Below are positions 1 through 64,000 of a stretch of DNA of 64,000 bases, in pieces. How positions within the stretch are numbered: position 1 is the stretch's first letter; each line of letters starts with the position of its first letter. Origin of the DNA: a virus (taxonomy: Duplodnaviria > Caudoviricetes). The position numbers and the translations under genes are program-made. Where the stretch lies: IMG/VR virus record IMGVR_UViG_3300014203_000001, positions 96,001 to 160,000 of that record, one strand, 5' to 3'. Below the pieces are notes generated by a model that worked only from the letters and a program-made list of their open reading frames with translations, was not told where the DNA came from and ran no database searches.

Positions 1-3000
1 ACCATCTTTACCCATAAGCAATACAGGATTGCCTTGAGATAGATTATCTTTGATACTGTCAGACGAGTTAACTTTCTCTGTTCCTATTCCATAATTGCCA
101 AGCAAATCTCCGAAATATCCAGGTTCAGTTCCTCCATCTTTTTCTTTATATCCTTTGTTTAGAGCATAGCTAGCAGCAGCTTTAGGATCTATTGATACGC
201 CTAATGCACTAGCCATATTAGTAGCGGATACTGGACCACAGCCACTGTCTTTCATACTTTGATGAACGGTATCACCTGCTGCGTTAAAGTCCATAGCATT
301 AGCTGGATCTAATTGAGAATTGAATCCTGCAGCTAATCCTCTTCCATATTTAGGACCAGTTTTGCCATATCCGTATTTACCTTTACCACCATTAAACCAA
401 CTTGAAACTGTACTCTTGGTATTCTGCCACATATCACTAGCTTTATTGGCAACGTATTGTGCGTTGTTATTAACCCAATCTACTGCGGCAGCACCTTTCT
501 CTTTTATAGATTTTAATGCATCAGCACCTTTGTCTATTACATAATTGACTCCGCTCTTGGCTCCTTCATATGCATCGCTACCCATCTTTTTAGCGGTATC
601 AACTGCAGTTTGGAATGTGGATTTTTCTGAAGCGTTATCTGTGCTATCACTAGTAGGATTGGATGCCTGAGATGATTCACTAGAAGCATTGTTTATAGCA
701 GCACTAGTCTTTTTGTTTGCATCTTCATTTGCCTTAGCAATCTTTTCTATATCAGATCTACCAAATCCAAATGGAGCACCAACATATTCTATTGCCAAAT
801 CCAATACAGTATCTGTTGGTATAACTATTCCGATTATAGGAATCATACTAATTGCAGCGTTTACTAGACCAACAACAAATTTCATTCCAGTTGTAGCTCC
901 AGATTGTAAGTGAAGCATTTCATTAGCACTGCTCCAACCTTGCAAGAACCAACCAACAGTTTCAGCTGCTCCGACAACTATAGCCCCAACTCCACCTGCT
1001 GCTAATCCAGCAGCATAAGCTGGACCCATTGCTAACTTAGTCCCTAACTTCTCTACAATCTTTGTAATGCATTTAGGGGTAGAGATCTTCTCTATTAATT
1101 TAGCACAGAATTCTTGCACACCTGCATATACACCTTTATTAGGAATCCATTTTCCTAATTTAGTAACCATTGCAGATAGCCCATCTTTAGCTTTAGCTAA
1201 AAATACTTGAGCTTTTTCTACCATATCTGGAGATAACCCATTCATTGCTTTGGCTGCTACTGAGGTGAATCCTAAAATCCCCCCTATAGTACCGAGTGCC
1301 TTATTATCACCAGTTGGATCGTTTTGTGTAGGAGTGTCAGGTCCTTGATAATCAGCTTGGTTATCTCCTCCACCTGAGAGTTTATACGCACCATAGCTAA
1401 GTGCAGCAACACCAGCTACAGCTGCTCCTATTTTACCAGCTTTAGCCCATTTAGATGATCTATTTCCGGCAGTATTATTAGCTCTAGATCCTCTTCTTCG
1501 CCTCTTCTTTTTATCATCGCCATTTGCTAGATCTGATAGAGGATTGTCATTATCTTCTGCTCCGCCACTGCCATTATTATTTATAGCATCTAGGATTTGC
1601 TGTAGATAGCTAACAATAGATGTTCTATTTACATTGATAGCGTCTATCATATCTGTAGGTTCATCTACTGGATTTCCGTCAGCCCCGATTGCATTTGCCT
1701 CAGTAGCCGAAGATTGCTCGCCGCCACCAAACAGACCAGATATAGCATTTTTACCTTTAGTTGCCCATTTACCGACTTTACTATTAGTAAATTTGTCATT
1801 CCATTTACCAACTTTTTGACCGAACTTAGTTCCCATAAATTTATCTTTTAGTTTGCCACCTAGAATCCCAGCTTTATCTCCTGCCCAATTAAAAGCAGTC
1901 TTTCCAGCATCTAGTGCTTTATTACCAGCCCAGCTAGCAGCATTTTTGATTTTCCCACCAGCCCAACCAAGAGCACTTTTTGCCAATCCTCCTAGACCTA
2001 ACATTTCTAAAGGTGCTAGTAATAAACTACCCATACTTTTAAGCAAAGTTAATGGCATTTTAAATAAACCTAATAGACCACTTAGTGCTCCCAATAATCC
2101 ACCTTTAGCAGTCTCAACAGTTTTGTTAATAGCATTGCCAGCTTTACCTTTAGCAGTTCCTGCTAAGATCTTAAGGTTTTCTAATATACCTTTTTGAGTA
2201 TTGTCTCTTTCGGCAATATGATCAGTAATAGCTTTATTATCTTTACTATTATCCATTCTCATAGAACCATCAGTTGCTTTCGTATATGTAGCCATACCAT
2301 AGTCTGTAGGGACTTGTTTACCTAAAAATTTGTCTTTTAATTTACTGGCTCCAGCTACCGCACTGGCTAGAGGAGCTTTAAAACCATCAGTGAACCCACC
2401 AATATGCATAGGTCCGCCAGATTTAGCAGCACTTACCATTTCAGAGAAGCTTTGTTTTGCTGGTTCGATGCGTTCACCTTTAGATACTACAGCAACTCCA
2501 CCTTTAGAAATAGAAGCAGCTCCTTCAGCAAACATGTTTGCGAAACCTTTATCTTTAGTAGCTAAAGTTTCACCAATACTTTTAATTTTACCTTTAATAG
2601 CCGCACCATATTTACTTCTTAAAGGTGCAGTTATCTCTTTGGCTGCATCTACAGTATCTTTAACTTTATCACCAAATGATCTGTAGTCGTGGGTATTATT
2701 CTCATTTTCATTTTTAATTATTCCGTGAGATGCTTTATCAGAATCTGCATTTTTGCTACTATTCATAGCATCCATTGCTTTTCCTTTGAACTTATCACTT
2801 AGATACCTAGATTTAGATTTAGCCATTTCCATAAGATTTTTCTGGCTCTCATTAGTATATCCAGCCTTATATAGTTCCACCATACCTTTTAATATCTCAG
2901 GATCGGCTTCTATTATAGCATCCATATCAGTAATTTTCATACCGCTTTTGGTAATAGCAACTACGTTATCAAACCCAGACTGTGACATCTTGGCTATTTT

Positions 3001-6000
3001 ATCATAGTCTTTAATATCATATCCAGTAGATTGAATAGTTAGGAATCTATTCAGCTGTTTATCTGAATAATCCATAGCAGTATTTATATCGTTTAGTTTA
3101 TGACCAGCTTCGGCACTTTTACGAATCATTTTATGTCTTCGTTTATTATCAGTCATACTATATCTGTGGCGTGCGTCTATTTTTGTATCTCCACCATATA
3201 AAGATTCTATAGCTTTGTTTCTAGAATCAGCTGCATCATCGTTTGTATTTTTATAGACTTCTGATGCTCGCTTACCTTGTTCTTTATCATTTACTAAAGC
3301 TCTTCTCTGTTCTGGAGTTATTCCTTGTAGTGTATCTCTAATCTCAGTTAATGTATCTAATTGAGGTTTTAAATAATCTACAAGTTTATCAGTATTGGTT
3401 TCAAGAGCAGAATTCATAGAAGACATTTGTTCTTCTTCAGCACCACTAGGTGTTTTATCGTGTCTAGATTGTATTTCAGTTTCTAATACAGATCTGTACT
3501 TATCGATATTTTTAGCATTAATACCTTTGATACCATGCTTTTCTTGCAGAGTTTTATAGATATCGTTTTCGTTACCAGTATAGTTATCTTTACGATATTT
3601 GCTTTCTCTATACTTATCTGCTTTTTCATTAAGTTCTGATGATAGTTTTTGTTTCTCGGCAGTACTTAAGTTAGACTGTTGTATTAGATCCTGTACTCTT
3701 TGCATATCTCCTTCTTGAGCAGCTTTATGGATATTATATGCAGTAGCTTTATCCCATTTATAAGAACTAGCTTTATTATATACAGTATCTTTTAGATCTT
3801 GGCTATATTCATCATGTCTAGAATCGACAAACTTCTTACCTTTCTTTAGTTCACCCATCAGATCGCTAACTTTTACTAAATCACCTTTCTTAGCTCCAGC
3901 TAGTTGTGTATCATAATCTTTAAGTTTATAATCTTTACCTTTGCTAGCCATGAACTCTAAACGTTCACTGGCAGTCATATAATCAGCATTAGATTTACTA
4001 ATTTGATGTGCTCTAGCTGTATCTGCTACAGCTTCTAAAGCTTTGAATGGCGATGATACTACCTTTCCTAAACCATTTTTAAGAAATCCAGATATTTTAC
4101 CCATACCTTTTTTAAATGGAGCAAGTAAAGGTTTTGCTATAATCTTAATAGGAGTTAAAACAGCATCGAGTGCTGTAGAGACTACAGGTTTTACAATACC
4201 AGTTATAGTTTTTCCTATAATTTTCATAGTATCTTTCATAGCTAAAGATATCTGTTTTCCTAAAGGTGCTATAGAACGTTTGAGAGGAGTTAGCATATCA
4301 CGTTTAACAAAATTAACAAATGTACTCTGCATTGTATTTCCGAAAGACGCCAATGGATCGATAAGGGCACTTCTTAAACTTCCGGCTAAGCCACCTTTTC
4401 TATTTCCTTTTGCGTCGGCTTTACCTAGCATCATATCTTTGAATTCATCTGTAGTTGTAGCTAATCCGATACCACTACCTAATATAGCATTACCGAGTAG
4501 ACCGAATGGTCCTAAGAACATAGTACTTATAGCTCCAGCTGCTACATGAGGAAATACCTTTTGGATAATCTTTTTACTATCATCATTTATCAATCCAGTT
4601 TTACCAAATAGAGAATTCTTAACAGTTTCATTATTCTTAGCAAAGCTAATAGCAGAACCCATCATTAATCCACCTAAAGGTCCAAGTGGAGTAAGCATAC
4701 CTAGAACGGTACCCGTTATACCATACGTCTTAGCGTCTGGTAAGTATTTTTTCATTGTATCTTGGAACTCAGAAGAGAATAATCCGCCAGCTCTTTTACC
4801 AGTTTCATTTCCTTCAGCATCGTATACTTTTTCACCGAATAGACTCTTTTGTAGAGTTTCACTATTAGAAACTACAGATATGGCAGAACCTGCTACCGCT
4901 CCTAATAATGGTCCACCTATACCAGTAAGTAATCCTACAGTACCTCCTAGTAAACCACCAGCTATTCCTTTAGGTAAATGCTTTCTAACTTCTTCATTAG
5001 TCTTAGTTAATATTTTAGATGAATCATCGGTATTAAATAGAGTATTGAAGAAACTTGTAGCTCCCGATTTAACATCATCTGTTAGTTTAGCAAATCCAGT
5101 ATTCTCTTTAGTACCAAAAGCAGTGCTACCTTCTGCGTTTTGTGCTATATCGTTTACATCGAATGATTTTCCTATTCTTTGTTTAATACGCTTTTCATTC
5201 TCTGCATCCTTAGCTCTATCTGCATATTTAAGATTTGGGTTGTATGGATTTACATCTGAAGGGATGATTGCTTCGCCTTCAGATACAATAGTTAAACCAC
5301 TTTTAGTGATATTTCTAGCGCCAGTTGCAAAATGAGAGATCTTATTAGTTCTGTTATCATATGCGTTAGGATCTGTTTGCAGATCCATACCTAGAATTTT
5401 ATAATAATCCTCGTCCCGAGCAGATGGTTTATCATCTTTACCTACGAATTTATTCCCTACCTCCGTAAAGTTTTCCAACCTAGTCGTACCAGCTACAAGT
5501 TTAGCTGCTCGTTTCCCTTGTTTCTTCGATCCAAATTTTACCCCATCAAGTTGTCTTTTTATCATCCCAGATGAGCTATATGATTGCAATAGTGGAGTTA
5601 AAGACGAATCTATCTTTCCAACTTCAGATACAAATTTATCGAAATTTGTATTTATTTCACCAAGAGATTCTAGTGAATTAGTAGTTATTAATTCAGATAC
5701 TATTCCGCTTATTCTATCTTCAGATATTCCAATTTTCCCTAAAGCATTAGAGAATATATTAGTATATCTTCCCACTAAGGCTCCCTTAGAAGCTATTATA
5801 GTATTTAGTTTCTCTGTTAGTTCACTCGCACCTTGTATATCGCCTTGGGAATTTGCACGATTGATATCGACTTGTATTCCTTTTAGTGGATCACCTTTCA
5901 TTCCAGTAGTAGCATTTTTATACTCTTTAGCCAATGCCTCTACTGTTTTGTAAGCTTGTTTAGCTTCTGGTCTAGAACTAGCTACATTTAGTATACTAGA

Positions 6001-9000
6001 CATATAGTTTATAGCATCTTCGAAATCTCTATTACCTCTGAATTCGGATTTGTTTTTATTTTCTTTAGCATATTCTAAAAGAAGTTTTGGATCTAATGAA
6101 GCTTTATCTTTACTAGTTCCAGTTTCGTCCCATAGAGATTTCTTTTTAGCTTCTAAAGCAGCTTTCTCTTTAGTTAGCTTTTCCATTCCTGTTTTAAGTT
6201 TAGAAATTTCTTTTTGAAGAGATTTAGCTTCTTCTAAATCTGCTTTATTTTCATCAGTATTTAGATGAGAATACTCGTCCGATTCTAGGTTAACTTTTGA
6301 TAGATCTGTTACACCAAGAAGATTTTTAAGTTCATCTAAGCGTTTAGTATGTTTAGCTTTCTTAGCAGATATTGCTTTGTCCTCATCAGTTTCAGCATAT
6401 TCATTTATTCTGCTACTAACTTTAGTTATATTAGAATTAGTTTCATCGTATTCTTTACTCTTTTGAGATACTTTATCTTCAGCATTAGTATATATAATGT
6501 CTAACTGCTTCTCTATTCTAGCCCGTTCTTTTGGATCTGTGGTTGAATTTAGTTTATTTAAGAGATCTGCTTCTTTAGATTGTAATTTAGCGTGCAAATT
6601 TTTATACCCAGATATTTTAGAGCTATTAGCCATTGCGGTTCTAAATAATCTGGATTCGTCTAAATGATCTACTCCTGCTTTTTTCTTAGCTGAGGTTAAC
6701 TTCTGTTCATCGGTCTGTTCTCCTAGAACCTGATTATGATAGAATTGGTTGGCATCTTTTTTAGATTTCTGAAGATCTTTCTTAGCTTCTTCATATGCTT
6801 GCTTGAAAGTGTCTTTAACTGCGTCTATAGTTGGTTGTAATATTCCGTTATCTCCCACAAAGAAACCTTTAGCTTTACTAAAAATCTCATCTACATCAAT
6901 ATTAGTATATTTCTTTAAAGCATTCTTTCCAGCTTCCCACATAGACTTTCCACCGAATTTATCTTTAAAAGGTTTTAGTAAAGAATTATCTATCCAATCA
7001 TTTACTTTACCAAAAGTTCCTTTTAATTCAAATACCATTCGGTTGAAGAAACCTTTTACTTTATTACCTTTCTCATCGGTAACGCCAGTTTCTTTACCAT
7101 AGAAGAAATCATATATATTTTGATCTGCTTTGGTAAGCATACCAGTTAGAAGATCTGATGGTTTAGCAGTTAATTTATCTATACCATTTCTAATAACATC
7201 ATACTTAGCTCCCAAAGATCCAGCATGTAATAATTGATCTAAGAAAGTAGCTCCATCTTTCATTTCTGGATTTTCAGATATATTCTTTCTAGCTTTCTTG
7301 GCACTATCTGCCATCATTTTATTAAGCCACGTTTCGTTAGCATCATGAGTTCTTCTATCTTCTGCAAGTTTAGCATTATGAGCATTAGTATATATAGCTC
7401 CAGTAGCGGCAGATGTATCATCCATATATTGATCCACTTCAGCAACTATCTTACCATTGGCTTTGGCTCGTTTAGCATCTTCTTGACTTTTAACTCTATG
7501 CTGTTCATTTAGATTGGCTTCTTGCTCTTCTCTTAACTTAGCATTGGATTTGTCTTTAGGTCCTAATTGTGATTCATAATAGTTCTTCCAATCTTTTTCA
7601 GTGAATTGATTGAAATCTATAGTATTATTATCTGGGGCGAATTTACCTTTCTTTCCTCTGCTTTTTCCACCAATACTACCACCTTTTCTAACTATAAATA
7701 ACTCTTGGTGGATCATTCTTAGATAGTCAAATATATTCTTCTTAAATGGATCTTGTATCTTTAGAAGATTAGAACTATCTCCTAGATTACCATACTTTTC
7801 TTTTATCTCTTGGGTTTTAGAATCTTGCCTAATATGGGAATCCATTCCGTAGTTATTTGTTAGGTTACCATATAAAGAATATCCTTCTTTTTCAATATTC
7901 TCCATATTCTTATTATGCATTTCTCTCTGAGACATTACGTTTCCAGGAGTAGCCATAACAGTTTTACGTTTAAGATTCTTATACATCTCTTGGAGAATTT
8001 TAAAATTGGCTTTGCTTTGTACGCCGTAGTCTGTATGTGCCGATGATTTTTTATTATTAGGATCGAAGAATCCACCGTCATCATATATTTGGGTGAACAT
8101 TGATTGCATATCTTTTAAGAAGGCTTCTTTATCTCTTCTTTCTTTAAAGACAAGAGATTGCATCATCTTTCCCATCTCATCAGATACATCAGACATAGAT
8201 GATTGTACATTACTTTTCTTTATATTAGCGAAAGAAGTTTTTATGCTTTTAGCATCAGTCCATTTACCACTATTATGATCAAAGAATCTTTCGTTCTGAC
8301 CAGACAATAATGCTTCAATTCTTCTAAGATGACCAGGGATTACTTCTACTATACTCTTTTGGGTAATGCCGTTAAAAGGAACTGCTCCCTTTTCAAACTT
8401 AGATGTATCTATAGTATTTTTGACATTATTCTTTACACCAAAGATCTTACCTAAGAATTGTTCCATTGGACTAGCATTCTCATCATTAGCATTTTTATTC
8501 ATCTTAGCAGTAAATGTGGTAAACATACCAGCCATAGTAGAATCGAACTTCTCTAATGCAGTATTTAATTTAGGACCCATCATACTAGATATTAGAAACT
8601 GTGGTATAAATCCTAGAGGATTAGAAGCTAACATCTTTAAATTCTCTTCTGATAACATGCTCATCATGCCACCACTTTGTTCGTTCAAAGTGTTCTTCGT
8701 ATTTCCCCATATGACTTTAGCATAGTTCTTCATATCAGGTATTCCGTTAGCATTGAATACATCATCAATTCTATTAGCTTTCTTCTCTTTCTCTTCTTCT
8801 AACGCAACTTTATATTTTTCTCTTTGCATAGTAACCATTTCTTTAAGAATGGCATTTTGCTCTTGAAGCAGACAAGTAGAAGTTTCAAAGAACTTTTTAG
8901 AATTCTCTACATGGACAGACATAACATCTGTGTTGAATCTGTGGAGAGCATCTACCCCAGACGATAGACTACTAAATCCAGTTTGTAAAGTATTTAGAGT

Positions 9001-9528
9001 TCTAGTAGCTTGAATATATTGCTGATTTGCGATAGCTTTACTAGTACCAGCAATATATTCAGCAGAAGATGCTACTGCATTGGATACTGCATACGCATTC
9101 TTCTTAGAAGAGTTAGCAACTGTTTTGACAACCATTTGATCGCCAGTAGTAAAATCAGTAGCAGAATCGGCTCCAGATGAATCTCCTCCGAATCCGTCGT
9201 CTATACCAGATTCCATATCAAAATCGTCAAAACTACCAAAAGAAGAGTCTTCTCTTCCTTTGTTATATAGATTACCACTCTTGATATCTTCTAATGCATT
9301 ATCAAATGCCATATCTCCAGCTTTATATACAGGACTGTTTTTTACTAGATTTTTGGCACGTTGTATTGTAGTTTTATAATCTCTAATACCATGAAATACT
9401 TCTTTATATAAATCTTGATTGGATTCAACAAAGCTAGCAGCGGCTGGGGATTTTTCGCTTAAATGTTGTACCGTTGCATATTTCACAGACCTACCAATAT
9501 TCTTTATATATTCAGCAACAGGATTCAT
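1..9528 (-). CDS. Giant tape-measure-like / lytic tail protein (>3176 aa, truncated at window edge) with C39-like cysteine peptidase domain
   Basis: ATG at 9528 with GGAGG RBS and late motif at 9555-9566. N-terminus MNPVAEYIKNIGRSVKY. The same frame reads at 1-330 as SQLDP...SGCGPVSATNMASALG...GNPVLLMG (C39-like). Two FAxG...V.xGE.I.P motifs (~5260-5337, ~2465-2535) and Gly/hydrophobic repeats. The track lists no minus ORF here, consistent with no stop inside the window. Confidence 0.85.
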   Translation of the reverse strand, partial: MNPVAEYIKNIGRSVKYATVQHLSEKSPAAASFVESNQDLYKEVFHGIRDYKTTIQRAKNLVKNSPVYKAGDMAFDNALEDIKSGNLYNKGREDSSFGSFDDFDMESGIDDGFGGDSSGADSATDFTTGDQMVVKTVANSSKKNAYAVSNAVASSAEYIAGTSKAIANQQYIQATRTLNTLQTGFSSLSSGVDALHRFNTDVMSVHVENSKKFFETSTCLLQEQNAILKEMVTMQREKYKVALEEEKEKKANRIDDVFNANGIPDMKNYAKVIWGNTKNTLNEQSGGMMSMLSEENLKMLASNPLGFIPQFLISSMMGPKLNTALEKFDSTMAGMFTTFTAKMNKNANDENASPMEQFLGKIFGVKNNVKNTIDTSKFEKGAVPFNGITQKSIVEVIPGHLRRIEALLSGQNERFFDHNSGKWTDAKSIKTSFANIKKSNVQSSMSDVSDEMGKMMQSLVFKERRDKEAFLKDMQSMFTQIYDDGGFFDPNNKKSSAHTDYGVQSKANFKILQEMYKNLKRKTVMATPGNVMSQREMHNKNMENIEKEGYSLYGNLTNNYGMDSHIRQDSKTQEIKEKYGNLGDSSNLLKIQDPFKKNIFDYLRMIHQELFIVRKGGSIGGKSRGKKGKFAPDNNTIDFNQFTEKDWKNYYESQLGPKDKSNAKLREEQEANLNEQHRVKSQEDAKRAKANGKIVAEVDQYMDDTSAATGAIYTNAHNAKLAEDRRTHDANETWLNKMMADSAKKARKNISENPEMKDGATFLDQLLHAGSLGAKYDVIRNGIDKLTAKPSDLLTGMLTKADQNIYDFFYGKETGVTDEKGNKVKGFFNRMVFELKGTFGKVNDWIDNSLLKPFKDKFGGKSMWEAGKNALKKYTNIDVDEIFSKAKGFFVGDNGILQPTIDAVKDTFKQAYEEAKKDLQKSKKDANQFYHNQVLGEQTDEQKLTSAKKKAGVDHLDESRLFRTAMANSSKISGYKNLHAKLQSKEADLLNKLNSTTDPKERARIEKQLDIIYTNAEDKVSQKSKEYDETNSNITKVSSRINEYAETDEDKAISAKKAKHTKRLDELKNLLGVTDLSKVNLESDEYSHLNTDENKADLEEAKSLQKEISKLKTGMEKLTKEKAALEAKKKSLWDETGTSKDKASLDPKLLLEYAKENKNKSEFRGNRDFEDAINYMSSILNVASSRPEAKQAYKTVEALAKEYKNATTGMKGDPLKGIQVDINRANSQGDIQGASELTEKLNTIIASKGALVGRYTNIFSNALGKIGISEDRISGIVSELITTNSLESLGEINTNFDKFVSEVGKIDSSLTPLLQSYSSSGMIKRQLDGVKFGSKKQGKRAAKLVAGTTRLENFTEVGNKFVGKDDKPSARDEDYYKILGMDLQTDPNAYDNRTNKISHFATGARNITKSGLTIVSEGEAIIPSDVNPYNPNLKYADRAKDAENEKRIKQRIGKSFDVNDIAQNAEGSTAFGTKENTGFAKLTDDVKSGATSFFNTLFNTDDSSKILTKTNEEVRKHLPKGIAGGLLGGTVGLLTGIGGPLLGAVAGSAISVVSNSETLQKSLFGEKVYDAEGNETGKRAGGLFSSEFQDTMKKYLPDAKTYGITGTVLGMLTPLGPLGGLMMGSAISFAKNNETVKNSLFGKTGLINDDSKKIIQKVFPHVAAGAISTMFLGPFGLLGNAILGSGIGLATTTDEFKDMMLGKADAKGNRKGGLAGSLRSALIDPLASFGNTMQSTFVNFVKRDMLTPLKRSIAPLGKQISLAMKDTMKIIGKTITGIVKPVVSTALDAVLTPIKIIAKPLLAPFKKGMGKISGFLKNGLGKVVSSPFKALEAVADTARAHQISKSNADYMTASERLEFMASKGKDYKLKDYDTQLAGAKKGDLVKVSDLMGELKKGKKFVDSRHDEYSQDLKDTVYNKASSYKWDKATAYNIHKAAQEGDMQRVQDLIQQSNLSTAEKQKLSSELNEKADKYRESKYRKDNYTGNENDIYKTLQEKHGIKGINAKNIDKYRSVLETEIQSRHDKTPSGAEEEQMSSMNSALETNTDKLVDYLKPQLDTLTEIRDTLQGITPEQRRALVNDKEQGKRASEVYKNTNDDAADSRNKAIESLYGGDTKIDARHRYSMTDNKRRHKMIRKSAEAGHKLNDINTAMDYSDKQLNRFLTIQSTGYDIKDYDKIAKMSQSGFDNVVAITKSGMKITDMDAIIEADPEILKGMVELYKAGYTNESQKNLMEMAKSKSRYLSDKFKGKAMDAMNSSKNADSDKASHGIIKNENENNTHDYRSFGDKVKDTVDAAKEITAPLRSKYGAAIKGKIKSIGETLATKDKGFANMFAEGAASISKGGVAVVSKGERIEPAKQSFSEMVSAAKSGGPMHIGGFTDGFKAPLASAVAGASKLKDKFLGKQVPTDYGMATYTKATDGSMRMDNSKDNKAITDHIAERDNTQKGILENLKILAGTAKGKAGNAINKTVETAKGGLLGALSGLLGLFKMPLTLLKSMGSLLLAPLEMLGLGGLAKSALGWAGGKIKNAASWAGNKALDAGKTAFNWAGDKAGILGGKLKDKFMGTKFGQKVGKWNDKFTNSKVGKWATKGKNAISGLFGGGEQSSATEANAIGADGNPVDEPTDMIDAINVNRTSIVSYLQQILDAINNNGSGGAEDNDNPLSDLANGDDKKKRRRRGSRANNTAGNRSSKWAKAGKIGAAVAGVAALSYGAYKLSGGGDNQADYQGPDTPTQNDPTGDNKALGTIGGILGFTSVAAKAMNGLSPDMVEKAQVFLAKAKDGLSAMVTKLGKWIPNKGVYAGVQEFCAKLIEKISTPKCITKIVEKLGTKLAMGPAYAAGLAAGGVGAIVVGAAETVGWFLQGWSSANEMLHLQSGATTGMKFVVGLVNAAISMIPIIGIVIPTDTVLDLAIEYVGAPFGFGRSDIEKIAKANEDANKKTSAAINNASSESSQASNPTSDSTDNASEKSTFQTAVDTAKKMGSDAYEGAKSGVNYVIDKGADALKSIKEKGAAAVDWVNNNAQYVANKASDMWQNTKSTVSSWFNGGKGKYGYGKTGPKYGRGLAAGFNSQLDPANAMDFNAAGDTVHQSMKDSGCGPVSATNMASALGVSIDPKAAASYALNKGYKEKDGGTEPGYFGDLLGNYGIGTEKVNSSDSIKDNLSQGNPVLLMGKDG

Positions 9529-9554
9529 TCCTATTCCTCCTTTCACTATACGAT

Positions 9555-9566
9555 TATATCTATGTT
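9555..9566 (-). promoter_or_regulatory. Late-type promoter AACA-N6-TA
   Basis: AACATAGATATA on minus strand, ~15 nt upstream of the RBS of the giant tail ORF. Confidence 0.7.
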
Positions 9567-9582
9567 TTGTCAGATAGAAATG

Positions 9583-9607
9583 CAGACTACAGCATTGCTG
9601 TAGTCTG
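9583..9607. terminator. Intergenic palindrome (AGACTAC family)
   Basis: CAGACTACAGCA-T-TGCTGTAGTCTG just after the stop of 9612..9851. Confidence 0.7.
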
Positions 9608-9611
9608 ATAT

Positions 9612-9851
9612 TCAATATTGTTTAAATTTAGCAAGATCTTCCAATGGAATGCAAGTATTAATTATTTCTCCGTCTAAGCTGGTAATAATTGCAGTAGGAA
9701 TGTTCATCCCAGTACTAGTATTACCGATGCCGCCCCTATGAATTGATGATAACATTTCATCAACTTGCTCTTTTGTGTATAACCCTAGATCTGTTCTATT
9801 TTTGATAAGAATATCGTGGCATTCTTTTGTAGTCATTTCTGAAAATAGCAT
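9612..9851 (-). CDS. Hypothetical protein, paralog of 9905..10123
   Basis: Shared FSEMTTxEC motif and C-terminal TSxDxE...I.xED; RBS; TACA-N6-TA at 9879-9890. Confidence 0.7.
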   Translation of the reverse strand: MLFSEMTTKECHDILIKNRTDLGLYTKEQVDEMLSSIHRGGIGNTSTGMNIPTAIITSLDGEIINTCIPLEDLAKFKQY

Positions 9852-9904
9852 AATATACACCGTCCTCTTAAATTTATTTATTATTATGTAAACGGGTTCA
9901 AATT

Positions 9905-10123
9905 CTAACTATTTTTCCATCTATTAATATCTTCTACACTTATATCTGCACATACAGTTTCACTATCTTTACTAGTAACGTAAACCATATCGCCTAATAT
10001 TTTCATCTCTAAAATTTGTCCCATTGTATATCTTGATAGACATGTTCCTTTGCTTTTAAATAAGTCTTTGCATTCTTCTGTGGTCATTTCTGAAAAATAT
10101 CTACGATCTCTTTTACTGAACAT
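9905..10123 (-). CDS. Hypothetical protein, paralog of 9612..9851
   Basis: FSEMTTEEC motif, GGAG RBS, AACA-N6-TA at 10151-10162. Confidence 0.7.
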   Translation of the reverse strand: MFSKRDRRYFSEMTTEECKDLFKSKGTCLSRYTMGQILEMKILGDMVYVTSKDSETVCADISVEDINRWKNS

Positions 10124-10174
10124 AATATATCACTCCAATATATCTTATAATACTATCATGTTGAGACAAAGGAC

Positions 10175-10202
10175 ATAAGACTACTCCTAGGAGTAGTCTT
10201 AT
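10175..10202. repeat. Perfect 28-bp palindrome; its 18-bp core is repeated at 10461-10478
   Basis: ATAAGACTACTCCTAGGAGTAGTCTTAT. Confidence 0.9.
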
Positions 10203-10438
10203 ATTTTATTAATCCTATCAAAGACACTTTTAGAATATATTTTATCGTTTTCTAACCTTTTTGTTATTTTTCTAAATATATCATCATTAGAACATTTTAT
10301 ATTTAATGTATCATTTTCACTGTCTTTGTATACAACTATTTTACCAGCTTTAACAGAATTTGATAATGCTAATCTAAATTCTATCTCTGTATAATGCTCT
10401 AATGAATATAATTCTGATTAGCATATTATAATATTCAT
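10199..10438 (-). pseudogene. 79-codon gene with in-frame TAA at codon 7
   Basis: GGAGGA RBS, MNIIIC*SELYSLEHYTEIEFRLALS...RINKI*; the frame is open after the TAA at 10418-10420. Confidence 0.6.
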
Positions 10439-10478
10439 ATATCCTCCAAAAATAAAAGATACTACTCCTAGGAGTAGT

Positions 10479-10922
10479 CTAGTATGGCATAAAAGTATAA
10501 TTACATGAGTCATTATATTGGAATATCATTATGTCATCGTCCCAACAAAATACTGTCATTTTATAATACGTATCAGAATAAATATTTGATTGTCCTTTAT
10601 AATAATTTATGCAAAAATCTATGGAATATTTTTCATCTTCCGAAAATACAACTATATTCTCTTTAGGAACAGAGAAGCTATTGAACAGCTCTATAACCAT
10701 CAAATTAAAATCAGATGTTGTATTCGATAAAATAAAGGTTGTATTCCTTATATCATCCTTATTCCAACCCACTATACTAAATTGATGGCGTAGAGTGTTG
10801 GCTATAGTTTCTATTTTACCTCTTTCTTCACTACCAATAATCATCACGGTTTTAGGTAAAGAATCACTAAGTTTTTTAATATAGGTTGGTATAGCATTAA
10901 TAGCACTTGTAATATCGATCAT
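10479..10922 (-). CDS. Hypothetical protein
   Basis: 147 aa, GGAGG RBS, bounded by palindromes. Confidence 0.75.
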   Translation of the reverse strand: MIDITSAINAIPTYIKKLSDSLPKTVMIIGSEERGKIETIANTLRHQFSIVGWNKDDIRNTTFILSNTTSDFNLMVIELFNSFSVPKENIVVFSEDEKYSIDFCINYYKGQSNIYSDTYYKMTVFCWDDDIMIFQYNDSCNYTFMPY

Positions 10923-10942
10923 GATATAACCTCCGATAAATT

Positions 10943-10974
10943 AAAAGAGACTACCAGTTTTGGTAGTCTCTTTT
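10943..10974. terminator. Intergenic hairpin (AGACTAC family)
   Basis: 14-bp stem AAAAGAGACTACCA/TGGTAGTCTCTTTT, 4-nt loop. Confidence 0.7.
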
Positions 10975-10982
10975 GTGTGGTA

Positions 10983-11516
10983 TTATTTAGCTACCCATGT
11001 AGGGCATGGTGCATATACTTTAATACTTTCATATGCAGGTACAAGAGTTTCCCCTCTACCATAAATAGGTTTGTTAGTTTTCTCATCAATACCAATTTGT
11101 TTTGGATAAGGACGAGGACCAGCTTCAACTTCTTTTACACTAATAGCAACATCAGATTTTTCTCTTCCGCCTAAAGGAAGTTTACGACCAGTATGGACAT
11201 AGGTGTTAATGAATTCTTTAGCAACGCCTACAAGATTCTCGGCTTCACCATTCTTAAATTCATAACCTTCCATGATGGAAGCAGCTTCAGCTGCAGGAAT
11301 TTTAGCAGCTCCAGACATAACAGATGCAGCCATAGCACGTACTGCTTTAGATGGATTAAAAGTATCAGCTTTACCTTCTTTAGTATAAACGCCTACTTCA
11401 TATGAAGTATCATTCATCATTGCTCGCATTACACGAACCTCATCTTTTTTACTACCTGTCATTTGAGTAATTGTACCTTTGATTTCGTCTACTAATTTTT
11501 TTACAGTTGTATCCAT
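10983..11516 (-). CDS. Putative divergent HU/IHF-like DNA-binding protein
   Basis: C-half pattern helix-helix-(G.KL.L)-(ISVKEV.A.P)-arm-(GE..VPA) resembles the HU fold; AACT-N6-TA at 11551-11562. Confidence 0.45.
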   Translation of the reverse strand: MDTTVKKLVDEIKGTITQMTGSKKDEVRVMRAMMNDTSYEVGVYTKEGKADTFNPSKAVRAMAASVMSGAAKIPAAEAASIMEGYEFKNGEAENLVGVAKEFINTYVHTGRKLPLGGREKSDVAISVKEVEAGPRPYPKQIGIDEKTNKPIYGRGETLVPAYESIKVYAPCPTWVAK

Positions 11517-11675
11517 TTTTATATCCCCCTTATAATTTGTTTTATTGGATTACATTAAAGTTACATGTGTAATTAATTATAATTTCATAATACCTCTAGA
11601 ATAGACTAATTATAATACATTACAAACATTAGAATTCATATTTGAATTTATTTACTAAATCTAATAGAGAATCTA

Positions 11676-11816
11676 TCATTTCTTATCTTCCTCCATTCTT
11701 TTTACTCTTACTGCTGGATATATTAGCTTAACAGGTTTACATTTCTCATGAAGAATATTATTTAATTCTTCTCTAGTGCACGTAGATATCTTCTTTAAGA
11801 ATTCAGTCTTTCCCAT
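11676..11816 (-). CDS. Small hypothetical protein (46 aa, not in track)
   Basis: MGKTEFLKKISTCTREELNNILHEKCKPVKLIYPAVRVKRMEEDKK; starts 1 nt after the upstream stop, GGAG SD inside the upstream gene. Confidence 0.55.
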   Translation of the reverse strand: MGKTEFLKKISTCTREELNNILHEKCKPVKLIYPAVRVKRMEEDKK

Positions 11817-11817
11817 A

Positions 11818-12615
11818 TTATAGCTCACTCCATATCAATGCAGTAATTTTATATTCAGTATCACTTATCTTTTCAATACCAACTATCTTTCTATCAACGA
11901 AGCCATCGCTTATTAGATTACACATATTATTTGGTTCCATTACTCTTAGGATATTCGTTTCTGTATTGAATATCATGCCATATTTTATAGGGTAATCATC
12001 TGGATCTATTTTATATAAATTGATACCTAATACTATTTGTTTTTCTAAAGGTTTATATGTAGTAATAGAAATTGTATATCTATCGTCCAGGCATTGTTTT
12101 ATTACATGTGGCAAACTAGATATAGCGTACTTATAATCTTCGTCTATATCTCCAAATACGTCTGAATCATGTATTTTATAGATTTTACCAGTAGATTTTA
12201 ATCCATCAATAAATCTTATATCTAGCATTTTTCTTCTTATATCTTCATTAACAAAATAGAAGATGATCTTAGCGATTGTATTCTCCATTATTTCCATACA
12301 ATCATCAAACTTTTCTTTAGATACTAATATACATGTGGATAATTTTTTAATTTTACCCCACCCATCAAATGGATATTCTCTATATCCATATATAGATACC
12401 AGATATTCTCCTATCTTTTCAGTATCTATATCTATAATTATTTTAGATGTATCTTTATAAAAATACTCGCATCTTTTTATAGCATCGCAGGTATCTACCA
12501 TTTTGTTAAACCCTGCATCTACTAATTCCTGTATAATATCATTAACAATACTTATTTTCTTGGGTAATTTCTTAGTTGTTTCTATTTCCTCGATAATATC
12601 TTCTATTTTTCTCAT
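11818..12615 (-). CDS. Hypothetical protein
   Basis: 265 aa, AGAGGGGG RBS. Confidence 0.8.
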   Translation of the reverse strand: MRKIEDIIEEIETTKKLPKKISIVNDIIQELVDAGFNKMVDTCDAIKRCEYFYKDTSKIIIDIDTEKIGEYLVSIYGYREYPFDGWGKIKKLSTCILVSKEKFDDCMEIMENTIAKIIFYFVNEDIRRKMLDIRFIDGLKSTGKIYKIHDSDVFGDIDEDYKYAISSLPHVIKQCLDDRYTISITTYKPLEKQIVLGINLYKIDPDDYPIKYGMIFNTETNILRVMEPNNMCNLISDGFVDRKIVGIEKISDTEYKITALIWSEL

Positions 12616-12698
12616 TTTAATTCCCCCTCTTCTTTTATTCTAAAGTCAATATTCATTTAAAATCTTATATCCTGGGTAGCATACAATTAGATATAGTA

Positions 12699-12710
12699 AA
12701 CACTAGAGTA
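12699..12710 (+). promoter_or_regulatory. Late-type promoter AACA-N6-TA
   Basis: AACACTAGAGTA upstream of the RNAP beta gene. Confidence 0.7.
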
Positions 12711-12737
12711 ACTAAACAAGAAAAGGTGGTAGATATT

Positions 12738-15700
12738 ATGACAGTATATCTTGAAGATATAAAGCCGATGATATTAAATAAAACACAGTTCTTCCTACCT
12801 ATTAACGAGGAAGATAAGAAGAAGAATAGTGCTATATTTCTATTAACTCCTAATATAGAAAGCTCTATTAATACAATGAAACACCCACTAACTTTGAATA
12901 GAAGGCTATTTGAATCTTATTATATAGAGAAGGATATCTCTTTTATTATTAATGAAGCTCACCAATTAGTAAGAAGTGATGTAGTTCCTTTATACGAATC
13001 AATGGTAGAGCAATATAAGAATAGTAGAATTTATATAAATTCCGTAAATGAACAAGCTATCCTTTCAGAAGCAGCAGAGGATATTATTGCAGAGGATTAT
13101 ACTTTACTTAGAGAAGATTATCTAGTAACAGAAGACTTTATTCATACTAATTATGAGCTTCAAGAAAGTAAGTTCTTCTTTGGAGATGCAGTTCAATCTA
13201 TATTAGAAGAAGATAGTCCTAAATCTGGTAATTATTCTGCTATGATGCGAAAGCTTCTATATTCGGAAAGAATAAAGAATCAGAAAGAATGTATTCTAAT
13301 CCATGATAAAGTAAAAGCAGATCTTGCCTTTATTAGATATACTTATATCAACTATGCTTTATATAAACAGAGAAACTTATTCATAGATTGGTCTTATTAT
13401 ACTCAGGCTTTCTTTAAGAACAATGTATATAAGTTAGATAGAGCGGTAGATCTATATTTTGAGTTTCTTAATAAATTCTTATCTGATACTAGATTAGACG
13501 ATAATGGATACAAAATCAAAACTGTATTCATTCCAGTATTAGATTGGGTTAAAACAGATATTGTTGCTTGGGATTATACAAAAGATATCAATCCTATCTC
13601 TATGATATATAGACTTCTGAAACGTAAGTCTACTATACTAACTGACAAATGGAGTGGATATACATTTGTATTCTTATCAGATAAAGCATACTTCAAGCTA
13701 AACTTCAGTGAATTCAATGAAACTAAACTTCCTGTATTTGTTAGTCTTATTAGCAAACTTAGTACAGGACAGGTTCAGGATGCTGAATTGGAAACTAATG
13801 ATTCATCTAAAGCTATTGTTCATAAAGTAATAGATAAGATGGAAGATGGTGGTATAGAAATCACTAATCTTACTGGAGGAACAACTAAGATATCTCCAGA
13901 GGAAATGAAAAAGAAGTTTGATAATGGAGATACTATTATTTCTAAAGATACGTCTAAAGAAGATGCCGAAGAAGAAAAGAAAGCTCAGTTAGTAAACCAA
14001 ATTAAAACAGTAGCTGATAAATCTTCTGATGAGAATAATGCCATGGAGAATCTAGATTCTGATATGGATAATGAATGGACTAAGCAACTTATTGTCGATT
14101 TACAATCAGAAGATGGTCCTAATATAAATGCTAGTCGAAAAGCTAGAATACTTAGTCTTAGAAGTGATTTTTCTAATAAGAAGATTAATGGTACTAAAGT
14201 AGAAGATCTTATTAAGAAGAATAAAGAGATGACCGAGTTAGAAGTGGATACTATTCCTATAGACAATATCAATGAAGAATGGCAAAATGTACAGTTTAGT
14301 ACCTTTAGTAAAAACTACGATCTAGACTCAGATATATATGCTATATTAGCAGATATGAGTTCTAAGTCAGAACCTATCATGATAATATCAGTAGATAAGA
14401 AAGATACATCTACATCGGAAGATTATATTGAGACTTGGGATATAAAATGTGAAGATGCCAATGGTAAACGTTTTACTATTAAACTGGATATTCCTAAGTT
14501 TATAAACAATCGGTATATGAAACTAAGAGGAAATCTAAAAGTAGTTAGTGGGCAATTAGTTCTTATTCCTATTATCAAGACAGATGAAGATACAGCTCAG
14601 ATAGTATCCTGTTCATATAACAAGATATTCATCAAAAGAATAAATCCAAGCGGTGGTTCTAAAACTACTAGAGCTGTTAGTAAACTAGTAAAAGCTTTAT
14701 CTAAATATGAAGGAACTAAGATAAAAACTTTTGAGGGGGATAATAGCTTTGTATCTAGTAAGTATGAACTCCCTATAGAATACAAAGATCTATCTGGATT
14801 GTATAGCAGAATAGAATTGTCAGATGGAAGTTACTTCTCTTTTAATATGGATGATATGAGAAAGATTCCTTTACAGCATCCTAAAGAAGATATGAATAGA
14901 ATACCTCTTTATGTAAATAAAGATGGTAAAGCTGAATGTTGTACGGATGAGGCAGCCAATTTCATTATGCTTAAACTTATTGCGGCAGATCCAGCTTTTG
15001 ATGATATATTGAGCAATATCAAACCAGATAAGAGATTAAGCTACACATCTGCTAGTATTCTTAATACCGATATTCCCGTTATAGTTGTTATGGCATATAG
15101 TGAAGGATTGCAAACAGCTATGACTAAAGGTGGAGTTAAATTTAATTTTACTGATAAACGTCCCAATGCCAGCGAATTTTTTATTAAGTTCTCAGATGGA
15201 TATATAGTCTATCAAGATAATCCCAGTGTTTCTCTTCTAATGAGTGGATTAGCTCATTGTGATACTGCTAGCTATTCTATTAAAGATATTAATAAAAAAG
15301 AAATGTGGTTAGATTTCTTAGATAACTTCGGTGGTAGAATAAAAGCTGATGGTTTAGATAACTTCTATGATCTCATGTTTGATCCCACTACGAAAGAGGT
15401 TTGTGAATTATATCATCTACCTACTGATTATATTGAAGCGTTAGGTTATGCTAGTGATCTTCTAACTGATACTAAGTATAATAAACATGTAGATATTTCT
15501 GGTAATAGGATTAGAACTAATGAGATAATTGCAGGATATGTGTATAAAGCTATATCTAAAGGGTATGGAGAATACAAAACTCAATTAAAGAGAAATAAGA
15601 AAGACGCTTCTCTTACAATAAAACAATCTGCAGTTATAGATAATATACTAATGGACCCTACGTCTACAGATTTGTCTATTCTAAACGCATTACTAGAAGC

Positions 15701-17192
15701 TGAAGCAAACAACGAAATGTCGTTTAAAGGATTATCTGGTATGAACTCAGATAGGAGTTACAGCTTAGATAAAAGAACATATGACGATTCCATGATGGGT
15801 GTTATTGCAGCCTCTACTGGATTTGCTGCTAATGTTGGTATTACCAGACAGGCTAGTATAAATAGTAGCGTAAAAGGAACTAGAGGTTTAATTGTTTCTC
15901 CTAAAGATAAGGATATAAATACATTAAATACTCTATGTGTAACAGAAGCTTTAACTCCATTTGGTACTACTCACGATGATCCTATTAGAACTGCCATGGG
16001 ATTTATTCAGACTTCTAAACATCAAATGCGGGTCAAGAAATCATCTCCTAATCTTATAACAACAGGAATGGATGAAGCTCTACCTTATGTAACCTCTGAT
16101 ATATTCTCTTATAAATTTAGAGGTAAGAAAGGAAAGGTATTAGAAGTTACAGACGATTATATTATATATGAAGATTCTGATACTAAAGAAAGAGGATATG
16201 TAGATATAAGAGATAATGTCATGAAGAACTCAGATGGCGGTTTCTATGTAACAGTTAAGCTAGATCCATGTGTTAAGAAGGGTGATACATTGAAGTATCA
16301 TGATATACTTGCATATGACAAATCATCATACTCTAAAGCCATTGGAACGGATAAATCTGAGAAGACTATCTCATACAATATTGGTACTATGGCTAAGATA
16401 GGAATACTCACAACAGATGAAGCATTTGAAGATAGTGCTATATTTGATACATATCTATCCGATGCTCTTAGTTCTACTTATTGTGTGAAAAAAGAAAGAG
16501 CTTTATCTAAAGATACAAATGTATACAATGTTCTTAAGAAAGGAGATCCTATAGAAGAGGGAGATCCTCTAATAATATTCCAGAATGCATTTGATGAGAA
16601 AGATGCTAATGCTTTACTTAAATCTATAACAGATGATGATGTAGAAGCTATATCTGACTTGGGACGTATCCATGTTAGATCTAAAATGACAGGATGGGTA
16701 CAAGATGTAAAGATCTATCGTACATGTGAACTAGATGATCTATCTCCATCTTTAAAGAAACTTGTAGTTGAATATGAAAAAGGTATTCAAAAACAGAAGA
16801 AGTTATTTAAAGATAATAAGATGGAAGGAATGAATCATATACTAGAGCCAGACTATAAACTTCCTTCTACTGGTAAACTAAAAGGTGTAGATAACGGAGT
16901 CCTCATAGAATTCTATATCAAATGCGAGGATAAGTTTGGTATAGGAGATAAGCTAGTATATAACAATGCAATCAAAGGTGTAGGAAAAGATATAATAGCT
17001 GAGGGAGAAGAACCGTATACGGACTTCCGTAAAAATGAACCAGTAAATGCTTTACTAGCAGTAGCATCTGTAAATGCTCGTATGGCTTCTTCTATATTTC
17101 TTACAGGAGCATTGAATAAGTTCTTAGTAGAATTAGATAGAGCTTGTAAGGAAAAGCTAGGAATTCCATGGAAAAATTTAAAGGATATGTAA
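12738..17192 (+). CDS. Phage multisubunit RNA polymerase beta-like subunit, probably virion RNAP (phiKZ gp178-like)
   Basis: RpoB motifs HDDPIRTAMG..Q..Q, AFEDS, GDKL....KG, NARM. Ends just after the SRM-equivalent (split beta). Long N-terminal extension; late promoter. ATG 12738 fits the RBS better than GTG 12726. Confidence 0.9.
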   Translation: MTVYLEDIKPMILNKTQFFLPINEEDKKKNSAIFLLTPNIESSINTMKHPLTLNRRLFESYYIEKDISFIINEAHQLVRSDVVPLYESMVEQYKNSRIYINSVNEQAILSEAAEDIIAEDYTLLREDYLVTEDFIHTNYELQESKFFFGDAVQSILEEDSPKSGNYSAMMRKLLYSERIKNQKECILIHDKVKADLAFIRYTYINYALYKQRNLFIDWSYYTQAFFKNNVYKLDRAVDLYFEFLNKFLSDTRLDDNGYKIKTVFIPVLDWVKTDIVAWDYTKDINPISMIYRLLKRKSTILTDKWSGYTFVFLSDKAYFKLNFSEFNETKLPVFVSLISKLSTGQVQDAELETNDSSKAIVHKVIDKMEDGGIEITNLTGGTTKISPEEMKKKFDNGDTIISKDTSKEDAEEEKKAQLVNQIKTVADKSSDENNAMENLDSDMDNEWTKQLIVDLQSEDGPNINASRKARILSLRSDFSNKKINGTKVEDLIKKNKEMTELEVDTIPIDNINEEWQNVQFSTFSKNYDLDSDIYAILADMSSKSEPIMIISVDKKDTSTSEDYIETWDIKCEDANGKRFTIKLDIPKFINNRYMKLRGNLKVVSGQLVLIPIIKTDEDTAQIVSCSYNKIFIKRINPSGGSKTTRAVSKLVKALSKYEGTKIKTFEGDNSFVSSKYELPIEYKDLSGLYSRIELSDGSYFSFNMDDMRKIPLQHPKEDMNRIPLYVNKDGKAECCTDEAANFIMLKLIAADPAFDDILSNIKPDKRLSYTSASILNTDIPVIVVMAYSEGLQTAMTKGGVKFNFTDKRPNASEFFIKFSDGYIVYQDNPSVSLLMSGLAHCDTASYSIKDINKKEMWLDFLDNFGGRIKADGLDNFYDLMFDPTTKEVCELYHLPTDYIEALGYASDLLTDTKYNKHVDISGNRIRTNEIIAGYVYKAISKGYGEYKTQLKRNKKDASLTIKQSAVIDNILMDPTSTDLSILNALLEAEANNEMSFKGLSGMNSDRSYSLDKRTYDDSMMGVIAASTGFAANVGITRQASINSSVKGTRGLIVSPKDKDINTLNTLCVTEALTPFGTTHDDPIRTAMGFIQTSKHQMRVKKSSPNLITTGMDEALPYVTSDIFSYKFRGKKGKVLEVTDDYIIYEDSDTKERGYVDIRDNVMKNSDGGFYVTVKLDPCVKKGDTLKYHDILAYDKSSYSKAIGTDKSEKTISYNIGTMAKIGILTTDEAFEDSAIFDTYLSDALSSTYCVKKERALSKDTNVYNVLKKGDPIEEGDPLIIFQNAFDEKDANALLKSITDDDVEAISDLGRIHVRSKMTGWVQDVKIYRTCELDDLSPSLKKLVVEYEKGIQKQKKLFKDNKMEGMNHILEPDYKLPSTGKLKGVDNGVLIEFYIKCEDKFGIGDKLVYNNAIKGVGKDIIAEGEEPYTDFRKNEPVNALLAVASVNARMASSIFLTGALNKFLVELDRACKEKLGIPWKNLKDM

Positions 17193-17506
17193 GAAAAGTA
17201 AAGAGGTATAGCAATGCTATACCTCTTATCTAAGTTCTCCATATATTCATAGAAGAAGTCTACAAATATAATTAAAAAATTAATAATATAATATAAGTTC
17301 GAGAGTATAGACAATCGTCTATACTCTCTCCTATATTTCTTATTAAGTTTCTTTATGGCTTTGTGTCTTCTCTTAGGATAATCATCAAATGTCCGATATG
17401 AACTCTTACGTACTAATAGATCGTCATTAATAAGATAATACGCTGTGATTCCTAATATATGACTACGCTTCTTTAATATCTCTTTTAGCGATTCAATGGT
17501 TTTCAT
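16913..17506 (-). CDS. Hypothetical protein (basic KRR..IKKL motif plus TM helix); 3' part overlaps the RNAP gene antisense
   Basis: Paralogous motif with 17511..17933; the portion past ~17200 runs through a hairpin and is probably not selected. Confidence 0.55.
   Translation of the reverse strand: MKTIESLKEILKKRSHILGITAYYLINDDLLVRKSSYRTFDDYPKRRHKAIKKLNKKYRREYRRLSILSNLYYIINFLIIFVDFFYEYMENLDKRYSIAIPLYFSYISFKFFHGIPSFSLQALSNSTKNLFNAPVRNIEEAIRAFTDATASKAFTGSFLRKSVYGSSPSAIISFPTPLIALLYTSLSPIPNLSSHLI
17201..17227. terminator. Bidirectional palindrome (GAGGTATA family)
   Basis: AAGAGGTATAGCA-A-TGCTATACCTCTT between convergent genes. Confidence 0.75.
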
Positions 17507-17510
17507 AACA

Positions 17511-17933
17511 TCAATTCCTTTTTATTCCATCTATTATTAGCTCTTCTGCTGATGGAAGATTAAGATCTATTATATCCCCGTCAAGATCCAAACCAGCCAA
17601 CGAGTAGAATTCTGGAATGTTACCTATATTATCTGGAGATTTTACATAGATATGTTTGATCGGAATCCTTGGATATACTCTCGAATAATCAAAGTCTTTA
17701 AAATCTAATGGATTTCCATCATAATCCCCACATAACATAGGTGGAATTTTAAATATATTTCTATATACTCTAGACAGTTTCTTTATTAAACTTTCTCTTC
17801 TCTTTTTATGTTTAGGAAACTTTTGATACGCCTCGATATATACAAATCTACTCCCAGGTATTCTATATGTGATATCACTTAATAAGCATATCTCAAAATA
17901 CTCTAGATCTTTCCTGTATTTAATATTCTCCAT
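17511..17933 (-). CDS. Hypothetical protein with DYDGN and DLDGD motifs
   Basis: 140 aa, AGGAG RBS. Confidence 0.75.
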   Translation of the reverse strand: MENIKYRKDLEYFEICLLSDITYRIPGSRFVYIEAYQKFPKHKKRRESLIKKLSRVYRNIFKIPPMLCGDYDGNPLDFKDFDYSRVYPRIPIKHIYVKSPDNIGNIPEFYSLAGLDLDGDIIDLNLPSAEELIIDGIKRN

Positions 17934-17956
17934 TCTTATACACTCCTTTAAAAATA

Positions 17957-17984
17957 AAGAGGTATAGCAATTGCTATACCTCTT
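17957..17984. repeat. Perfect 28-bp palindrome, near-identical to 17201-17227
   Basis: AAGAGGTATAGCAATTGCTATACCTCTT. Confidence 0.9.
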
Positions 17985-17993
17985 CTATTCTGA

Positions 17994-19334
17994 TTAAATG
18001 ATTTTGATCTCCGAAACATCGTCAGATTTAAACATTAATACCTTTTCTTTATCTCCATCTTCGATTGTTACTTCAACGATAGATCCGAATTTGATACTAT
18101 GTTTCGCATCTTGAGAGATGTCGAATAATTTAGTAGTTCCATCTTTGAAATATACTTGAACTTTCTTATTTAAATAAGCAGATTCTGTAACATGATTCTT
18201 TTCTGTATCTTCGCCAAAGAAATAGGCATTGCGTGTTGTATTAAATACTGGGCGTTTGGCGTTTCGCCAAGCTAATGCTTTTTCTACCAGATATGAACCA
18301 CATCCAATATCATCCTCACCTTTTTCAATCTTAGTATTTTCTTTATTAGACGAATTATTATCCATAAAGTCTACACTTGGAGGTAATGGTATAGTATCTG
18401 TATCGCCAGATTTATTATAATGCGATAGACCTATACTCGGAGTCAAATACTCAGTTGATTTGAGTTTATAAGAATTAAAATCTGATGGATTTTGAAGTTT
18501 AATTAATACATCTGTATTGCCACTGGCATCTACAGCGCAATCTTCCTCCTGTTCGATCTTATCGGAAGTGACTAGAGGATTTTCTAATTTAACTTCAGTG
18601 AATGCAGCAGAAGGTTGCTTCACTATAGAGTTCTTGATATTTTGAGCTACTACTTTTCCATTTATCTGTTTATCATTCAATACATCATTGATTTTCTCAA
18701 GATAAACATCTTTATCTTTAAGAGTCAAAGCACTGATATAGTCATGGACTTTGATCAGGTTCTCGATTTTCCGTTCCATATTATGGATCGAAGTGATAAA
18801 CTCTAGCACTTTAGAGAAAGAATTAAGCTTTTCTCTAGTTAGCGTAAATAGCTTCAATTGCTCAGCGGAACCTAGAATTGCGCCGATGCACTCGCTTGAA
18901 AAGTGTAGTTCATTGTCAAGAATAACATGATCATGTTTTCTAGTTCTGTTGAATACAAATCTTTCTGGGAATACCTGATCGTATTCGCAGTCAACAAAAT
19001 ACCTATTAGCATTCTGACGGAACTTTTCTTTCTTCTTGTAGTCAGCCACTTTATAAATAGCTTTCTTGGTATAGAGAAATACATATCTGATTTTTCCTCT
19101 AATATTAATACCACTATCTGCTAATTCCTTAGCCCCATCATATATCTTGACATAATCCTCAGGATTTAGATAATTGTAGGTTCTCATATAGGTTAGGGTA
19201 CCAGTCACACTCTGTTTAACTAGAACGCTTACTTTAGACTCTTCTGTTAACCCCAAAAGAATTTTAGCTACACTCATAGCTGGGTACATTTTCTTTCCTG
19301 CTACCATTACATATAGTTTGTTTTCGTTTGTCAT
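17994..19334 (-). CDS. Hypothetical early protein
   Basis: 446 aa, GAGGGGAGAG RBS, early motif at 19377-19392. Confidence 0.85.
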   Translation of the reverse strand: MTNENKLYVMVAGKKMYPAMSVAKILLGLTEESKVSVLVKQSVTGTLTYMRTYNYLNPEDYVKIYDGAKELADSGINIRGKIRYVFLYTKKAIYKVADYKKKEKFRQNANRYFVDCEYDQVFPERFVFNRTRKHDHVILDNELHFSSECIGAILGSAEQLKLFTLTREKLNSFSKVLEFITSIHNMERKIENLIKVHDYISALTLKDKDVYLEKINDVLNDKQINGKVVAQNIKNSIVKQPSAAFTEVKLENPLVTSDKIEQEEDCAVDASGNTDVLIKLQNPSDFNSYKLKSTEYLTPSIGLSHYNKSGDTDTIPLPPSVDFMDNNSSNKENTKIEKGEDDIGCGSYLVEKALAWRNAKRPVFNTTRNAYFFGEDTEKNHVTESAYLNKKVQVYFKDGTTKLFDISQDAKHSIKFGSIVEVTIEDGDKEKVLMFKSDDVSEIKII

Positions 19335-19376
19335 AATAAAATCTCTCCCCTCTTCGATACAATATTTTATTATTGC

Positions 19377-19392
19377 TCACATATATAATATA
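19377..19392 (-). promoter_or_regulatory. Early-type promoter TATATTAT-N5-TGA
   Basis: One of 13 copies, all intergenic and upstream of genes. Confidence 0.75.
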
Positions 19393-19428
19393 TAACTATA
19401 TTGTGTAAGATTTACAAAAAAGGAATAG

Positions 19429-19653
19429 CTATATAGCTATTCCTTTATCATACTTATGCTTATCATAGTATCTAATATTTAACCTATCTCTACGATACCA
19501 ATTGGTTTTGTCCTCAATTAACTTGTATATCTGTCTATGTCTGCTATTACCAGGTTTGTGCATATAGCATACTTCTCCGCATCTTGGATAAAGATTATAC
19601 TCGTCAAAATCGTTTATTCCATATAGTTCTTTTCTACTTGGCAATGTTATCAT
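19429..19653 (-). CDS. Hypothetical protein
   Basis: GGGGAGGTG RBS before ATG 19653; flanked by perfect palindromes 19419-19446 and 19697-19732. Confidence 0.65.
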   Translation of the reverse strand: MITLPSRKELYGINDFDEYNLYPRCGEVCYMHKPGNSRHRQIYKLIEDKTNWYRRDRLNIRYYDKHKYDKGIAI

Positions 19654-19696
19654 ATCTTCACCTCCCCTAATCAATAGTAATTATTTGATAAAAATA

Positions 19697-19732
19697 AATA
19701 TAGAGGTATACCAATTGGTATACCTCTATATT
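19697..19732. repeat. Perfect 36-bp palindrome (GAGGTATA family)
   Basis: AATATAGAGGTATACCAATTGGTATACCTCTATATT. Confidence 0.9.
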
Positions 19733-19739
19733 AATAGGA

Positions 19740-19925
19740 TTATAATAAGAATAATGCTACTAAGGTTGCATATCCTACTAATAGGTATGCTATTCCTTTT
19801 AATACAATAACTGAATCTTCTTTAGTCCAGTTTTCTTTGATATACTTGGCTCCGTAAAATACACCTAAAAGTGATATTACTATTACCTCTACAATATCTG
19901 ATACTAATGCTGATACTATTCCCAT
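19740..19925 (-). CDS. Small 2-TM membrane protein (early)
   Basis: Two hydrophobic helices, AGGAG RBS, early motif at 19954-19969. Confidence 0.7.
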   Translation of the reverse strand: MGIVSALVSDIVEVIVISLLGVFYGAKYIKENWTKEDSVIVLKGIAYLLVGYATLVALFLL

Positions 19926-19980
19926 AGTAAAACAACTCCTTTTATATTATACTTCATCTATATAATATATAACCTAAATT

Positions 19981-20505
19981 TATAACTAATGCATATTTAC
20001 AATACTGTAGATATATAAATAATAAGTTATATAATACAGTAAGCATACCAGATACTATTATAGTATCTGGTATTATATTAATTCTTCTATTCTTTATTAA
20101 TCATGTCTATTTATCTTAATTTTGATCCCCCTTACGAATATGTAGTACTTTTAGAAATTAATTTGATAATTTTATACGTATCTTAACTTTCTCTATTATT
20201 AGTATACTAATAATAGAGAAAACAGTAAAATAGAGAGAAGACTATAGTCTTCTCTCTAATCATATTCATCCTCTATTTCTCCTACCAAAATCCCCTCTAT
20301 TGATATGTAATTGTTTTAGTTTTTAATTTGTATTTCTCAGTAACATAGATAATTTCCTATATAAACAAGTATCTAATATAGGAAAAGACAGTATAATTAC
20401 AGATAATCAATGATTATCTGTTCTATCTCTAATTAATCATGTCTATTCTCTTATTTCAGATCCCCCTTATGAATATGTCATGCTTTTAGAAATTAATTTG
20501 ATAAA
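19981..20505 (-). repeat. Three tandem ~165-170-bp non-coding units (hairpin-ACAGTA-hairpin-pyrimidine tract-promoter motif-TTTTAGN4TAATTTG)
   Basis: 20097-20169 and 20433-20504 are near-identical; the middle unit is diverged but colinear; late-type motifs at 20133-20144, 20298-20309, 20468-20479. Confidence 0.8.
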
Positions 20506-20519
20506 AATATCAATAGTTA

Positions 20520-20535
20520 TATATTATAAGTATGA
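20520..20535 (+). promoter_or_regulatory. Early-type promoter TATATTAT-N5-TGA
   Basis: TATATTATAAGTATGA. Confidence 0.75.
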
Positions 20536-20568
20536 ATAGTAATAAAATATATAAAGGTGGTATAACTA

Positions 20569-20907
20569 ATGGAAAAGATAGTAGTTACAGTGGAGAATAT
20601 TAAGGAGGTATTTGATAAGATTAAGTCGTTACAATCTCCTAAAAAAGACATTGAATTAGAATATGGAATAGTAGATATTGCTAATGTATTTACAACTACT
20701 GAATGTAGTTGTAAGTTAAAAGAGTACAAGGTTGGAATATATAATTATATCAAATACAACCAATCAAATGTTAAAATCGAGATAAACTTCGACCTAGGAA
20801 CTAATATAATATTTCCAGGAATGGTTATAGTATTTGAAAAGGATTCATTCTACATATATTCAGATATAAAACTTCCAGTTATATCTCAAAGGTTTACTAT
20901 TAAATAA
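20569..20907 (+). CDS. Hypothetical early protein, likely paralog of 21210..21704
   Basis: N-term IVVTVENIKEV vs IILTTENTKSV; C-term VIVFEKDSFYIY vs LVIFDDVLFIY. Confidence 0.75.
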   Translation: MEKIVVTVENIKEVFDKIKSLQSPKKDIELEYGIVDIANVFTTTECSCKLKEYKVGIYNYIKYNQSNVKIEINFDLGTNIIFPGMVIVFEKDSFYIYSDIKLPVISQRFTIK

Positions 20908-20909
20908 AA

Positions 20910-21121
20910 GACACAATATATGCAGTAGTACTAAATTGTACTACTGCATATATCAGTGTAAAAAGGATGTAATAGTATATCAAAATGTTATTTTACTAGA
21001 TCGCCCAAATCTAATAAAATAATCAGAAGTAATCAAAAGGGAAGGTATTGTGTGCGAAGCAATACCTTCTATATATGGGGATAATAAGAGGAGAGAGTTA
21101 GCTGCTTGCATAACTAACTTT
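20910..21121 (-). ncRNA. Candidate structured small RNA with multiple anti-Shine-Dalgarno tracts
   Basis: GACA-N6-TA motif at 21121-21132; hairpins 21096-21119, 21041-21069, 20988-21022 (mismatches become G-U only on minus); terminal 16-bp hairpin 20916-20953; no ORF. Confidence 0.55.
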
Positions 21122-21209
21122 ACATATATGTCTATCAGTTATTATTTTTTATAAATATATATTATATAGGTGAGCAATAAATATATTGCATCATAAGGAG
21201 GAATTAATT

Positions 21210-21704
21210 ATGGATATGATTATTTTAACTACAGAAAACACGAAGAGTGTTAAAGAGAAATTAATAAAGTTTTTAGGTAATAGTGACTATTGCACTTATA
21301 TGAAAGGAATGAGAGGACCAGCTAAATTAAATAGAAAAGAAGCTTTTTGTGGATGTGATTTTAATAGAGTTGCTATTTTGAAAGGTTTTAAAATATGTGG
21401 CAATATGGAACTTTGTGATGCTATAGATGATAAATTTCAGTATACTACAGCTGCTACTGGAATCGATATATGTTTATCGCATGGGTTAATCAATATACCA
21501 ATCAATACAACGCTAGTTATTTTTGATGATGTGTTATTTATATACTATGATAAGACATTAGGGGAACAATGCGCTAGAATCAGTTTACGTAATGACGAAG
21601 AAGTTAATGCAGATAAGGATGAATTTGGTAAGTATATTATAGAAGAGATCAAAGAAATTACTGTTAAAACAAACCCGATGCGTAAACTTAGAACTGACAA
21701 ATAA
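21210..21704 (+). CDS. Hypothetical early protein
   Basis: AGGAGG RBS before ATG 21210; early motif 21158-21173. Confidence 0.8.
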   Translation: MDMIILTTENTKSVKEKLIKFLGNSDYCTYMKGMRGPAKLNRKEAFCGCDFNRVAILKGFKICGNMELCDAIDDKFQYTTAATGIDICLSHGLINIPINTTLVIFDDVLFIYYDKTLGEQCARISLRNDEEVNADKDEFGKYIIEEIKEITVKTNPMRKLRTDK

Positions 21705-21711
21705 AAAGAAA

Positions 21712-21748
21712 ATATACACCACGGTACAAATTGTACCGTGGTGTATAT
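21712..21748. terminator. Bidirectional palindrome between convergent genes
   Basis: 18-bp arms ATATACACCACGGTACAA/TTGTACCGTGGTGTATAT. Confidence 0.8.
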
Positions 21749-21751
21749 CTA

Positions 21752-22477
21752 TTAGTTATTATTTTCTACAACAGAGAAATCTAAATCTTCTCTAACTATC
21801 TTAGTTCCAGAACTAAACGAAATGGTATATTTCATATCCTTAGTATCTTTGAATGATACATATCCTCCTGGAACTGTAAAACCTTTAAGTTTTATTTTTT
21901 GTAACATTGCAAAGAAATCGTTATTCTGTACTGGCTCGTCGTTACAAGTTATGGCTGTAATGTTTCCTTGAATATTGTAAGCTGAGATGATCTTATCGAT
22001 AACAGCTAGCTCATTATCAATAACATCTTTAATCTCTTCATTTGTTTTAGTAATAGCTTCAACTAGATCTTCTTCTATATTAGGTTCATTATCTTCGCAA
22101 TACATAGATTGATAAAAGTCTACGGCATTGGTTCTAATATCATTCTTTTTACTTTTTTCATTTAGTTCGCTTAGAGGAGTATCCATTACAGCTTTAATAG
22201 CTTCCTCTTCTAATTTTAATATAGTTTCTAGATCCTTATCTTCTAATTCGATAAGTTCTCCATCTGATAATATAACGAATATAGCAGATTTTAATTCCTC
22301 TGCGGCTTGTCTAATTGTATCTAGACACGTTTGATACGTACCAACCAAAGCACCCTTTTTAATTTCATTGAGAGTTGATATAATATCTGCACAAACTTTT
22401 ACCCTGAATACCTCATCACAATCATTTGGTTGTGGTGTTAAGAATATAAATACAGTATTTGTAATATTTGGTTCCAT
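21752..22477 (-). CDS. Hypothetical acidic protein
   Basis: 241 aa, AGGAGG RBS. Confidence 0.8.
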   Translation of the reverse strand: MEPNITNTVFIFLTPQPNDCDEVFRVKVCADIISTLNEIKKGALVGTYQTCLDTIRQAAEELKSAIFVILSDGELIELEDKDLETILKLEEEAIKAVMDTPLSELNEKSKKNDIRTNAVDFYQSMYCEDNEPNIEEDLVEAITKTNEEIKDVIDNELAVIDKIISAYNIQGNITAITCNDEPVQNNDFFAMLQKIKLKGFTVPGGYVSFKDTKDMKYTISFSSGTKIVREDLDFSVVENNN

Positions 22478-22478
22478 T

Positions 22479-22989
22479 TTAGTTTCCTCCTTTTGAGAAT
22501 AAAGTAGTTACAACAAGTTTAGTTGTATTGAAGGTAGCGGGCGTCATAATCCTTTTATAATATGATTCATTCGAATGGAACCAATCTAGTGCGGTATTAT
22601 TAAACTTATATCCCATCTAGAATCATTTCAGCAATATATACTCTATCCATATCAATAGGATGGTCTCCCGCTTTATCTCTCATTACCCAATACTCTGGAT
22701 GATGTTTATTGGTATTCATATGGTGTAGCCATGCTTTATCAAATTCAGTATGTATTGTTTCATCGCCAATATCATCACTATCTGGATAGAACTTCTTTTT
22801 ATACCCAGAAAACTCAGCTATTGCAAATTTAGAATTATCGTGAACATTTGTATTCATACCTAACTTTGTTGATAATGATTCATTTTTCATTATACCTAGT
22901 ATTTCCATTCCATATTCTATAAAAGCTTTCTTTACATTGTCTTTATGGTCAATAATATATTCTTGATATTTCTGTACTTGTTTTGTCAT
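22479..22989 (-). pseudogene. HD-like (DUF5662-type) protein, frameshifted at ~22615
   Basis: HK..V, HDNSK, HH...NKHHPEYW, EMILD motifs. The expected tail MGYKFNNTALDWF...KGGN* lies in another frame (22479-22616) and ends 1 nt before the next ATG. Confidence 0.65.
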
Positions 22990-23093
22990 TTTAACCTCTC
23001 CCTTAATATCTATTTTATTATATAGTAAATATCCGTATACAAATATACTAGAGTTGGTACAATATAGTAAATTTAAAAAGGGGGAGTTTGGTA

Positions 23094-23762
23094 ATGAGTG
23101 GAAAAATTATTGTATTTGAGGGGTTAGATTGTAGTTTTAAAGAGACCAATTCTAAGGCTTACTACGAGTATCTTTTATCTAAAGGAGAAAAGGCAAGTAT
23201 ATATCACTTTCCTAAATATGAAGAAGAATCTTCTTATTTTGTAAGAGAGTATCTTGCTGGCAAATATGGAGATACTAAAGAATTAAATCATGGGGTAGTA
23301 TCTATGCTGTATATGGTAGATATGTTCGATAGTGCTAAGAAACATATCATTCCAGATTTAATGGATGGAAAAACTATTATTCTAGATCGATATTGGTATT
23401 CTAATCTTTACTTTAGAATTGGTATTTCTAGAATGATTAAAGATAATATTCTACCTAATTGGATATGCGATACTATAGGAGCTATTTCTAAAATATTAGA
23501 ACTACCTACAGCTGATATTGTAGTGAAATTAAAATCAAACCCTGGCGTTATGCTAGATTTTGTACATAAAAAGAACACAAAGAATGATCAACACGAAAAC
23601 AACGACGAGCTTCTACTTACAGTAGCAGATGTTTTTAATAATATAAATCTTGGAGATTATGTAAACGATAAAGTTGTTGACGTATATACAACTAACAATG
23701 GAGAAGTACGATCTAAGGACGATATCTTTAGTGATATCTTAAAGGTATTATGCGATGAATAG
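23094..23762 (+). CDS. tmk: Thymidylate kinase-like (atypical P-loop EGLDCSFKET)
   Basis: IIVFEGLD P-loop, HFP, ILDRY..SN, LPTADIV motifs. Confidence 0.8.
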   Translation: MSGKIIVFEGLDCSFKETNSKAYYEYLLSKGEKASIYHFPKYEEESSYFVREYLAGKYGDTKELNHGVVSMLYMVDMFDSAKKHIIPDLMDGKTIILDRYWYSNLYFRIGISRMIKDNILPNWICDTIGAISKILELPTADIVVKLKSNPGVMLDFVHKKNTKNDQHENNDELLLTVADVFNNINLGDYVNDKVVDVYTTNNGEVRSKDDIFSDILKVLCDE

Positions 23763-24195
23763 TGATGGGGATAGAGTAATAGCTATCTTAACAGATAGAA
23801 CATTTTGTATTAGAAATGTAGCTGTTGTGATTGATCATGTGAATAGCATAATTTCTAAAAATAGAGATGCTATTTATATATACGGAATGAATGAACGGGT
23901 AGATTCTCATGTAGAGTATTTTGCTAGAACATATGCTCTTCCTAAAGATGCTCTTAATAAATTTGAATATGATGCGACTAGCCCGTTAGCTATATCCAAA
24001 GAGTTCTTTTCTTTATTACGATATAATATCGATGAGCTTCATCTATTCACCGATTATCCAAATTCAGATACAGCTTCACTTATTACTAGGTGTAAAGAAG
24101 CAGCAATTCCAGTAACTATTATAAATAGTTCTCCTGATATTATATATGATGCAAAATCTAATGGTAGTGTAACTTATTATAAAAGAGGGGTATAA
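23755..24195 (+). CDS. Degenerate SLOG-family (YspA/DUF2493-like) protein
   Basis: Pattern VIAILTDR..IYG...VD..VEYFA..DELHLF..T..LI...IPVTII. Confidence 0.45.
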   Translation: MNSDGDRVIAILTDRTFCIRNVAVVIDHVNSIISKNRDAIYIYGMNERVDSHVEYFARTYALPKDALNKFEYDATSPLAISKEFFSLLRYNIDELHLFTDYPNSDTASLITRCKEAAIPVTIINSSPDIIYDAKSNGSVTYYKRGV

Positions 24196-24196
24196 A

Positions 24197-25531
24197 ATGG
24201 GAATACTAAATACCGTCAAGAATTTATTTAGTAAGAAAAAGAAATTTGATAAAGAAGTAATTATCAAACAGAAAGTAGATGAGTATGGTGATTTAAGTGC
24301 AACTCTTCTATCTTTTAGTGATGCATCTTATATGTCTAGCTTAGCAGCTAAGATGTGTATAGGGCAAGAACCAGATGAGGATTATGAGAAAAGATTAGAC
24401 CATATTAGTAGAGTTGTTAATAGAGGACACGAATCCACTATTGCTCATTCTAATATAGTAATTCTTCTTCTTATGGATAAGAATTTCAGTGAGAAGTTTA
24501 CCGAGGTTTCTAATGCTTTGAAGTTTACAGATTATGCTGTTTCTAAACAAGAAGACGAATCTATCGCTATCCTTATAGGTGGTAGTATTAGAGCATATAA
24601 GTACTTTTTCAGAGAAGTTAGAGATCTCAGTAATCCTATTTGCACTGTTATTAAAGAAACTCTATATCAATCCGCCGAGTCTGTATTCTTTGAAGACTTT
24701 ATCGCAGATGGGATTATGGATAAAGAAAAATGTAGATTCTATCCAATTACTTCTACTGAAGATAAACTGGAAGAACTTACTGATGCAGAAGGTAAGAAGT
24801 ACGAAGAAAGTTTCTGTGATGCTGTAAAGAAAGAACGTGTAGTTATTAAAGGTAAAGTTTGTGATATCTTGTCTGCAGATGATGTTCTTGGTATTCTAGA
24901 TAGAACAGAGCAATATGGGTTTACTTTAAGAGATGTACTGAAACTTACTTCTTGTACTATTGTATTTCACGATATCTCAAGAGCAATAGCTAATCAAATT
25001 ACTAGACATTTTGCTGGTATTTGTCAAGAATCGCAAAGATATGTAGATTATAGCAAATCTAACTTTATTGATCCTAGCCAATTCAATATAGAAAAGTATC
25101 CAGATAAAGATAAGAAATATGAGATTGATATAAATGGTATACTACTTAGTATAAAATCTCAAGAATTAGGAGATCTATTACAATCTATATATCCTCAATT
25201 GATAAGCCAAGGTATGCTAAAACAAGATGCCCGAGGATATCTACCATTTAATGTTGCGAGTAGGCTGGTTATGACGTTTACATTTGCCGATCTTATCCAT
25301 TTTATTAAAGAGAGAAGATCACCTGCCGCTCAACCAGAAGTGAGAGTAGCTACTGATGAGCTAATTAATAATCTATATACATATGATTTAACCGCATTCT
25401 TATTTACATCTAATGGGATAGATAATCTTATAACCTTATGCGAAACACCTGTATATAAATCTAAGAAAGAAAAAGAGTTATTAGATTTAGACAATTCAAT
25501 TGATGAAGTATTAGAGGAGGTAATAGAATAA
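24197..25531 (+). CDS. thyX: FAD-dependent thymidylate synthase ThyX-like (extended, 444 aa)
   Basis: GHESTIAH, ISRAIANQITRH...QESQRYV, QDARGYLP, R..PAAQPEVR motifs. Confidence 0.85.
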   Translation: MGILNTVKNLFSKKKKFDKEVIIKQKVDEYGDLSATLLSFSDASYMSSLAAKMCIGQEPDEDYEKRLDHISRVVNRGHESTIAHSNIVILLLMDKNFSEKFTEVSNALKFTDYAVSKQEDESIAILIGGSIRAYKYFFREVRDLSNPICTVIKETLYQSAESVFFEDFIADGIMDKEKCRFYPITSTEDKLEELTDAEGKKYEESFCDAVKKERVVIKGKVCDILSADDVLGILDRTEQYGFTLRDVLKLTSCTIVFHDISRAIANQITRHFAGICQESQRYVDYSKSNFIDPSQFNIEKYPDKDKKYEIDINGILLSIKSQELGDLLQSIYPQLISQGMLKQDARGYLPFNVASRLVMTFTFADLIHFIKERRSPAAQPEVRVATDELINNLYTYDLTAFLFTSNGIDNLITLCETPVYKSKKEKELLDLDNSIDEVLEEVIE

Positions 25532-25806
25532 TGACTGAATATATGAGATTAAAAAGTGCTAGTGAGGCAATGATGCCAGAGAACAAAAGAAGAGTAATTC
25601 TAGACAACGGTGAGATAAAAGATTTTATTGAACTGCAAGTTGGAGATATCTTTCAAATTCTAAACCCAGATGGAAATATCGAGCTTATGAAATATGAAGG
25701 TAAAGTTGTATCTTGGTTGGAGTGTAAGAGTAAACCATATCTAAATGATCAACAAAGACCAACAGTAAAAGCAGATCATTTAAATACACCTCCCAACCTA
25801 AGATAG
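25531..25806 (+). CDS. Hypothetical protein
   Basis: TAATG coupling to thyX, GAGGAGG RBS. Confidence 0.75.
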   Translation: MTEYMRLKSASEAMMPENKRRVILDNGEIKDFIELQVGDIFQILNPDGNIELMKYEGKVVSWLECKSKPYLNDQQRPTVKADHLNTPPNLR

Positions 25807-25863
25807 AAAATTATACACGGGTATACATTTAAATGACAATGAATGAGAAGGGGAGATTAATTA

Positions 25864-26376
25864 ATGGATAATTTTAAACAGTTCGAAACGTTCAAAGAAG
25901 GAATAACTGATCTAGTAGATACAATTCCAAATATTAAAGAATATATTGGTCTTACTACTAGGGAAAAAGATGTGGTAACACATCTAATGGGTAAAGTTGA
26001 AGACAACTTTCCTAGTATCTACAATCCAGAATATCCAGCGACTTGTGCTATTAGTATCAGTGCAGTAGAAGTTAGTTTTAAAACTAGAGGGTTTTATGCT
26101 TTTGGGTGGAGGGTAAACCCTAATACTGGAGTTTATAGCTTTAGGGTATCTTTTAGTGATACAAATACTTCAATTAGTAAAAGAACAATTGAAGCGGCAT
26201 TGAAAGAAAAAGGTTGGAATTCTAGAGAAAATAAACCTAGATCGACTAGAAGAAACAACCAACCTATTAAACAAGAAGCAAGCAAGCCCAAAGAAGTATC
26301 TACCGAAGAGCAACCTGATTATACAAAAGCTATTCCAGTAGAATATGTAAAAGATACTCCAACTGAATGTAGATAA
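25864..26376 (+). CDS. Hypothetical protein
   Basis: 170 aa, GGGGAG RBS, followed by a perfect 34-bp palindrome at 26379-26412. Confidence 0.8.
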   Translation: MDNFKQFETFKEGITDLVDTIPNIKEYIGLTTREKDVVTHLMGKVEDNFPSIYNPEYPATCAISISAVEVSFKTRGFYAFGWRVNPNTGVYSFRVSFSDTNTSISKRTIEAALKEKGWNSRENKPRSTRRNNQPIKQEASKPKEVSTEEQPDYTKAIPVEYVKDTPTECR

Positions 26377-26446
26377 TTATATACCCCTATTCCATATGGA
26401 ATAGGGGTATATTCTGTCTCTACATAGAGATAAGGAGGCGATCTAT

Positions 26447-27178
26447 ATGGCTAGAGATCCAAATGGTATTATAGGAATAGACTATAGTACAGTAAAAAGA
26501 GAAGTGGTGGAGTTTCAAAGCATACCAGATTTCGATATAGAAGATTATGATTTAAGTAATCCAAAAGACTTTCCTAAGTATATAGCTTCTATAGAGAAAA
26601 TATGTAGAGGTTCTTTTGAGTATAAGAAGTATGTAAACTTCTTGAGAGAACATGGGGATATGAATAAGTGTAGTTTCTTTGAGAATGTAACTAATATTGA
26701 TTCGTTCAAGATAAAGATACATCTACATCACGAACCTATTACATTATTCGATATAGTAATGGCAGTATATAATAAGAGATGCGCTTTTAGAGAATGCATT
26801 TCAGATGAAATGGTTGCCAAAGAAGCAGTATATAATCATTACAAGATGAATATAGGATTGATTCCTCTATCAGAAACAGTCCATGAACTCGTACATAATC
26901 AATATCTATTTGTTCCATCGACTGCAGTTCTAGGAATGTATAAGAATTTCATTCAGCAATATAAAGAGTTTATAGAACCAGAAACATTAGATAATATTAA
27001 GAAAATAGAAGTAGTTAGTGAGAATTACGATCATAGTAAAGCTCAATCTTTATTGGATACTAGAATGATATTTGTAGACCCATCAGGAGCATACAAATTA
27101 CCCAAATGTGAAGATGTTATCGCTAGTTTAAAAGGTAGGGTAGAAGAATTGAAAACTAATAGTGAAGTTACAAAGTAG
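26447..27178 (+). CDS. HNH-like (His-Me finger) protein, paralog of 36758..37444
   Basis: C...IHLHH.PITLFDI...LIPLSETVHELVHN; TACA-N6-TA at 26421-26432. Confidence 0.6.
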   Translation: MARDPNGIIGIDYSTVKREVVEFQSIPDFDIEDYDLSNPKDFPKYIASIEKICRGSFEYKKYVNFLREHGDMNKCSFFENVTNIDSFKIKIHLHHEPITLFDIVMAVYNKRCAFRECISDEMVAKEAVYNHYKMNIGLIPLSETVHELVHNQYLFVPSTAVLGMYKNFIQQYKEFIEPETLDNIKKIEVVSENYDHSKAQSLLDTRMIFVDPSGAYKLPKCEDVIASLKGRVEELKTNSEVTK

Positions 27179-27240
27179 TAATAACTAGATTTCTTAGTTA
27201 TATATTATATCTATGAATAATAATAAAGTGAGGTATAATT

Positions 27241-27363
27241 ATGCTACGTGTAGAGCTGGTAAAATTAAACAGGACTGCAACTATTAGATTACCTAGGAGA
27301 TATCCAAGGATAATCAAATCTTTTATCAACTTCATTGAAGAGAACTTTTTCCTATTCTTATAA
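27241..27363 (+). CDS. Small early peptide (40 aa, not in track)
   Basis: MLRVELVKLNRTATIRLPRRYPRIIKSFINFIEENFFLFL; early motif 27201-27216, GAGG RBS, hairpin plus T-tract after stop. Confidence 0.55.
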   Translation: MLRVELVKLNRTATIRLPRRYPRIIKSFINFIEENFFLFL

Positions 27364-27453
27364 GCAGGTATATCCTGCTTTATTTTTTCCTTGCGTGGAA
27401 CATATTAGTAAAATTCGCTCTGAAATAAGTGAATTAATTACGGAGGTGTAAAT

Positions 27454-27942
27454 ATGTCTTTATTTAAAAACCCAATGGCTCTAATCACTGAGATGAGCCG
27501 TGGAGAATGTCCTGGAAAATGTAATGATGATTTAACTGTAGATCTTACTCATATTGATTTTAGTGCACTATTGGATGATATGCAATCTATTAGTATGGGA
27601 GAGCTTAAGTTCACAGAGGCAATGGTAACCGTTAGAGAGTGTAGCCGTTTAGGTTTTGATTTAGTAGAAATCGATGAATTAGCTAAGTATATGCAAAGTA
27701 ATAAAATTCGTAACTTTAAAGAAGCAATTGAGAACATTGCTGAGCATTGTGAAAGAGACGCTTCTAAATTTGCTATCGTAATCGACGAGTCAGCTATCAA
27801 AGAAGCAATTCAGGAGGCAGAATATACTTTAAAATGCCCAGATGATATTCTACGTAAGGCTAAAATTAATGGTATTGTTGATACTAAAAAAGTATTAGAT
27901 ATGCTATATGATAATGGTCTGAATGTAGTTAAAAAGTCATAA
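27454..27942 (+). CDS. Hypothetical late (possibly virion) protein
   Basis: AACA-N6-TA at 27399-27410, GGAGG RBS, hairpin 27947-27982. Confidence 0.8.
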   Translation: MSLFKNPMALITEMSRGECPGKCNDDLTVDLTHIDFSALLDDMQSISMGELKFTEAMVTVRECSRLGFDLVEIDELAKYMQSNKIRNFKEAIENIAEHCERDASKFAIVIDESAIKEAIQEAEYTLKCPDDILRKAKINGIVDTKKVLDMLYDNGLNVVKKS

Positions 27943-28102
27943 AATGATATATCAGATAACCGTATTTGGTTATCTGATATATGCTGTGTAAAAATAATGC
28001 TGAATATATATTATATACTTGAAACACGAAAGGTATTTTGAACAAATACAAGAAAGTGCAAGACCAAATAGACAAAATTAAAAGAAAAGAGGAGAGAGTA
28101 AA

Positions 28103-28798
28103 ATGTTAGCATTTTTCAATGCGGTGAATACATACACCGACGCATCAATAGTAAAAGATCCAGAGGGTAATGGGTTTATAACCTGTGCTGGATTCGTAAC
28201 TGTATTTCATGGGGAAATCATAGATAGTGGCACGCAAATAGTTAGTGAAGCCACCAATAACTACGGGGAAATTATGGCGATTTATATGGGTATTCAAAGT
28301 TTGTTAAAGTTTAAAGATTATGACACATTTCTTAATCTATTCTCAGATTCAAGAATCTCTGTATTGGGATTGAGAGAATGGATATATTCATGGGTGAAGA
28401 ATATGCACCCCGAAACTTATATCTTAGTCAATTCTAGTGGAACTGAGGTTATGAACCAAGAGGTGTTTTGTAACATTGTAAATTACATCGTACAGAATAA
28501 TACACACTTATCTCTGTATCATCAGAGAGGGCATCAAGATCCAACAAATGTCAAAGATATGGAGGTTGTACGGGAATCGTTCCTATCTCAGAACAATGTC
28601 GCTCTGCCAGACGATATTATCAGAGAGATTTGCTACTATAATAACATGGTAGATGAAATGACAAGAAATATTTTATTAGAATCGCTCGAGTCGTCAATAT
28701 TCAATAAAGCTAAATACCGCAGACCAAAGATAATAGCTGCAAGAAGAGTATTAAACTGGAATATGTTAGGAAAATATAAGGAATTAATAGGAGGATAA
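28103..28798 (+). CDS. rnhA: Ribonuclease HI
   Basis: YTDAS, TNNYGEIMAI, SDS, W..W, HQRGH, N..VD catalytic motifs; early motif 28007-28022. Confidence 0.85.
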   Translation: MLAFFNAVNTYTDASIVKDPEGNGFITCAGFVTVFHGEIIDSGTQIVSEATNNYGEIMAIYMGIQSLLKFKDYDTFLNLFSDSRISVLGLREWIYSWVKNMHPETYILVNSSGTEVMNQEVFCNIVNYIVQNNTHLSLYHQRGHQDPTNVKDMEVVRESFLSQNNVALPDDIIREICYYNNMVDEMTRNILLESLESSIFNKAKYRRPKIIAARRVLNWNMLGKYKELIGG

Positions 28799-28802
28799 GA
28801 TA

Positions 28803-29198
28803 ATGGAAAAAATTCAAAGTGGTGTAGTAATTCAAAGAAGTAAATACCATACTGAGGCGATAAACTCATGTTATGATGAGTTTCTACGGCTAAGACCAGA
28901 TGCGAGTGTAATAGGAAATATATTCTATACATTGTTACAGGATGCAACTGCGTCTTATATCAAATCTATAGCAAAGATTGGAGACAATTCTATTTTAGAA
29001 GACAACTCTGAGCCTATAGTAAAATTAACCGAGAAGTATGCTAGAATATACTTCGCTATGAATAAAGAGGAACGAGTCTTATTGATGTTTAGATCGGCAT
29101 TGTATGATATAGTTCGAAGCTATGACGTTACTAATAAAAAGTACGATGTATTAGCTTCAACTATATATGAGAATATTAGGAAGTTAATAGTAGTTTAG
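28803..29198 (+). CDS. Hypothetical protein
   Basis: 131 aa, AGGAGG RBS. Confidence 0.75.
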   Translation: MEKIQSGVVIQRSKYHTEAINSCYDEFLRLRPDASVIGNIFYTLLQDATASYIKSIAKIGDNSILEDNSEPIVKLTEKYARIYFAMNKEERVLLMFRSALYDIVRSYDVTNKKYDVLASTIYENIRKLIVV

Positions 29199-29253
29199 AT
29201 CATATATTATATAAGTGAGCGTGTATATAAAATTATAAGAGGAGGAAACACAA

Positions 29254-32200
29254 ATGGCTTGCAAAAATATCGATCACAGTTATAAATGTAACTGTGATGT
29301 AGATGGTAAAGAAGAACCGATAAGAATTGCAGATGATAATATAACTGCATACAATGGTTTATTTGCGTCCATGCCAGAGGATGATATTGCAATGGAAGAA
29401 TTTAATAGCATTATCAGCCAGCATGGATTAGACAAAGTGTGCGAAATGTTCCCGTATGTAAAAATGAAACTAAATAGATATGGTGTCTATGTTCCTATAG
29501 ATGGGAATCAATCTTCTAAGATTTCTAACTTATACCATATCCTTAAAGCTAAAAGAAGAGATGAGGCTAACGAAGCCGCAGCTGCGGCTAAACCTAATCC
29601 TTTTTCTAGCTTATTAAAATCAATGCAACCAAAACCTGCACAACAACCACAGGTTCAAGCTCCAACACAACAAGTAGCTCAACCTGTGAATAGAACACAA
29701 GCACAACCTATCCAAGCACAACCCGTTCAAAGAGAACGTACTTTAAGACCTTCTGAACGTAGAAGAAAGAATTGGTTCAGAGGATATGCACCAGAAAATT
29801 ATAAACAGCCTGTTCGTGAAGAGCAACCACAACAGCAAATTGTTGAACCACCATCACAACAACAATTGAACAACGATCCAATGTATATTAGATTCTTACA
29901 AGAAAAAGCTGTGTATGAGCAGCAACAGATGATGCAACAGCAAACCCAACAGGTTGGCGGGTATGTTTCTGCTAATCAGGATCAGCAAATGATGGGATAC
30001 GTTCCAGCATACCCACAACAACCACAGATGAACGGATACGTTCCTGCTAGCGAAGAAACCTATCCAGAAACTCAACCTACTAGAAGAATTAGTAGAGAAG
30101 AACAACAGTTTGAAGAAGCTGTAAAAAATGTGAGAGTTATTGGTGGTTTTATTCCAGATAAGGATGAAGAAAGAACTATTAGTTTTAAAGCAAGTTCTTT
30201 TCTTGGGGAGAAACATGAAGAAAAGAAATACAGTCACAACTATAAAGATACAGGGAGTTTAGAACCTAAAGGTGGAGTGGATGCATACAATCCAGAATGG
30301 CATCCAAACGATCCTAAAAATTATCCTCAACAACCAACTCAATCTATGTTTCCAACGACTCCTGCATCAAATGGTATTCCTCAACCGGCTTATTATCAAG
30401 CAGGTACTCCTGGAATGGTTAATGAGAACGTACCTGGAAAAGAAACATTCTTCTCATTGAATAAGATGGTAAGAGATAAAGCCAATCAGAATTCTAATTG
30501 GCAACCAAACCATTTAACTATCAAAACACCTGAATTCCCAGATGGGATTGATGAGTCGCATCCTGAGTTTAAACGAGTACACGCTGGGATGATGCACTTT
30601 GATTGTTTTGATGGTGAATATGAATATATGAGTGCTGGATATGTGTCTAAAGCTAAAGTAACTGGAGGGGATGGATGGATTGACCCTGCAGAACTACTTT
30701 GCCCTACAGATGATGAAGTAACTGATAAAGAGCTAGAGGATGCTCTTATTGAAAAACAATTTGGTGAGCGTATTAGAAATAATAATATGGATAATACTCC
30801 ACCAGCTCAACCAGCTAAGAGTAAAACTGGGCAAGTGAGAATGTCTCCTGAAAAAATGCAAGCACTATTTGGTAATAACTTTAAGACCAATCCAATGCCT
30901 GTACCACCATCTATTCCTTCACCACAACCTACCGCTTTCATACCACCGAATCAATTGTATCATCAACAACCGTATTACAATAATGGCATGACAATGCCAC
31001 CAAATGGAATACCACAGATGATGATGGGACCGTTGGGTCCTGTTGGTATGTCAATGCCTAATGGCTCTAGACGTATGTCTGCTGAATGGCAAGCTAGGTA
31101 TGGTGATAATGAATGGATGCTTCCTACCCAGGAAGAACTTGATAGTGGAAAATGTACAATGGCATATATCGTTAAAGGTGAACCAGAGGAAAGCATAATC
31201 GAAAAGAAAAGAGAAAGCCTTGATGATATTAAAGTCGCTGTTGTAAAAGCGCATAAAGACGAAAATGGAGTAGAGTGGGAAGAGTTTCTTTATGGAGATG
31301 AAGAAGCTGTTAATAAGAAAAAGGATAAAAAATCCATATCCTACCAAGAAGCATATGTGTTAGCTAAAAAGGTAGAAGCTGAAAATGATACATATGCTTT
31401 AGCTAAAGAACTTTCTAGATATAACACACATCTAGCAGATGATCTTCTGTGGCATCAACAAAACGCAGACCTCGATTTATTTCATCAAGTTAAGAGTGAA
31501 GCTAGAGATGCATTATTAAGATATAGAGGTGAGGACAACTTATCGGCTATCAAATCAACCGTATTTGTTGCTGGTGATAGAACTATAGTACAACCAGGTA
31601 AACCAACCTCTATGGGAGAACTAGAAAGAATTGCCATGAATGAGCTTCTAAAATATAAATCTCAAAAAGAAAAGAATGAAGCTAAAGAAGAAGAAATTAT
31701 TGAGAATTATAGAAGAAACTCAAGATCCAATCCTGTTACAATGCAGATCGAAGAAATACGATCCGGAAAATCATTAAGCACTATAGTCAAGAGGCTCCAA
31801 ACCTTTACTGATATGCGGATTATTTGCACGCCAAAAGAAGAAAAAATGAATAGAGAGTTGCAGCAACGAATAAGCGCCACTCTAAATCCTATGCAAATAA
31901 ATGAACGTGATAACTATTTTACTTGGAAAAAGCTAACCAAACTGGCTAGAAAAACTACTGGTGCTGATATGAGTAATTTCGATAGGGAGTTTGATGAATG
32001 GTGGGGCAAACCAAGAATCATTACTCCTGCTCAAAAAGCAAAAGATATCGAAGACTATAGACTTATGATGACCGAAGCAAAAATAGACTACTATAATACA
32101 CTAGTACCATCACCGCCAGAAGGAACAATTAACGTAGAATATCAGCGAGAATTACAAAAAGCTTTTCATGATTTTGATAAGGGGACGATCACCCCTGATC

Positions 32201-32475
32201 TGAGCATGAGTGAGTTCTTTAAGAAAATGGGATATCTATCATCTCGCAAAATCGAAATGGATATTCAACGTCAATCTAATGTAATTAGTAGACTATTCGA
32301 CCCTGCTGCATATGCAACAGAGTGTAAAAAACATTGCGATTTAAGAAGACAAGAATATGAAGCTGAGGGGTATACTCCTCCTGCCCACATGTGCGATCCA
32401 GTAGCTTATGCCAAAAAACGTCAGGCTTTCATAAACCAAATATTTAAGAAAGCCGATAGGGGGACGATCGCGTAA
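29254..32475 (+). CDS. Large early protein with Q/P/M-rich low-complexity regions
   Basis: 1073 aa; QQQ/PQ tracts, repeated (M/G)GYV(P/S)A, helical C-terminal third; early motif 29203-29218. Confidence 0.85.
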   Translation: MACKNIDHSYKCNCDVDGKEEPIRIADDNITAYNGLFASMPEDDIAMEEFNSIISQHGLDKVCEMFPYVKMKLNRYGVYVPIDGNQSSKISNLYHILKAKRRDEANEAAAAAKPNPFSSLLKSMQPKPAQQPQVQAPTQQVAQPVNRTQAQPIQAQPVQRERTLRPSERRRKNWFRGYAPENYKQPVREEQPQQQIVEPPSQQQLNNDPMYIRFLQEKAVYEQQQMMQQQTQQVGGYVSANQDQQMMGYVPAYPQQPQMNGYVPASEETYPETQPTRRISREEQQFEEAVKNVRVIGGFIPDKDEERTISFKASSFLGEKHEEKKYSHNYKDTGSLEPKGGVDAYNPEWHPNDPKNYPQQPTQSMFPTTPASNGIPQPAYYQAGTPGMVNENVPGKETFFSLNKMVRDKANQNSNWQPNHLTIKTPEFPDGIDESHPEFKRVHAGMMHFDCFDGEYEYMSAGYVSKAKVTGGDGWIDPAELLCPTDDEVTDKELEDALIEKQFGERIRNNNMDNTPPAQPAKSKTGQVRMSPEKMQALFGNNFKTNPMPVPPSIPSPQPTAFIPPNQLYHQQPYYNNGMTMPPNGIPQMMMGPLGPVGMSMPNGSRRMSAEWQARYGDNEWMLPTQEELDSGKCTMAYIVKGEPEESIIEKKRESLDDIKVAVVKAHKDENGVEWEEFLYGDEEAVNKKKDKKSISYQEAYVLAKKVEAENDTYALAKELSRYNTHLADDLLWHQQNADLDLFHQVKSEARDALLRYRGEDNLSAIKSTVFVAGDRTIVQPGKPTSMGELERIAMNELLKYKSQKEKNEAKEEEIIENYRRNSRSNPVTMQIEEIRSGKSLSTIVKRLQTFTDMRIICTPKEEKMNRELQQRISATLNPMQINERDNYFTWKKLTKLARKTTGADMSNFDREFDEWWGKPRIITPAQKAKDIEDYRLMMTEAKIDYYNTLVPSPPEGTINVEYQRELQKAFHDFDKGTITPDLSMSEFFKKMGYLSSRKIEMDIQRQSNVISRLFDPAAYATECKKHCDLRRQEYEAEGYTPPAHMCDPVAYAKKRQAFINQIFKKADRGTIA

Positions 32476-34016
32476 TGGCTAGGGTAGATGTGTTATCTGC
32501 AATGTATAGTAAAAGAAAGAGTATTAGAAATTTCGATTTCGATGCTCTTTCTCATGCCCCTATATCATTTTACTTAACACCAGATGATATATCTAGGATT
32601 AGGTATTTCGCTACTTCGGTAAAATGGCATTCTAAATTAAAGAATGAAAAGTTTGCCGAAGTGGACAAGATACTTATTCCTAGAGGGTTTAAAAGATTTC
32701 ACTCTGGAACGAATCGTATTGTTTATAGTAGCATATACGATCACTCGTTCCTATTAAAAGTTGCTATAGACTCAGTAGGAATGAGTGACAATCCAGATGA
32801 GTATTATAATCAAAATCGCATGAAACCATTTGTCACTAAAGTCTTTGATGTAACTCCATGTGGAACTGTATCTATGGTTGAGAGGGTCAACCCTATTAGA
32901 AATAGATATGAATTCGAAGACGTTGCTGGCAATATATTCGATTTGCTTAATGAAATTTTCATCGGTAAATATGTTATGGAGGATATAGGAACAGACTTTC
33001 TTGCGAATTGGGGAATCCGAGATGGTTTCGGACCCGTACTATTAGACTTTCCATATCTATACGAGTTAGATGGTGATAAACTACAATGCACTATTACCTT
33101 GCCAAATGGTAGAAGATGTGATGGTCTTATAGATTATGACAATGGGCTAAACACATTAGTATGCGAAAAATGTAATCAAAGATACTCAGCTAGAAGTTTA
33201 GGAAAAACTTATTCTGAAGTAGTAAAGTCTAAAATTATAGAGGAGGTTTCAGAAATGGAACAAGAAATTTTGGTAAGTATTATTAAAGATGGTAAAGAGT
33301 ATAAGCTATATAATGAGTCTGATTGTATAGCACCAAAGAAACAACAGCGAAAAAGAAAATCTAGTGAGGATGATATTGTCGTCACTGTAACTGGCGGGTA
33401 TGTCATAAAGAATGAACCACCAGCAGAAAAGGTAGTAGAAACAGTAAAAGTTGAAACTGAAGTGAGTACAGTAACAACAACTGTTCAGACTGCAACTATT
33501 TCTGTACCAGCACATGAAGAAACAGAAGTTCCAAAACCAGAATTTTTACAGCCTAGTGCTGAAGACAATATGAATTCTGTATATATGGATCAAGATCCAG
33601 AACTTGAAAAGAACTATGCTGAAGAAACTCTAAAAGATCAAATTGATCTAGAAGAGAAAGAAACTCAAGCTAAGAATTCCGATCAGCCAACTGCTAAAGA
33701 AAGAACACAAATTAATTCTTTCATGGTAGATCAAATGAGAAAGTTCCCATTTGGAGATTACAAAATCGCTAATCTTAAACAACGTAGCGATATTGTAGAT
33801 TATTTAGTAGCATCAGTGTCTTCCAAATATCCAATCGAACCTAGTCTTATGGTTATGATAATCGAAGAGTTCGTTGATACACAATATGAATTTGAAGACG
33901 AGGCTGCTGTTAAAGCAGAAGAGTTAGCTAAGAATTACTACGGTGGGGACGAATATGAAGATCAAGAACCAGTAGAACCTATTAATAAACCGAGAGTAAT
34001 TTCTGACGAATTCTAA
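32475..34016 (+). CDS. Protein-kinase-like protein with Zn ribbon and acidic tail
   Basis: SGTNRIVY Gly-loop, LLKVA, N..E, ERV, EDI.....NWG, PVLLDF; C..C...CEKC. Confidence 0.7.
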   Translation: MARVDVLSAMYSKRKSIRNFDFDALSHAPISFYLTPDDISRIRYFATSVKWHSKLKNEKFAEVDKILIPRGFKRFHSGTNRIVYSSIYDHSFLLKVAIDSVGMSDNPDEYYNQNRMKPFVTKVFDVTPCGTVSMVERVNPIRNRYEFEDVAGNIFDLLNEIFIGKYVMEDIGTDFLANWGIRDGFGPVLLDFPYLYELDGDKLQCTITLPNGRRCDGLIDYDNGLNTLVCEKCNQRYSARSLGKTYSEVVKSKIIEEVSEMEQEILVSIIKDGKEYKLYNESDCIAPKKQQRKRKSSEDDIVVTVTGGYVIKNEPPAEKVVETVKVETEVSTVTTTVQTATISVPAHEETEVPKPEFLQPSAEDNMNSVYMDQDPELEKNYAEETLKDQIDLEEKETQAKNSDQPTAKERTQINSFMVDQMRKFPFGDYKIANLKQRSDIVDYLVASVSSKYPIEPSLMVMIIEEFVDTQYEFEDEAAVKAEELAKNYYGGDEYEDQEPVEPINKPRVISDEF

Positions 34017-34028
34017 GGAGGAATTAAG

Positions 34029-34685
34029 ATGCTAAACAAAAATTGTCTATTCATTAGCAATGACTTTAATGATGTACGAGGAGCCATTGCTAATGGCATT
34101 ACAGTGGTTGCCCTAGTAGACAATGCCGATGATTATAGATTTCTTAATTGTGTAATCATGGGTGTTCTATTACCACCATATGAATCTCTGAGCGCAGAGA
34201 TAGATGGAAACAAACCACTAGCCGCGCAGATATACTATCAGTTCTTATTTAGTAAACTGGATATATTTGCTAATCTATTAGCGGCTATATACAGAGGTAA
34301 AAGATTATTGTTATTCGTACCAGAAGATGAATCTATGAACTTTGGATTTGTTAATGTATTAATATCATTCTTTGCCCAAACGTTTGGTATAACTCCAGGT
34401 ATACCAGGCACAAGTGAATGTATTGTTAACGATGGCGATATTTTCTCTGCTAATATTGCAGACACTATGTTTGTCAACGGTTTGATCAATATACAAGAGT
34501 ATTGTATATTGATGCCAGCATCTATTCCACCATCGGAAAATGCTTGTGGAAGATTAATGCAGTTTATGAACTATCGCTTTGATAGTATGCAGCAATGCGT
34601 ACAATATTGTACACAGTATATAGCTGCGTGCAAACCAAAGAAAGGTGAGTTGTTCTCTCCAGCGTTTAGGGTGAACCTAACATGA
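34029..34685 (+). CDS. Hypothetical protein, possibly degenerate DUF488-like
   Basis: LLPP...Y...L...LLLF pattern shared with the next gene. Confidence 0.75.
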   Translation: MLNKNCLFISNDFNDVRGAIANGITVVALVDNADDYRFLNCVIMGVLLPPYESLSAEIDGNKPLAAQIYYQFLFSKLDIFANLLAAIYRGKRLLLFVPEDESMNFGFVNVLISFFAQTFGITPGIPGTSECIVNDGDIFSANIADTMFVNGLINIQEYCILMPASIPPSENACGRLMQFMNYRFDSMQQCVQYCTQYIAACKPKKGELFSPAFRVNLT

Positions 34686-35197
34686 TTATATTTGGAGACA
34701 ACAACATTGTTCCCTATCTATTATCAGATAGGGAACGATATTTCGTATTAAACTTCTTCAACACGACTAATCTAGGAGATAGATTAGATAAACTATGGGT
34801 TCCGTCTATAATATTACAAGCTACAGCATTAGAATCTAGAGAGTTCGACATGCTGTATGCTAATTATATTCTAACTGAGGATGGAGCCTTTACTGCTTTC
34901 ATGGAAATCATGATGGCAATGTATTATAATGATGGAGATGTTTTCATACTAACAGACCTTAGTTCACCACCAGTTGTGAACATGTGCGAGTCTATAATAA
35001 AACTCATACAGCAAAGGTATGGTTATAATTGCTATATGGCAAATAGCGTAGAAGATGTATTCGAAATTCCAGATTCAAATATGAGTGAGATTGGGGTTCA
35101 GATATTTATGCAGGATAAAGAACGATATGTATACCTAACTGTAGATCCTAAAACATTGTTATCTAATATAGATGCGATAGATGAACAAAATGTCTAG
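34682..35197 (+). CDS. Hypothetical protein, possibly degenerate DUF488-like paralog
   Basis: ATGA overlap; L.VPS...F...Y...L...VFIL. Confidence 0.75.
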   Translation: MIIFGDNNIVPYLLSDRERYFVLNFFNTTNLGDRLDKLWVPSIILQATALESREFDMLYANYILTEDGAFTAFMEIMMAMYYNDGDVFILTDLSSPPVVNMCESIIKLIQQRYGYNCYMANSVEDVFEIPDSNMSEIGVQIFMQDKERYVYLTVDPKTLLSNIDAIDEQNV

Positions 35198-36005
35198 CGT
35201 ATTTGAGGTAGATAAATACACAACCCCAGTAACTCATATCATATCTGAATATATAAGAGAATACGATATTGCTAAAGCTAATATAAATATTCTCTTATAT
35301 AAAGGGCTAATAACCCAAACACAATTTAATAAACTATACAACTTACCTGGAGAAGAAAGAAAGCGTATAGTAGGTTGTATGCAGAGAGATAATAAAACAG
35401 TAAATCAAGGTTTACAAAAAGGCTTCTATGAAGCTAGGAAGATGTTCTATGAAGCTAATAATATTAATGAATATGAGATATTGTCTGTAAAGAAAGATGC
35501 TATCTTCCTCATTAATAAAATACCATCGGTTACTAGTTTTGGAAATATTCAATTTATAGAGAAGAATATTTACACTTCTTTTTATATGCTAGGAGGGCTA
35601 GAGTTATACTATTTTTATGATAGTATAACTAAAGTTGAAAAACTAGATGTAAAAGGAATAAGTTATAATATGCTAGATATCCATAAGGATTGGATGCTAG
35701 ATCTTCTTATGTATATCTTCGGAACAGCCCAAGAGTATCCGTCTAAACATATTGTAAATCTGATCTCAAACATCAGTGAACAATATCTAACTGGTGAGCT
35801 TGGAGTAAATTGTTTTAGAGAATTTAATAATCGTTCGCTCTTTAGGACAAAGATAGTTATAAATGGGGAGAGAATGTATCTCACTTGTCTGAACCCAAAA
35901 GTTCAGGTAAAAGATATAGACCCTGCCTACAATTATAATATTCTCCAAGAACTTTATCGGATATTCGTAGGGCTGTATCTAAAATCAGCACAGTATAAAA
36001 GGTAA
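35181..36005 (+). CDS. Small DNA-polymerase-palm-like protein
   Basis: REYDIAKAN (motif A-like) and ILSVKKDAIF (motif C-like) in only 274 aa. Confidence 0.45.
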   Translation: MNKMSSVFEVDKYTTPVTHIISEYIREYDIAKANINILLYKGLITQTQFNKLYNLPGEERKRIVGCMQRDNKTVNQGLQKGFYEARKMFYEANNINEYEILSVKKDAIFLINKIPSVTSFGNIQFIEKNIYTSFYMLGGLELYYFYDSITKVEKLDVKGISYNMLDIHKDWMLDLLMYIFGTAQEYPSKHIVNLISNISEQYLTGELGVNCFREFNNRSLFRTKIVINGERMYLTCLNPKVQVKDIDPAYNYNILQELYRIFVGLYLKSAQYKR

Positions 36006-36032
36006 GCTCAATGAGCTTACCTTTATATTTTG

Positions 36033-36236
36033 TCATAATTTATTTGTTTTATTTTTTTCTTGTAGATATTTGTTTTCTTCCATTTCTAAATCACATCTTA
36101 CGCATACTATCATTAGAGCAAAGAATAGAAGAACCAATAATGCTTTATAGCATAGAATTGGTACTTCTGCATTCGTTATAATAAAAATTGATAATATAAA
36201 GAGTATAAGATATGATATAGCTGTCTTATCAGTCAT
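36033..36236 (-). CDS. Small membrane protein
   Basis: Two hydrophobic segments, GGAGG RBS. Confidence 0.65.
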   Translation of the reverse strand: MTDKTAISYLILFILSIFIITNAEVPILCYKALLVLLFFALMIVCVRCDLEMEENKYLQEKNKTNKL

Positions 36237-36246
36237 AGCTTCCTCC

Positions 36247-36786
36247 TTATAAAATATTAATCAATTGTTTTTTATCATCCTCTAATATTAATTCCTTGTC
36301 GTCGTCCTCTATCTCATTATTTTGGATGACAAAGTTGGTAACCACCATATATATTTTTTCTGTTATAACATCCTCTACCATTTCTTCATTATAATATGCT
36401 CTTAGCTTATATAACATGGTGGGTGACATTCTAAATAGAACCCTTTCGATTATATCTTTTACAATCTTAGGCTCTTCAGCTTCAGCAATATATTTCTTAT
36501 TAGGTCCGATATTGAATATTATGTATAGACTTAAACATTCTAAAATAAGAGCATCTAAAGTTTCTGGAATTGCGGCATCAAATAATTTTACTTCGCTTTC
36601 TTTTTCTGCAGTATTCACCACTCTATTAGCTAGAATAAGTAAATATAGAATGGTGAATAGTATAAAAGGATACGGCAGGATATTGAAATAGTTTGATACG
36701 ATAGATCCTACTAATATATAGAATCCTGGTTTTGACAATAGATTTGAGATTTTCATCTTAACGAAAGAACTGTTCATTGTAATCAC
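36247..36786 (-). CDS. Membrane-anchored hypothetical protein
   Basis: N-terminal TM pair; start may be ATG 36777. Confidence 0.75.
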   Translation of the reverse strand: MITMNSSFVKMKISNLLSKPGFYILVGSIVSNYFNILPYPFILFTILYLLILANRVVNTAEKESEVKLFDAAIPETLDALILECLSLYIIFNIGPNKKYIAEAEEPKIVKDIIERVLFRMSPTMLYKLRAYYNEEMVEDVITEKIYMVVTNFVIQNNEIEDDDKELILEDDKKQLINIL

Positions 36787-37444
36787 TCCAATTTAATATA
36801 TTATGCCTTATATTTAATAGTTGGAGTGTATTTGATTCGTTAATTTCATACGACTTCATTTCTTTTTCTAGCGAATAGATTAATTTATATGCTATATCTC
36901 TTGTGATACCACTTCTATATCTTGCTAAAAATTCCCACCAATTACCAAATCCCATTGTTGATGGAAGAAAGAACTCAGGATCATTATGATATAATTGATG
37001 GCAAGTTTTACATAAAGAAACAGTACAAACTCTATGTTCCACATGCTCCAACTTCAACATTTCAACTAAGTCAAATGTGGTTAATCCTTTATATTCATTT
37101 AATATATGCTCTGTCATAATAAGAGCTATATCGAATATAGTTAGAACATGATGATGCATTTCAATAGTAGCCATATCTTGATCTTCACTACTGGATCTAA
37201 TATTACCATGATATTGGCATCTGTTAAGTCCCATATCCATTAAACTAGATTTATAATGTTTATATACCTTTCCTCTTCTGAATCTTTGAATAGAATTTGA
37301 TAGAAACTCTTTGTACGTTTCTACATCCATTAAACTTTCTTTAGTTTGGGCAAAAGAAATTTCAAAAGGAGAAGTTGGTGATACTAAAGTTGGATTCTCT
37401 TCATTATATATGAAAATATCTGGATAATTTACTGTCTGATACAT
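36758..37444 (-). CDS. HNH-like protein, paralog of 26447..27178
   Basis: C...IEMHHH.LTIFDI...VSLCKTCHQLYHN. Confidence 0.65.
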   Translation of the reverse strand: MYQTVNYPDIFIYNEENPTLVSPTSPFEISFAQTKESLMDVETYKEFLSNSIQRFRRGKVYKHYKSSLMDMGLNRCQYHGNIRSSSEDQDMATIEMHHHVLTIFDIALIMTEHILNEYKGLTTFDLVEMLKLEHVEHRVCTVSLCKTCHQLYHNDPEFFLPSTMGFGNWWEFLARYRSGITRDIAYKLIYSLEKEMKSYEINESNTLQLLNIRHNILNWSDYNEQFFR

Positions 37445-37757
37445 TTGCTTTCTCCTCCGATGTTATCATTTTTTCACATCTTCTAATATTATCCTCTACC
37501 ATATTTCTAAGATATTCATCTTCGTATGCGAAGCGATATCTATCTTCAAATTTATATTTCCCGAGATGCCTAATAGAATCTAAGAAACAACCAATAAAAA
37601 ATGAAGAATTTATAGCCCAAGTTTGATGATTGATTATAATACATACTGTAATTCCTGGAATCTTATCTAGTCGATCCAAATCTATTAGTTCTCTAGTTTC
37701 GATTCCGAACTCTTTACCCATTAATACTTTATCAGTGGGTAATGCGATGGTTAGCAT
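37404..37757 (-). CDS. STAS-like (DUF4325-type) protein
   Basis: G.EFG...R...INSSFFIG.F..SI..LG; AGGAGG RBS before ATG 37757. Confidence 0.5.
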   Translation of the reverse strand: MLTIALPTDKVLMGKEFGIETRELIDLDRLDKIPGITVCIIINHQTWAINSSFFIGCFLDSIRHLGKYKFEDRYRFAYEDEYLRNMVEDNIRRCEKMITSEEKANVSDSKLSRYFHI

Positions 37758-37836
37758 AAGTAATCCCTCCTTAATAATATGTTTTGGAGTGAAATACATA
37801 CTAATAATACAAAGGGCTAGAAAGGGGCGATTTAAA

Positions 37837-40800
37837 TTGAATATAAAGAAAGTATATACAGATAATCCGTTTATGGATGCTCTAGTATACTGTGTTCAAA
37901 CTTTAGTCTACAGTTCTATAGTAAAAATACCAGATATGGCAAACAATGCGGAAACAGTAAGTAGTTTATCCAATTCAGATCTGTATATGTCTACTATAGA
38001 AGGCAATGTTATATTCGATATCTTTACATATACAAAAGAAATTCTAGAACAAAGCTCTGTTCCTAAAACTAAGATCTTTGATTATGTAAAAGATAAATAT
38101 CTAATTCCAGAGCAATATAGAGACGAGCTTGTATCTATTGCCGCTGCTAAATGTATCTCTTCATACAAAGAAGAGAATGAATATTATAGAATGATATGTG
38201 GCATGCCACCATTAGGCGACTACGGCATACCAATAAAAGCATACGAATATCTAGTACCAGAGGGAAACAATATTAATGTTACGTATGTACATCAACTAGG
38301 AGCAGATGGATGCAGAATGTTAGATTCATATGGCATACTAGATATAATCAAAGCAGACTACCCAGATGCCAAATATCTTAATTATATAATGGCTGGTATT
38401 AGTATATATAAAGCAAGGAAAGCAATAGATTTTCAGCTTCTATACTCACCGACAACCTCTAATCTGGATATAGATGATAAATTTGCCAGCAAATATGAAA
38501 TAAATAGAATATATATTCTACGAACCACATATTCAGCAGCCTTCAAAATAAGTTCAGATTACTACGATAACTTTATCGCTATATTAATTATTCTCATGAC
38601 AATGATTGATATGCTAACAGAAGTTCAAGAGCATATAGTTAAGAAAGATATACTAGATTCTAGATGTATCGAATATATATTCTCTATATATGGTATACCT
38701 TACTATCATACTATTCCTTTAAAATACCAAGCTTCTATGTGTAGGAATATCAATACGTTAGTTAAATATAAATCTTCCGAAACTGGTATGCTTAATCTAA
38801 TCTCTCTGTTTGGTATGAATGATATCGAAATGTTTAAATATTTCATATTAAAAGATAGAAAGGTAGATAGGTGGGGCAACTTCTTATATACGGCAAAAAT
38901 AGATATAACCTCAAGTGAAAATGATATAGTAAAACACACGACAGACCAGAAACTTATATCAGATAATGTTATTCCGTATCCTTTCGATTATTTTCTTCAA
39001 AAGGGAAATGAGATGTTTGTATGGTTAGATGGATATAGATTGAAGAGAGATATAGATTATGAGATCTACAATTATAATCTTATTAGATTTAAGAATGGTA
39101 TAGATACTGGAAAAACTACTATACGATATGACTTCTATTATGATATAAATACAGTATCTTCAGAAGTAAGTCCAGACGTAGAGAATGCTATAACCATGGT
39201 AACAGATGTATTTACAAATACATCTATAGGTAATACATTTAACTTTACCCCTCCAACATCAACTTATTTCTCAGACGGAAATCATATGATCGTAATGGTA
39301 GGAGGAGTATGTGTAGATCCGAACGCATATATATTAGATCTTAATTCCAATACTATTACAATCAACGCAGGATATAATACCATAGGGCGGCAGGTTACTT
39401 TCATATATCTATATGGGAAGAAACTAACTACCAAATTTAAAATAAATAATATAGTAGCAGAGTACGATAATCAAAATACTTTTGCTATACCAGAGCCATT
39501 TCCAAACTACTCTGCAAATGGGAATGACTTTTTTGTAACTATAGGAACTACTTATATAGATCCGAGAAGGTATACATTGCGTGGTAATAGTATAGTATTT
39601 AGTGATCTAACTGTTCATAAAGGAAGAACAGTTTCATTCAACTTTATATACTCTGATTCTTCTGTATATTCAGCTATAGATATACAGAAATCAATACAAA
39701 GTATTATAGCAACAGAAGATAATCAAACAGAGTTTGCATTAAACTATCCTATAGAAAAGTATTTAGAAATGGGATATAAGATCTATGCTAAAATAAAAGA
39801 TAAATATATATCTGAATATTGTTACGATATATATCGTAACACTATACGACTCCGAGAAAAAAGTTTAAATGTAGGAGAGGAGTTAAAGTTAGAGTTTGTG
39901 CACGGACCAAACGCTTCTAACATATCAGTTCTTAAAGATTTTAGAATTGTAGATACCGATTCTCAAACCCTTTTCGATATAGAATATCCAACCTCGGATT
40001 TCTTGGTTAAAGGAAATAAAGTCATTATTGATATGGACGGAGAATATTTAGAAGAAGGGACGGGGTATAATTTCAGTACTGATAAATCTACTATTATACT
40101 TAGCCCTAATCATTATCTTCCATCTACACAGTTGAATTATACTTTCGTATATAATACAACTAGTGATTATGCGATTAAATTTAAACAACAAGTTCTAATT
40201 GCCGAAGGGGACGGGCAAAAAGAGTTTTATTTAGATTATCCTTTTTATCCATATCAACAAACTACTCAAGGATGTATTATTATACATCGTAGTTTATTAG
40301 TACAACTAGAACGCATAACGGTAAATAAATTTAATTGCATTATCGATATAGATAATATTAAAAAGGGTGATGAGATAGTCGTACTATTCATCTTTAATAA
40401 TAAATATCTATTAGATATGCAGAATGTTCTAATAGTAGAAGAAAAAACAGTTTCTACTACATTAGGAATTGATGATGCTTTAGTTGTAGACATGCCAGTA
40501 CCATTTAAGGATTATATAGAAAATGAGTGGAATTATTTTGTCGATAGTCAACGATCTAGGATCGATGAAAGTACATTTGAAGCTCTCGGTAACGGATTAT
40601 CATTCATTAATACTAATGATATTCTGAACTATCCAACACTTACTTTTACATTCGTTTATAAAGATTCCTATCTAATCAAAACTATAGTAGAAGATTATGA
40701 TACTGACGCTGATCTGAAATTCATTAAGATTCCATTAAAAGCTAAAACCAATACTGATTATATAAAGAAACTAACCAATACCAAATCTTATAATAGCATG

Positions 40801-41907
40801 ACTGTATCGGATCAGTTTTGGGATGGGGAAGATGCTAATGATACCATTCATAATAGTATCAAATCAGCTATTATGACGAAAGAATTTAACTATGCTAGAA
40901 CCAAATACATGACTGTGGAGTACTTACTAAAACTGACAGATATGTCTTTCGAGATATCATACTTCTACAATATGCTGTATGACGATGTATTTAAAGAAGA
41001 TCTTCTAACTATAGGAGTTTCTACTATCTCTGCTAGTAAACAATTTAAGTTAAGTCATATCTTCTGTTATATGACTGCGTTAGCTTACTTGTATAGCGGA
41101 ATGGAAGATAATATCATGGACACTCCAACCAAAGTATTATATGTAAAAGGCTTCAATTTTACTACCGATCTAGAATCTCTTAGACGATATATCTTAAATG
41201 AACGCAGACTTCCATCTGATTATGATGTATTTGGATTTAATAGCCCATCGGGTCAGATCCCTTCATTAGAAGAATTTGTTAATATTTATAAAACAAATAA
41301 GAATGTTTATAAGACTATATGCTATAACATGGTTCATGCTAGGAATTATGATATTTATGCTATATGGAAGAAGCTATATGATAGCTTAATGATATGGAAG
41401 TTTAATATGAATTTCTTTGCAATGGACGACGGAACAACTGCTAGTAGTTTTAGCTCATTCCTACAAGAGAAAGATAATGTTCTATACACTTCTCTAAATA
41501 TTATAAAGAACACCTTAGATCAAGAAACTAGAGAAAATGCTATAGTTACAATGATATCTGATATAGTATATATTCTAGAGGAATATATAAGCAGTAAAGA
41601 TTTTAAATTCATTTACAATCAATATCCTGGAGTATCTAAAGAATATATTCTACAATACCTATTCATGATGATAAATTTCTTTAAATCGTATAAGGTTGTA
41701 CTAAAGCAGATGACTGTGCAGTTTATATTAGACGATGAGAATCAGAATAGTATAAAGATATACGATACTCAGAAGATGCAAGTACATCTTAAGAAACCAG
41801 ACTATATTACAATTACAGATGGAAAAGCTTCTATTATAACTTTGGATAAAGATGATAGTATAGGAGTAAAAGAGAAACTAAATAGATCATATTATTGGAT
41901 ACCATAA
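37837..41907 (+). CDS. Baseplate wedge-like structural protein with 7 internal beta-rich repeats
   Basis: TTG start with AAGGGG RBS and TACA-N6-TA at 37795-37806; gpI-like segment (YGIP...LVKYKSS..G...L..LFG); repeats F...xP...Y...GN...V...G....Y. Confidence 0.7.
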   Translation: MNIKKVYTDNPFMDALVYCVQTLVYSSIVKIPDMANNAETVSSLSNSDLYMSTIEGNVIFDIFTYTKEILEQSSVPKTKIFDYVKDKYLIPEQYRDELVSIAAAKCISSYKEENEYYRMICGMPPLGDYGIPIKAYEYLVPEGNNINVTYVHQLGADGCRMLDSYGILDIIKADYPDAKYLNYIMAGISIYKARKAIDFQLLYSPTTSNLDIDDKFASKYEINRIYILRTTYSAAFKISSDYYDNFIAILIILMTMIDMLTEVQEHIVKKDILDSRCIEYIFSIYGIPYYHTIPLKYQASMCRNINTLVKYKSSETGMLNLISLFGMNDIEMFKYFILKDRKVDRWGNFLYTAKIDITSSENDIVKHTTDQKLISDNVIPYPFDYFLQKGNEMFVWLDGYRLKRDIDYEIYNYNLIRFKNGIDTGKTTIRYDFYYDINTVSSEVSPDVENAITMVTDVFTNTSIGNTFNFTPPTSTYFSDGNHMIVMVGGVCVDPNAYILDLNSNTITINAGYNTIGRQVTFIYLYGKKLTTKFKINNIVAEYDNQNTFAIPEPFPNYSANGNDFFVTIGTTYIDPRRYTLRGNSIVFSDLTVHKGRTVSFNFIYSDSSVYSAIDIQKSIQSIIATEDNQTEFALNYPIEKYLEMGYKIYAKIKDKYISEYCYDIYRNTIRLREKSLNVGEELKLEFVHGPNASNISVLKDFRIVDTDSQTLFDIEYPTSDFLVKGNKVIIDMDGEYLEEGTGYNFSTDKSTIILSPNHYLPSTQLNYTFVYNTTSDYAIKFKQQVLIAEGDGQKEFYLDYPFYPYQQTTQGCIIIHRSLLVQLERITVNKFNCIIDIDNIKKGDEIVVLFIFNNKYLLDMQNVLIVEEKTVSTTLGIDDALVVDMPVPFKDYIENEWNYFVDSQRSRIDESTFEALGNGLSFINTNDILNYPTLTFTFVYKDSYLIKTIVEDYDTDADLKFIKIPLKAKTNTDYIKKLTNTKSYNSMTVSDQFWDGEDANDTIHNSIKSAIMTKEFNYARTKYMTVEYLLKLTDMSFEISYFYNMLYDDVFKEDLLTIGVSTISASKQFKLSHIFCYMTALAYLYSGMEDNIMDTPTKVLYVKGFNFTTDLESLRRYILNERRLPSDYDVFGFNSPSGQIPSLEEFVNIYKTNKNVYKTICYNMVHARNYDIYAIWKKLYDSLMIWKFNMNFFAMDDGTTASSFSSFLQEKDNVLYTSLNIIKNTLDQETRENAIVTMISDIVYILEEYISSKDFKFIYNQYPGVSKEYILQYLFMMINFFKSYKVVLKQMTVQFILDDENQNSIKIYDTQKMQVHLKKPDYITITDGKASIITLDKDDSIGVKEKLNRSYYWIP

Positions 41908-41955
41908 AGTGCTCTGGGCAACATAATAATAAATTGTACGAAGGGAGATAATTAC

Positions 41956-42780
41956 ATGAATATAGATGCAACGCAATATATGATACATAAAAATCTTATA
42001 GATGGAATTGGTATTAAAGATGATAGAGATCACTTTAATATAAAAACTAAAGTAGTTGTCAGATGTAGTGAAACTAAAGAGGAAATATTTACAGCCAGAA
42101 ACAAGTTAATCCTTCCAGGTGCTGGATTTATTGCTAGATCATTGTTTGATTTCTCATCCTCATCTGAAATAACTCCTACTTATAATAGTGCTTTAGGATT
42201 AGACAATATTGCCTATTCTACAACTCCAGGTCTTAATAAAATCTATCTATTCTGTGTAGGCACAGATGGATGCGGAACTCAAAATTCTCAAGTGTATGAA
42301 GAAGATTATAGAAAGTGGATAGGTGTCGATTCTATAATTCCTTTTCAGTATAGACCAGTAGCTAAAGATCTATCAGATTCAGCTAGAAAAGAATTGTACT
42401 TTGGTAGAAAAACTTCAGCTTCTTATTATTCATATTATTTTAAGAAGTTCGATTCAGATCCTAGATTAATACAACAGTTCTCAGATGGTACTCCTATAGA
42501 TAGTAATATTTATAATAGTACATCTACTCTACCAGTTCAGACTATTGCTCAAATGCAGATGTCTGTTACCCCGTATGATTGTAGAGATTATTTTATTGCC
42601 ACTACTGGCGTGAATGATGCTAGAATTAATACTATTTCTTTATGTACTGCATGGGCTAAAGAGATTAATGGATATAGTGTATACCAAGATATCAGACCAG
42701 TAACAAAACTAAACTTCCCTAATGAAGCCCTTATAGATTTGAAAAAGGGTATCGATATCGATTATAGCATATACTTCTAA
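41956..42780 (+). CDS. Late structural (tail/baseplate-associated) protein
   Basis: AACA-N6-TA at 41920-41931; beta-rich with C-terminal I.I.Y.IYF; follows the baseplate gene. Confidence 0.65.
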   Translation: MNIDATQYMIHKNLIDGIGIKDDRDHFNIKTKVVVRCSETKEEIFTARNKLILPGAGFIARSLFDFSSSSEITPTYNSALGLDNIAYSTTPGLNKIYLFCVGTDGCGTQNSQVYEEDYRKWIGVDSIIPFQYRPVAKDLSDSARKELYFGRKTSASYYSYYFKKFDSDPRLIQQFSDGTPIDSNIYNSTSTLPVQTIAQMQMSVTPYDCRDYFIATTGVNDARINTISLCTAWAKEINGYSVYQDIRPVTKLNFPNEALIDLKKGIDIDYSIYF

Positions 42781-42844
42781 ACTATAAAGCAGAGTAGATT
42801 ATCTACTCTGCTTATTTCTTATAAGAATTACATTAAGATAAGAG

Positions 42845-44074
42845 GTGATAGCATTGAAACGAATGAGTAAAACAATAACCAAGAAAGAAGATATAGATTA
42901 TTTTATTTCATTAGATATGGATACACTAACTAGTCTATCCTTTATAATGGATACATTCGGAGAGTTTGAGAATAAAAGAAAATTTAGTCCATATGATATC
43001 ATAACAATACCAGCTAATTCCTACGGTCCTGAGGGAAAAAAGAACAAGAAACCATTTACAACTACTGTGGGATTATTTATATTCAATAAGTGTTTTATAG
43101 AAAAGGATCTATTTGAACTATTCCAATATATAGACAAACCTGTAGATAAGAAAGTCGCTGGTAAGATTAACTCTAAAATGAGCTATGCTGTATTGGAAGA
43201 TAAGATTACGCTACAAGTTATGAAAGACTATCTGATGAAAACACAAAAGTTCCAACCTTATTCTAATATTCTCTGTCCTAGCGTAACAATGAATATGCTT
43301 CTTATCAGTGATAAGATAGCTAAAAGAAAGAAAGAGCTATTAGATAAAAATAAAGAAGCTATTGCCAAAGGCGATGAGAAAGTAGTAGCCGCAATAGAGA
43401 AAGAACTATTAGATCTTTGTGAAGAATTATTAGCAGATGATCCATCTATGGATCTATACAAATCTGGAGCTAAAGGTTCTTGGGGTAATAACTTTAAGAA
43501 TATCTTTGTAATGCGTGGGGCAATAAAAGATCCAGATCCTACTAAAGGATATGACGTTGTTACTGATAATTATATAGATGGTATTAAGAAAGATGGATAT
43601 AGTACAATGGCTAAATCTCTAGCTGCTGGTCCTTATTCTAGAGCAAAGAAGACACAATATGGGGGTTACTGGGAGAAACTTTTCTTAAGATCTTTTCAGC
43701 ATATAACTCTATTACCAGCTGGTTCTGACTGTGGCACTACAAGAACAATAAATATGACTATTACTGATAAGAATGCTAGTATGCTTATGTATAACTACAT
43801 AGTTAGTGGAAGTAATCTCGTAGAACTGACTTCTGATAACATAGAATCATATAAAGGCAAAACTGTTAAAATGCGGTTCTCTAGTTTATGTGAACATCCA
43901 AAGGGTATATGTAATAAATGTGCAGGTAATCTGTTCTATAGATTAGAAATAACAAATGTCGGTGTAGTAACTCCACAATTAGCATCAAGACTGAAAGTAA
44001 TTGCACTAAAAGCTTTCCATGATAGTCAAGTACAATTACATGAAATAGATGTAGCCAAAGCTTTCGGTATGTAA
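42845..44074 (+). CDS. RNA polymerase beta'-like C-terminal subunit, probably virion RNAP (phiKZ gp80-like)
   Basis: SGAKGS, GGYW.K (bridge helix), DCGT, RFSSLC...ICNKC Zn site, VGV..PQ; TACA-N6-TA at 42829-42840; start may be TTG 42854. Confidence 0.85.
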   Translation: MIALKRMSKTITKKEDIDYFISLDMDTLTSLSFIMDTFGEFENKRKFSPYDIITIPANSYGPEGKKNKKPFTTTVGLFIFNKCFIEKDLFELFQYIDKPVDKKVAGKINSKMSYAVLEDKITLQVMKDYLMKTQKFQPYSNILCPSVTMNMLLISDKIAKRKKELLDKNKEAIAKGDEKVVAAIEKELLDLCEELLADDPSMDLYKSGAKGSWGNNFKNIFVMRGAIKDPDPTKGYDVVTDNYIDGIKKDGYSTMAKSLAAGPYSRAKKTQYGGYWEKLFLRSFQHITLLPAGSDCGTTRTINMTITDKNASMLMYNYIVSGSNLVELTSDNIESYKGKTVKMRFSSLCEHPKGICNKCAGNLFYRLEITNVGVVTPQLASRLKVIALKAFHDSQVQLHEIDVAKAFGM

Positions 44075-44086
44075 GGAGGTTAGAAA

Positions 44087-44274
44087 ATGTGTTGTGATTA
44101 TATATATACCTTGTAGTTGCAGAGTATCCTACTGGTGAGGAGGATAGAGTTATTAAAGTTATTATTGGTGCATTTATTGAAGAAAAAGATGCTAATATTG
44201 CTAGTAAACCAGAGCATAGAAGTATAGTCAAAGTCAAAATGAATGCACTATTAGAAGAAGGAATTATATTATAA
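44087..44274 (+). pseudogene. Small gene frameshifted in a (TA)5 tract
   Basis: AAGGAGG RBS; removing one TA at 44099-44108 gives a 61-aa ORF MCCDYIYLVVAEYP...GIIL* ending at the hairpin. Confidence 0.6.
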
Positions 44275-44275
44275 A

Positions 44276-44308
44276 ATATCCCCAGTGGACATAATCCACT
44301 GGGGATAT
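44276..44308. terminator. Bidirectional hairpin
   Basis: 14-bp stem ATATCCCCAGTGGA/TCCACTGGGGATAT. Confidence 0.75.
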
Positions 44309-44352
44309 CGTTTTTTAAACCGAGAAGAACTTTAAATTAACCTGCGTACTAA

Positions 44353-44469
44353 CCAATTTAGTATACAGTTATATGGACTGCCCATCATATGGGCTTCCTG
44401 CTTCATAAATAAACCTATTGGTCTATCTCGGCAGGCTCAAAGGGTCGTCCCAACCCCATTTATATCTTT
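44353..44469 (-). ncRNA. TnpB omega-RNA (scaffold plus putative guide)
   Basis: GGGTTGGGACGACCC hairpin, CCTGC...GCAGG stem, GCCCA-TATGA-TGGGC hairpin and CAGTCCAT end resemble IS1341/IS605 right ends; putative guide 44372-44353. Confidence 0.65.
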
Positions 44470-44492
44470 ATATCGTAGTATAAGAAATATAA

Positions 44493-45611
44493 TTAAGCTA
44501 CATATCCTAGTCTACCATCCAATATGTTAAGTCCATAATTTACAAGATTCATAGAAGCGTTAAAATCTCGATCATGGAATGATCCACATTCAGGGCATTC
44601 CCATTCTCTAAGATTTAAGTTTTTTACGTCTCTATTACGGTAATTACATACATGGCATAGTTGACTGCTAGGGTAATGTTTATCTGCTATAATTAAATCT
44701 CTACCATAACGTTCAGCTTTGTATTTAAGCATCGTATCAAATTTACTCCATGATACTTCGTGTATGGATTTATTTATTGCTTTGAAAGGCGTAAGCATAC
44801 TGCCTATTCTTAGATCTTCTATAACTACTGTTTGGTTATCACGAATAATTCTAGAAGATAACTTATGAAGAAAATCATTACGTTGATTAGTAATCTTCTC
44901 ATAGCACTTAGCTACTTTAATTCTAGCTTTGTTTCTATTATTGGAACCAAGTTTCTTTCTAGACAATCTTCTTTGTAGTTTAGTTAATTTACTTTGAGCA
45001 TTTCTAAACCATTTAGGATTATCTATAGTTTCGCCATTACTCATAATAGCAAAGTGTTTTATTCCTAAATCTATACCTAAGATATTATTTTGGTAAGTTG
45101 TATACTTTGTTGGTTCTTCCTCTTCTACTAATACTGATATATAATATCTACCATTGGGGTTCTTAGTAATAGTAGCCGATTTTATAATACCATCAAATTG
45201 TCTATCTTGTTTAAATTTAACCATACCAGCTTTAGGTAATCTAATTCTTTTACCTTCTATTCTAATGGCAGTAAAATTATTTATATTGCTAGTACTATAA
45301 GACAATTTAGATAACTTTTTACTTTTAAATTTAGGAAATCCTTTATCCCCTCTATTAAAGAAATTCTTATATGCTTTCTCTAAATTATTTTGAGCATTTA
45401 CTAAAGCAAAAGCATCTACATCTTTAAGAAATTGATATTGCTCTTTGTACTGAGCTGGATGGTTTCTTAATGGTTGTTTGGTTTCTTTATAATAATTTAT
45501 TTTATCTTCAAGCATTTTATTATAAACAAATCTACAGCAGCCAAATGTTTTATCAAATAGATCTATTTGTTCATTTGTTGGATATAACCTAAATTTATAA
45601 GAATTAAACAT
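44493..45611 (-). CDS. tnpB: TnpB RNA-guided endonuclease (IS200/IS605 family), no TnpA
   Basis: YKFRLYP HTH, GIDLG (RuvC-I D), VIEDL (E), C..C...CPEC Zn ribbon, HDRDFNA (D): catalytic triad intact. Confidence 0.95.
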   Translation of the reverse strand: MFNSYKFRLYPTNEQIDLFDKTFGCCRFVYNKMLEDKINYYKETKQPLRNHPAQYKEQYQFLKDVDAFALVNAQNNLEKAYKNFFNRGDKGFPKFKSKKLSKLSYSTSNINNFTAIRIEGKRIRLPKAGMVKFKQDRQFDGIIKSATITKNPNGRYYISVLVEEEEPTKYTTYQNNILGIDLGIKHFAIMSNGETIDNPKWFRNAQSKLTKLQRRLSRKKLGSNNRNKARIKVAKCYEKITNQRNDFLHKLSSRIIRDNQTVVIEDLRIGSMLTPFKAINKSIHEVSWSKFDTMLKYKAERYGRDLIIADKHYPSSQLCHVCNYRNRDVKNLNLREWECPECGSFHDRDFNASMNLVNYGLNILDGRLGYVA

Positions 45612-45702
45612 TTTGATATACCTCCTCTTATTAGAAAGTTATAAGTGTAAAAATCTAGTCTATCTTAATATAAAAAATAGATATAAATATTAGATATGAC
45701 TA

Positions 45703-45718
45703 TATATTATAGAGGTGT
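45703..45718 (+). promoter_or_regulatory. Early-type promoter TATATTAT-N5-TG
   Basis: Upstream of the beta'-N gene. Confidence 0.7.
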
Positions 45719-45753
45719 AAGAGGAATATGATTTTAAGGAGGAGAAATGTGCA

Positions 45754-47793
45754 ATGCAATTAGGAGTAAAACTACAGTATCCGTTTAATGAAGAATTTAC
45801 TTATAGGTCTAGAATCGAAAGAATCGATCTAGATCAAGAAATGGAAAACGACATCGCGACAAACAAAGGGTTCTTTATCAAAGAACCACCACCTATTAAC
45901 AAAGCCTTAAAACGAACAGACTCTATCTATTCTGAGATCTTTATGAAAACTCTACACGATCCAGATGCCTATATGGATCGGTATAGTTGTAAAAGTGGAT
46001 GTACCCAAGGAAGAGGAAACAAAGATTTAATCTGCCCAATATGTAAAACCAAAGTAAAATTCGTAGGTGATGATTTTGAGATATTTGGTTGGATCAGAAT
46101 CAAAGAAGACTACGCTATAATCCATCCGAATCTCTACAAATCTATTGCGTATTTTATTGGGATCGGAACACTGGAGAATATTATCGAACCAGAGATCGAT
46201 CTCGATGTTAATGGTATCGCAGTCGGTAGATATGATAAGAGAATAAGCAAAAAGAAACAAAAGCGTAAGTATAACAAACGTGCAGGAAAAATCGATGAGA
46301 CATTTGCTGGAATTGGAATGATAGAATTCCAACAAAGATTCGACGAAATCATGGATTATTTTCTAACGAAGAACAAGGGAAACAAAAGAGAATATTATGA
46401 TGATATAATGGCTAACAGACATCTTATATTCATACATAATATACCAGTATATTCTACTGGTTTGAGACCATTCAAAACAGAAGGTAAAAGATTTACCTTT
46501 GAGGGAACAAATGCTATATTTAATATCATGGCAAAGCTTGCTGCTATGATAAATAAAGACGACCTTCAACTATATAGAGATAAGAAGTATCGAAATACAC
46601 TTCTATGGGATATGCAAGAAAAGTATAATAAACTCTATTCAGAAATAGAGAATATTTGCTCTAACAAAAAAGGATCTGTTAGAATGCTAGTTGGAGGAAG
46701 ATGTAGTTTTACATCTAGGCTAGTAATCATTCCCGATCATACTCTTAGAGTTGATGAGGTAAAACTTTCTTATTATAGTCTAGTAGAGTTATTACAGCAG
46801 ACTATAATAAATATCTTAGTACGATCATATAATATCTCATATGCAAAAGCATATATGATATTTTACAAAGCACAAGTGGTGCAAAATCCAAGAGTAAGAG
46901 AAATCATCGAAAATCTCATCAGAGCTAATAATGGAATCAATGTTATAATTAATAGGAATGAAATTAGCGTTCCCCTTACAGGTAACTGTGAGTTAACAAA
47001 CCTCTTGAATTGCTGGAAAGTGCTAAAGCCTAGAATAGCTACAACATAATCCGAGAGGATAGGTGTGAATGCCGACGAAAGTCAGAAAAAATATTTTAGG
47101 ATGACCTATTGCTGAAATAAAAGCCCTCTTACGAATAAGAGGGTGCTAAGGGTTATTAACAATGTATAATCAGCAGCTAAGTATCCTATATTTTATAGGA
47201 TAAAAGTTCAACGACCATCCAGAGATATAGGGGCTGAAATACGTCATGAAAATAAGGCACTGTTAACAGCAGTGGACGAATCGAGGAGTAGAGCCTAAGC
47301 AGGTGAGCATTGCTCTTAAATCGAAGGAAGAGGCTTCCGTTATATAACGGAAGATGATATGGTCTGTACATCCAGAGAAAAACTGGAGATGCCTAAATGC
47401 CAATTTAGACTGCGTTGATTAGCGTTCAACGTGAACAATTAGCCTACGATTGCCTACGGCAGTATCTTGGCGATGCGTTGTATTGGTATAAATGATGATT
47501 ACACGATGTCTCTGCCCCTCCAGGTTAATAGCCTATTCGCATCAGACTATGATGGTGATTGTTTAAATATTATCTATATTCCTAATAAAGCGTTCTGGGA
47601 TTCAGCAATGTATTGTTTTAATCCTAGAAATACTATGATGATTTCTAAGAACGATGGGAAGTTTAATAACCAATTGAATATCTATAAAGATATTCTTATT
47701 AATGCAAATGGTTTGATTAATCTATCTAGAGATTATTACACACCAGAGCAGCTTGCTAAGATAGAAGCTGTTAAAGCTAAGTATGGTAACTAA
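45754..47793 (+). CDS. RNA polymerase beta'-like N-terminal/catalytic subunit, probably non-virion RNAP; exons 45754-46959 and 47443-47793 (518 aa spliced)
   Basis: N-terminal Zn finger, KKG..R...GGR..F.SR.VI.PD, spliced NRN|PTI (cf. NRAPTL), catalytic ASDYDGD; early promoter. Confidence 0.9.
46960..47442 (+). ncRNA. Group I self-splicing intron, 483 nt, no homing endonuclease ORF
   Basis: P1 GGAAU/GUUCC with U-G at the 5' splice site; P AAUUGCUGGAAA, Q AAUCAGCAG, P3 CCUCUU/AAGAGG, P7 GACCAU/AUGGUC; terminal G47442; removal restores frame and motif. Confidence 0.92.
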
Positions 47794-47853
47794 ATAAATA
47801 TAGAGGATAGCATATTGCTATCCTCTAGTATATTTTAAGGAGAATGATATAAA

Positions 47854-48090
47854 ATGTTAGTTGCAGATATTAAAGAACTTCCAGCCATTGGTGAGTATGC
47901 AGTAATGGCTAATGCTGTACATGGAGAAGTAGAGAAATTAAAAGCTGTACTCCATATGCCAGATGACGAGATCGCTAATATTATTCATGTATTCTTTGCA
48001 AGTGACAACGAAGAGGATAATATTCATGAAGAACAAGGTGTAAGATATTATGCTATTCGGACATATGTTCCACTAGCAGAAGAGGAATAA
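47854..48090 (+). CDS. Hypothetical protein
   Basis: 78 aa, AAGGAG RBS. Confidence 0.7.
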   Translation: MLVADIKELPAIGEYAVMANAVHGEVEKLKAVLHMPDDEIANIIHVFFASDNEEDNIHEEQGVRYYAIRTYVPLAEEE

Positions 48091-48169
48091 TATGTTTAAG
48101 AAAACAGTATTTCTTATGATGCTTACCCATATGATGATAATTATGAATAAAATATAAAGGGGATATAAA

Positions 48170-48523
48170 ATGCTTAGTAAAAATGATATTGCTGAATTGG
48201 AAAATTTAAAATTTGTGAAAGATTTAGACCCTATTATATATAATATAATTTTGAAATATGTCGTAAAATCACAAATTCAAATGGACTTGGTAAAGTCGCT
48301 AGTATTAAAAACACCTTCATCTTTATATGTAATGAAGGGTGAAGATCTATCTCTTCAAAATATTATAGAGAATAGTGAAACCTGGGACATATTGAGTAGA
48401 GTAAAGTTTTATTCTGGAGTCAGCGCTCAGGCGAGTATTAGTGCTATGCAACTCAATATTAATATAGCTAAACAATTCTATCAGGATAAATATTTTATAG
48501 TAGACATATCAGATATAAAATAA
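48170..48523 (+). CDS. Hypothetical protein
   Basis: 117 aa, AGGGGA RBS. Confidence 0.7.
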   Translation: MLSKNDIAELENLKFVKDLDPIIYNIILKYVVKSQIQMDLVKSLVLKTPSSLYVMKGEDLSLQNIIENSETWDILSRVKFYSGVSAQASISAMQLNINIAKQFYQDKYFIVDISDIK

Positions 48524-48524
48524 G

Positions 48525-48616
48525 ACAGTATATACCCCTGTGCCAGAGAGAAAGCACAGGGGTATATAAATTCTAATCTATAATTGAAAGGATACCGCTA
48601 TGGAACAGTATTCTTT
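48525..48616 (-). ncRNA. Candidate ~90-nt small RNA
   Basis: Perfect AACA-TAAAGA-TA at 48616-48627 with no downstream gene; ends in the 15-bp hairpin 48529-48568. Confidence 0.4.
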
Positions 48617-48685
48617 ATCTTTATGTTATAGCCGTATTAATAGTTATCTGGAACATATCGATAAAGGTTTATTTTTTATAAGGAG

Positions 48686-50002
48686 TTGATGTTTATGTAT
48701 ACTAATGATAGATATATCCCACCATCCAAACCTATAGAGATTATAAAGGAAATAAATAAAGATTTAAATGTTAGTTTGTGTGTTCCTAGCGTTACTAACT
48801 CATATTCTATGTGTGTAGAATATATAAGAGGATGGGTAAAATCCAAGTTTCAACAAGATTATTTTAAGAGTGAATATATAGATGGTAAGAATATCTTAGA
48901 TGACTTTAGAAACAAAAGTAAGAATGAATTAGTTAAGAGATTAAAGCCTGCCCTCTCTATAGTTCATCAAGCGGATATGGACTTCGATAGAGAATACCTA
49001 GATCTATATAATTATGGTACTAATCTGCACTATAATAAATGTAGCTATAGAGATGCTTTCTTTAAAGACTTAACTAAGAAAAACTTCATATCTATAGCAA
49101 TGGAAATACTTATGATGAACTTCACGGTTAAGATTAAAGTATCATCTAAAGCACATGCAATGGATCTAGCTAAGTTTATTCAAATGGCATTTAAATGCCA
49201 CGGAACAGAAGCAAAATACGTAGATATGGATTACCACATACCCACAGATCTTATGCTTAGGGTTGCTAAAGATAGCGGATTTGCTGTTAAGAATAATGCC
49301 GTGGTGGATATGACTGGGTTTATGCATTATCTTAATAGAAATTCTGCTTTGCCATTTATGTATAAGATGAGAAATCTAAAAGGAAAGTTTGAATACTTTC
49401 TGAAGCTAACAGAGATGTATGTTCATACAAGAACAGAGAAGGTAACAGTAGATGATGGAGAAAGAGAAGGACAATTGCAGAATAACTTTGTTGTTCAGTT
49501 TGATTGTGCGGTTAGATTTCCTACACCTAAGTTCTACGCTTATTATTCTCTAGAACAACATGAGTTGATTAGAGGACAAAATATGGATGGAACTTATACT
49601 GTATATGAACTATGTATGACTAAAGTTCCACAAGTTAATAATAAAGGATGGAATAGATTTGTAACATTTGACTTCATGCAGAGTGAAGAAGAATATAATG
49701 CTAAACTTCCTTTAGAGATAGACTTAAAAGAACTATTCACTAGTGGAAGTGGAAAGCTAAAAGAAGTTGCAGATTATACTAAATCTTTATTCTTATCCCC
49801 ATCTGTATTTATCGATATCAAACTTTTTAATAACTTTGAAGAAGTACCATTATCAATAGACTGGGGTACATATACTTTGAAGTCTAATGAGGTTCTTACT
49901 AATGCCATGTCTTTCATAGCTATATATGTAGACTTGAAATATGTAAACGAACAGCAGATAACTGCTAATAATTATAAAGGTTCTAGAATTAAAACTAAAT
50001 AA
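48686..50002 (+). CDS. Late hypothetical (probably virion structural) protein
   Basis: 438 aa, AACA-N6-TA at 48652-48663, hairpin 50008-50032. Confidence 0.8.
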   Translation: MMFMYTNDRYIPPSKPIEIIKEINKDLNVSLCVPSVTNSYSMCVEYIRGWVKSKFQQDYFKSEYIDGKNILDDFRNKSKNELVKRLKPALSIVHQADMDFDREYLDLYNYGTNLHYNKCSYRDAFFKDLTKKNFISIAMEILMMNFTVKIKVSSKAHAMDLAKFIQMAFKCHGTEAKYVDMDYHIPTDLMLRVAKDSGFAVKNNAVVDMTGFMHYLNRNSALPFMYKMRNLKGKFEYFLKLTEMYVHTRTEKVTVDDGEREGQLQNNFVVQFDCAVRFPTPKFYAYYSLEQHELIRGQNMDGTYTVYELCMTKVPQVNNKGWNRFVTFDFMQSEEEYNAKLPLEIDLKELFTSGSGKLKEVADYTKSLFLSPSVFIDIKLFNNFEEVPLSIDWGTYTLKSNEVLTNAMSFIAIYVDLKYVNEQQITANNYKGSRIKTK

Positions 50003-50126
50003 AATATACCCCTATGCTAATTGCATAGGGGTTTGTAATACTTCGTTATTTCAAGCATATATTATATATGTGAATAATAATAAAATTAACTGAGCTGGCA
50101 GTACAACTAGCGAAAGGTGGTTTATT

Positions 50127-50420
50127 ATGTTTAGAATAGAAGAGAGTACTATGGTTAGATATCAAGATCGTATGGCTGGTAGAATGATCGTTTCCAATGG
50201 CTCAGACAGCCAAGTAATCTTCGAAGGATCAGACGATTTAATGGATACAATAGCATCTGTTGAAGAAGCACTGCAGTCATTTAAATATCTGCCTAAAGAA
50301 ATAACTGAATTAAAATCTGCTACATATTCTGTTAAACTTATAGGTAAAAACGCTAAAGCCCTATTAGTCGAGATGTTAGAGTTTACATTAGATACCATGA
50401 AATCCCTACCTATACAATAA
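50127..50420 (+). CDS. Hypothetical early protein
   Basis: Early motif 50058-50073, AAGGTGG RBS. Confidence 0.7.
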   Translation: MFRIEESTMVRYQDRMAGRMIVSNGSDSQVIFEGSDDLMDTIASVEEALQSFKYLPKEITELKSATYSVKLIGKNAKALLVEMLEFTLDTMKSLPIQ

Positions 50421-50499
50421 TGCAAAGAAAATAAAGAGGATAAACTCTCTTTATTTTTTCTCAGTAAATAAAAGGATAGCAATATGCTATCCTTTATAT

Positions 50500-51099
50500 C
50501 TAGTTAGTTAATCTGCCAATAGCAACACCAGCAACTGTACCCCATATTGTATTTTGCAATTTTTGTCTTTTAAGAACATCTTTATCATGTTCTAATAATA
50601 GTCTTTGGTTCTCGTCTTCTAGTATACGATTAGCAATCTCCCGTTTAACAATAGCATCGATATCTATAGTAGTGGATGATTTCTGCGTAACTACGAATTT
50701 ACCATCTACAATTTCTTTTCCATCTGTAGTTTTGGTAGCTAATTCTTCAGTCTTGCCATTATACGTAACAGAAACAGGATCAACTGTACTTGTCATCTCC
50801 AAACCAGAATCCTTTTTCGATTCTTTCTCTACATATTGAATTTCAGTAACAGTATCACCTTTAACTAATTCTTTTACTGGTGTTTTAGCTTTCTTCTCCG
50901 CTAATGCTTGAGCAATAACTGCATCTTCTTTCTCTTTAACGATAGAAGAATACTGAGCCTTGAAATTAGTATAATCTTCATTTAGTGTATCATATTTAGC
51001 ACTATAATATTTAGCAGTAAAATGATATGTAACCAGCGAACAAAGCACTGCCGTTACTAATGCTATAATCAGATATGTTTTATTAATTGTGATTGCCAT
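50500..51099 (-). CDS. Membrane-anchored coiled-coil protein (spanin-like topology)
   Basis: N-terminal TM, coiled coils, C-terminal hydrophobic WGTVAGVAIG; AACA-N6-TA at 51123-51134. Confidence 0.65.
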   Translation of the reverse strand: MAITINKTYLIIALVTAVLCSLVTYHFTAKYYSAKYDTLNEDYTNFKAQYSSIVKEKEDAVIAQALAEKKAKTPVKELVKGDTVTEIQYVEKESKKDSGLEMTSTVDPVSVTYNGKTEELATKTTDGKEIVDGKFVVTQKSSTTIDIDAIVKREIANRILEDENQRLLLEHDKDVLKRQKLQNTIWGTVAGVAIGRLTN

Positions 51100-51140
51100 T
51101 TTGAATACCCCCATTTATTTTTTACCTACATGTTTTCCAT

Positions 51141-51707
51141 TTATATTACTATAGGGATGATTTTTTCATATAGCTTATATCCCCCTCTATTTACATACAC
51201 ATCTATAGGAAACTTATCAATATCACCATTTCTATCTACATATAGTTTACCTTTTAGTTCGAAGTTGGTAGCTATAACAAATCCTAATTTTATAGGCTTA
51301 CCTACTTCTACCCTGCAAACTACAGATATTATGATAGATTTATATCTATCTATTTTTATATTTTTCTCATATCCAATATGGAAGGCATCTATTACATTCT
51401 CGGATATAGATTTTTTAGTATTTATATCAAAGTCTCTATGAAGTTCTTTATATTGAATTATATGATTATACTTTTCATCTCGTCCTGATATTTTAATATC
51501 GTCTATACTAAAGTCTAATGTATCGCCTAATACAGTAAATATACCATTATCTATATCGAAAGAAATTTTACTATCTTTACTTACCAATCCGAACTCTTTT
51601 AATTTATCTTTATCTATAGAATAGAAATCATTTTCTTTATCATCTTCTAATTCATATACTATAGATCCATCGTTATATTTAGCAAACCACATAAATTTTT
51701 GTTCCAT
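51141..51707 (-). CDS. Hypothetical protein
   Basis: 188 aa, GGGGAG RBS. Confidence 0.75.
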   Translation of the reverse strand: MEQKFMWFAKYNDGSIVYELEDDKENDFYSIDKDKLKEFGLVSKDSKISFDIDNGIFTVLGDTLDFSIDDIKISGRDEKYNHIIQYKELHRDFDINTKKSISENVIDAFHIGYEKNIKIDRYKSIIISVVCRVEVGKPIKLGFVIATNFELKGKLYVDRNGDIDKFPIDVYVNRGGYKLYEKIIPIVI

Positions 51708-51764
51708 TATACACTCCCCTATAGATGAAATATAAGACTATGGAAAATCCATAGTCTTTATAAA

Positions 51765-52250
51765 TTATACTGAATATCCTCTTACTTGTATCTTGAATGG
51801 ATAAGTACCTTTGTTTGCATTTATTGGAACGTCAAATCTAAACTTACAATTACAATAGTTATTTCCGCTATTTGCAGTTCCATCATTAGCAGATCCCTTA
51901 ATGATATTGCCAGATGAAGATGGAACTGTTTGTGCTCTTAACGGTGCTGAAGATGACCCTCCCACTGCAGTATAAAGTTTATTCCCAATATTATCTGTAT
52001 CGGCTGTAGTTCCAACTAATACCTTTAACCATTTACCAACAGAAACATCTCCAGTTGTTCCTCCATTACCATCTAAACATGTAACTGATGCTTCTCTAAG
52101 ATCAGCTACTTCTGTAGTCCCACCTTTATTATTCCATACATTTACTTCTAATATAGAAGATGAACTATTTGCTTTAACTACACCCACACTCCACTCTTCT
52201 ACTATATTAGTATTAGTGCTATCTAATAATGAAATTATTGGTTTAGCCAT
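51765..52250 (-). CDS. Beta-sandwich structural protein
   Basis: Gly/Ser/Thr-rich beta pattern, C-terminal FRFDVP.NA.KG.YPF; AACT-N6-TA at 52266-52277. Confidence 0.65.
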   Translation of the reverse strand: MAKPIISLLDSTNTNIVEEWSVGVVKANSSSSILEVNVWNNKGGTTEVADLREASVTCLDGNGGTTGDVSVGKWLKVLVGTTADTDNIGNKLYTAVGGSSSAPLRAQTVPSSSGNIIKGSANDGTANSGNNYCNCKFRFDVPINANKGTYPFKIQVRGYSV

Positions 52251-52309
52251 ATTAATCACTCCTTTTATTAATAAGTTAAGGGTACTCTAATTAGAGTACC
52301 CTTAAAATG

Positions 52310-53536
52310 CTAATAGTTTACTTTGGTTCTATATCCACCAGTTATAAATGATAACTCTAAGCTAGAATTATCATAATAATAATTGTAGTCCGTTCCATTA
52401 ATAGCGCCTTTCCATTTACCTTGACCGTCATATTGCAGTTTAGCGTTATCAGTAAATGCAATATCTGTAGAGGCTGCAATATCAAGAGAATATCCAAATC
52501 TAATATTAGTATATCCCTTATTTATAGTCCAATCTTGCCATGGGGCAGCATTGAATGTAACTACATTCATACCCTGCGATAAGATTCTGCCCAAAGCAGT
52601 TACTGATGGGATGAATCTATTAGTATTAGTATTTGTATCGAAAGATCCATCATTTACATCAGTTGTGTCTAACACTTTACCCCATATGCTAGTATCGGTG
52701 TTATATGAATAGTATGTTACCCCGCTATCTATGCTTGCTAATAATCTTATCTTACCATTACCAGATTCATATCCAGTTGTTCCATCGTTTACATGAATCC
52801 AATCAAGATTGGAATAGGATTTAAGACTAATATCGTCTTTAGCGTGTATAAACTGTGAATTAGGAACAGAGGTTATATTCGCATTTAAAACTGGAGCCGA
52901 TGCATTGCCCCTCCAATAACATACTTTTGTATTAGCTCCTAGTTGTAATAAATACGCGTGAGTAGGACAGGCATCTTCACCTTGGTCTTTAAATAGTTGT
53001 TCTAATGTCTGGGTATCAGCTGGAATTCCTAAATCTACCCAAGATCCAGATTTACTAGAATGATAATGCCCATCAGATGTTTTGGCTAGATATTTTGTTG
53101 GATTAGGATTGTATTGTGATAAATACCCAATATCATCTATATCTATAGCATCTACCATTGTTCCGTATGAATTAACGGAGCAATCTATACTGACACTATG
53201 TTCTCCTAATGGCAATCCAGTCTTTTCAAATACTAAAGCTTGGTATATCACCCCAGTAGAAGTTATATTATAATCGTATTTAGTACCATCTATTGTAATA
53301 GTGGGTTTATCATAATACGCCGAATGCATCATTCCGATTAATCGAAATTTAGTGCCATAGAAGTTAAAAGATGCATTATATATTCCGCCACTATTGACTT
53401 GGTGGAAAGTCCCATTATAACAATTTGCATTGATCCCATATACAAAATTACTACTATATGCGATATTGATATCATTATCATCTATACGCTTCCAGCCAGT
53501 TTCTGGAAGTAATAATTGTTCTCCTATAGTTGCCAT
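52310..53536 (-). CDS. Tail-fibre/adhesin-associated protein
   Basis: MATIGEQL..PE.GWKR.DD carbohydrate-binding-like N-domain (FNFYGTKFRLIG); in the fibre operon. Confidence 0.6.
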   Translation of the reverse strand: MATIGEQLLLPETGWKRIDDNDINIAYSSNFVYGINANCYNGTFHQVNSGGIYNASFNFYGTKFRLIGMMHSAYYDKPTITIDGTKYDYNITSTGVIYQALVFEKTGLPLGEHSVSIDCSVNSYGTMVDAIDIDDIGYLSQYNPNPTKYLAKTSDGHYHSSKSGSWVDLGIPADTQTLEQLFKDQGEDACPTHAYLLQLGANTKVCYWRGNASAPVLNANITSVPNSQFIHAKDDISLKSYSNLDWIHVNDGTTGYESGNGKIRLLASIDSGVTYYSYNTDTSIWGKVLDTTDVNDGSFDTNTNTNRFIPSVTALGRILSQGMNVVTFNAAPWQDWTINKGYTNIRFGYSLDIAASTDIAFTDNAKLQYDGQGKWKGAINGTDYNYYYDNSSLELSFITGGYRTKVNY

Positions 53537-53553
53537 TTATAATTTCACTTCCT

Positions 53554-54540
53554 TTATCTGACCGTTATACTTTCAACTGATTTGAAGACAGACATATCGA
53601 TATCGCATTCAGCATATTGCCCAGTTCCAGTCCAAGTAGTATCTTTTACGAATGGATACGTATAATTAGTCTTTAATCGCATTTGACTTCCACTTCCCGC
53701 ATCAGTACCAACAAATTCTACAAAATTTGGATCGTATTTGAAAGAAGTAGCCGAACCATTATCAAATTCACTAACAGTTTTTACTATATTCTGCTCACCA
53801 GATTCAAATTTCAATACAGTTGGAGCTACAACATTGAATGTAGAAGTATATGGAGTAGGAAGAACTTTAGTAGTACCAGCTACAATATCAGATGGACTAT
53901 TCCATTGCATATTATATGAGTTTGAACCACCACTTAATAATACATCGGAGAATGTACCCATCAATACCCAAGTCCCACCAGTAATATACTTATAATAAGT
54001 TCTCAATCCAGATTGATCTTCATCTGAAGTTACAATATAAGAATATCCAATGTATGGAGTAGCATACGCCATCAAATCTGCTTTAGTTGCAAACTCTCCA
54101 CCATACGTATCCCCTGAAGTTGAGATTGGTTGCCCGTTGTAAAAGATAACATCATTCTGCTCAGTAAATTTATTTAATACCAAAGAATTCACATGAGAAT
54201 GCTTCTTAGCAACAGCATCGTCAATATCAGCTACCGAAGATGTAGGTTTATTAGTAAGATCATCGTAATTGGTAGTTCCACCTACGGCATCCTCCTCCCA
54301 GTCAGTATCAGTAGTATTACCTTCTGGGTTTGTTTTTAGGGTATATGTTTTACCATCTTCTGTTACTGATACTTTCATCAGTACTTTTCTTCTTTCCGAT
54401 GAAATAGCATTTCGTGCAGCCAGAGTTTCTACAACTCTATATCCACCTTTACCATAGATATCTTCATGAGTTGCGTACCTATCCTGATCGGTAAATGGCA
54501 CTACTGCTGCTGATACATTTGTTCCTCGTAAATTAGCCAT
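53554..54540 (-). CDS. Fibre/appendage protein (module N + Y)
   Basis: N-terminal ~85 aa paralogous to 54596..55522. Confidence 0.7.
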   Translation of the reverse strand: MANLRGTNVSAAVVPFTDQDRYATHEDIYGKGGYRVVETLAARNAISSERRKVLMKVSVTEDGKTYTLKTNPEGNTTDTDWEEDAVGGTTNYDDLTNKPTSSVADIDDAVAKKHSHVNSLVLNKFTEQNDVIFYNGQPISTSGDTYGGEFATKADLMAYATPYIGYSYIVTSDEDQSGLRTYYKYITGGTWVLMGTFSDVLLSGGSNSYNMQWNSPSDIVAGTTKVLPTPYTSTFNVVAPTVLKFESGEQNIVKTVSEFDNGSATSFKYDPNFVEFVGTDAGSGSQMRLKTNYTYPFVKDTTWTGTGQYAECDIDMSVFKSVESITVR

Positions 54541-54595
54541 TTAGCTTTAACCTCCTTAAAAATTGAAAGGAGCCACATTTGGCTCCTTTCATATA

Positions 54596-55522
54596 TTATA
54601 CAATTTCTACATTAATAGCAGCGCCAGTTTGAATACTATCTGTTCTGAAGATATCATAACTAGAGCTATGACCACTCGCATTTACAAATGCTCTAGTTAC
54701 TAAAGTCCAAGCAGAGTTGAATAATCCACCAATCTTGAACTTATTGACATCGCATGCAAATGATGTAGGGATAGCTACATATAGGTATTTACCACCAGTA
54801 GCATCTAAAGTTTTATTCATTGCTCTAGAACTAGCGAATTCACCAGTAAGAGCGATAACACCAGCATCATCCAATGTAGCAGATGCCGATACACCAACAT
54901 ATCGTTTGTTCAAGAAACGAACGTTAGTTGTTTTAGCAATAGTATGACCTTCTTGAGTAGTACCATCATCTACCGTTAAAGTATATACTGTATCTGCAGT
55001 AACAATCAATCCTTCAACAGCTATAGTTGTAGTACCAGGCTCGATAATACCAATACCATTGTCGATTGTTTGAGAAGTAACCGTTTTATTCAATGCCCAG
55101 TTAAAGTTAATTGCATTAACAGTACTACCAATCTCAACTGTATTTACATCGTTAGTAAATGCAGTGATCAATGGAGCCAAATATAATAGTTTATCCAAAG
55201 CTTCAGCCACAGTCATCACGCCATAACTAACAGCATCAGCTGTACTAGCTCCAGATCCACCAGTAACCACTTCTTCCCAATCTGCATCTACTGTAGCAGC
55301 CTCTGCAGGATTAGTAATTAATTTATAAGTTTTGCCATCTCCAACGACAGCAACAGTCATAAGAAGTTCTCTTCTATCAACTGGAATTGCATTTCTCTCT
55401 ACAAAAGTAGCGACGGTTCTATGACCACCTTTACCATATGCTGCATCATGAGTCGCAAAAGTATCCCCATCTGTAAAAGGCAACACTGTTGCCGCAACGT
55501 TAGTGCCTGCTAGATTAGCCAT
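54596..55522 (-). CDS. Fibre/appendage protein (module N + X)
   Basis: N-module shared with 53554..54540; C-module shared with 55588..57189. Confidence 0.7.
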   Translation of the reverse strand: MANLAGTNVAATVLPFTDGDTFATHDAAYGKGGHRTVATFVERNAIPVDRRELLMTVAVVGDGKTYKLITNPAEAATVDADWEEVVTGGSGASTADAVSYGVMTVAEALDKLLYLAPLITAFTNDVNTVEIGSTVNAINFNWALNKTVTSQTIDNGIGIIEPGTTTIAVEGLIVTADTVYTLTVDDGTTQEGHTIAKTTNVRFLNKRYVGVSASATLDDAGVIALTGEFASSRAMNKTLDATGGKYLYVAIPTSFACDVNKFKIGGLFNSAWTLVTRAFVNASGHSSSYDIFRTDSIQTGAAINVEIV

Positions 55523-55587
55523 TTTATTAATCCTCCAAAAATATAAATTTAAGGAATATGTATTCCTTATTTAATTGTTCTTAAATT

Positions 55588-57189
55588 CTACCCTACGACT
55601 ACAGGAATAGCGGAACCGGTTTGAATATTACCAGATCTGAATACGTCGTAGTTAGTAGTATATCCGCTAGCATTAGTAAGAGCAACAGTAGTCTTAGTCC
55701 AGTTAGAATTAGCCAAACCTCCAATTTTAAATTTAGAAGCATCTAAATTAAATGAGCTAGGAACTACAAAGTATAAGTATTTGCCACCAGTTGCATCTAA
55801 TGTCTTACTCATACTATAATCAGTAGCAAATTCAGAACCCAATCCCAAAATGCCAGCATTATCTAATACATCAAGATTTGATGCTCCCCAATAACGTTTA
55901 TTTCTAAAGTTTACTGAAGTTGATTTGGTTACAGTATTTTGAGAATCGGCAATAGATAAAGTCCAAGTGGTATCACTAGTAATATTCAGAGATGATAGTG
56001 CCTTAGTTGTAGTACCAACGGCAATGCTGCCAACTCCGTTATTAATAGACTGAGAATCTATAACTTTATTCAATGCCCAGTTAAGTGTTACTGAATTAAC
56101 AGTACTACCCATTTCAACAGTATTCACGTTATTGGTGAATGAAGTGATCTGAGGCGTAGTATATAACAAATGATCTAGTGCAGCTTTTACTGTTGTATAA
56201 GTAGAATCGTCATGTGTAACTACAGCATCTGCTAAACTAGTAGTTCCACCTGCAGAAACTAATGATTGCAAAGCTGTATCCAAATCAGCATAAGAAATTT
56301 TATCATTCGCGCCACTATTTGATTTGAATGCAAGATATGTTCTATAGCCAGTAAAATCGCCAACAGGACATGGATTATCGCATGTCTTAATAGTTAAGAT
56401 TACGGCATTATCATTTATCTTAGAAATAGAAGCATCCAGATAGTTAGCTACATAAATAAACCCATCTCCGGAAGGACAAATAGCAAATGGTCCTTTACCT
56501 ACTGGAATAGTATCACTAACTTTATCATCTTCAATTTTACTAACAGTATTGGAAGCATAATTACTTGCATAAATGCTCCCATTATCATCAGCACAAACAT
56601 CTTGTGGATTTTTACCAACCGCAATATCTAAAATCTTAGTACTACCCAATATTTTAGATATAGTATTAGATCCAACATTTGCTACCCATACGTGTTTAGA
56701 TTTATCCACACAAATACCATATGGATTGCGACCTACTTTAATATCACTTTTAGTTAGCGTATCATCAACGATCTTACTTACAGTGCTAGCTAAATAGCAA
56801 GTAACATAAACACTTCCGTCTGGTGTGATAGCAATGCCTCTAGGACCAACTCCAACTGAAATTGTTTTATCAACCTTATCATCAACAATCTTACTTACAG
56901 TATTGGATCTGAAGTTAGTTACATAGATAGCTTTGGTAATAGCATTCTGAGCAATACCCATTGGTGATTTACCAACAGGGATGTCGAGAGTTCTAACACC
57001 ATTTGTAAACTTAGATACAGTATTGGCTCCAGTGTTAACTACCCAAACATCTACCATATTCACATCAACTAGAACAGCTCTTGGAGTACCTCCAGTAGCT
57101 TCATATGCGGTAGGGAATTCATCATCCACTACGCGAAAAAGTCTAGACTTATTAGGATCTGGTATCCATAAATCACTTAAATATTTCAT
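55588..57189 (-). CDS. YVTN/NHL beta-propeller protein plus module X
   Basis: Six or more repeats of IxVGxxPxGIxxxxxGxxYVxNxxSNTVSKI; AACA-N6-TA at 57212-57223. Confidence 0.8.
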   Translation of the reverse strand: MKYLSDLWIPDPNKSRLFRVVDDEFPTAYEATGGTPRAVLVDVNMVDVWVVNTGANTVSKFTNGVRTLDIPVGKSPMGIAQNAITKAIYVTNFRSNTVSKIVDDKVDKTISVGVGPRGIAITPDGSVYVTCYLASTVSKIVDDTLTKSDIKVGRNPYGICVDKSKHVWVANVGSNTISKILGSTKILDIAVGKNPQDVCADDNGSIYASNYASNTVSKIEDDKVSDTIPVGKGPFAICPSGDGFIYVANYLDASISKINDNAVILTIKTCDNPCPVGDFTGYRTYLAFKSNSGANDKISYADLDTALQSLVSAGGTTSLADAVVTHDDSTYTTVKAALDHLLYTTPQITSFTNNVNTVEMGSTVNSVTLNWALNKVIDSQSINNGVGSIAVGTTTKALSSLNITSDTTWTLSIADSQNTVTKSTSVNFRNKRYWGASNLDVLDNAGILGLGSEFATDYSMSKTLDATGGKYLYFVVPSSFNLDASKFKIGGLANSNWTKTTVALTNASGYTTNYDVFRSGNIQTGSAIPVVVG

Positions 57190-57309
57190 ATTTTAATCCT
57201 CCTTATTATATTACTTCTATGTTTAGCAAAGTAAATATAGGAGCTACAATTGTAGCTCCTAATAAAATCATCACATTCATTTATTTAATGGTCCTTTGGT
57301 AAACGATAA

Positions 57310-57678
57310 TTATTCTTTTTTCTTTCTTCTATCATTATTATCAATTCCTTTAATCTGTTTACACAAACCAAGAATTCCATCAACCGTAGATAATTTTTCC
57401 ATTAATTGAAACCCAACAAGACCACATACAAAGGATGCAAATGTTAAGAATTTTTCACCAAACCTTTCTATAATTATATTTGACAATCCATATATAACTA
57501 AAGTAGCGGTGAAAGTTGATAGTAACACATTCGATATGGATATATGCTCTGGATGATCAGATTTCATTATACGCATATATTCTTTTCCATAGCTTCCTGC
57601 TAATGCTGTGATAATGATGAATAACAATGATGACTCTATATTAGATATACTATTCAATATCAAATCAATCATTATCAA
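57310..57678 (-). CDS. Holin-like 3-TM protein
   Basis: Three hydrophobic helices, highly basic C-terminus RRKKKE. Confidence 0.55.
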   Translation of the reverse strand: MIMIDLILNSISNIESSLLFIIITALAGSYGKEYMRIMKSDHPEHISISNVLLSTFTATLVIYGLSNIIIERFGEKFLTFASFVCGLVGFQLMEKLSTVDGILGLCKQIKGIDNNDRRKKKE

Positions 57679-57695
57679 ATGTCATCCTTTCACTA

Positions 57696-58694
57696 TTATC
57701 TATTTTTTAATTCACAGTCTTTTCTTCGTATCACCGATACTACATAGTTATTGATAATTGCAGTAAATACGATACAAAATAATAGTACAACACAAATAAC
57801 TGTATTTATAACATTAAATCTATGCTGCATTAGTTTATGATATTCATTCATCCTATCTATTAATGTATCATATTTACTCATGGTAGTTTTATGATATTTA
57901 GAGAGTATATCATTAATATTAAAACCAGCGATAATGATTATTTTAGAATTAGGATATCTAATACCGATATTATTAACATCTGGAGCACCAAAGATATCTC
58001 CATGTTGTTGAATATACACAGGTTTTAAGAACTCATATGTTTCTAATCCATCAAGCCCTTCTTGCATAAATACACTCTTCAGTTCTTTTAGATCCATCTC
58101 GACAATTGTAATATGACTCAACCTATTTGATTTTCTAAATTCCCAAAATATTGGTTTGTTAGATTGCAATAATATAGAATTGATTGCCTTATTAGCTAGA
58201 GACTTATTAGTATGCATAGCTACTTCTTGATCCCATGTTCTAAATGTAGTATCTTCTGGACTGCAATTAAGACTAAGATCGGATAATACTCCCTCTCTAG
58301 ATGCAACAAACGGATCATTGTTATCATTGTGTATATTGTTTAGATACTTTCCAGTTATTTCGCTAGCCAAAATATTATAAATTTGGGCATTTGAATTTGG
58401 ATTTTCTAGATCATATTGTAGTTTATTCTTGTCCTGATACGATGATAATATTTTAACTTCTATATTAGATCGTATTCCTCCTGCAAACGTTTCAGCATTA
58501 TTATAATTATCTATAATAATAGATTCGATTGTTTGCCATTGTAGCTCTCGAATTTCACGTACGGATTCTATATGTTTTTCTTCTTTCTGTTTGGTTTCAT
58601 CATAGCTATATAATCCTTGCAAAATTCCTAAAAATAAAAACAATAGAAGCGATGTCGCTAATATACGACTAATGTTAGATGATGCATTATTCAT
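57696..58694 (-). CDS. 2-TM membrane protein with large extracytoplasmic (sensor-like) domain and no cytoplasmic output
   Basis: TM at both ends of a ~260-aa soluble domain; AACA-N6-TA at 58744-58755. Confidence 0.7.
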   Translation of the reverse strand: MNNASSNISRILATSLLLFLFLGILQGLYSYDETKQKEEKHIESVREIRELQWQTIESIIIDNYNNAETFAGGIRSNIEVKILSSYQDKNKLQYDLENPNSNAQIYNILASEITGKYLNNIHNDNNDPFVASREGVLSDLSLNCSPEDTTFRTWDQEVAMHTNKSLANKAINSILLQSNKPIFWEFRKSNRLSHITIVEMDLKELKSVFMQEGLDGLETYEFLKPVYIQQHGDIFGAPDVNNIGIRYPNSKIIIIAGFNINDILSKYHKTTMSKYDTLIDRMNEYHKLMQHRFNVINTVICVVLLFCIVFTAIINNYVVSVIRRKDCELKNR

Positions 58695-58804
58695 TATTCT
58701 TGTCCTTTCGTATAAAATTAAATACCTAAACCTTTAAGTATTTTATTACTATGTTTTAACACCTAGCTAGCTGGAACATAAAGATAAGAAGGAGGGATGC
58801 AATT

Positions 58805-59158
58805 ATGGAAGCTCAAGATGATACCACTACTAGATCTGATATATCGTTAGAGAAAGAACCAGACTCATCAGAACAAGTTGTAGAGCCTACAGAAAAGGAG
58901 AAAATAACTAAGGGTATAAATATGGTAGGAGATTATTTACATATACCTTTATTAAAGATACTAAACGGAACTTCATTCTTTATAGTAATATACATAACGG
59001 CATGGACTCTTAATTCATTATACCCGACATTAGTACACTTCGACCTACCAGAATTGAGAGCTTTCTATATTATGCTTATAGGAAAACAAACAGCTGAGCA
59101 CACTGTTAATTCAATATTCAATAGTGCTAAAGATAAATATCCTACCAATACAAAATAA
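58805..59158 (+). CDS. Small membrane protein (holin-like)
   Basis: Hydrophobic central segments; AACA-N6-TA at 58775-58786. Confidence 0.6.
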   Translation: MEAQDDTTTRSDISLEKEPDSSEQVVEPTEKEKITKGINMVGDYLHIPLLKILNGTSFFIVIYITAWTLNSLYPTLVHFDLPELRAFYIMLIGKQTAEHTVNSIFNSAKDKYPTNTK

Positions 59159-59177
59159 TTTAAACGGAGTGATTAAA

Positions 59178-59750
59178 ATGAAAGAAGTTACCTTTATATT
59201 TGTAAACCGACAAACTACTTTAATGCATAGGCTATTTGGTATTATTATTAATGCATTTGAGCATTCTACTAATGATGCTATGTCTCATGTTGCTATTCAA
59301 TTTGATGATTTGAAAGGATACGGAGAATGCATCTTAGAAGCGACCCATATAGGAGTAACAACTGCAGAATATACTAAATATGATAACGATAAGAAACAAT
59401 GCAGAATTACCATAGGGTTAACCGATGAACAATATGCTGTACTGGAAGCTAAAGCTCTAGAGATAATTGATAGAAAATATAAATATAGCTATAAAGCTTG
59501 TATTATTGGCGGTATTGCTAACAGTGTTAGCCGTACACTTGGTAAATTCTTAGCTAGGATTTTAAAAGCCGATACTGATTCTGGAATGAATTGCTCTGAA
59601 ACTGCAATGGAACTCATACGTGAGCCATTCAAAGAGTTCTGTGATTCATGGGCAGATTCGGAGATTACCCCATACGATATTTATATTAATCTCATGATCA
59701 ACGCAGTTTATGGGTTTATTAAAATTACTAAAGCCACTAGATATAGTTAA
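59178..59750 (+). CDS. Permuted papain-like NlpC/P60 amidase (YiiX/YaeF type)
   Basis: SHVAI...LEA...GV before Y.Y...NCSE...ITPYDI (His precedes Cys). Confidence 0.7.
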   Translation: MKEVTFIFVNRQTTLMHRLFGIIINAFEHSTNDAMSHVAIQFDDLKGYGECILEATHIGVTTAEYTKYDNDKKQCRITIGLTDEQYAVLEAKALEIIDRKYKYSYKACIIGGIANSVSRTLGKFLARILKADTDSGMNCSETAMELIREPFKEFCDSWADSEITPYDIYINLMINAVYGFIKITKATRYS

Positions 59751-59885
59751 TATACAAGGTATACCATATTGGTATACCTTGCTCTTATTTGTATAAGTAC
59801 TAAGATATAAATATATATTATATAGGTGAATAGTTATCTACTTAAGCGCAAACAAATAGATAACTTAATAAGGAGGAGGGATATT

Positions 59886-60338
59886 ATGGTAAAAGAATCG
59901 GATGTTTTATATATCGGAGTGGACGCAGCTAGTGGAGATAAGAAAGGAGATCTAAGTTGTATTTCTGTAGTATCAGAAGATAGAGTTTTATTAGTTGCAT
60001 ATGGCATCACACCAAGTAGTGCATTTGATAATATTATTGATCCTTTGATCAGTATGGGAGTAGATCTACGAGATATACTCAATATCAAAAGTGGTATAGA
60101 TAAGAGAGGAAGTACAGTATATACTATACCAGTTTTAAAAGATTTCACCCAAAAATGTTTTAGAAAGTGTGAAATTAGTGGTTGTGATATGCAAGAAAAG
60201 CACTGTGGGAACAACGAATTCCCACCAATGACTAAATGCACAAGATGCCAATTTTGGTTTACTAATCTAGAAAAGAATGAGGGAAGGAAGGTAATGATAG
60301 ATGAAACGACTAATTTCAGGTGGAGCACAAGGTTCTGA
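59886..60338 (+). CDS. Early protein with terminase-nuclease-like motif and Cys-rich tail
   Basis: YIGVDAASG...DLSCISVV; six Cys near the C-terminus; early motif 59814-59829; AGGAGGAGG RBS. Confidence 0.6.
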   Translation: MVKESDVLYIGVDAASGDKKGDLSCISVVSEDRVLLVAYGITPSSAFDNIIDPLISMGVDLRDILNIKSGIDKRGSTVYTIPVLKDFTQKCFRKCEISGCDMQEKHCGNNEFPPMTKCTRCQFWFTNLEKNEGRKVMIDETTNFRWSTRF

Positions 60339-60879
60339 TACTATATTTGCTAGATGCGCTCTAAATATAGGAGTGGATGTAGATATTCACACATTCAAAG
60401 AACACAACGTAACAATACCGCCAGCTATGAAGAAACCAAACATCATAATCCATACAGAAGAAGAACTTAAGATTGCTCTTCAATATGTGAAAGAAGCTAA
60501 TAAAGTTCTTAAGAGAAGTATTCCACCTGGCTATGTTAGGAAGCTATTATGTCGAAATTATTATCAAATAGAACATAGTGATTGTGTTATCGCTACTTGT
60601 AAGCTGAATCCTAACGATACTGTAGATGGCGGAACTGGATGGGCGGTACAAATGGCTATAATGAAAAAGATACCAGTGTATATATTTGATATTAGATTGG
60701 AGAAATGGATGCGTCTAAAGGATGGCTATATAATTTGTCTAGGAGCTAATGAACTTCCAGATTTATCTCTGTATGATAATATAACTGGCATCGGATCTAG
60801 AGACGTAACATATCCAGCAACTAAGGAGATAATCAAACTCTTTGAAATTGAATTGAAAAGGAGAAGCGAAAATGAATAA
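60301..60879 (+). CDS. Circularly permuted YpsA-like SLOG protein
   Basis: LISGGAQGSD, RN....SD, GGTGWAV..A...IPV, TGIGSR. Confidence 0.7.
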   Translation: MKRLISGGAQGSDTIFARCALNIGVDVDIHTFKEHNVTIPPAMKKPNIIIHTEEELKIALQYVKEANKVLKRSIPPGYVRKLLCRNYYQIEHSDCVIATCKLNPNDTVDGGTGWAVQMAIMKKIPVYIFDIRLEKWMRLKDGYIICLGANELPDLSLYDNITGIGSRDVTYPATKEIIKLFEIELKRRSENE

Positions 60880-61759
60880 AATATTTCTGATCGAATACGA
60901 TGGTGAGGAAAAAGCATTCACCTCTAAAGAGAAATATGAAGAGTATATGAAAACAATAGAAAAAACTGGTATAGTTCAAACTAGAGAGATTGAACTGAAT
61001 CCAGATATCCCAACCTTATACAAATACGTATGTGTCTATGGTCCTCTTTTGGAACCATTAGAAGCAGGAGAAATATCATATGATAAGTGCAGAGACAATC
61101 CAGATCTTCCTATGACCACTTTCTTTAAACTATCTAAAGATAAACCTAATATTGATATTGAGTATTCTTTAGAAAAAGTTAAAGAAGAAGATAATTCAGA
61201 CACATTTGATTATTGTGTGATTGTTCCACTTACAGACGAGTCGGATAGTGATATAACTGAAATATGTAACGAAATATATACTTCTATAATGGGTAGATCT
61301 TCAAAGTATTTATACGACGATGCCAATTCTATTACCTCTCATGTATCCATTGTATCGGCACCTTCATTATTACCAGAGGAGGATGCCAAGTATCTATCCA
61401 CTTTATTATACAATAATTTACAGTTTATGGAATATCCAGATAGGGGAATTACAAGTAAGTTCGTTTTAAGAGTATCATCAAATAGTGAGATTAATGATAA
61501 AATCGAAAAGATTATGACTGAAACTATGCCTAATGAAAACGTATTTGAGCTAGTTCATTTTCGCAGAGATGAAGAAAAACTAGACGGCAGAGTTAGTCAC
61601 ATTAGCTGTTCATTGGATGGATATACAATAGCTCCTACATATATATCCCTAACGTTTAGATCTAAAAGATCTCAATATTCTGGTATTGGTACTACTTTAG
61701 AAGAAGTGTTAGAGTTATATGAGCCTAACAAACAAACGCAGCAAAACTTATTTGAGTGA
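60872..61759 (+). CDS. Hypothetical acidic protein
   Basis: 295 aa, overlapping start, AGGAG RBS. Confidence 0.8.
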   Translation: MNKIFLIEYDGEEKAFTSKEKYEEYMKTIEKTGIVQTREIELNPDIPTLYKYVCVYGPLLEPLEAGEISYDKCRDNPDLPMTTFFKLSKDKPNIDIEYSLEKVKEEDNSDTFDYCVIVPLTDESDSDITEICNEIYTSIMGRSSKYLYDDANSITSHVSIVSAPSLLPEEDAKYLSTLLYNNLQFMEYPDRGITSKFVLRVSSNSEINDKIEKIMTETMPNENVFELVHFRRDEEKLDGRVSHISCSLDGYTIAPTYISLTFRSKRSQYSGIGTTLEEVLELYEPNKQTQQNLFE

Positions 61760-61811
61760 TATATTATAAACATGAATAAACTATATTATATATTAAAGGG
61801 AGAGATTTATT

Positions 61812-62177
61812 ATGAAAAAGATCAGTCTATTGTTAATGGTACTTGTGTGTTATCTTAGTCTATCGTTAGGAGTTGTTAGTGCACAACATTTTAATTATGA
61901 TGAAGCTGTGCAAATTGCTAGTGGGCAATGGTATAACACAAGTAATGGAAAAACAAGTAACTTTATCTGGCAAGCTGGTGGAGAATGCAATATTGTTAAT
62001 GGCAAAGGCTATACCGATCCCAATGGAGAAAGCTTGATTTTCTTTGACGATAAGGGAACTCCAGCATATCTTAGAGTTACATATTATCCAGACCAAGATA
62101 AGTATTATGCAGCTATTGCAGTGTATGATAGAAACAGAGTAGCATGGTGTGTAATAAATAATAGTTTATCGAAGTAA
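61812..62177 (+). CDS. Secreted early protein
   Basis: Sec-type signal MKKISLLLMVLVCYLSLSLGVVSA|Q; early motif 61760-61775. Confidence 0.75.
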   Translation: MKKISLLLMVLVCYLSLSLGVVSAQHFNYDEAVQIASGQWYNTSNGKTSNFIWQAGGECNIVNGKGYTDPNGESLIFFDDKGTPAYLRVTYYPDQDKYYAAIAVYDRNRVAWCVINNSLSK

Positions 62178-62329
62178 TAAATATAAGAGATAGCAAATTG
62201 CTATCTCTTTCTTTTTGTTTATCTTATATTTCAATCAGTATTATAATTTTCAGGTATATATTATATATGTGAATAAAGTATACAATATACTTATTATATA
62301 AAAATATTTAAGAGGAGAGGGTTATTAAA

Positions 62330-62593
62330 ATGATTCACATTAATGAAAATCGTAAAACTGGATATCGCGAATGGGGAGTTAAAGATGTAAAGCAGCTCAT
62401 ACTGGATAGAAATATTAGGTTTAAAAATGGTAACAATCTAACCGATGAAGAATGCTTTAAAGTCTTGAAATTAGCACTCAATCGAAACGATGATAACGAA
62501 GGTATAAATTATGATGTTCTAGAGTTCTGGTTATTCAGTTTGTTTCGTTCACGTATTATCAATGCACGATCTATACATGGATGGTATCGATAA
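62330..62593 (+). CDS. Small early protein (DV...LTDEE family, copy 1)
   Basis: W..KDV...LTDEEC..VL; early motif 62257-62272. Confidence 0.75.
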   Translation: MIHINENRKTGYREWGVKDVKQLILDRNIRFKNGNNLTDEECFKVLKLALNRNDDNEGINYDVLEFWLFSLFRSRIINARSIHGWYR

Positions 62594-62746
62594 TATACGG
62601 AAGGGAATGATAGTTATAATAAAATCTGATATAGAATATATTTATCTATCAGTGCCTTAAAAAATAAAGAATGAAGTTTGTATACTTGTTCTTTATTTTT
62701 TGATTATATATTATATAAGTGAATAATGTATAAGGAGGTTAAGATA

Positions 62747-63034
62747 ATGATTAATATTGATAGGAAGAAGGGAACTGTATCTCTTGAAGTATCGATATCA
62801 GATATAAGGAGAAATCTAGAGAAGAGTAAACTAAATGTAAATCTATCAGACAATGAGTATATAAATATTATAGCTAAAGCTCTTACTTCATTCGAGAAAG
62901 GGCATGAGTCAACTGCGGTCTTAGGAATTAATGGAATGGTAAACTTCTATTTATATTCAGAAGGTATAAATAAAAAGAACAAAAAGTTATTAGAGATATC
63001 AACGAGAGCAAAAGGATTTAAAGGAGAGATATAA
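62747..63034 (+). CDS. Small early protein (copy 2)
   Basis: VSISDIRR...LSDNE; early motif 62707-62722. Confidence 0.75.
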   Translation: MINIDRKKGTVSLEVSISDIRRNLEKSKLNVNLSDNEYINIIAKALTSFEKGHESTAVLGINGMVNFYLYSEGINKKNKKLLEISTRAKGFKGEI

Positions 63035-63038
63035 GTCA

Positions 63039-63314
63039 ATGGTAACAATAGACGAAGTAAAAGGATCAGTATCGATAACAGTTTCAATAGAAGATGTAAG
63101 AAGAATATTTCATAAAATAGAGAGATTGCACAAAAGAGAACTAACGGATGAGCAATGTAAAAATATACTTACTAAGTTAGCTATTCAAATAGAAGAAGGG
63201 AAAAGAATGGGAGATACTATAGTATATCCTTCTATGGATATACTAATATATGGTATGCTTTTAGATATACTAGACGATAATCAAAAGATAAAAGAAGGTG
63301 ATAAAAATGAATAA
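63039..63314 (+). CDS. Small early protein (copy 3)
   Basis: VSIEDVRR...LTDEQC. Confidence 0.75.
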   Translation: MVTIDEVKGSVSITVSIEDVRRIFHKIERLHKRELTDEQCKNILTKLAIQIEEGKRMGDTIVYPSMDILIYGMLLDILDDNQKIKEGDKNE

Positions 63315-63675
63315 TATAGATCAGATGGGATTATATGAAGTTTGCATGATGTTGGGGTGTAGAAAGAGGATAGTTACTCTTTCTATTGCTTCACATACTA
63401 ATATATCAGATCCTATTGGATATGCTACTGTCATTCCAGATAATGAACTTTCACAAATATTTGCTTTTTGTACAGAAACGGAACCATCTTCATTGCTAGA
63501 TGATTTAATGATTGGGATGCGTATGCGAAAACAATACTATCCAGAAGCGTTTCATATCTACTGCAAGATAAATAATTTATCTTACGACAATCCAGATATT
63601 TTTACAGATGAGGATAGAGCTAGAGGAGAATTAATGTATAGTGAAATACTTAGAAGATTAGGAAATCTATCATAA
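63307..63675 (+). CDS. Hypothetical protein
   Basis: AAGGTG RBS, overlap coupling, hairpin 63674-63703. Confidence 0.7.
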   Translation: MNNIDQMGLYEVCMMLGCRKRIVTLSIASHTNISDPIGYATVIPDNELSQIFAFCTETEPSSLLDDLMIGMRMRKQYYPEAFHIYCKINNLSYDNPDIFTDEDRARGELMYSEILRRLGNLS

Positions 63676-63758
63676 AAGAAAGAGGTTATTACCTCTTTCT
63701 TTTTTATCAAATAGTATGAGTTTACATCATTATAATTGAAGAAGGGGGAGGGATTATA

Positions 63759-64000
63759 ATGGATGATGTATATATGATTTCATTTAATAATGTAAGCAAA
63801 CCAAATAATACGATATGTATAAACGGAATCAATTTCCTTATAAATGAAACTTTTTTACTAATAGCGAGTAAACCTATTCCTAAGAATAGTAAAACATATT
63901 TTGAATTTACTATCAATTCGTATAGTAACGTTACAGGTTATCACAATATGCCCATATATGTAGGGATACATAAAGAACCTGCATTTGGAGTACTAAATTC
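63759..64000 (+). CDS. Late gene, 3' truncated; possible SPRY/concanavalin-like domain
   Basis: GGGGGAGGG RBS, TACA-N6-TA at 63723-63734, MDDVYM...SKTYFEFTI...IYVGI open to the window end. Confidence 0.6.
   Translation, partial: MDDVYMISFNNVSKPNNTICINGINFLINETFLLIASKPIPKNSKTYFEFTINSYSNVTGYHNMPIYVGIHKEPAFGVLN

Follow-up and report, generated by a model that had tools for sequence, protein, structure and literature searches.

Late promoters of the jumbo phage AR9 conform to AACA-N6-TA/G, with the final base as the transcription start site, and 17 of them deviate in bases or spacing (PMC5312081). AR9 genes that are expressed continuously carry an early and a late promoter in tandem (PMC5312081). 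The locus described here is an array of three repeated late-promoter units in a window of 64,000 nt (by which we mean the whole stretch of DNA that was analyzed), which spans bases 96001-160000 of a virus record of 245.7 kb that is complete and has direct terminal repeats. A 1488-aa protein encoded at 12726-17192 matches the RNAP beta subunits of the Bacillus phages Goe21 and PBS1, the Yersinia phage phiR1-37, and Staphylococcus jumbo phages at ~26-32% identity, and that of AR9 at ~29%; the phage thus encodes an AR9/phiKZ-type multisubunit RNAP. Because of this match, we assign it as a distant AR9/PBS1-like jumbo phage with its own multisubunit RNAPs. Its host is taken to be a low-GC Gram-positive bacterium, and its possession of RNase J is assumed by analogy with the nearest cultured relatives, which infect Bacillus, Listeria, and Staphylococcus. 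A blastn search of cultured phages with 3 kb gave no match, and no tRNA or tmRNA genes were found.

The locus resembles AR9 in a motif of the AACA-N6-TA/G type with the last base as the predicted start, and in the tandem arrangement of a late promoter with an early promoter of the TATATATTAT-N6-G type (PMC5312081). A phage-encoded split multisubunit RNAP, represented here by the beta-like gene, is likewise common to both. The array differs from AR9 in having three (possibly four) late promoters in a row with hairpins between promoters and gene, in the first motif base, which is not A in three window copies, and in an extra 17-nt upstream element confined to the array.

The STAB-SD, a 5′ mRNA stabilizer of Bacillus thuringiensis cry3A, was reportedly described by Agaisse and Lereclus in 1996. 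This SD near the 5′ end of the cry3A mRNA does not initiate translation, and the 30S subunit bound to it blocks RNase J1 (PMC4113751). As in cry3A, the element considered here lies ~100-200 nt upstream of the real start codon. In contrast to cry3A, the 5′ end is a predicted primary start and not a processed end, the element is phage-borne and triplicated, and stabilization, 30S binding, and a host RNase J are putative. LhrC1-5 of Listeria are multicopy tandem small RNAs with C-rich anti-SD loops; as in LhrC1-5, several sibling units follow one another, every one with a promoter and a 3′ hairpin of its own, whereas the units of this phage have the opposite, SD-like purine-rich 5′ end and match no Rfam family. 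A further comparison is with transcription-primed origins, for which the primary origin of T7 (tandem phi1.1A/B promoters and an AT-rich stretch), T4 ori(uvsY) and ori(34), and ColE1 RNA II are parallels. The array has in common with them tandem promoters for a phage polymerase, located in a non-coding spacer rich in AT, and a transcript whose G cluster and bias toward purines would favor RNA:DNA hybrids; it differs in that third-position skew lends no support here and in that the relatives have a single copy.

Layout and promoters of the array

An earlier note on this DNA had proposed three units on the minus strand at 19981-20505, spaced 165 and 170 nt and lying between divergent early promoters. 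A 41-nt block indeed recurs three times at that spacing (units U1, U2, and U3; Table 1), and TATATATTAT-N6-G stands at both borders. This motif agrees with the early promoter consensus of AR9 (PMC5312081); of its 51 genome copies, 45 are intergenic. Within the array, U1 and U3 are 86% alike over 59 nt and 80% alike over the following 35 nt, up to the first hairpin. The spacer at 19926-20568 ranks second in size among the ORF-free gaps of the genome and first among the internal ones, and its GC content of 22.6% (23.8% in the array), against an intergenic mean of 28.5%, is the lowest among the 15 largest gaps listed. Palindromes, at four in 525 nt, are not denser than the intergenic norm of ~1 per 240 nt. 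What sets the locus apart is the repetition of the promoter block and how large its ORF-free spacer is, not palindrome density. To the right of the array, the genes at 20569-20907 and 21186-21704 each have an early promoter directly upstream.

Table 1. Features of the array and its borders (positions in the window; U, unit).
Feature	Position	Strand	Details
Early promoter, right border	20518-20534	+	TATATATTAT-N6-G; promoter of 112-aa plus-strand gene at 20569-20907
U1 conserved block	20460-20504	-	17-nt element 20500-20484; late 12-mer 20479-20468; SD-like G-run 20467-20460
U1 purine-rich leader	20422-20468	-	73% purine over first 45 nt; contains mini-ORF
U1 mini-ORF	20440-20429	-	3 codons
U1 hairpin 1	20399-20421	-	Perfect palindrome; -9.7 kcal/mol; 4 T in 10-nt tail; weak terminator
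U1 TACTGT and weak hairpin 2	20351-20393	-	TACTGT 20393-20388; hairpin ~20351-20384
U2 conserved block	20290-20330	-	17-nt element 20330-20314; late 12-mer 20309-20298; then SD-like G-run
U2 ORF	20207-20269	-	20 codons, hydrophobic, own SD; passes through hairpin 1
U2 hairpin 1	20231-20258	-	Perfect 28-nt palindrome; -17.3 kcal/mol; 7 T in 10-nt tail
U2 TACTGT and hairpin 2	20188-20227	-	TACTGT 20227-20222; perfect 34-nt palindrome 20188-20221; -15.9 kcal/mol; T-poor tail
U3 conserved block	20125-20165	-	17-nt element 20165-20149; late 12-mer 20144-20133; then SD-like G-run
U3 purine-rich leader	20074-20133	-	Contains mini-ORF
U3 mini-ORF	20104-20087	-	5 codons
U3 hairpin 1	20045-20073	-	Perfect palindrome; -16.1 kcal/mol; T-poor tail
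U3 TACTGT and weak hairpin 2	19998-20041	-	TACTGT 20041-20036; hairpin ~20005-20041; fourth late-like 12-mer in 3′ arm
Early promoter, left border	19955-19971	-	TATATATTAT-N6-G; promoter of 61-aa gene
61-aa gene	19740-19925	-	Downstream of array, same orientation; two hydrophobic segments judged by eye
Palindromic terminator of 61-aa transcription unit	19697-19732	-	

Each unit had been described as carrying CAAATTA-N4-CTAAAA, regarded as a late-type motif. The sequence is present on the minus strand of all three units and occurs nowhere else in the 245.7-kb genome; it is thus an array-only 17-nt element that represents no general promoter class, whereas the late-type part of the units is ACA-N6-TA. 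The late-type 12-mers end exactly at the starts that had been predicted (20468, 20298, and 20133), which remain predictions. The first base of the motif is G, T, and T in U1, U2, and U3, not the consensus A, and is A in all five relatives described below. In this genome, 23% of AACA-N6-TA copies are intergenic vs. 7% for controls with N5 or N7 spacing, and the intergenic copies mostly lie 13-27 nt ahead of a start codon, with an SD right after the TA. The units show ACA-N6-TA and then a G-run like real late genes, but the start codon is absent at the expected site. The 6-nt spacer and the TA are found in all eight copies known from this phage and its relatives, and the spacing is specific (N6 vs. 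N5/N7); a late-type promoter motif in the units appears credible.

The palindromic fourth late-promoter-like 12-mer, at 20009-19998, lies 72 nt before the 61-aa ORF and fits the late-promoter pattern on both strands. Elsewhere in the genome, outside the window, a late 12-mer on the plus strand is immediately followed by a short GC-containing hairpin and a T-run without an ORF (G000:C1:222323-222375), and would be a late transcription unit of ~30 nt. Two further contigs, L138:1-300 and L139:1-350 (ENA ERZ27247361, JGI 3300014206), are identical to the window over U3; both stop within the U2 palindromes and are therefore uninformative on copy number, and L139 begins with a fold-back copy of a hairpin arm, likely an assembly artifact. 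Their identity to the window indicates that the same phage is present in several samples and that the array breaks short-read assemblies.

Leaders and hairpins

In all eight copies, the first 20 nt of the predicted transcripts (+1 to +20) form duplexes of -10.5 to -16.1 kcal/mol with the 16S anti-SD tail, for which a generic Bacillota 3′ sequence was used. The corresponding median duplex energies are -10.2 kcal/mol for 262 gene RBSs and -2.1 kcal/mol for random intergenic 20-mers. On reading the eight copies, ATG, GTG, and TTG are absent 5-10 nt downstream of the G-run in every one; borderline cases are U2, with a TTG 2-3 nt past the G-run, and L007 (one of the relatives), with an ATG 3 nt past it. 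The leaders that follow are true polypurine tracts in the relatives (84-93% purine). The window copies rank 6, 12, and 14 of 137 late starts in purine content, which does not place them above ordinary late mRNA starts. When other polypurine non-coding tracts were sought genome-wide, the top-ranking segments were coding regions or RBSs.

It had been stated that no ORF of more than a few codons follows the ATGs. This holds for U1 and U3, with mini-ORFs of three and five codons, but not for U2, whose 20-codon ORF has a good SD and is nevertheless probably without protein expression. All three share their first seven bases, including the ATG. They are not taken as genes because they are too variable to count as such.

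The two hairpins claimed for each unit were located as four perfect palindromes and two weaker hairpins. Against a reference of 115 gene-end palindromes, with medians of -16.2 kcal/mol and of 5 T in the 10-nt tail, only the first hairpin of U2 looks like a typical terminator of this phage. The second hairpin of U2 and the first of U3 have normal stems and T-poor tails, and ~93-97% of the reference palindromes are stronger than the remaining three. That the six hairpins differ in sequence, as also claimed, needs qualification: the first hairpins of U1 and U3 have their outer 6 bp in common, so not all are unrelated. The same outer 6 bp of the U3 hairpin recur in two relatives, L006 and L131, its inner stem being changed in a compensatory way, and the U1 stem is the same as those of L006 and L131 except for one compensatory pair in L131. 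Over the first hairpins of U1, U3, L006, and L131, 97.5% of cells are paired and both partners have changed in four of ten pairs; they read as one homologous stem kept by compensatory changes. Since the distance between its half-sites varies from 9 to 13 nt, a folded single strand fits better than a double-stranded dimer-binding site.

TACTGT is present in each unit, as had been noted, and comes after the first hairpin in three of three. We considered it as a general terminator-tail signal and rejected the idea, as CTGT after palindromes was seen 7 times vs. 4.4 expected and is not enriched. TGTC is mildly enriched after palindromes.

Relatives and the surrounding locus

Conserved architecture in related phages, to which the earlier note had looked as a check, was found in five uncultured phages, each with one copy of the module at the same locus. 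L006 and L007 are syntenic viral contigs from a thymidylate-kinase search; L131, L132, and L136 came from profile searches with the 241-aa and 61-aa neighbors followed by contig look-ups. Other routes were less productive: neither viral nor metagenome contigs contain the exact unit pattern, the 446-aa and 241-aa neighbors used as single-protein queries brought up no relatives among viral contigs, a profile search of metagenome contigs yielded nothing beyond the L006 contig and one short fragment, and a short pattern from the neighboring RNA was too unspecific (>100 chance loci, with only L006 and L007 real).

Across the eight copies in six phages, the invariant columns are ACA, TA, and one G of the G-run, and the promoter bases are the best conserved. 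The units of L006 and L007 are 84% identical over 99 nt, and the flanking 61-aa and 241-aa proteins of these two phages are only 34-48% identical to those of the window. What comes after the unit varies. In L007, L132, and L136 it has no hairpin and is directly followed by an early promoter and a small membrane-protein gene (61-63 aa), the product of which is homologous to the 61-aa protein of the window. In L131 a hairpin comes after the unit, and an unrelated gene in the same orientation begins 45 nt on, while in L006 the hairpin is followed by a convergent accessory gene. Facing this convergent gene, the L006 unit cannot serve the membrane-protein gene. Judged from these contigs, the clade of AR9-like jumbo phages otherwise carries the module once.

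The accessory genes around the unit (20569-20907 and 21186-21704 in the window, L006:6804-7370, and L131:3004-3558) differ from phage to phage without detectable similarity, and were probably gained or lost as single cassettes. In every relative, the region between the 241-aa gene and the unit is full of further small late units (L131:2240-2830, L132:1000-1900, L133:1290-1757, and, on the minus strand, L006:7640-8050 and L007:8330-8670), each combining an ACATAT-type late promoter and a palindromic terminator with a structured RNA that is often rich in pyrimidines; two such sibling units are present in L132 at a distance of ~240 nt. The locus has the look of a small-RNA island with a changing membership. 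In the same contigs, the RNAP beta-like gene, which is unbroken in the window, is split after ~residue 90 (L006:2-5143 and L007:1036-6330) by an interruption of ~700-840 nt, and PBS1 has an HNH endonuclease gene between the corresponding pieces. An intron or another kind of intervening element, missing from the window phage, is thus suggested for the RNAP beta gene of L006 and L007.

Readings of the module

The array is real, conserved, and triplicated in this phage, and constitutes a putative late transcription module that encodes no protein. It most likely acts as a leader stabilized by its orphan SD, or as a short RNA. More specifically, we favor, with moderate confidence, a conserved late-promoter and orphan-SD leader module in triplicate that makes short non-coding RNAs and probably also allows late read-through into the 61-aa gene. 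The non-virion RNAP would transcribe each copy on the minus strand from its ACA-N6-TA late promoter, as the motif suggests, and the 5′ end of the RNA would be a full-strength SD lacking a start codon within usable distance, followed by a purine-rich, largely unstructured leader and then by the hairpins. By analogy with cry3A, a 30S subunit may dock at this 5′-terminal orphan SD and shield the RNA from 5′-to-3′ decay. Given the terminator strengths, U1 and U2 transcripts would be expected to end mostly at the first hairpin of U2 (~20231), yielding non-coding RNAs of ~70 nt and ~240 nt, and U3, behind weaker T-poor hairpins, would give a short RNA and read partly through into the 61-aa gene. One possible action of the short RNAs in trans is as decoys for pyrimidine-rich anti-SD small RNAs made next door. 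The position of the unit just upstream of an early promoter in L007, L132, and L136, similar to the tandem promoters of AR9, suggests that its ancestral job was to provide a stable late transcript for the membrane-protein gene.

Several observations go against the favored reading. Late 5′ UTRs in this phage are typically 13-30 nt, compared with which a hairpin-bearing leader of 200-540 nt would be out of the ordinary; none of the window copies has A as its first promoter base; and the unit of L006 faces a convergent gene. Furthermore, the favored reading accounts neither for the three copies nor for the TACTGT after every first hairpin.

The earlier note had offered as its fallback an array of short minus-strand RNAs from late promoters, which is compatible with all findings, including the conservation of the promoter columns and the U2 terminator. 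In its strongest form, this would be a stand-alone family of trans-acting small RNAs in three copies whose SD-like 5′ region titrates a pyrimidine-rich partner, either anti-SD-type small RNAs encoded next door or an RNA-binding protein preferring A/G repeats, with the 61-aa gene irrelevant. A promoter, a single-stranded 5′ part, and a hairpin are the typical layout of small RNAs, U2 ends at a canonical terminator, and L006 keeps the unit though it is cut off from the membrane-protein gene; in addition, the locus is crowded in all relatives with other small late units bearing pyrimidine-rich tracts. The leader of U1 pairs with the neighboring RNA, a pyrimidine-rich candidate at 20910-21132, better than 60 of 60 shuffles (z = -2.2). 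However, pairing was not above shuffles for U2 and U3, nor for L006 and L007 with their own neighbors, and the pairing idea was dropped. In three relatives (L007, L132, and L136) the leader continues straight into the gene without a hairpin. Rfam gave no hit at gathering score in the window (only chance-level hits, with E up to 10, in 19600-20900) and none in L131-L133. On balance we consider such a family possible but rather unlikely.

The units could instead be decayed gene cassettes, in which a small late accessory gene lost its ORF but left behind its promoter, RBS, and terminators, the array then having no function. The promoter-SD start is indistinguishable from that of real late genes (e.g., genome 15986, minus strand), unrelated accessory genes turn over at this hotspot from one relative to the next, and the mini-ORFs, short as they are, begin alike. 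Yet decay is difficult to reconcile with conservation at the nucleotide level over six phages whose neighboring proteins have diverged so far, with an orphan SD lacking a start codon in eight of eight copies, or with compensatory changes in the hairpin, and we regard it as improbable.

A replication origin primed by transcription was the leading proposal of the earlier note. Persistent R-loops would arise in the AT-rich spacer from late transcripts that begin with a G cluster and a purine tract, and the phage RNase H (28103-28798) would trim these transcripts into primers. The spacer is large, internal, and low in GC, as described above, and the RNase H gene lies 8 kb from the array; the array also sits at a point of divergent transcription and coincides with a local minimum of cumulative skew, one of three nearly equal ones within 10 kb, and the leaders of the relatives are true polypurine. 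These points notwithstanding, the proposal of a multi-copy origin gained no positive evidence. The GC-skew check that had been suggested did not single out the array, as the global minimum of cumulative GC, AT, and purine skew falls at window position 12672, 7.8 kb away, and skew goes with the orientation of the genes. To the left and to the right of the array alike, genes on the plus strand exceed those on the minus strand in third-position GC skew, a contrast that has the wrong sign on the left arm for a bidirectional origin there (a weak test, t ~2.4), and the best bidirectional-origin scan does not choose the array region. Neither does the purine content of the window leaders exceed that of ordinary late mRNA starts, no origin-binding repeats were recognized, and the relatives have one copy placed as the upstream promoter of a gene. 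We therefore find an R-loop origin at this array doubtful, and hold it equally doubtful that late promoter, G cluster, and polypurine leader together constitute the transcription-primed origin of the clade, multiplied to three sites in this phage. If this is true, no origin has, as far as we know, been pinpointed earlier in a jumbo phage of this kind. As an observation in its own right, third-position GC skew is 0.14-0.20 in plus-strand genes and ~0.09 in minus-strand genes genome-wide, regardless of location, and this weak strand-wide bias would fit replication that proceeds mainly in one direction from the left part of the genome.

Finally, minigenes like lambda bar, in which translated ORFs of 2-5 codons (Met-Ile-Asn-stop and similar) would cause peptidyl-tRNA drop-off and disturb late host translation, seem very improbable: U1 and U3 do have an ATG and an Ile codon with a stop after three or five codons, and mini-ORFs of 1-8 codons were read in the leaders of L007, L131, L132, and L136, but the SD before the mini-ORFs of U1 and U3 is weak, the L006 leader has no ATG, ORF length and position vary widely, and short ORFs easily arise by chance in AT-rich sequence. 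An array of retron-type non-coding RNAs was ruled out by the absence of an RVT_1 match in the complete 245.7-kb genome, with positive controls, and readings as a G-quadruplex or as CsrA/Hfq-type motifs were considered by eye and dropped as unsupported.

The practical gain from this analysis is modest, consisting of a defined RNA element (promoter, orphan SD, and hairpin) and a negative result on the origin hypothesis. If the favored reading of an orphan-SD leader is true, a phage with its own RNAP also exploits host ribosomes to keep its late RNAs alive, and the trick would be a ribosome-binding site without a gene at the extreme 5′ end. The module, conserved in a clade of uncultured jumbo phages, would then also be capable of amplification in tandem, and the locus is a good place to search for phage regulatory RNAs.

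Follow-up and report, generated by a model that had tools for sequence, protein, structure and literature searches.

A conserved structured element, most likely a non-coding unit read on the minus strand, in an AR9-like jumbo phage, and its candidate pairing partners

Small RNAs encoded by phages are a known kind. P22 sar, P1/P7 c4, and lambda OOP are phage antisense repressors that cover a ribosome-binding site (RBS), and IS10 RNA-OUT and IS200 art200 are small antisense RNAs that control the translation of transposases. RNAIII of Staphylococcus aureus (514 nt, host-encoded, and experimentally proven) pairs with the coa or rot mRNA. In jumbo phages that encode multisubunit RNA polymerases of their own, the timing of gene expression is attributed mainly to two promoter classes, and we know of no trans-acting RNA regulator that has been characterised in the AR9-like group.

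In AR9, the early promoter consensus is AAATATATATTAT-N6-G, and late transcripts arise from AACA-N6-T(A/G) promoters, seven of them antisense (PMC5312081). Substitutions at positions -11 to -8 abolished transcription by the AR9 nvRNAP in vitro (PMC5449584). RoxS and RsaE are C-rich-region sRNAs of Bacillota (PMC5419742). Here, we compare a structured element from another phage, which we call W, with these systems. The window, which is the whole stretch of DNA that we analysed (64,000 nt), comprises bases 96001–160000 of a 245,713-bp IMG/VR phage record; positions refer to the window unless a genome or contig is named.

An AR9-like phage and its promoters

Judging from its sequence, W is an AR9-like jumbo phage. 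Its genome has about 246 kb and 32% G+C, and it encodes a multisubunit RNA polymerase (RNAP) beta-like subunit at 12726–17192. By RNAP beta, the nearest named phages are Listeria LPJP1, Staphylococcus S6 and PALS_2, and Yersinia phiR1-37, at roughly 30–34% identity (the top identity is 33%, for Listeria LPJP1 and Staphylococcus S6), and a DNA comparison with named phages gave no match. As relatives, we used two IMG/VR contigs, L009 (G001, 184 kb) and L010 (G002, 48.6 kb), whose RNAP beta proteins are both 77% identical to that of W. Searching for further relatives with the RNAP beta protein and its alignment returned only the same two IMG/VR contigs. A DNA pattern made of the two hairpin loops described below hit IMG/VR in 94 stretches and prokaryote genomes in 5; apart from the two known relatives, these were all chance matches. 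A metagenome scan recovered the W phage itself again and added no member, and three DNA sequencing runs yielded only source-like contigs, with 0 variants in the element. A look through public sequencing runs turned up no RNA run that contains this phage.

The beta-like subunit differs in length among the three phages (1488 aa in W, 1716 aa at 10001–15151 of L009, and 1765 aa at 10001–15298 of L010), and this difference is a variable insert after about residue 90. The "direct terminal repeat" of the record is only 124 bp long (its first bases recur at 245590); it resembles an overlap left by the assembly of a circularly permuted genome more than a genuine repeat of the ends.

About 55 early promoters of the AR9 type, of the form TTATATATTATATAnnTGA, are present genome-wide in W. 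Examples in the window are at 19392 (-), 19969 (-), 20520, 21158, 27201, 28007, 29203, and 45703, and many W early promoters are followed by a shared leader hairpin (GAGCAAUA...UUGCAUC). As for late promoters, AACA-N6-TA occurs 44 times in the sense orientation within the 100 nt upstream of W genes, versus 14 times in antisense and 11 expected (a 4-fold enrichment). The enrichment is specific to the spacing (44 sites with N6, 16 with N5, and 12 with N7), and the distances from the start site to the ATG cluster at 14–28 nt. Because of this enrichment, the exact spacing, and the clustering of distances, we consider the AR9 late-promoter grammar to be valid for W.

An initial annotation of this DNA had proposed that the element is driven by a late promoter, GACA-N6-TA, and this motif is indeed found on the minus strand. 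Its 6-nt spacer followed by T and A/G (GACA TATATG TA) is that of an AR9 late promoter, and at -11 to -8 it has GACA instead of AACA. All three phages share a promoter-like block of RACA, a variable N6, and TAAA, with G at -11 in W and L010 (GACA in both) and the full AACA in L009 only. An ACA and a TA that stay invariant around a freely varying N6 are the pattern that would be expected of a promoter. GACA-N6-TA is not clearly enriched upstream of W genes (11 sense and 6 antisense sites versus 5.4 expected), and only 2 of 9 such sites lie at the typical distance from an ATG. The motif, its spacing, and its conservation in a block support the proposal, but the G at -11 departs from what AR9 requires, and we regard the late-promoter reading as uncertain.

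Architecture, conservation, and strand of the element

The element sits in a 302-bp gap between two plus-strand genes, p112 (20569–20907) and p164 (21210–21704), each of which has its own early promoter (20520 and 21158, respectively). There is no gene on the plus strand of 20908–21209. The four minus-strand hairpins that had been described, three plus a terminal one, are all where they were reported (hp1 to hp4 in Table 1), and the linkers taken for anti-Shine-Dalgarno (anti-SD) tracts, AUCCCC and CCCUUUU among them, read as described. It also holds that some stem mismatches are G-U pairs on the minus strand only (one in hp1 and two in hp3); the same positions are A-C mismatches on the plus strand. 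The terminal hairpin, hp4, has 18 pairs and the tail TGTCTTTTAT. It combines a G+C-containing stem-loop with a U-run on the transcribed strand, as intrinsic terminators do, and it is terminator-like on the minus strand only.

Table 1. Features of the element and of its candidate pairing partners, in window positions
Feature	Position	Strand	Remark
Late-promoter-like motif GACA-N6-TA, GACATATATGTA	21132–21121	-	predicted RNA 5′ end is the A at 21121
Hairpin 1 (hp1), loop UAUGCAAGCA	21096–21119	-	1 G-U pair
Linker 1, unpaired, 26 nt, C/U-rich (CUCUCCUCUUAUUAUCCCC...), contains YCUCUUA	21070–21095	-	
Hairpin 2 (hp2), loop core UUCGCAC, then U-run	21041–21069	-	
Hairpin 3 (hp3), sequence specific to W	20986–21025	-	17 pairs, 2 G-U
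Linker 3, unpaired, 26 nt	20960–20985	-	with 4 nt of the hp3 base, carries the 15-nt tnpB complement (20975–20989)
Hairpin 4 (hp4, 20911–20959) and U-run, terminator-like 3′ end	20896–20959	-	-27.9 kcal/mol
p241	21752–22477	-	its homologue adjoins that of the element in the relatives
RBS of the early RNase H gene, identical to 21086–21098	28087–28099	+	complementarity not kept in the relatives
SD (AUAAGAGGAG) and codons 2–3 (GCUUGCA) of the 1073-aa gene	29235–29263	+	complementary to linker 1 and the hp1 loop
GUGUGCGAA in codons 62–64 of the 1073-aa gene	29437–29445	+	complementary to the hp2 loop
SD and start codon of tnpB	45607–45633	-	12- and 15-nt blocks identical to the element's plus strand

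In both L009 and L010, the counterpart of the element's 5′ half follows immediately downstream of the gene homologous to p241, on the minus strand, and the W core is the sole non-coding part of 20500–21800 that can still be aligned to the relatives. The order within this conserved 5′ module is the promoter-like block, hp1, the YCUCUUA linker, a small GCCC/CCCC element, hp2, and a U-run. The loop of hp1 (10 nt) and the loop core of hp2 (7 nt) are invariant in all three phages. All 18 cells of the hp1 stem are paired; of its 6 pairs, 3 have changes on both sides and 2 show G-U, which is seen in W and L010. The stem of hp2 is entirely different in L010: it has 10 pairs in W versus 11 in L010, and six positions have changed on both sides with pairing kept (MAFFT did not bring hp2 into register across the phages). 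Because both stems covary, we conclude that the hairpin structure is selected. The 3′ half, which consists of hp3, linker 3, and hp4, is lineage-specific as far as the sequences go. Neither of the two loop hairpins has a paralogue in the three genomes. Note that the conservation rests on three genomes, two of which are close to each other.

The module of the relatives heads a non-coding array of 550–680 nt with about 10 hairpins and a fold z-score near -10, and L009 and L010 are collinear across the whole hairpin array. It is located at 17090–17636 of L010 and 17380–18060 of L009 (minus), between p241 and an ORF of 61–63 aa, and its roughly 10 strong hairpins are all different. Near the 3′ end of the array there is a second AACA-N6-TA, with a very purine-rich leader (GGAGGGGGAUGG...). 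W keeps related array units (AAGGGGGAUC after ACA-N6-TA) at 19926–20568.

Both p112 and p164 are missing from the two relatives, and L009 carries a different inserted gene; early promoter, small gene, and terminator seem to be mobile together as cassettes. Searches for relatives of p112 and p164 found none. A search of 5.8 billion proteins for homologues of p241 returned p241 alone, and this protein was assigned to no family and had an unusable structure prediction (pLDDT 46).

Several features bear on which strand is read. In L010, hp1 forms on the minus strand only, and several other hairpins of the relatives also have G-U pairs that exist only on that strand. U-runs trail the hairpins on the minus strand, all genes neighbouring the L010 element are on the minus strand, and hp3 of W folds with -12.0 kcal/mol on the minus strand versus -7.4 on the plus strand. 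The fold z-score of the element (-6.5) is equal on both strands, and the total folding energy showed no strand difference. The unpaired segments contain 25–28% C and 8–12% G in all three phages, versus 16% each genome-wide. An RNA on the minus strand is indicated by the G-U pairs and by the minus-only hp1 of L010, and the element is a discrete, conserved, and structured non-coding unit that is most likely read on the minus strand.

In W, the p164 cassette cuts the core off from p241, and the p112 cassette cuts it off from the rest of the array. Since the severed core keeps the promoter-like block and a strong terminator, it looks like an autonomous unit rather than an element of a 3′ or 5′ UTR. 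We think that a minus-strand RNA is probably made from it.

A 43-aa ORF on the minus strand of W lacks an SD, and only 14 and 9 codons of it are left in the relatives; we rejected a protein-coding reading because the ORF is not conserved. We also set aside a 3-codon mini-ORF on the plus strand (UUG CAU AAC UAA), which is kept only as loop and stem; L010 lacks a plus-strand promoter. A cis-antisense RNA was rejected because no gene lies opposite the element, and the candidate targets are 7–41 kb away. A comparison of the window with Rfam gave no family at its gathering score (there were chance-level matches only, at E up to 5), neither tRNAs nor a tmRNA were found, and the element did not match the covariance models of RsaE/RoxS. 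In the surroundings of the element, there is a 19-bp perfect palindrome between the convergent genes p164 and p241 (21710–21750), with a U-run on the minus strand only, and plus-strand early genes near p164 often end at hairpins without a U-tract.

Complementarity to phage initiation regions

According to the initial annotation, a 13-nt stretch of the element is identical to the RBS of the early RNase H gene (rnh), and the RNA would cover this RBS, silence RNase H, stabilise nearby R-loops, and thereby switch the mode of replication. The gene does encode an RNase H (Pfam PF00075) and has an early promoter at 28007. The 13-nt identity was confirmed and is the sole such pair in the genome; 3 of the 13 bases fall inside the stem of hp1. 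Among 223-nt windows without a translation start of their own, 0.6% genome-wide share an SD-core-containing 13-mer with any RBS zone; when any 13-mer and any initiation region are counted, the share of windows is 10%. Because as many as 64 of 287 RBS zones (22%) have a 13-mer in common with a different RBS zone, the rnh 13-mer is unremarkable for an SD-like tract, and the match is weak support for rnh as a target.

Duplex energies differ between W and its relatives. When paired against RBSs, linker 1 of W beats 100 of 100 shuffled versions (in W only), and its top targets are an 87-aa gene at 62330 (-24.2 kcal/mol), rnh (-23.4), and a gene at 17994 (-21.0), all three of which lie behind early promoters. 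In W, rnh ranks 2 of 287 by linker duplex energy and is the best target by cofolding (ddG -25). In the relatives, however, the rnh RBS ranks 35 of 197 (L009) and 7 of 43 (L010), at about -12 kcal/mol, and the best duplex that their linkers form with any RBS was matched by 36% and 13% of shuffles, which is no better than chance. Shuffled controls thus favor anti-SD pairing in W but in neither relative. Covariation of seed and RBS fails for rnh in the relatives, and the idea of rnh as the specific target is not supported, given the loss of complementarity in both of them. The broader claim of an sRNA that occludes SDs stands in part: the unpaired segments are C/U-rich and G-poor and the W linker beats its shuffles, but the linkers of the relatives do no better than theirs. 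Since the rnh pairing and the strong anti-SD capacity are specific to W, they cannot explain why the core is conserved. We consider the RNase H model very improbable overall. The perfect and genome-unique complement, the high rank of rnh in W, and its early class speak for it, but the complementarity is not conserved and 13-mers shared between SD-like tracts are common.

The only candidate target with complementary sites kept in all three phages, by comparison of their sequences, is a 1073-aa gene of no assigned family (29254–32475), which heads an early operon just after rnh. The SD of this gene forms 10, 10 (two of them G-U), and 9 pairs with linker 1 in the three phages, and GCUUGCA at +4 to +10 complements the hp1 loop. 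A second site at +184 to +192 forms 9 Watson-Crick pairs with the hp2 loop in W; in the relatives, there are 8 such pairs and one G-U. The codons at this second site (GTG TGC GAA), of which GTG and TGC are rare (9% and 30% usage), are identical in the three phages, whereas 5 of 6 flanking conserved residues differ synonymously. Covariation of seed and RBS holds for this gene in W and L010 and not cleanly in L009.

A combined loop score ranks the 1073-aa gene 2 of 287, 1 of 197, and 1 of 43. Among 125 orthologue pairs between W and L009, no other has, in both genomes, complements of at least 7 nt to each of the two loop cores. In 20,000 shuffles that preserve the composition, the fraction that gave any such pair was 0.08% for the region from -40 to +250, 0.3% if extended to +500, and 16% for whole genes. 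Shuffle tests with single loops gave P = 0.53 for the hp1 loop (not significant) and P = 0.07 for the hp2 loop, and the double loop match within W alone is not significant (P = 0.22). Because the test was framed after the pattern had been seen, we treat the match as a lead and not as a result.

Another lead is tnpB. The minus-strand gene at 44493–45611 encodes a 372-aa TnpB of the IS605 family, with OrfB_IS605, Cas12f1-like TNB, and HTH_OrfB_IS605 domains; it is single-copy in W and missing from the available parts of the relatives. A 12-nt block of the element, TAATAAGAGGAG (21082–21093), covers the tnpB SD and has its complement in linker 1, and a 15-nt block, GTATATCAAAATGTT, covers the AUG. 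Together, the two blocks account for 27 of 36 nt. Each is unique in the genome, and both lie in, or mostly in, unpaired linkers of the predicted RNA. Of 8368 windows of 223 nt, only the element region and the terminal-repeat duplicate reach 26 nt. The summed duplex energy of linkers 1 and 3 is also best for tnpB (-41.2, z = -3.5). The 12-mer is mostly ancestral (L009 has UCCUCUUA), and the 15-mer lies in the W-specific half. Because tnpB is missing from the relatives, this pairing cannot explain the conservation of the core either.

The element was also considered as the omega (right-end) RNA of TnpB, and this identity was rejected: it is 23 kb from tnpB, and it matches the 5′ initiation region and not the right end. 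Just past the tnpB stop (about 44300–44490), there is a G+C-richer structured stretch, which is likely the omega RNA, followed by a terminator hairpin.

Our preferred reading, which we find quite plausible and hold tentatively, is that the element constitutes a self-contained gene for a small non-coding RNA, that this RNA represents a new family whose three known members all come from one AR9-like clade, and that it pairs with initiation regions. The conservation, the covarying stems, the base composition, and the complementarities are shown by the sequences; we infer transcription, strand, timing, and repressive action as follows. Transcription of the minus strand would start near 21121, from the late-promoter-like motif of the AR9 type, and the RNA would end after hp2 (about 85 nt) or at the hp4 terminator (about 210 nt). 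The RNA would most likely act in trans by base-pairing: contacts with translation-initiation regions of phage mRNAs would be made by the unpaired segments, which are rich in C and poor in G, and perhaps by the loops, and the bound RNA would block the ribosome. In W, the candidate targets are tnpB (SD and AUG), the 13-nt match at rnh, two early genes (62330 and 17994), and the gene at 29254. The best-supported view keeps the general idea of a pairing sRNA, probably a late one, and drops the rnh target and the replication story, with tnpB and the 1073-aa gene as better candidates. A more specific version, in which a late, nvRNAP-made RNA with several seeds clamps the SD, the start codon, and codons 62–64 of the 29254 gene and a newer second seed silences tnpB in W, strikes us as unlikely. 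Also, the most conserved parts of the element are its loops and not the linker seed, which is unusual for a seed-driven sRNA.

Competing explanations and comparison with known systems

This emphasis on the loops is where a protein-binding or cis-acting RNA module comes in. Such a module might serve in processing, stability, termination, or antitermination, or as a decoy; its loops would be protein recognition sites and its C/U tracts would be incidental. Loops that stay invariant (10 and 7 nt) on rewritten stems typify hairpins that a protein recognises. The linker is variable, and the relatives do not keep its anti-SD strength. In L009 and L010, the module stands at the head of about 10 arrayed hairpins that extend towards a downstream gene. 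The YCUCUUA motif also seems to resemble the boxA core of phage lambda nut sites. In W, however, inserted plus-strand cassettes separate the element from the minus-strand genes upstream and downstream, and this makes a cis effect on an adjacent gene difficult to uphold. Furthermore, no paralogous loop hairpin was found in any of the three genomes, and no candidate binding protein was found, the adjoining p241 having neither a family nor a usable model; on balance, we think this module rather unlikely. The same loops, stems, and promoter-like block count against another explanation, that the region holds leftover or working terminators and cassette boundaries in hyper-plastic intergenic DNA, with RBS matches arising by chance in purine-rich and AT-rich sequence and without any dedicated function as RNA. 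Decaying terminators would not be expected to show invariant loops on rewritten stems or to keep a promoter-like block. The unpaired parts are C-rich and G-poor in all three phages, and the two-block match to tnpB is unique in the genome. Still, the region is a hotspot for the insertion of early-promoter cassettes, most of the hairpins are perfect palindromes that fold equally on both strands, and shared 13-mers are frequent, both among RBS zones (22%) and between windows and some initiation region (10%). We find this explanation doubtful.

Finally, the element might work as DNA, for instance as part of a replication origin or as a recombination or packaging site, with its inverted repeats acting as hairpins in the DNA or as sites bound by protein. 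Nowhere in the genome is G+C lower than in the 5 kb around the element (0.291; 115–120 kb bin), this region lies on the plateau of the cumulative GC-skew minimum (genome 105–120 kb, or window about 9000–24000), the inverted repeats form a dense array, and the AR9 nvRNAP can act on single-stranded DNA (PMC5449584). However, GC skew follows gene orientation in W, so the minimum is not diagnostic of an origin. No iterons or repeated boxes were found, and every hairpin is different. The G-U pairs in the stems make sense only for RNA, and the asymmetric composition of the unpaired segments is likewise an RNA-type feature. A DNA-level role therefore seems improbable to us, although less so than the RNase H model.

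Returning to a pairing small RNA, what would be new about the element is that it is an sRNA of a jumbo phage with its own polymerases. If this is true, a conserved late RNA that silences early messages would add a post-transcriptional layer to the early–late switch. Should the more specific version with several seeds also hold, AR9-like dU-type jumbo phages would have in this RNA their first riboregulator of a transposon and of temporal gene control. Pairing at the initiation region of tnpB would exemplify a virus that restrains a transposon via RNA. The element also offers a small and testable set of RNA–RNA pairs with natural covariation, and a new RNA family to seek in the clade.

In its promoter grammar and its early consensus, the element resembles the late transcripts of AR9, where late promoters without a protein gene provide a precedent; in contrast, no conserved structured sRNA was described there (PMC5312081), and W has a G at the essential -11 position. 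As with IS10 RNA-OUT and IS200 art200, the complementarity of the predicted RNA falls on the SD and start codon of a gene that a transposon carries, here tnpB. Those two RNAs are encoded inside the element that they control, opposite their target, whereas the W RNA would be encoded about 24 kb away in phage DNA, and the W core predates the IS. The predicted sites on the 29254 mRNA, three in number, recall RNAIII, which combines a duplex that covers the SD with loop–loop contacts, one of them in the coding region; unlike for RNAIII, the three-site model is only a statistical lead.

As a short, structured phage RNA that is complementary to the RBS of another temporal class, the element is also like P22 sar, P1/P7 c4, and lambda OOP. 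It differs from them in that sar and OOP are of the cis-antisense type and c4 has its target operon close by, whereas the candidates here are 7–41 kb off and there are several possible seeds. With RsaE and RoxS, it shares the form of a multi-hairpin RNA of 100–200 nt whose unpaired segments are C/U-rich and G-poor, as in sRNAs of Bacillota that target the SD; unlike them, it is encoded by a phage, would be made by a phage polymerase, and is most conserved in its loops and not in its C-rich tracts. The element belongs to no family described so far, and its working would be most like that of the C-rich-region sRNAs of Bacillota and of the phage antisense RNAs that cover an RBS.

Follow-up and report, generated by a model that had tools for sequence, protein, structure and literature searches.

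The segment at positions 44373–45703 (minus strand) of the window, that is, of the whole 64,000-nucleotide stretch of phage DNA analyzed here, is an insertion that is absent from the equivalent site of two related phages. This 1331-bp element is very probably a selfish, tnpB-only member of the IS200/IS605 family (IS1341-like) with canonical architecture, acquired after the phage lineage had split from its known relatives. By analogy with studied systems, its most likely function would be RNA-guided homing or retention directed against alleles that lack the insertion. The source record contains 245,713 bp, has direct terminal repeats and is rated complete, and the window corresponds to its positions 96001–160000. 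The genome has a G+C content of 32% and encodes split multisubunit RNA polymerase genes. An earlier note on this DNA had read the element as a domesticated TnpB; the features on which it drew (the ORF, a ribosome-binding site, the motifs AACT-N6-TA and TACT-N6-TA, a hairpin, a terminator and a fold-back) are all present where it had placed them, and it is mainly their meaning that is reconsidered below.

The tnpB gene (44493–45611, minus strand) encodes a protein of 372 aa, a predicted RNA-guided endonuclease on the basis of Pfam, NCBIfam and alignment to ISDra2 TnpB (8bf8). The ORF matches the Pfam entries OrfB_IS605, Cas12f1-like TNB domain and HTH_OrfB_IS605, and its product scores 464.7 bits against NCBIfam NF038281 (IS200_TnpB), for which the cut-off is 425. 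The RuvC residues D (in GIDLG), E (in IED) and D (in HDRD) align with the corresponding motifs of 8bf8, and the same alignment reveals the zinc finger CxxC...CxxC; the D-E-D and zinc-finger residues are invariant across the subclade of closest relatives and the outgroups. The intact RuvC triad claimed previously is thus confirmed, and, judged by its sequence, the protein is an IS200/IS605-family TnpB with intact nuclease residues. Only one copy of tnpB exists in its own genome. No Y1 transposase (PF01797) was found in the whole 245.7-kb genome, whereas control genomes gave matches, so that the reported lack of TnpA also holds.

The element lies between two RNA polymerase genes, as had been noted. 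The gene for an RNA polymerase beta-like subunit on one side (42845–44074, plus strand) matches phrog_2962, and that for the first part of a beta-like subunit on the other (45754–47049, plus strand) matches positions 40–380 of phrog_2987, both of which are annotated as RNA polymerase beta subunit. The two related phages, L037 and L038, have the same two genes, with 77–81% protein identity to those of the window, separated by only 616 nt; this interval lacks tnpB and holds a terminator, a promoter and two small ORFs. The DNA on either side of the element in the window aligns to this empty interval in L037 and L038, and when all splice points were scanned, the top-scoring one excised exactly 1331 bp. 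TATAT is common to the flanks and the ends, and the boundary is therefore ambiguous by up to 6 nt; for the placement 44373–45703, the right end was taken from homology with other elements (...CAGTCCAT). No TnpB was found in five related jumbo-phage records, two of which are 100% complete, and a megablast search of 43000–47500 against deposited phage genomes gave no match.

When the flanks are rejoined they read ACAGTTAT|ATATTATAGAGGTG, a perfect early-promoter motif (TTATATATTAT-N6-G), which places the insertion point at the 5' edge of the promoter that serves the downstream polymerase gene. The early consensus of Bacillus phage AR9 is AAATATATATTAT-(6N)-G (PMC5312081), and in the present genome the core ATATATTAT-N6-G occurs at 58 sites, compared with about 4.7 expected, mostly just 5' of genes. 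The core retained by the downstream polymerase gene, as recognized from the rebuilt empty site, is ATATTAT-N6-G at 45704–45717 (plus strand), and the ancestral 5' part, TTAT, is now located across the element at 44369–44372. The promoter reads GACTATATATTAT-N6-G after the insertion; the genome contains two further sites of this form, each no more than 100 nt upstream of a called gene, and the promoter is therefore probably still usable. Across the genome, the full early-promoter motif spans about 24 nt (TTATATATTATATA-RR-TGAGCAAT), with many copies then continuing ...AATAAA-TTGCATC, and the sites are far more uniform than the core alone needs.

The left end of the element (45612–45703, minus strand) consists of 92 AT-rich nucleotides upstream of the ATG, with neither a TnpA-type hairpin nor a remnant of tnpA; the DNA folds no better than shuffled sequences (z −0.32), in agreement with the absence of a left-end hairpin from the earlier description. 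At the right end the hairpin GCCCAT-ATG-ATGGGC is present, and it has no similar subterminal counterpart on the left. The left flank ends in ...TAATAT with the 6-nt ambiguity of the boundary, and no consistent TAM motif was found next to the left end across the sister elements. The element is not an autonomous IS605-type transposon (tnpA plus tnpB), since the Y1 (HUH) TnpA is missing. A single copy that lacks TnpA and a left-end hairpin does not allow classical peel-and-paste mobility to be demonstrated.

The scaffold of the omega-RNA (44373–44457, minus strand), which runs from the GGGG hairpin as far as the right end, was delimited by homology to TnpA-linked relatives and by covariation, and the 5' end of the RNA may lie further upstream. 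It is homologous along its length to the 3' regions of 11 relatives, TnpA-linked ones included, and the homology of the right ends stops at ...CAGTCCAT. The consensus structure has compensatory changes in 13 of its 21 pairs, and the fold of the single sequence gives a z of −2.34. The exact scaffold word was found in none of the viral contigs searched, and a degenerate version of the word was found only in L049, a TnpA-deleted relative that retains the left hairpin. At positions 950–1090 of L049, which is phage-borne, the left-end hairpin is kept and only the last few tnpA codons remain, directly before tnpB. From this arrangement, L049 appears to be an intermediate toward a tnpB-only element.

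The stop codon of tnpB (TAA) occupies 44493–44495 and the start of the GGGG hairpin, at 44457, is 35 nt beyond it; the AT-rich spacer between them (44458–44492, minus strand) can itself form an A-U hairpin. This position of the scaffold had been taken as an unusual uncoupling of the omega-RNA from the ORF, on the premise that the hairpin normally overlaps the C-terminal codons of TnpB. The premise does not apply to this clade, in which the hairpin was located in 34 relatives and lies beyond the stop codon in every one of them. The distance from stop to hairpin is 11–13 nt in 26 relatives, 20–21 nt in four, and 32–47 nt in the window and in L046, L047 and L048, the closest relatives with a located hairpin. 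Since the hairpin lies past the stop throughout the clade, the extra AT-rich spacer is the sole special feature, and it is limited to a small subclade.

A separate promoter for the omega-RNA had been proposed within this spacer, at the sequence TACT-N6-TA (TACTACGATATA; 44469–44480, minus strand), 11 nt upstream of the GGGG hairpin. The motif TACT-N6-T[AG] is only 1.3 times as frequent before genes as expected, which is not an enrichment, and TACT-N6-TA is not conserved in the spacers of the sister elements; its presence before the scaffold is no more than chance, and the proposed promoter is not sustained. Predicted sigma-70-type promoters in the interval 44000–45900 number nine, no more than in shuffled sequences (11.1).

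The motif in front of tnpB fared better. The late consensus of AR9 is AACA-(6N)-TA/G (PMC5312081), and the left end of the element contains AACT-N6-TA (AACTTTCTAATA; 45629–45640, minus strand), a candidate AR9-type late promoter for the non-virion RNA polymerase that starts 29 nt before the ATG. Between this motif and the ATG is the ribosome-binding site AGAGGAGG (45621–45628, minus strand). Throughout this genome, AAC[AT]-N6-TA clusters 26–39 nt upstream of the start codon and immediately in front of the ribosome-binding site, a range that includes the tnpB motif, and within 24–42 nt of the starts AACA-N6-T[AG] is enriched 6-fold and AACT, the weaker variant, 2.7-fold. In the sister elements L048 and L130, AACA-N6-TA is located directly before the ribosome-binding site, in the same place as the AACT of the window, and L047 is without it; the late-promoter motif is thus present in three of the four subclade members with a complete 5' region, the window included. 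TnpA-linked relatives have tnpA where the subclade has this motif. A phage late-type promoter with a ribosome-binding site before tnpB is plausible from these sequence comparisons. Thus, of the proposed control by phage promoters, the part concerning tnpB stands as plausible, whereas the part concerning the omega-RNA does not.

The guide-encoding flank (44353–44372, minus strand; starting ATAACTG) is phage intergenic DNA that can be aligned to L037 and L038 at their empty sites. Because the joined flanks rebuild a perfect AR9-type early promoter, the sequence of the guide reads as plain ancestral phage flank, as in canonical TnpB elements. In the aligned sequences, it differs from the empty sites at three of 20 positions (L038) and five of 20 (L037). 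The guide has no other close match in its own phage genome, and a perfectly matching target was not found among present-day sequences. The earlier suggestion that empty-site DNA might be a target is therefore borne out, in that the guide matches the uninterrupted site of the L037/L038 type; an aim beyond its own insertion site finds no footing in a guide that is continuous with the flank and has no other close match in the genome.

The guide can fold back on adjacent sequence (4+6 bp), and this had been interpreted as sequestration. The fold-back has a z of −1.47, and 17 of 200 shuffled sequences fold as well; it is no better than chance and sits in flank that is older than the insertion, so that the interpretation is not upheld. 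The hairpin was also considered as a member of a repeated phage hairpin family and this was rejected: the similar sites, at genome positions 274 and 164672, proved to be ordinary palindromes resembling terminators, and they differ from the 20-nt guide by 3–4 mismatches, three of them within the first 16 nt. The intrinsic terminator hairpin (44276–44308, plus strand; 14-bp stem), said to close the unit, is in the flank, outside the element. It belongs to the phage and its upstream operon, not to the element, because the empty site of the relatives has a terminator at the equivalent place, after that operon; it could also stop minus-strand read-through. The guide-encoding flank holds another AACT-N6-TA (AACTGTATACTA; 44359–44370, minus strand), directed away from the early promoter, which is probably there by chance, because neither L037 nor L038 shares it.

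Among the matches listed in the protein search, the only proteins more than 60% identical to the window TnpB are P0002–P0005 (61–74%). In a tree of 39 proteins, chosen from the 120 listed by thinning on rank, these four and the window protein are set apart by a branch supported at 100/100. A metagenome scan for closer TnpBs gave none above 58% identity. The closest group comprises the window and L046, L047, L048 and L130; their loci and right flanks differ, and their guides differ accordingly. Such varied loci are the opposite of a fixed domesticated locus. At least four members sit on contigs with phage hallmarks like those of this phage, and genes neighboring the elements in L046 and L047 have homologues near 52, 118 and 215 kb of its genome. 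No tnpA is present on the sister contigs in which the 5' side is available, L046 being 5'-incomplete. The early-promoter motif of this genome is also found downstream of the element in L047, L048 and L130. The idea that the L130 element lies inside an early promoter (shared ATAATAT) was dropped: the conserved left-end block is situated roughly 50 nt deeper inside, and there is no empty site for comparison. This TnpB lineage seems to be adapted to this kind of phage.

The TnpA-linked relatives of the IS605 type (for example, L005–L009 and L033; 50–58% identity) have a homologous TnpB, a scaffold with the same helices and a right end that finishes similarly, in ...CA[CT]. They differ in having an IS200-type Y1 transposase directly upstream and similar left and right hairpins, and their stop-to-scaffold gap is 11–13 nt, compared with 35 nt in the window. 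In ISfinder usage, tnpB-only members of IS200/IS605 form the IS1341 group. The present element resembles that group in having tnpB as its sole gene and no transposase, a label that denotes architecture only and not a match to a curated reference. TldR-type exapted TnpBs are nuclease-dead, occupy conserved loci and have guides to non-flank targets. The window protein is likewise a TnpB homologue without a transposase, but its nuclease is intact, its locus is not fixed and its guide is plain flank.

ISDra2 TnpB with its omega-RNA, from Deinococcus radiodurans (8bf8, 8exa, 8h1j), shares the domain order, the D-E-D residues and the zinc finger with the window protein (phmmer E = 2.6e-74), and in both cases the omega-RNA is at the 3' end and the guide comes from right-end flanking DNA. 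The expected role of ISDra2-type TnpB is vacant-site cleavage (PMC8612924, PMC10690162). In contrast to ISDra2, the window element has neither tnpA nor the left-end hairpin, and its located scaffold is wholly past the stop codon, behind the 35-nt AT-rich spacer; it also resides in a phage and has a candidate phage late promoter, and its activity here is predicted. The free-standing homing endonucleases of T-even phages, such as SegF and SegB (PMC13565253), are similar in predicted behavior, with a nuclease gene situated between conserved phage genes. A Seg-type nuclease cuts the allele lacking it in a co-infecting relative, and its gene is copied in by repair (PMC13565253). Here, however, recognition is predicted to depend on a guide RNA plus TAM and not on the protein, and the insertion itself would mark self.

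The mechanism that we propose begins with the insertion of the element at the 5' margin of the early promoter that precedes an RNA polymerase subunit gene, with the promoter core spared. Its tnpB would be transcribed late, by the non-virion RNA polymerase of the phage, from AACT-N6-TA in the left end. The omega-RNA may be cut from the tnpB transcript, as in ISDra2 TnpB, whose omega-RNA is processed out of that transcript (PMC10278001), or may be made from another start. The guide, being copied from the sequence that adjoins the right end, would therefore match the uninterrupted allele of the same site. The ribonucleoprotein would cleave copies of the site without the insertion in co-infecting sibling genomes, and recombinational repair would copy the element into the cleaved sibling, resulting in homing or retention. 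A role of this kind is established for IS605-family TnpB (PMC10690162), and the idea of TnpB homing has been carried over, in theory, to phages that co-infect (PMC13565253). Where phages co-infect, homing alone could be enough. TnpB-only elements are very common, and their persistence without TnpA is still debated. The locus described here provides a clean filled-versus-empty pair for testing the homing idea, and its remaining interest is a well-supported TnpB subclade without a transposase, dispersed over different loci, in which the promoter motif of the phage's own RNA polymerase recurs.

The domestication put forward in the earlier note would make TnpB a phage weapon against competitor or host DNA, with an omega-RNA that has its own promoter and a guide masked by its fold-back. 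We regard this as most unlikely. It would fit a nuclease and an RNA that are intact with neither TnpA nor a left-end hairpin, and the carrier phage would gain from cutting insertion-free competitors; however, the guide is continuous with the ancestral flank and has no other target in its own genome. The phage-type promoter before tnpB and the extra AT-rich spacer before the scaffold are also in keeping with it, but the scaffold is past the stop codon throughout the clade, TACT-N6-T[AG] is neither enriched nor conserved, and the fold-back is not significant. Above all, the locus is not fixed: an empty-site allele exists in L037 and L038, five relatives are without TnpB, and sister elements are elsewhere. 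The fixed locus with variable guides that might have been expected among relatives is accordingly replaced by an empty site in L037 and L038 and by sisters elsewhere with other guides. Most of the observations that the earlier note had listed as weighing against domestication were indeed made, namely an empty-site allele in which the guide is flank, and a defined left junction; multiple copies were not among them, the element being single.

It is also improbable that the element is a stranded, functionless relic, a tnpB-only copy that arrived once, neither moves nor homes, and is undecayed so far. A single copy without TnpA or a left-end hairpin, for which we found no perfectly matching target and no closer relative in any collection searched, would be compatible with such a relic. 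Yet neither the ORF nor the catalytic residues nor the RNA scaffold shows damage, and the members of the subclade, at 61–74% identity, have an invariant D-E-D and a conserved scaffold, with the late-promoter motif and ribosome-binding site in three of them. That a TnpA-less subclade has diverged while its functional parts are kept argues for long-term selection on function. A further and more ambitious proposal is that the closest five TnpBs constitute a TnpA-independent lineage found only in AR9-like jumbo phages, transcribed by the non-virion RNA polymerase from late promoters inside their left ends and persisting purely by RNA-guided homing between co-infecting genomes. We offer this in full only tentatively, as a speculation with the odds against it; if true, the lineage would do with a guide RNA what the Seg and Mob endonucleases do in T-even phages.

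Several other observations were made around the locus. The downstream polymerase gene is interrupted: 45754–47049 corresponds to positions 40–380 of phrog_2987 and 47467–47793 to positions 401–471, leaving a gap of 417 nt (47050–47466). At E values up to 1, an Rfam search of 44200–47600 gave just two chance-level matches, neither of them to a group I intron or a TnpB-related RNA, and at the gathering score the whole window has zero Rfam matches. Contigs from run X2 (wastewater) are 97–100% identical to 45865–46250, a part of the downstream polymerase gene, and indicate that a close relative of the phage exists elsewhere; they do not reach the junctions of the insertion site. The X1 and X2 contigs are short pieces, two X1 contigs crossing filled junctions and none joining across the element, and are thus uninformative either way on an empty allele in the population. 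Finally, the small gene after the first polymerase gene (44088–44265, plus strand) looks broken when read by eye, since the ATG at 44088 leads to a stop after nine codons and the frame homologous to the L037 ORF is without a start codon; the C-terminal two thirds of the gene are homologous to that ORF, which encodes 79 aa at positions 7241–7479 of L037.
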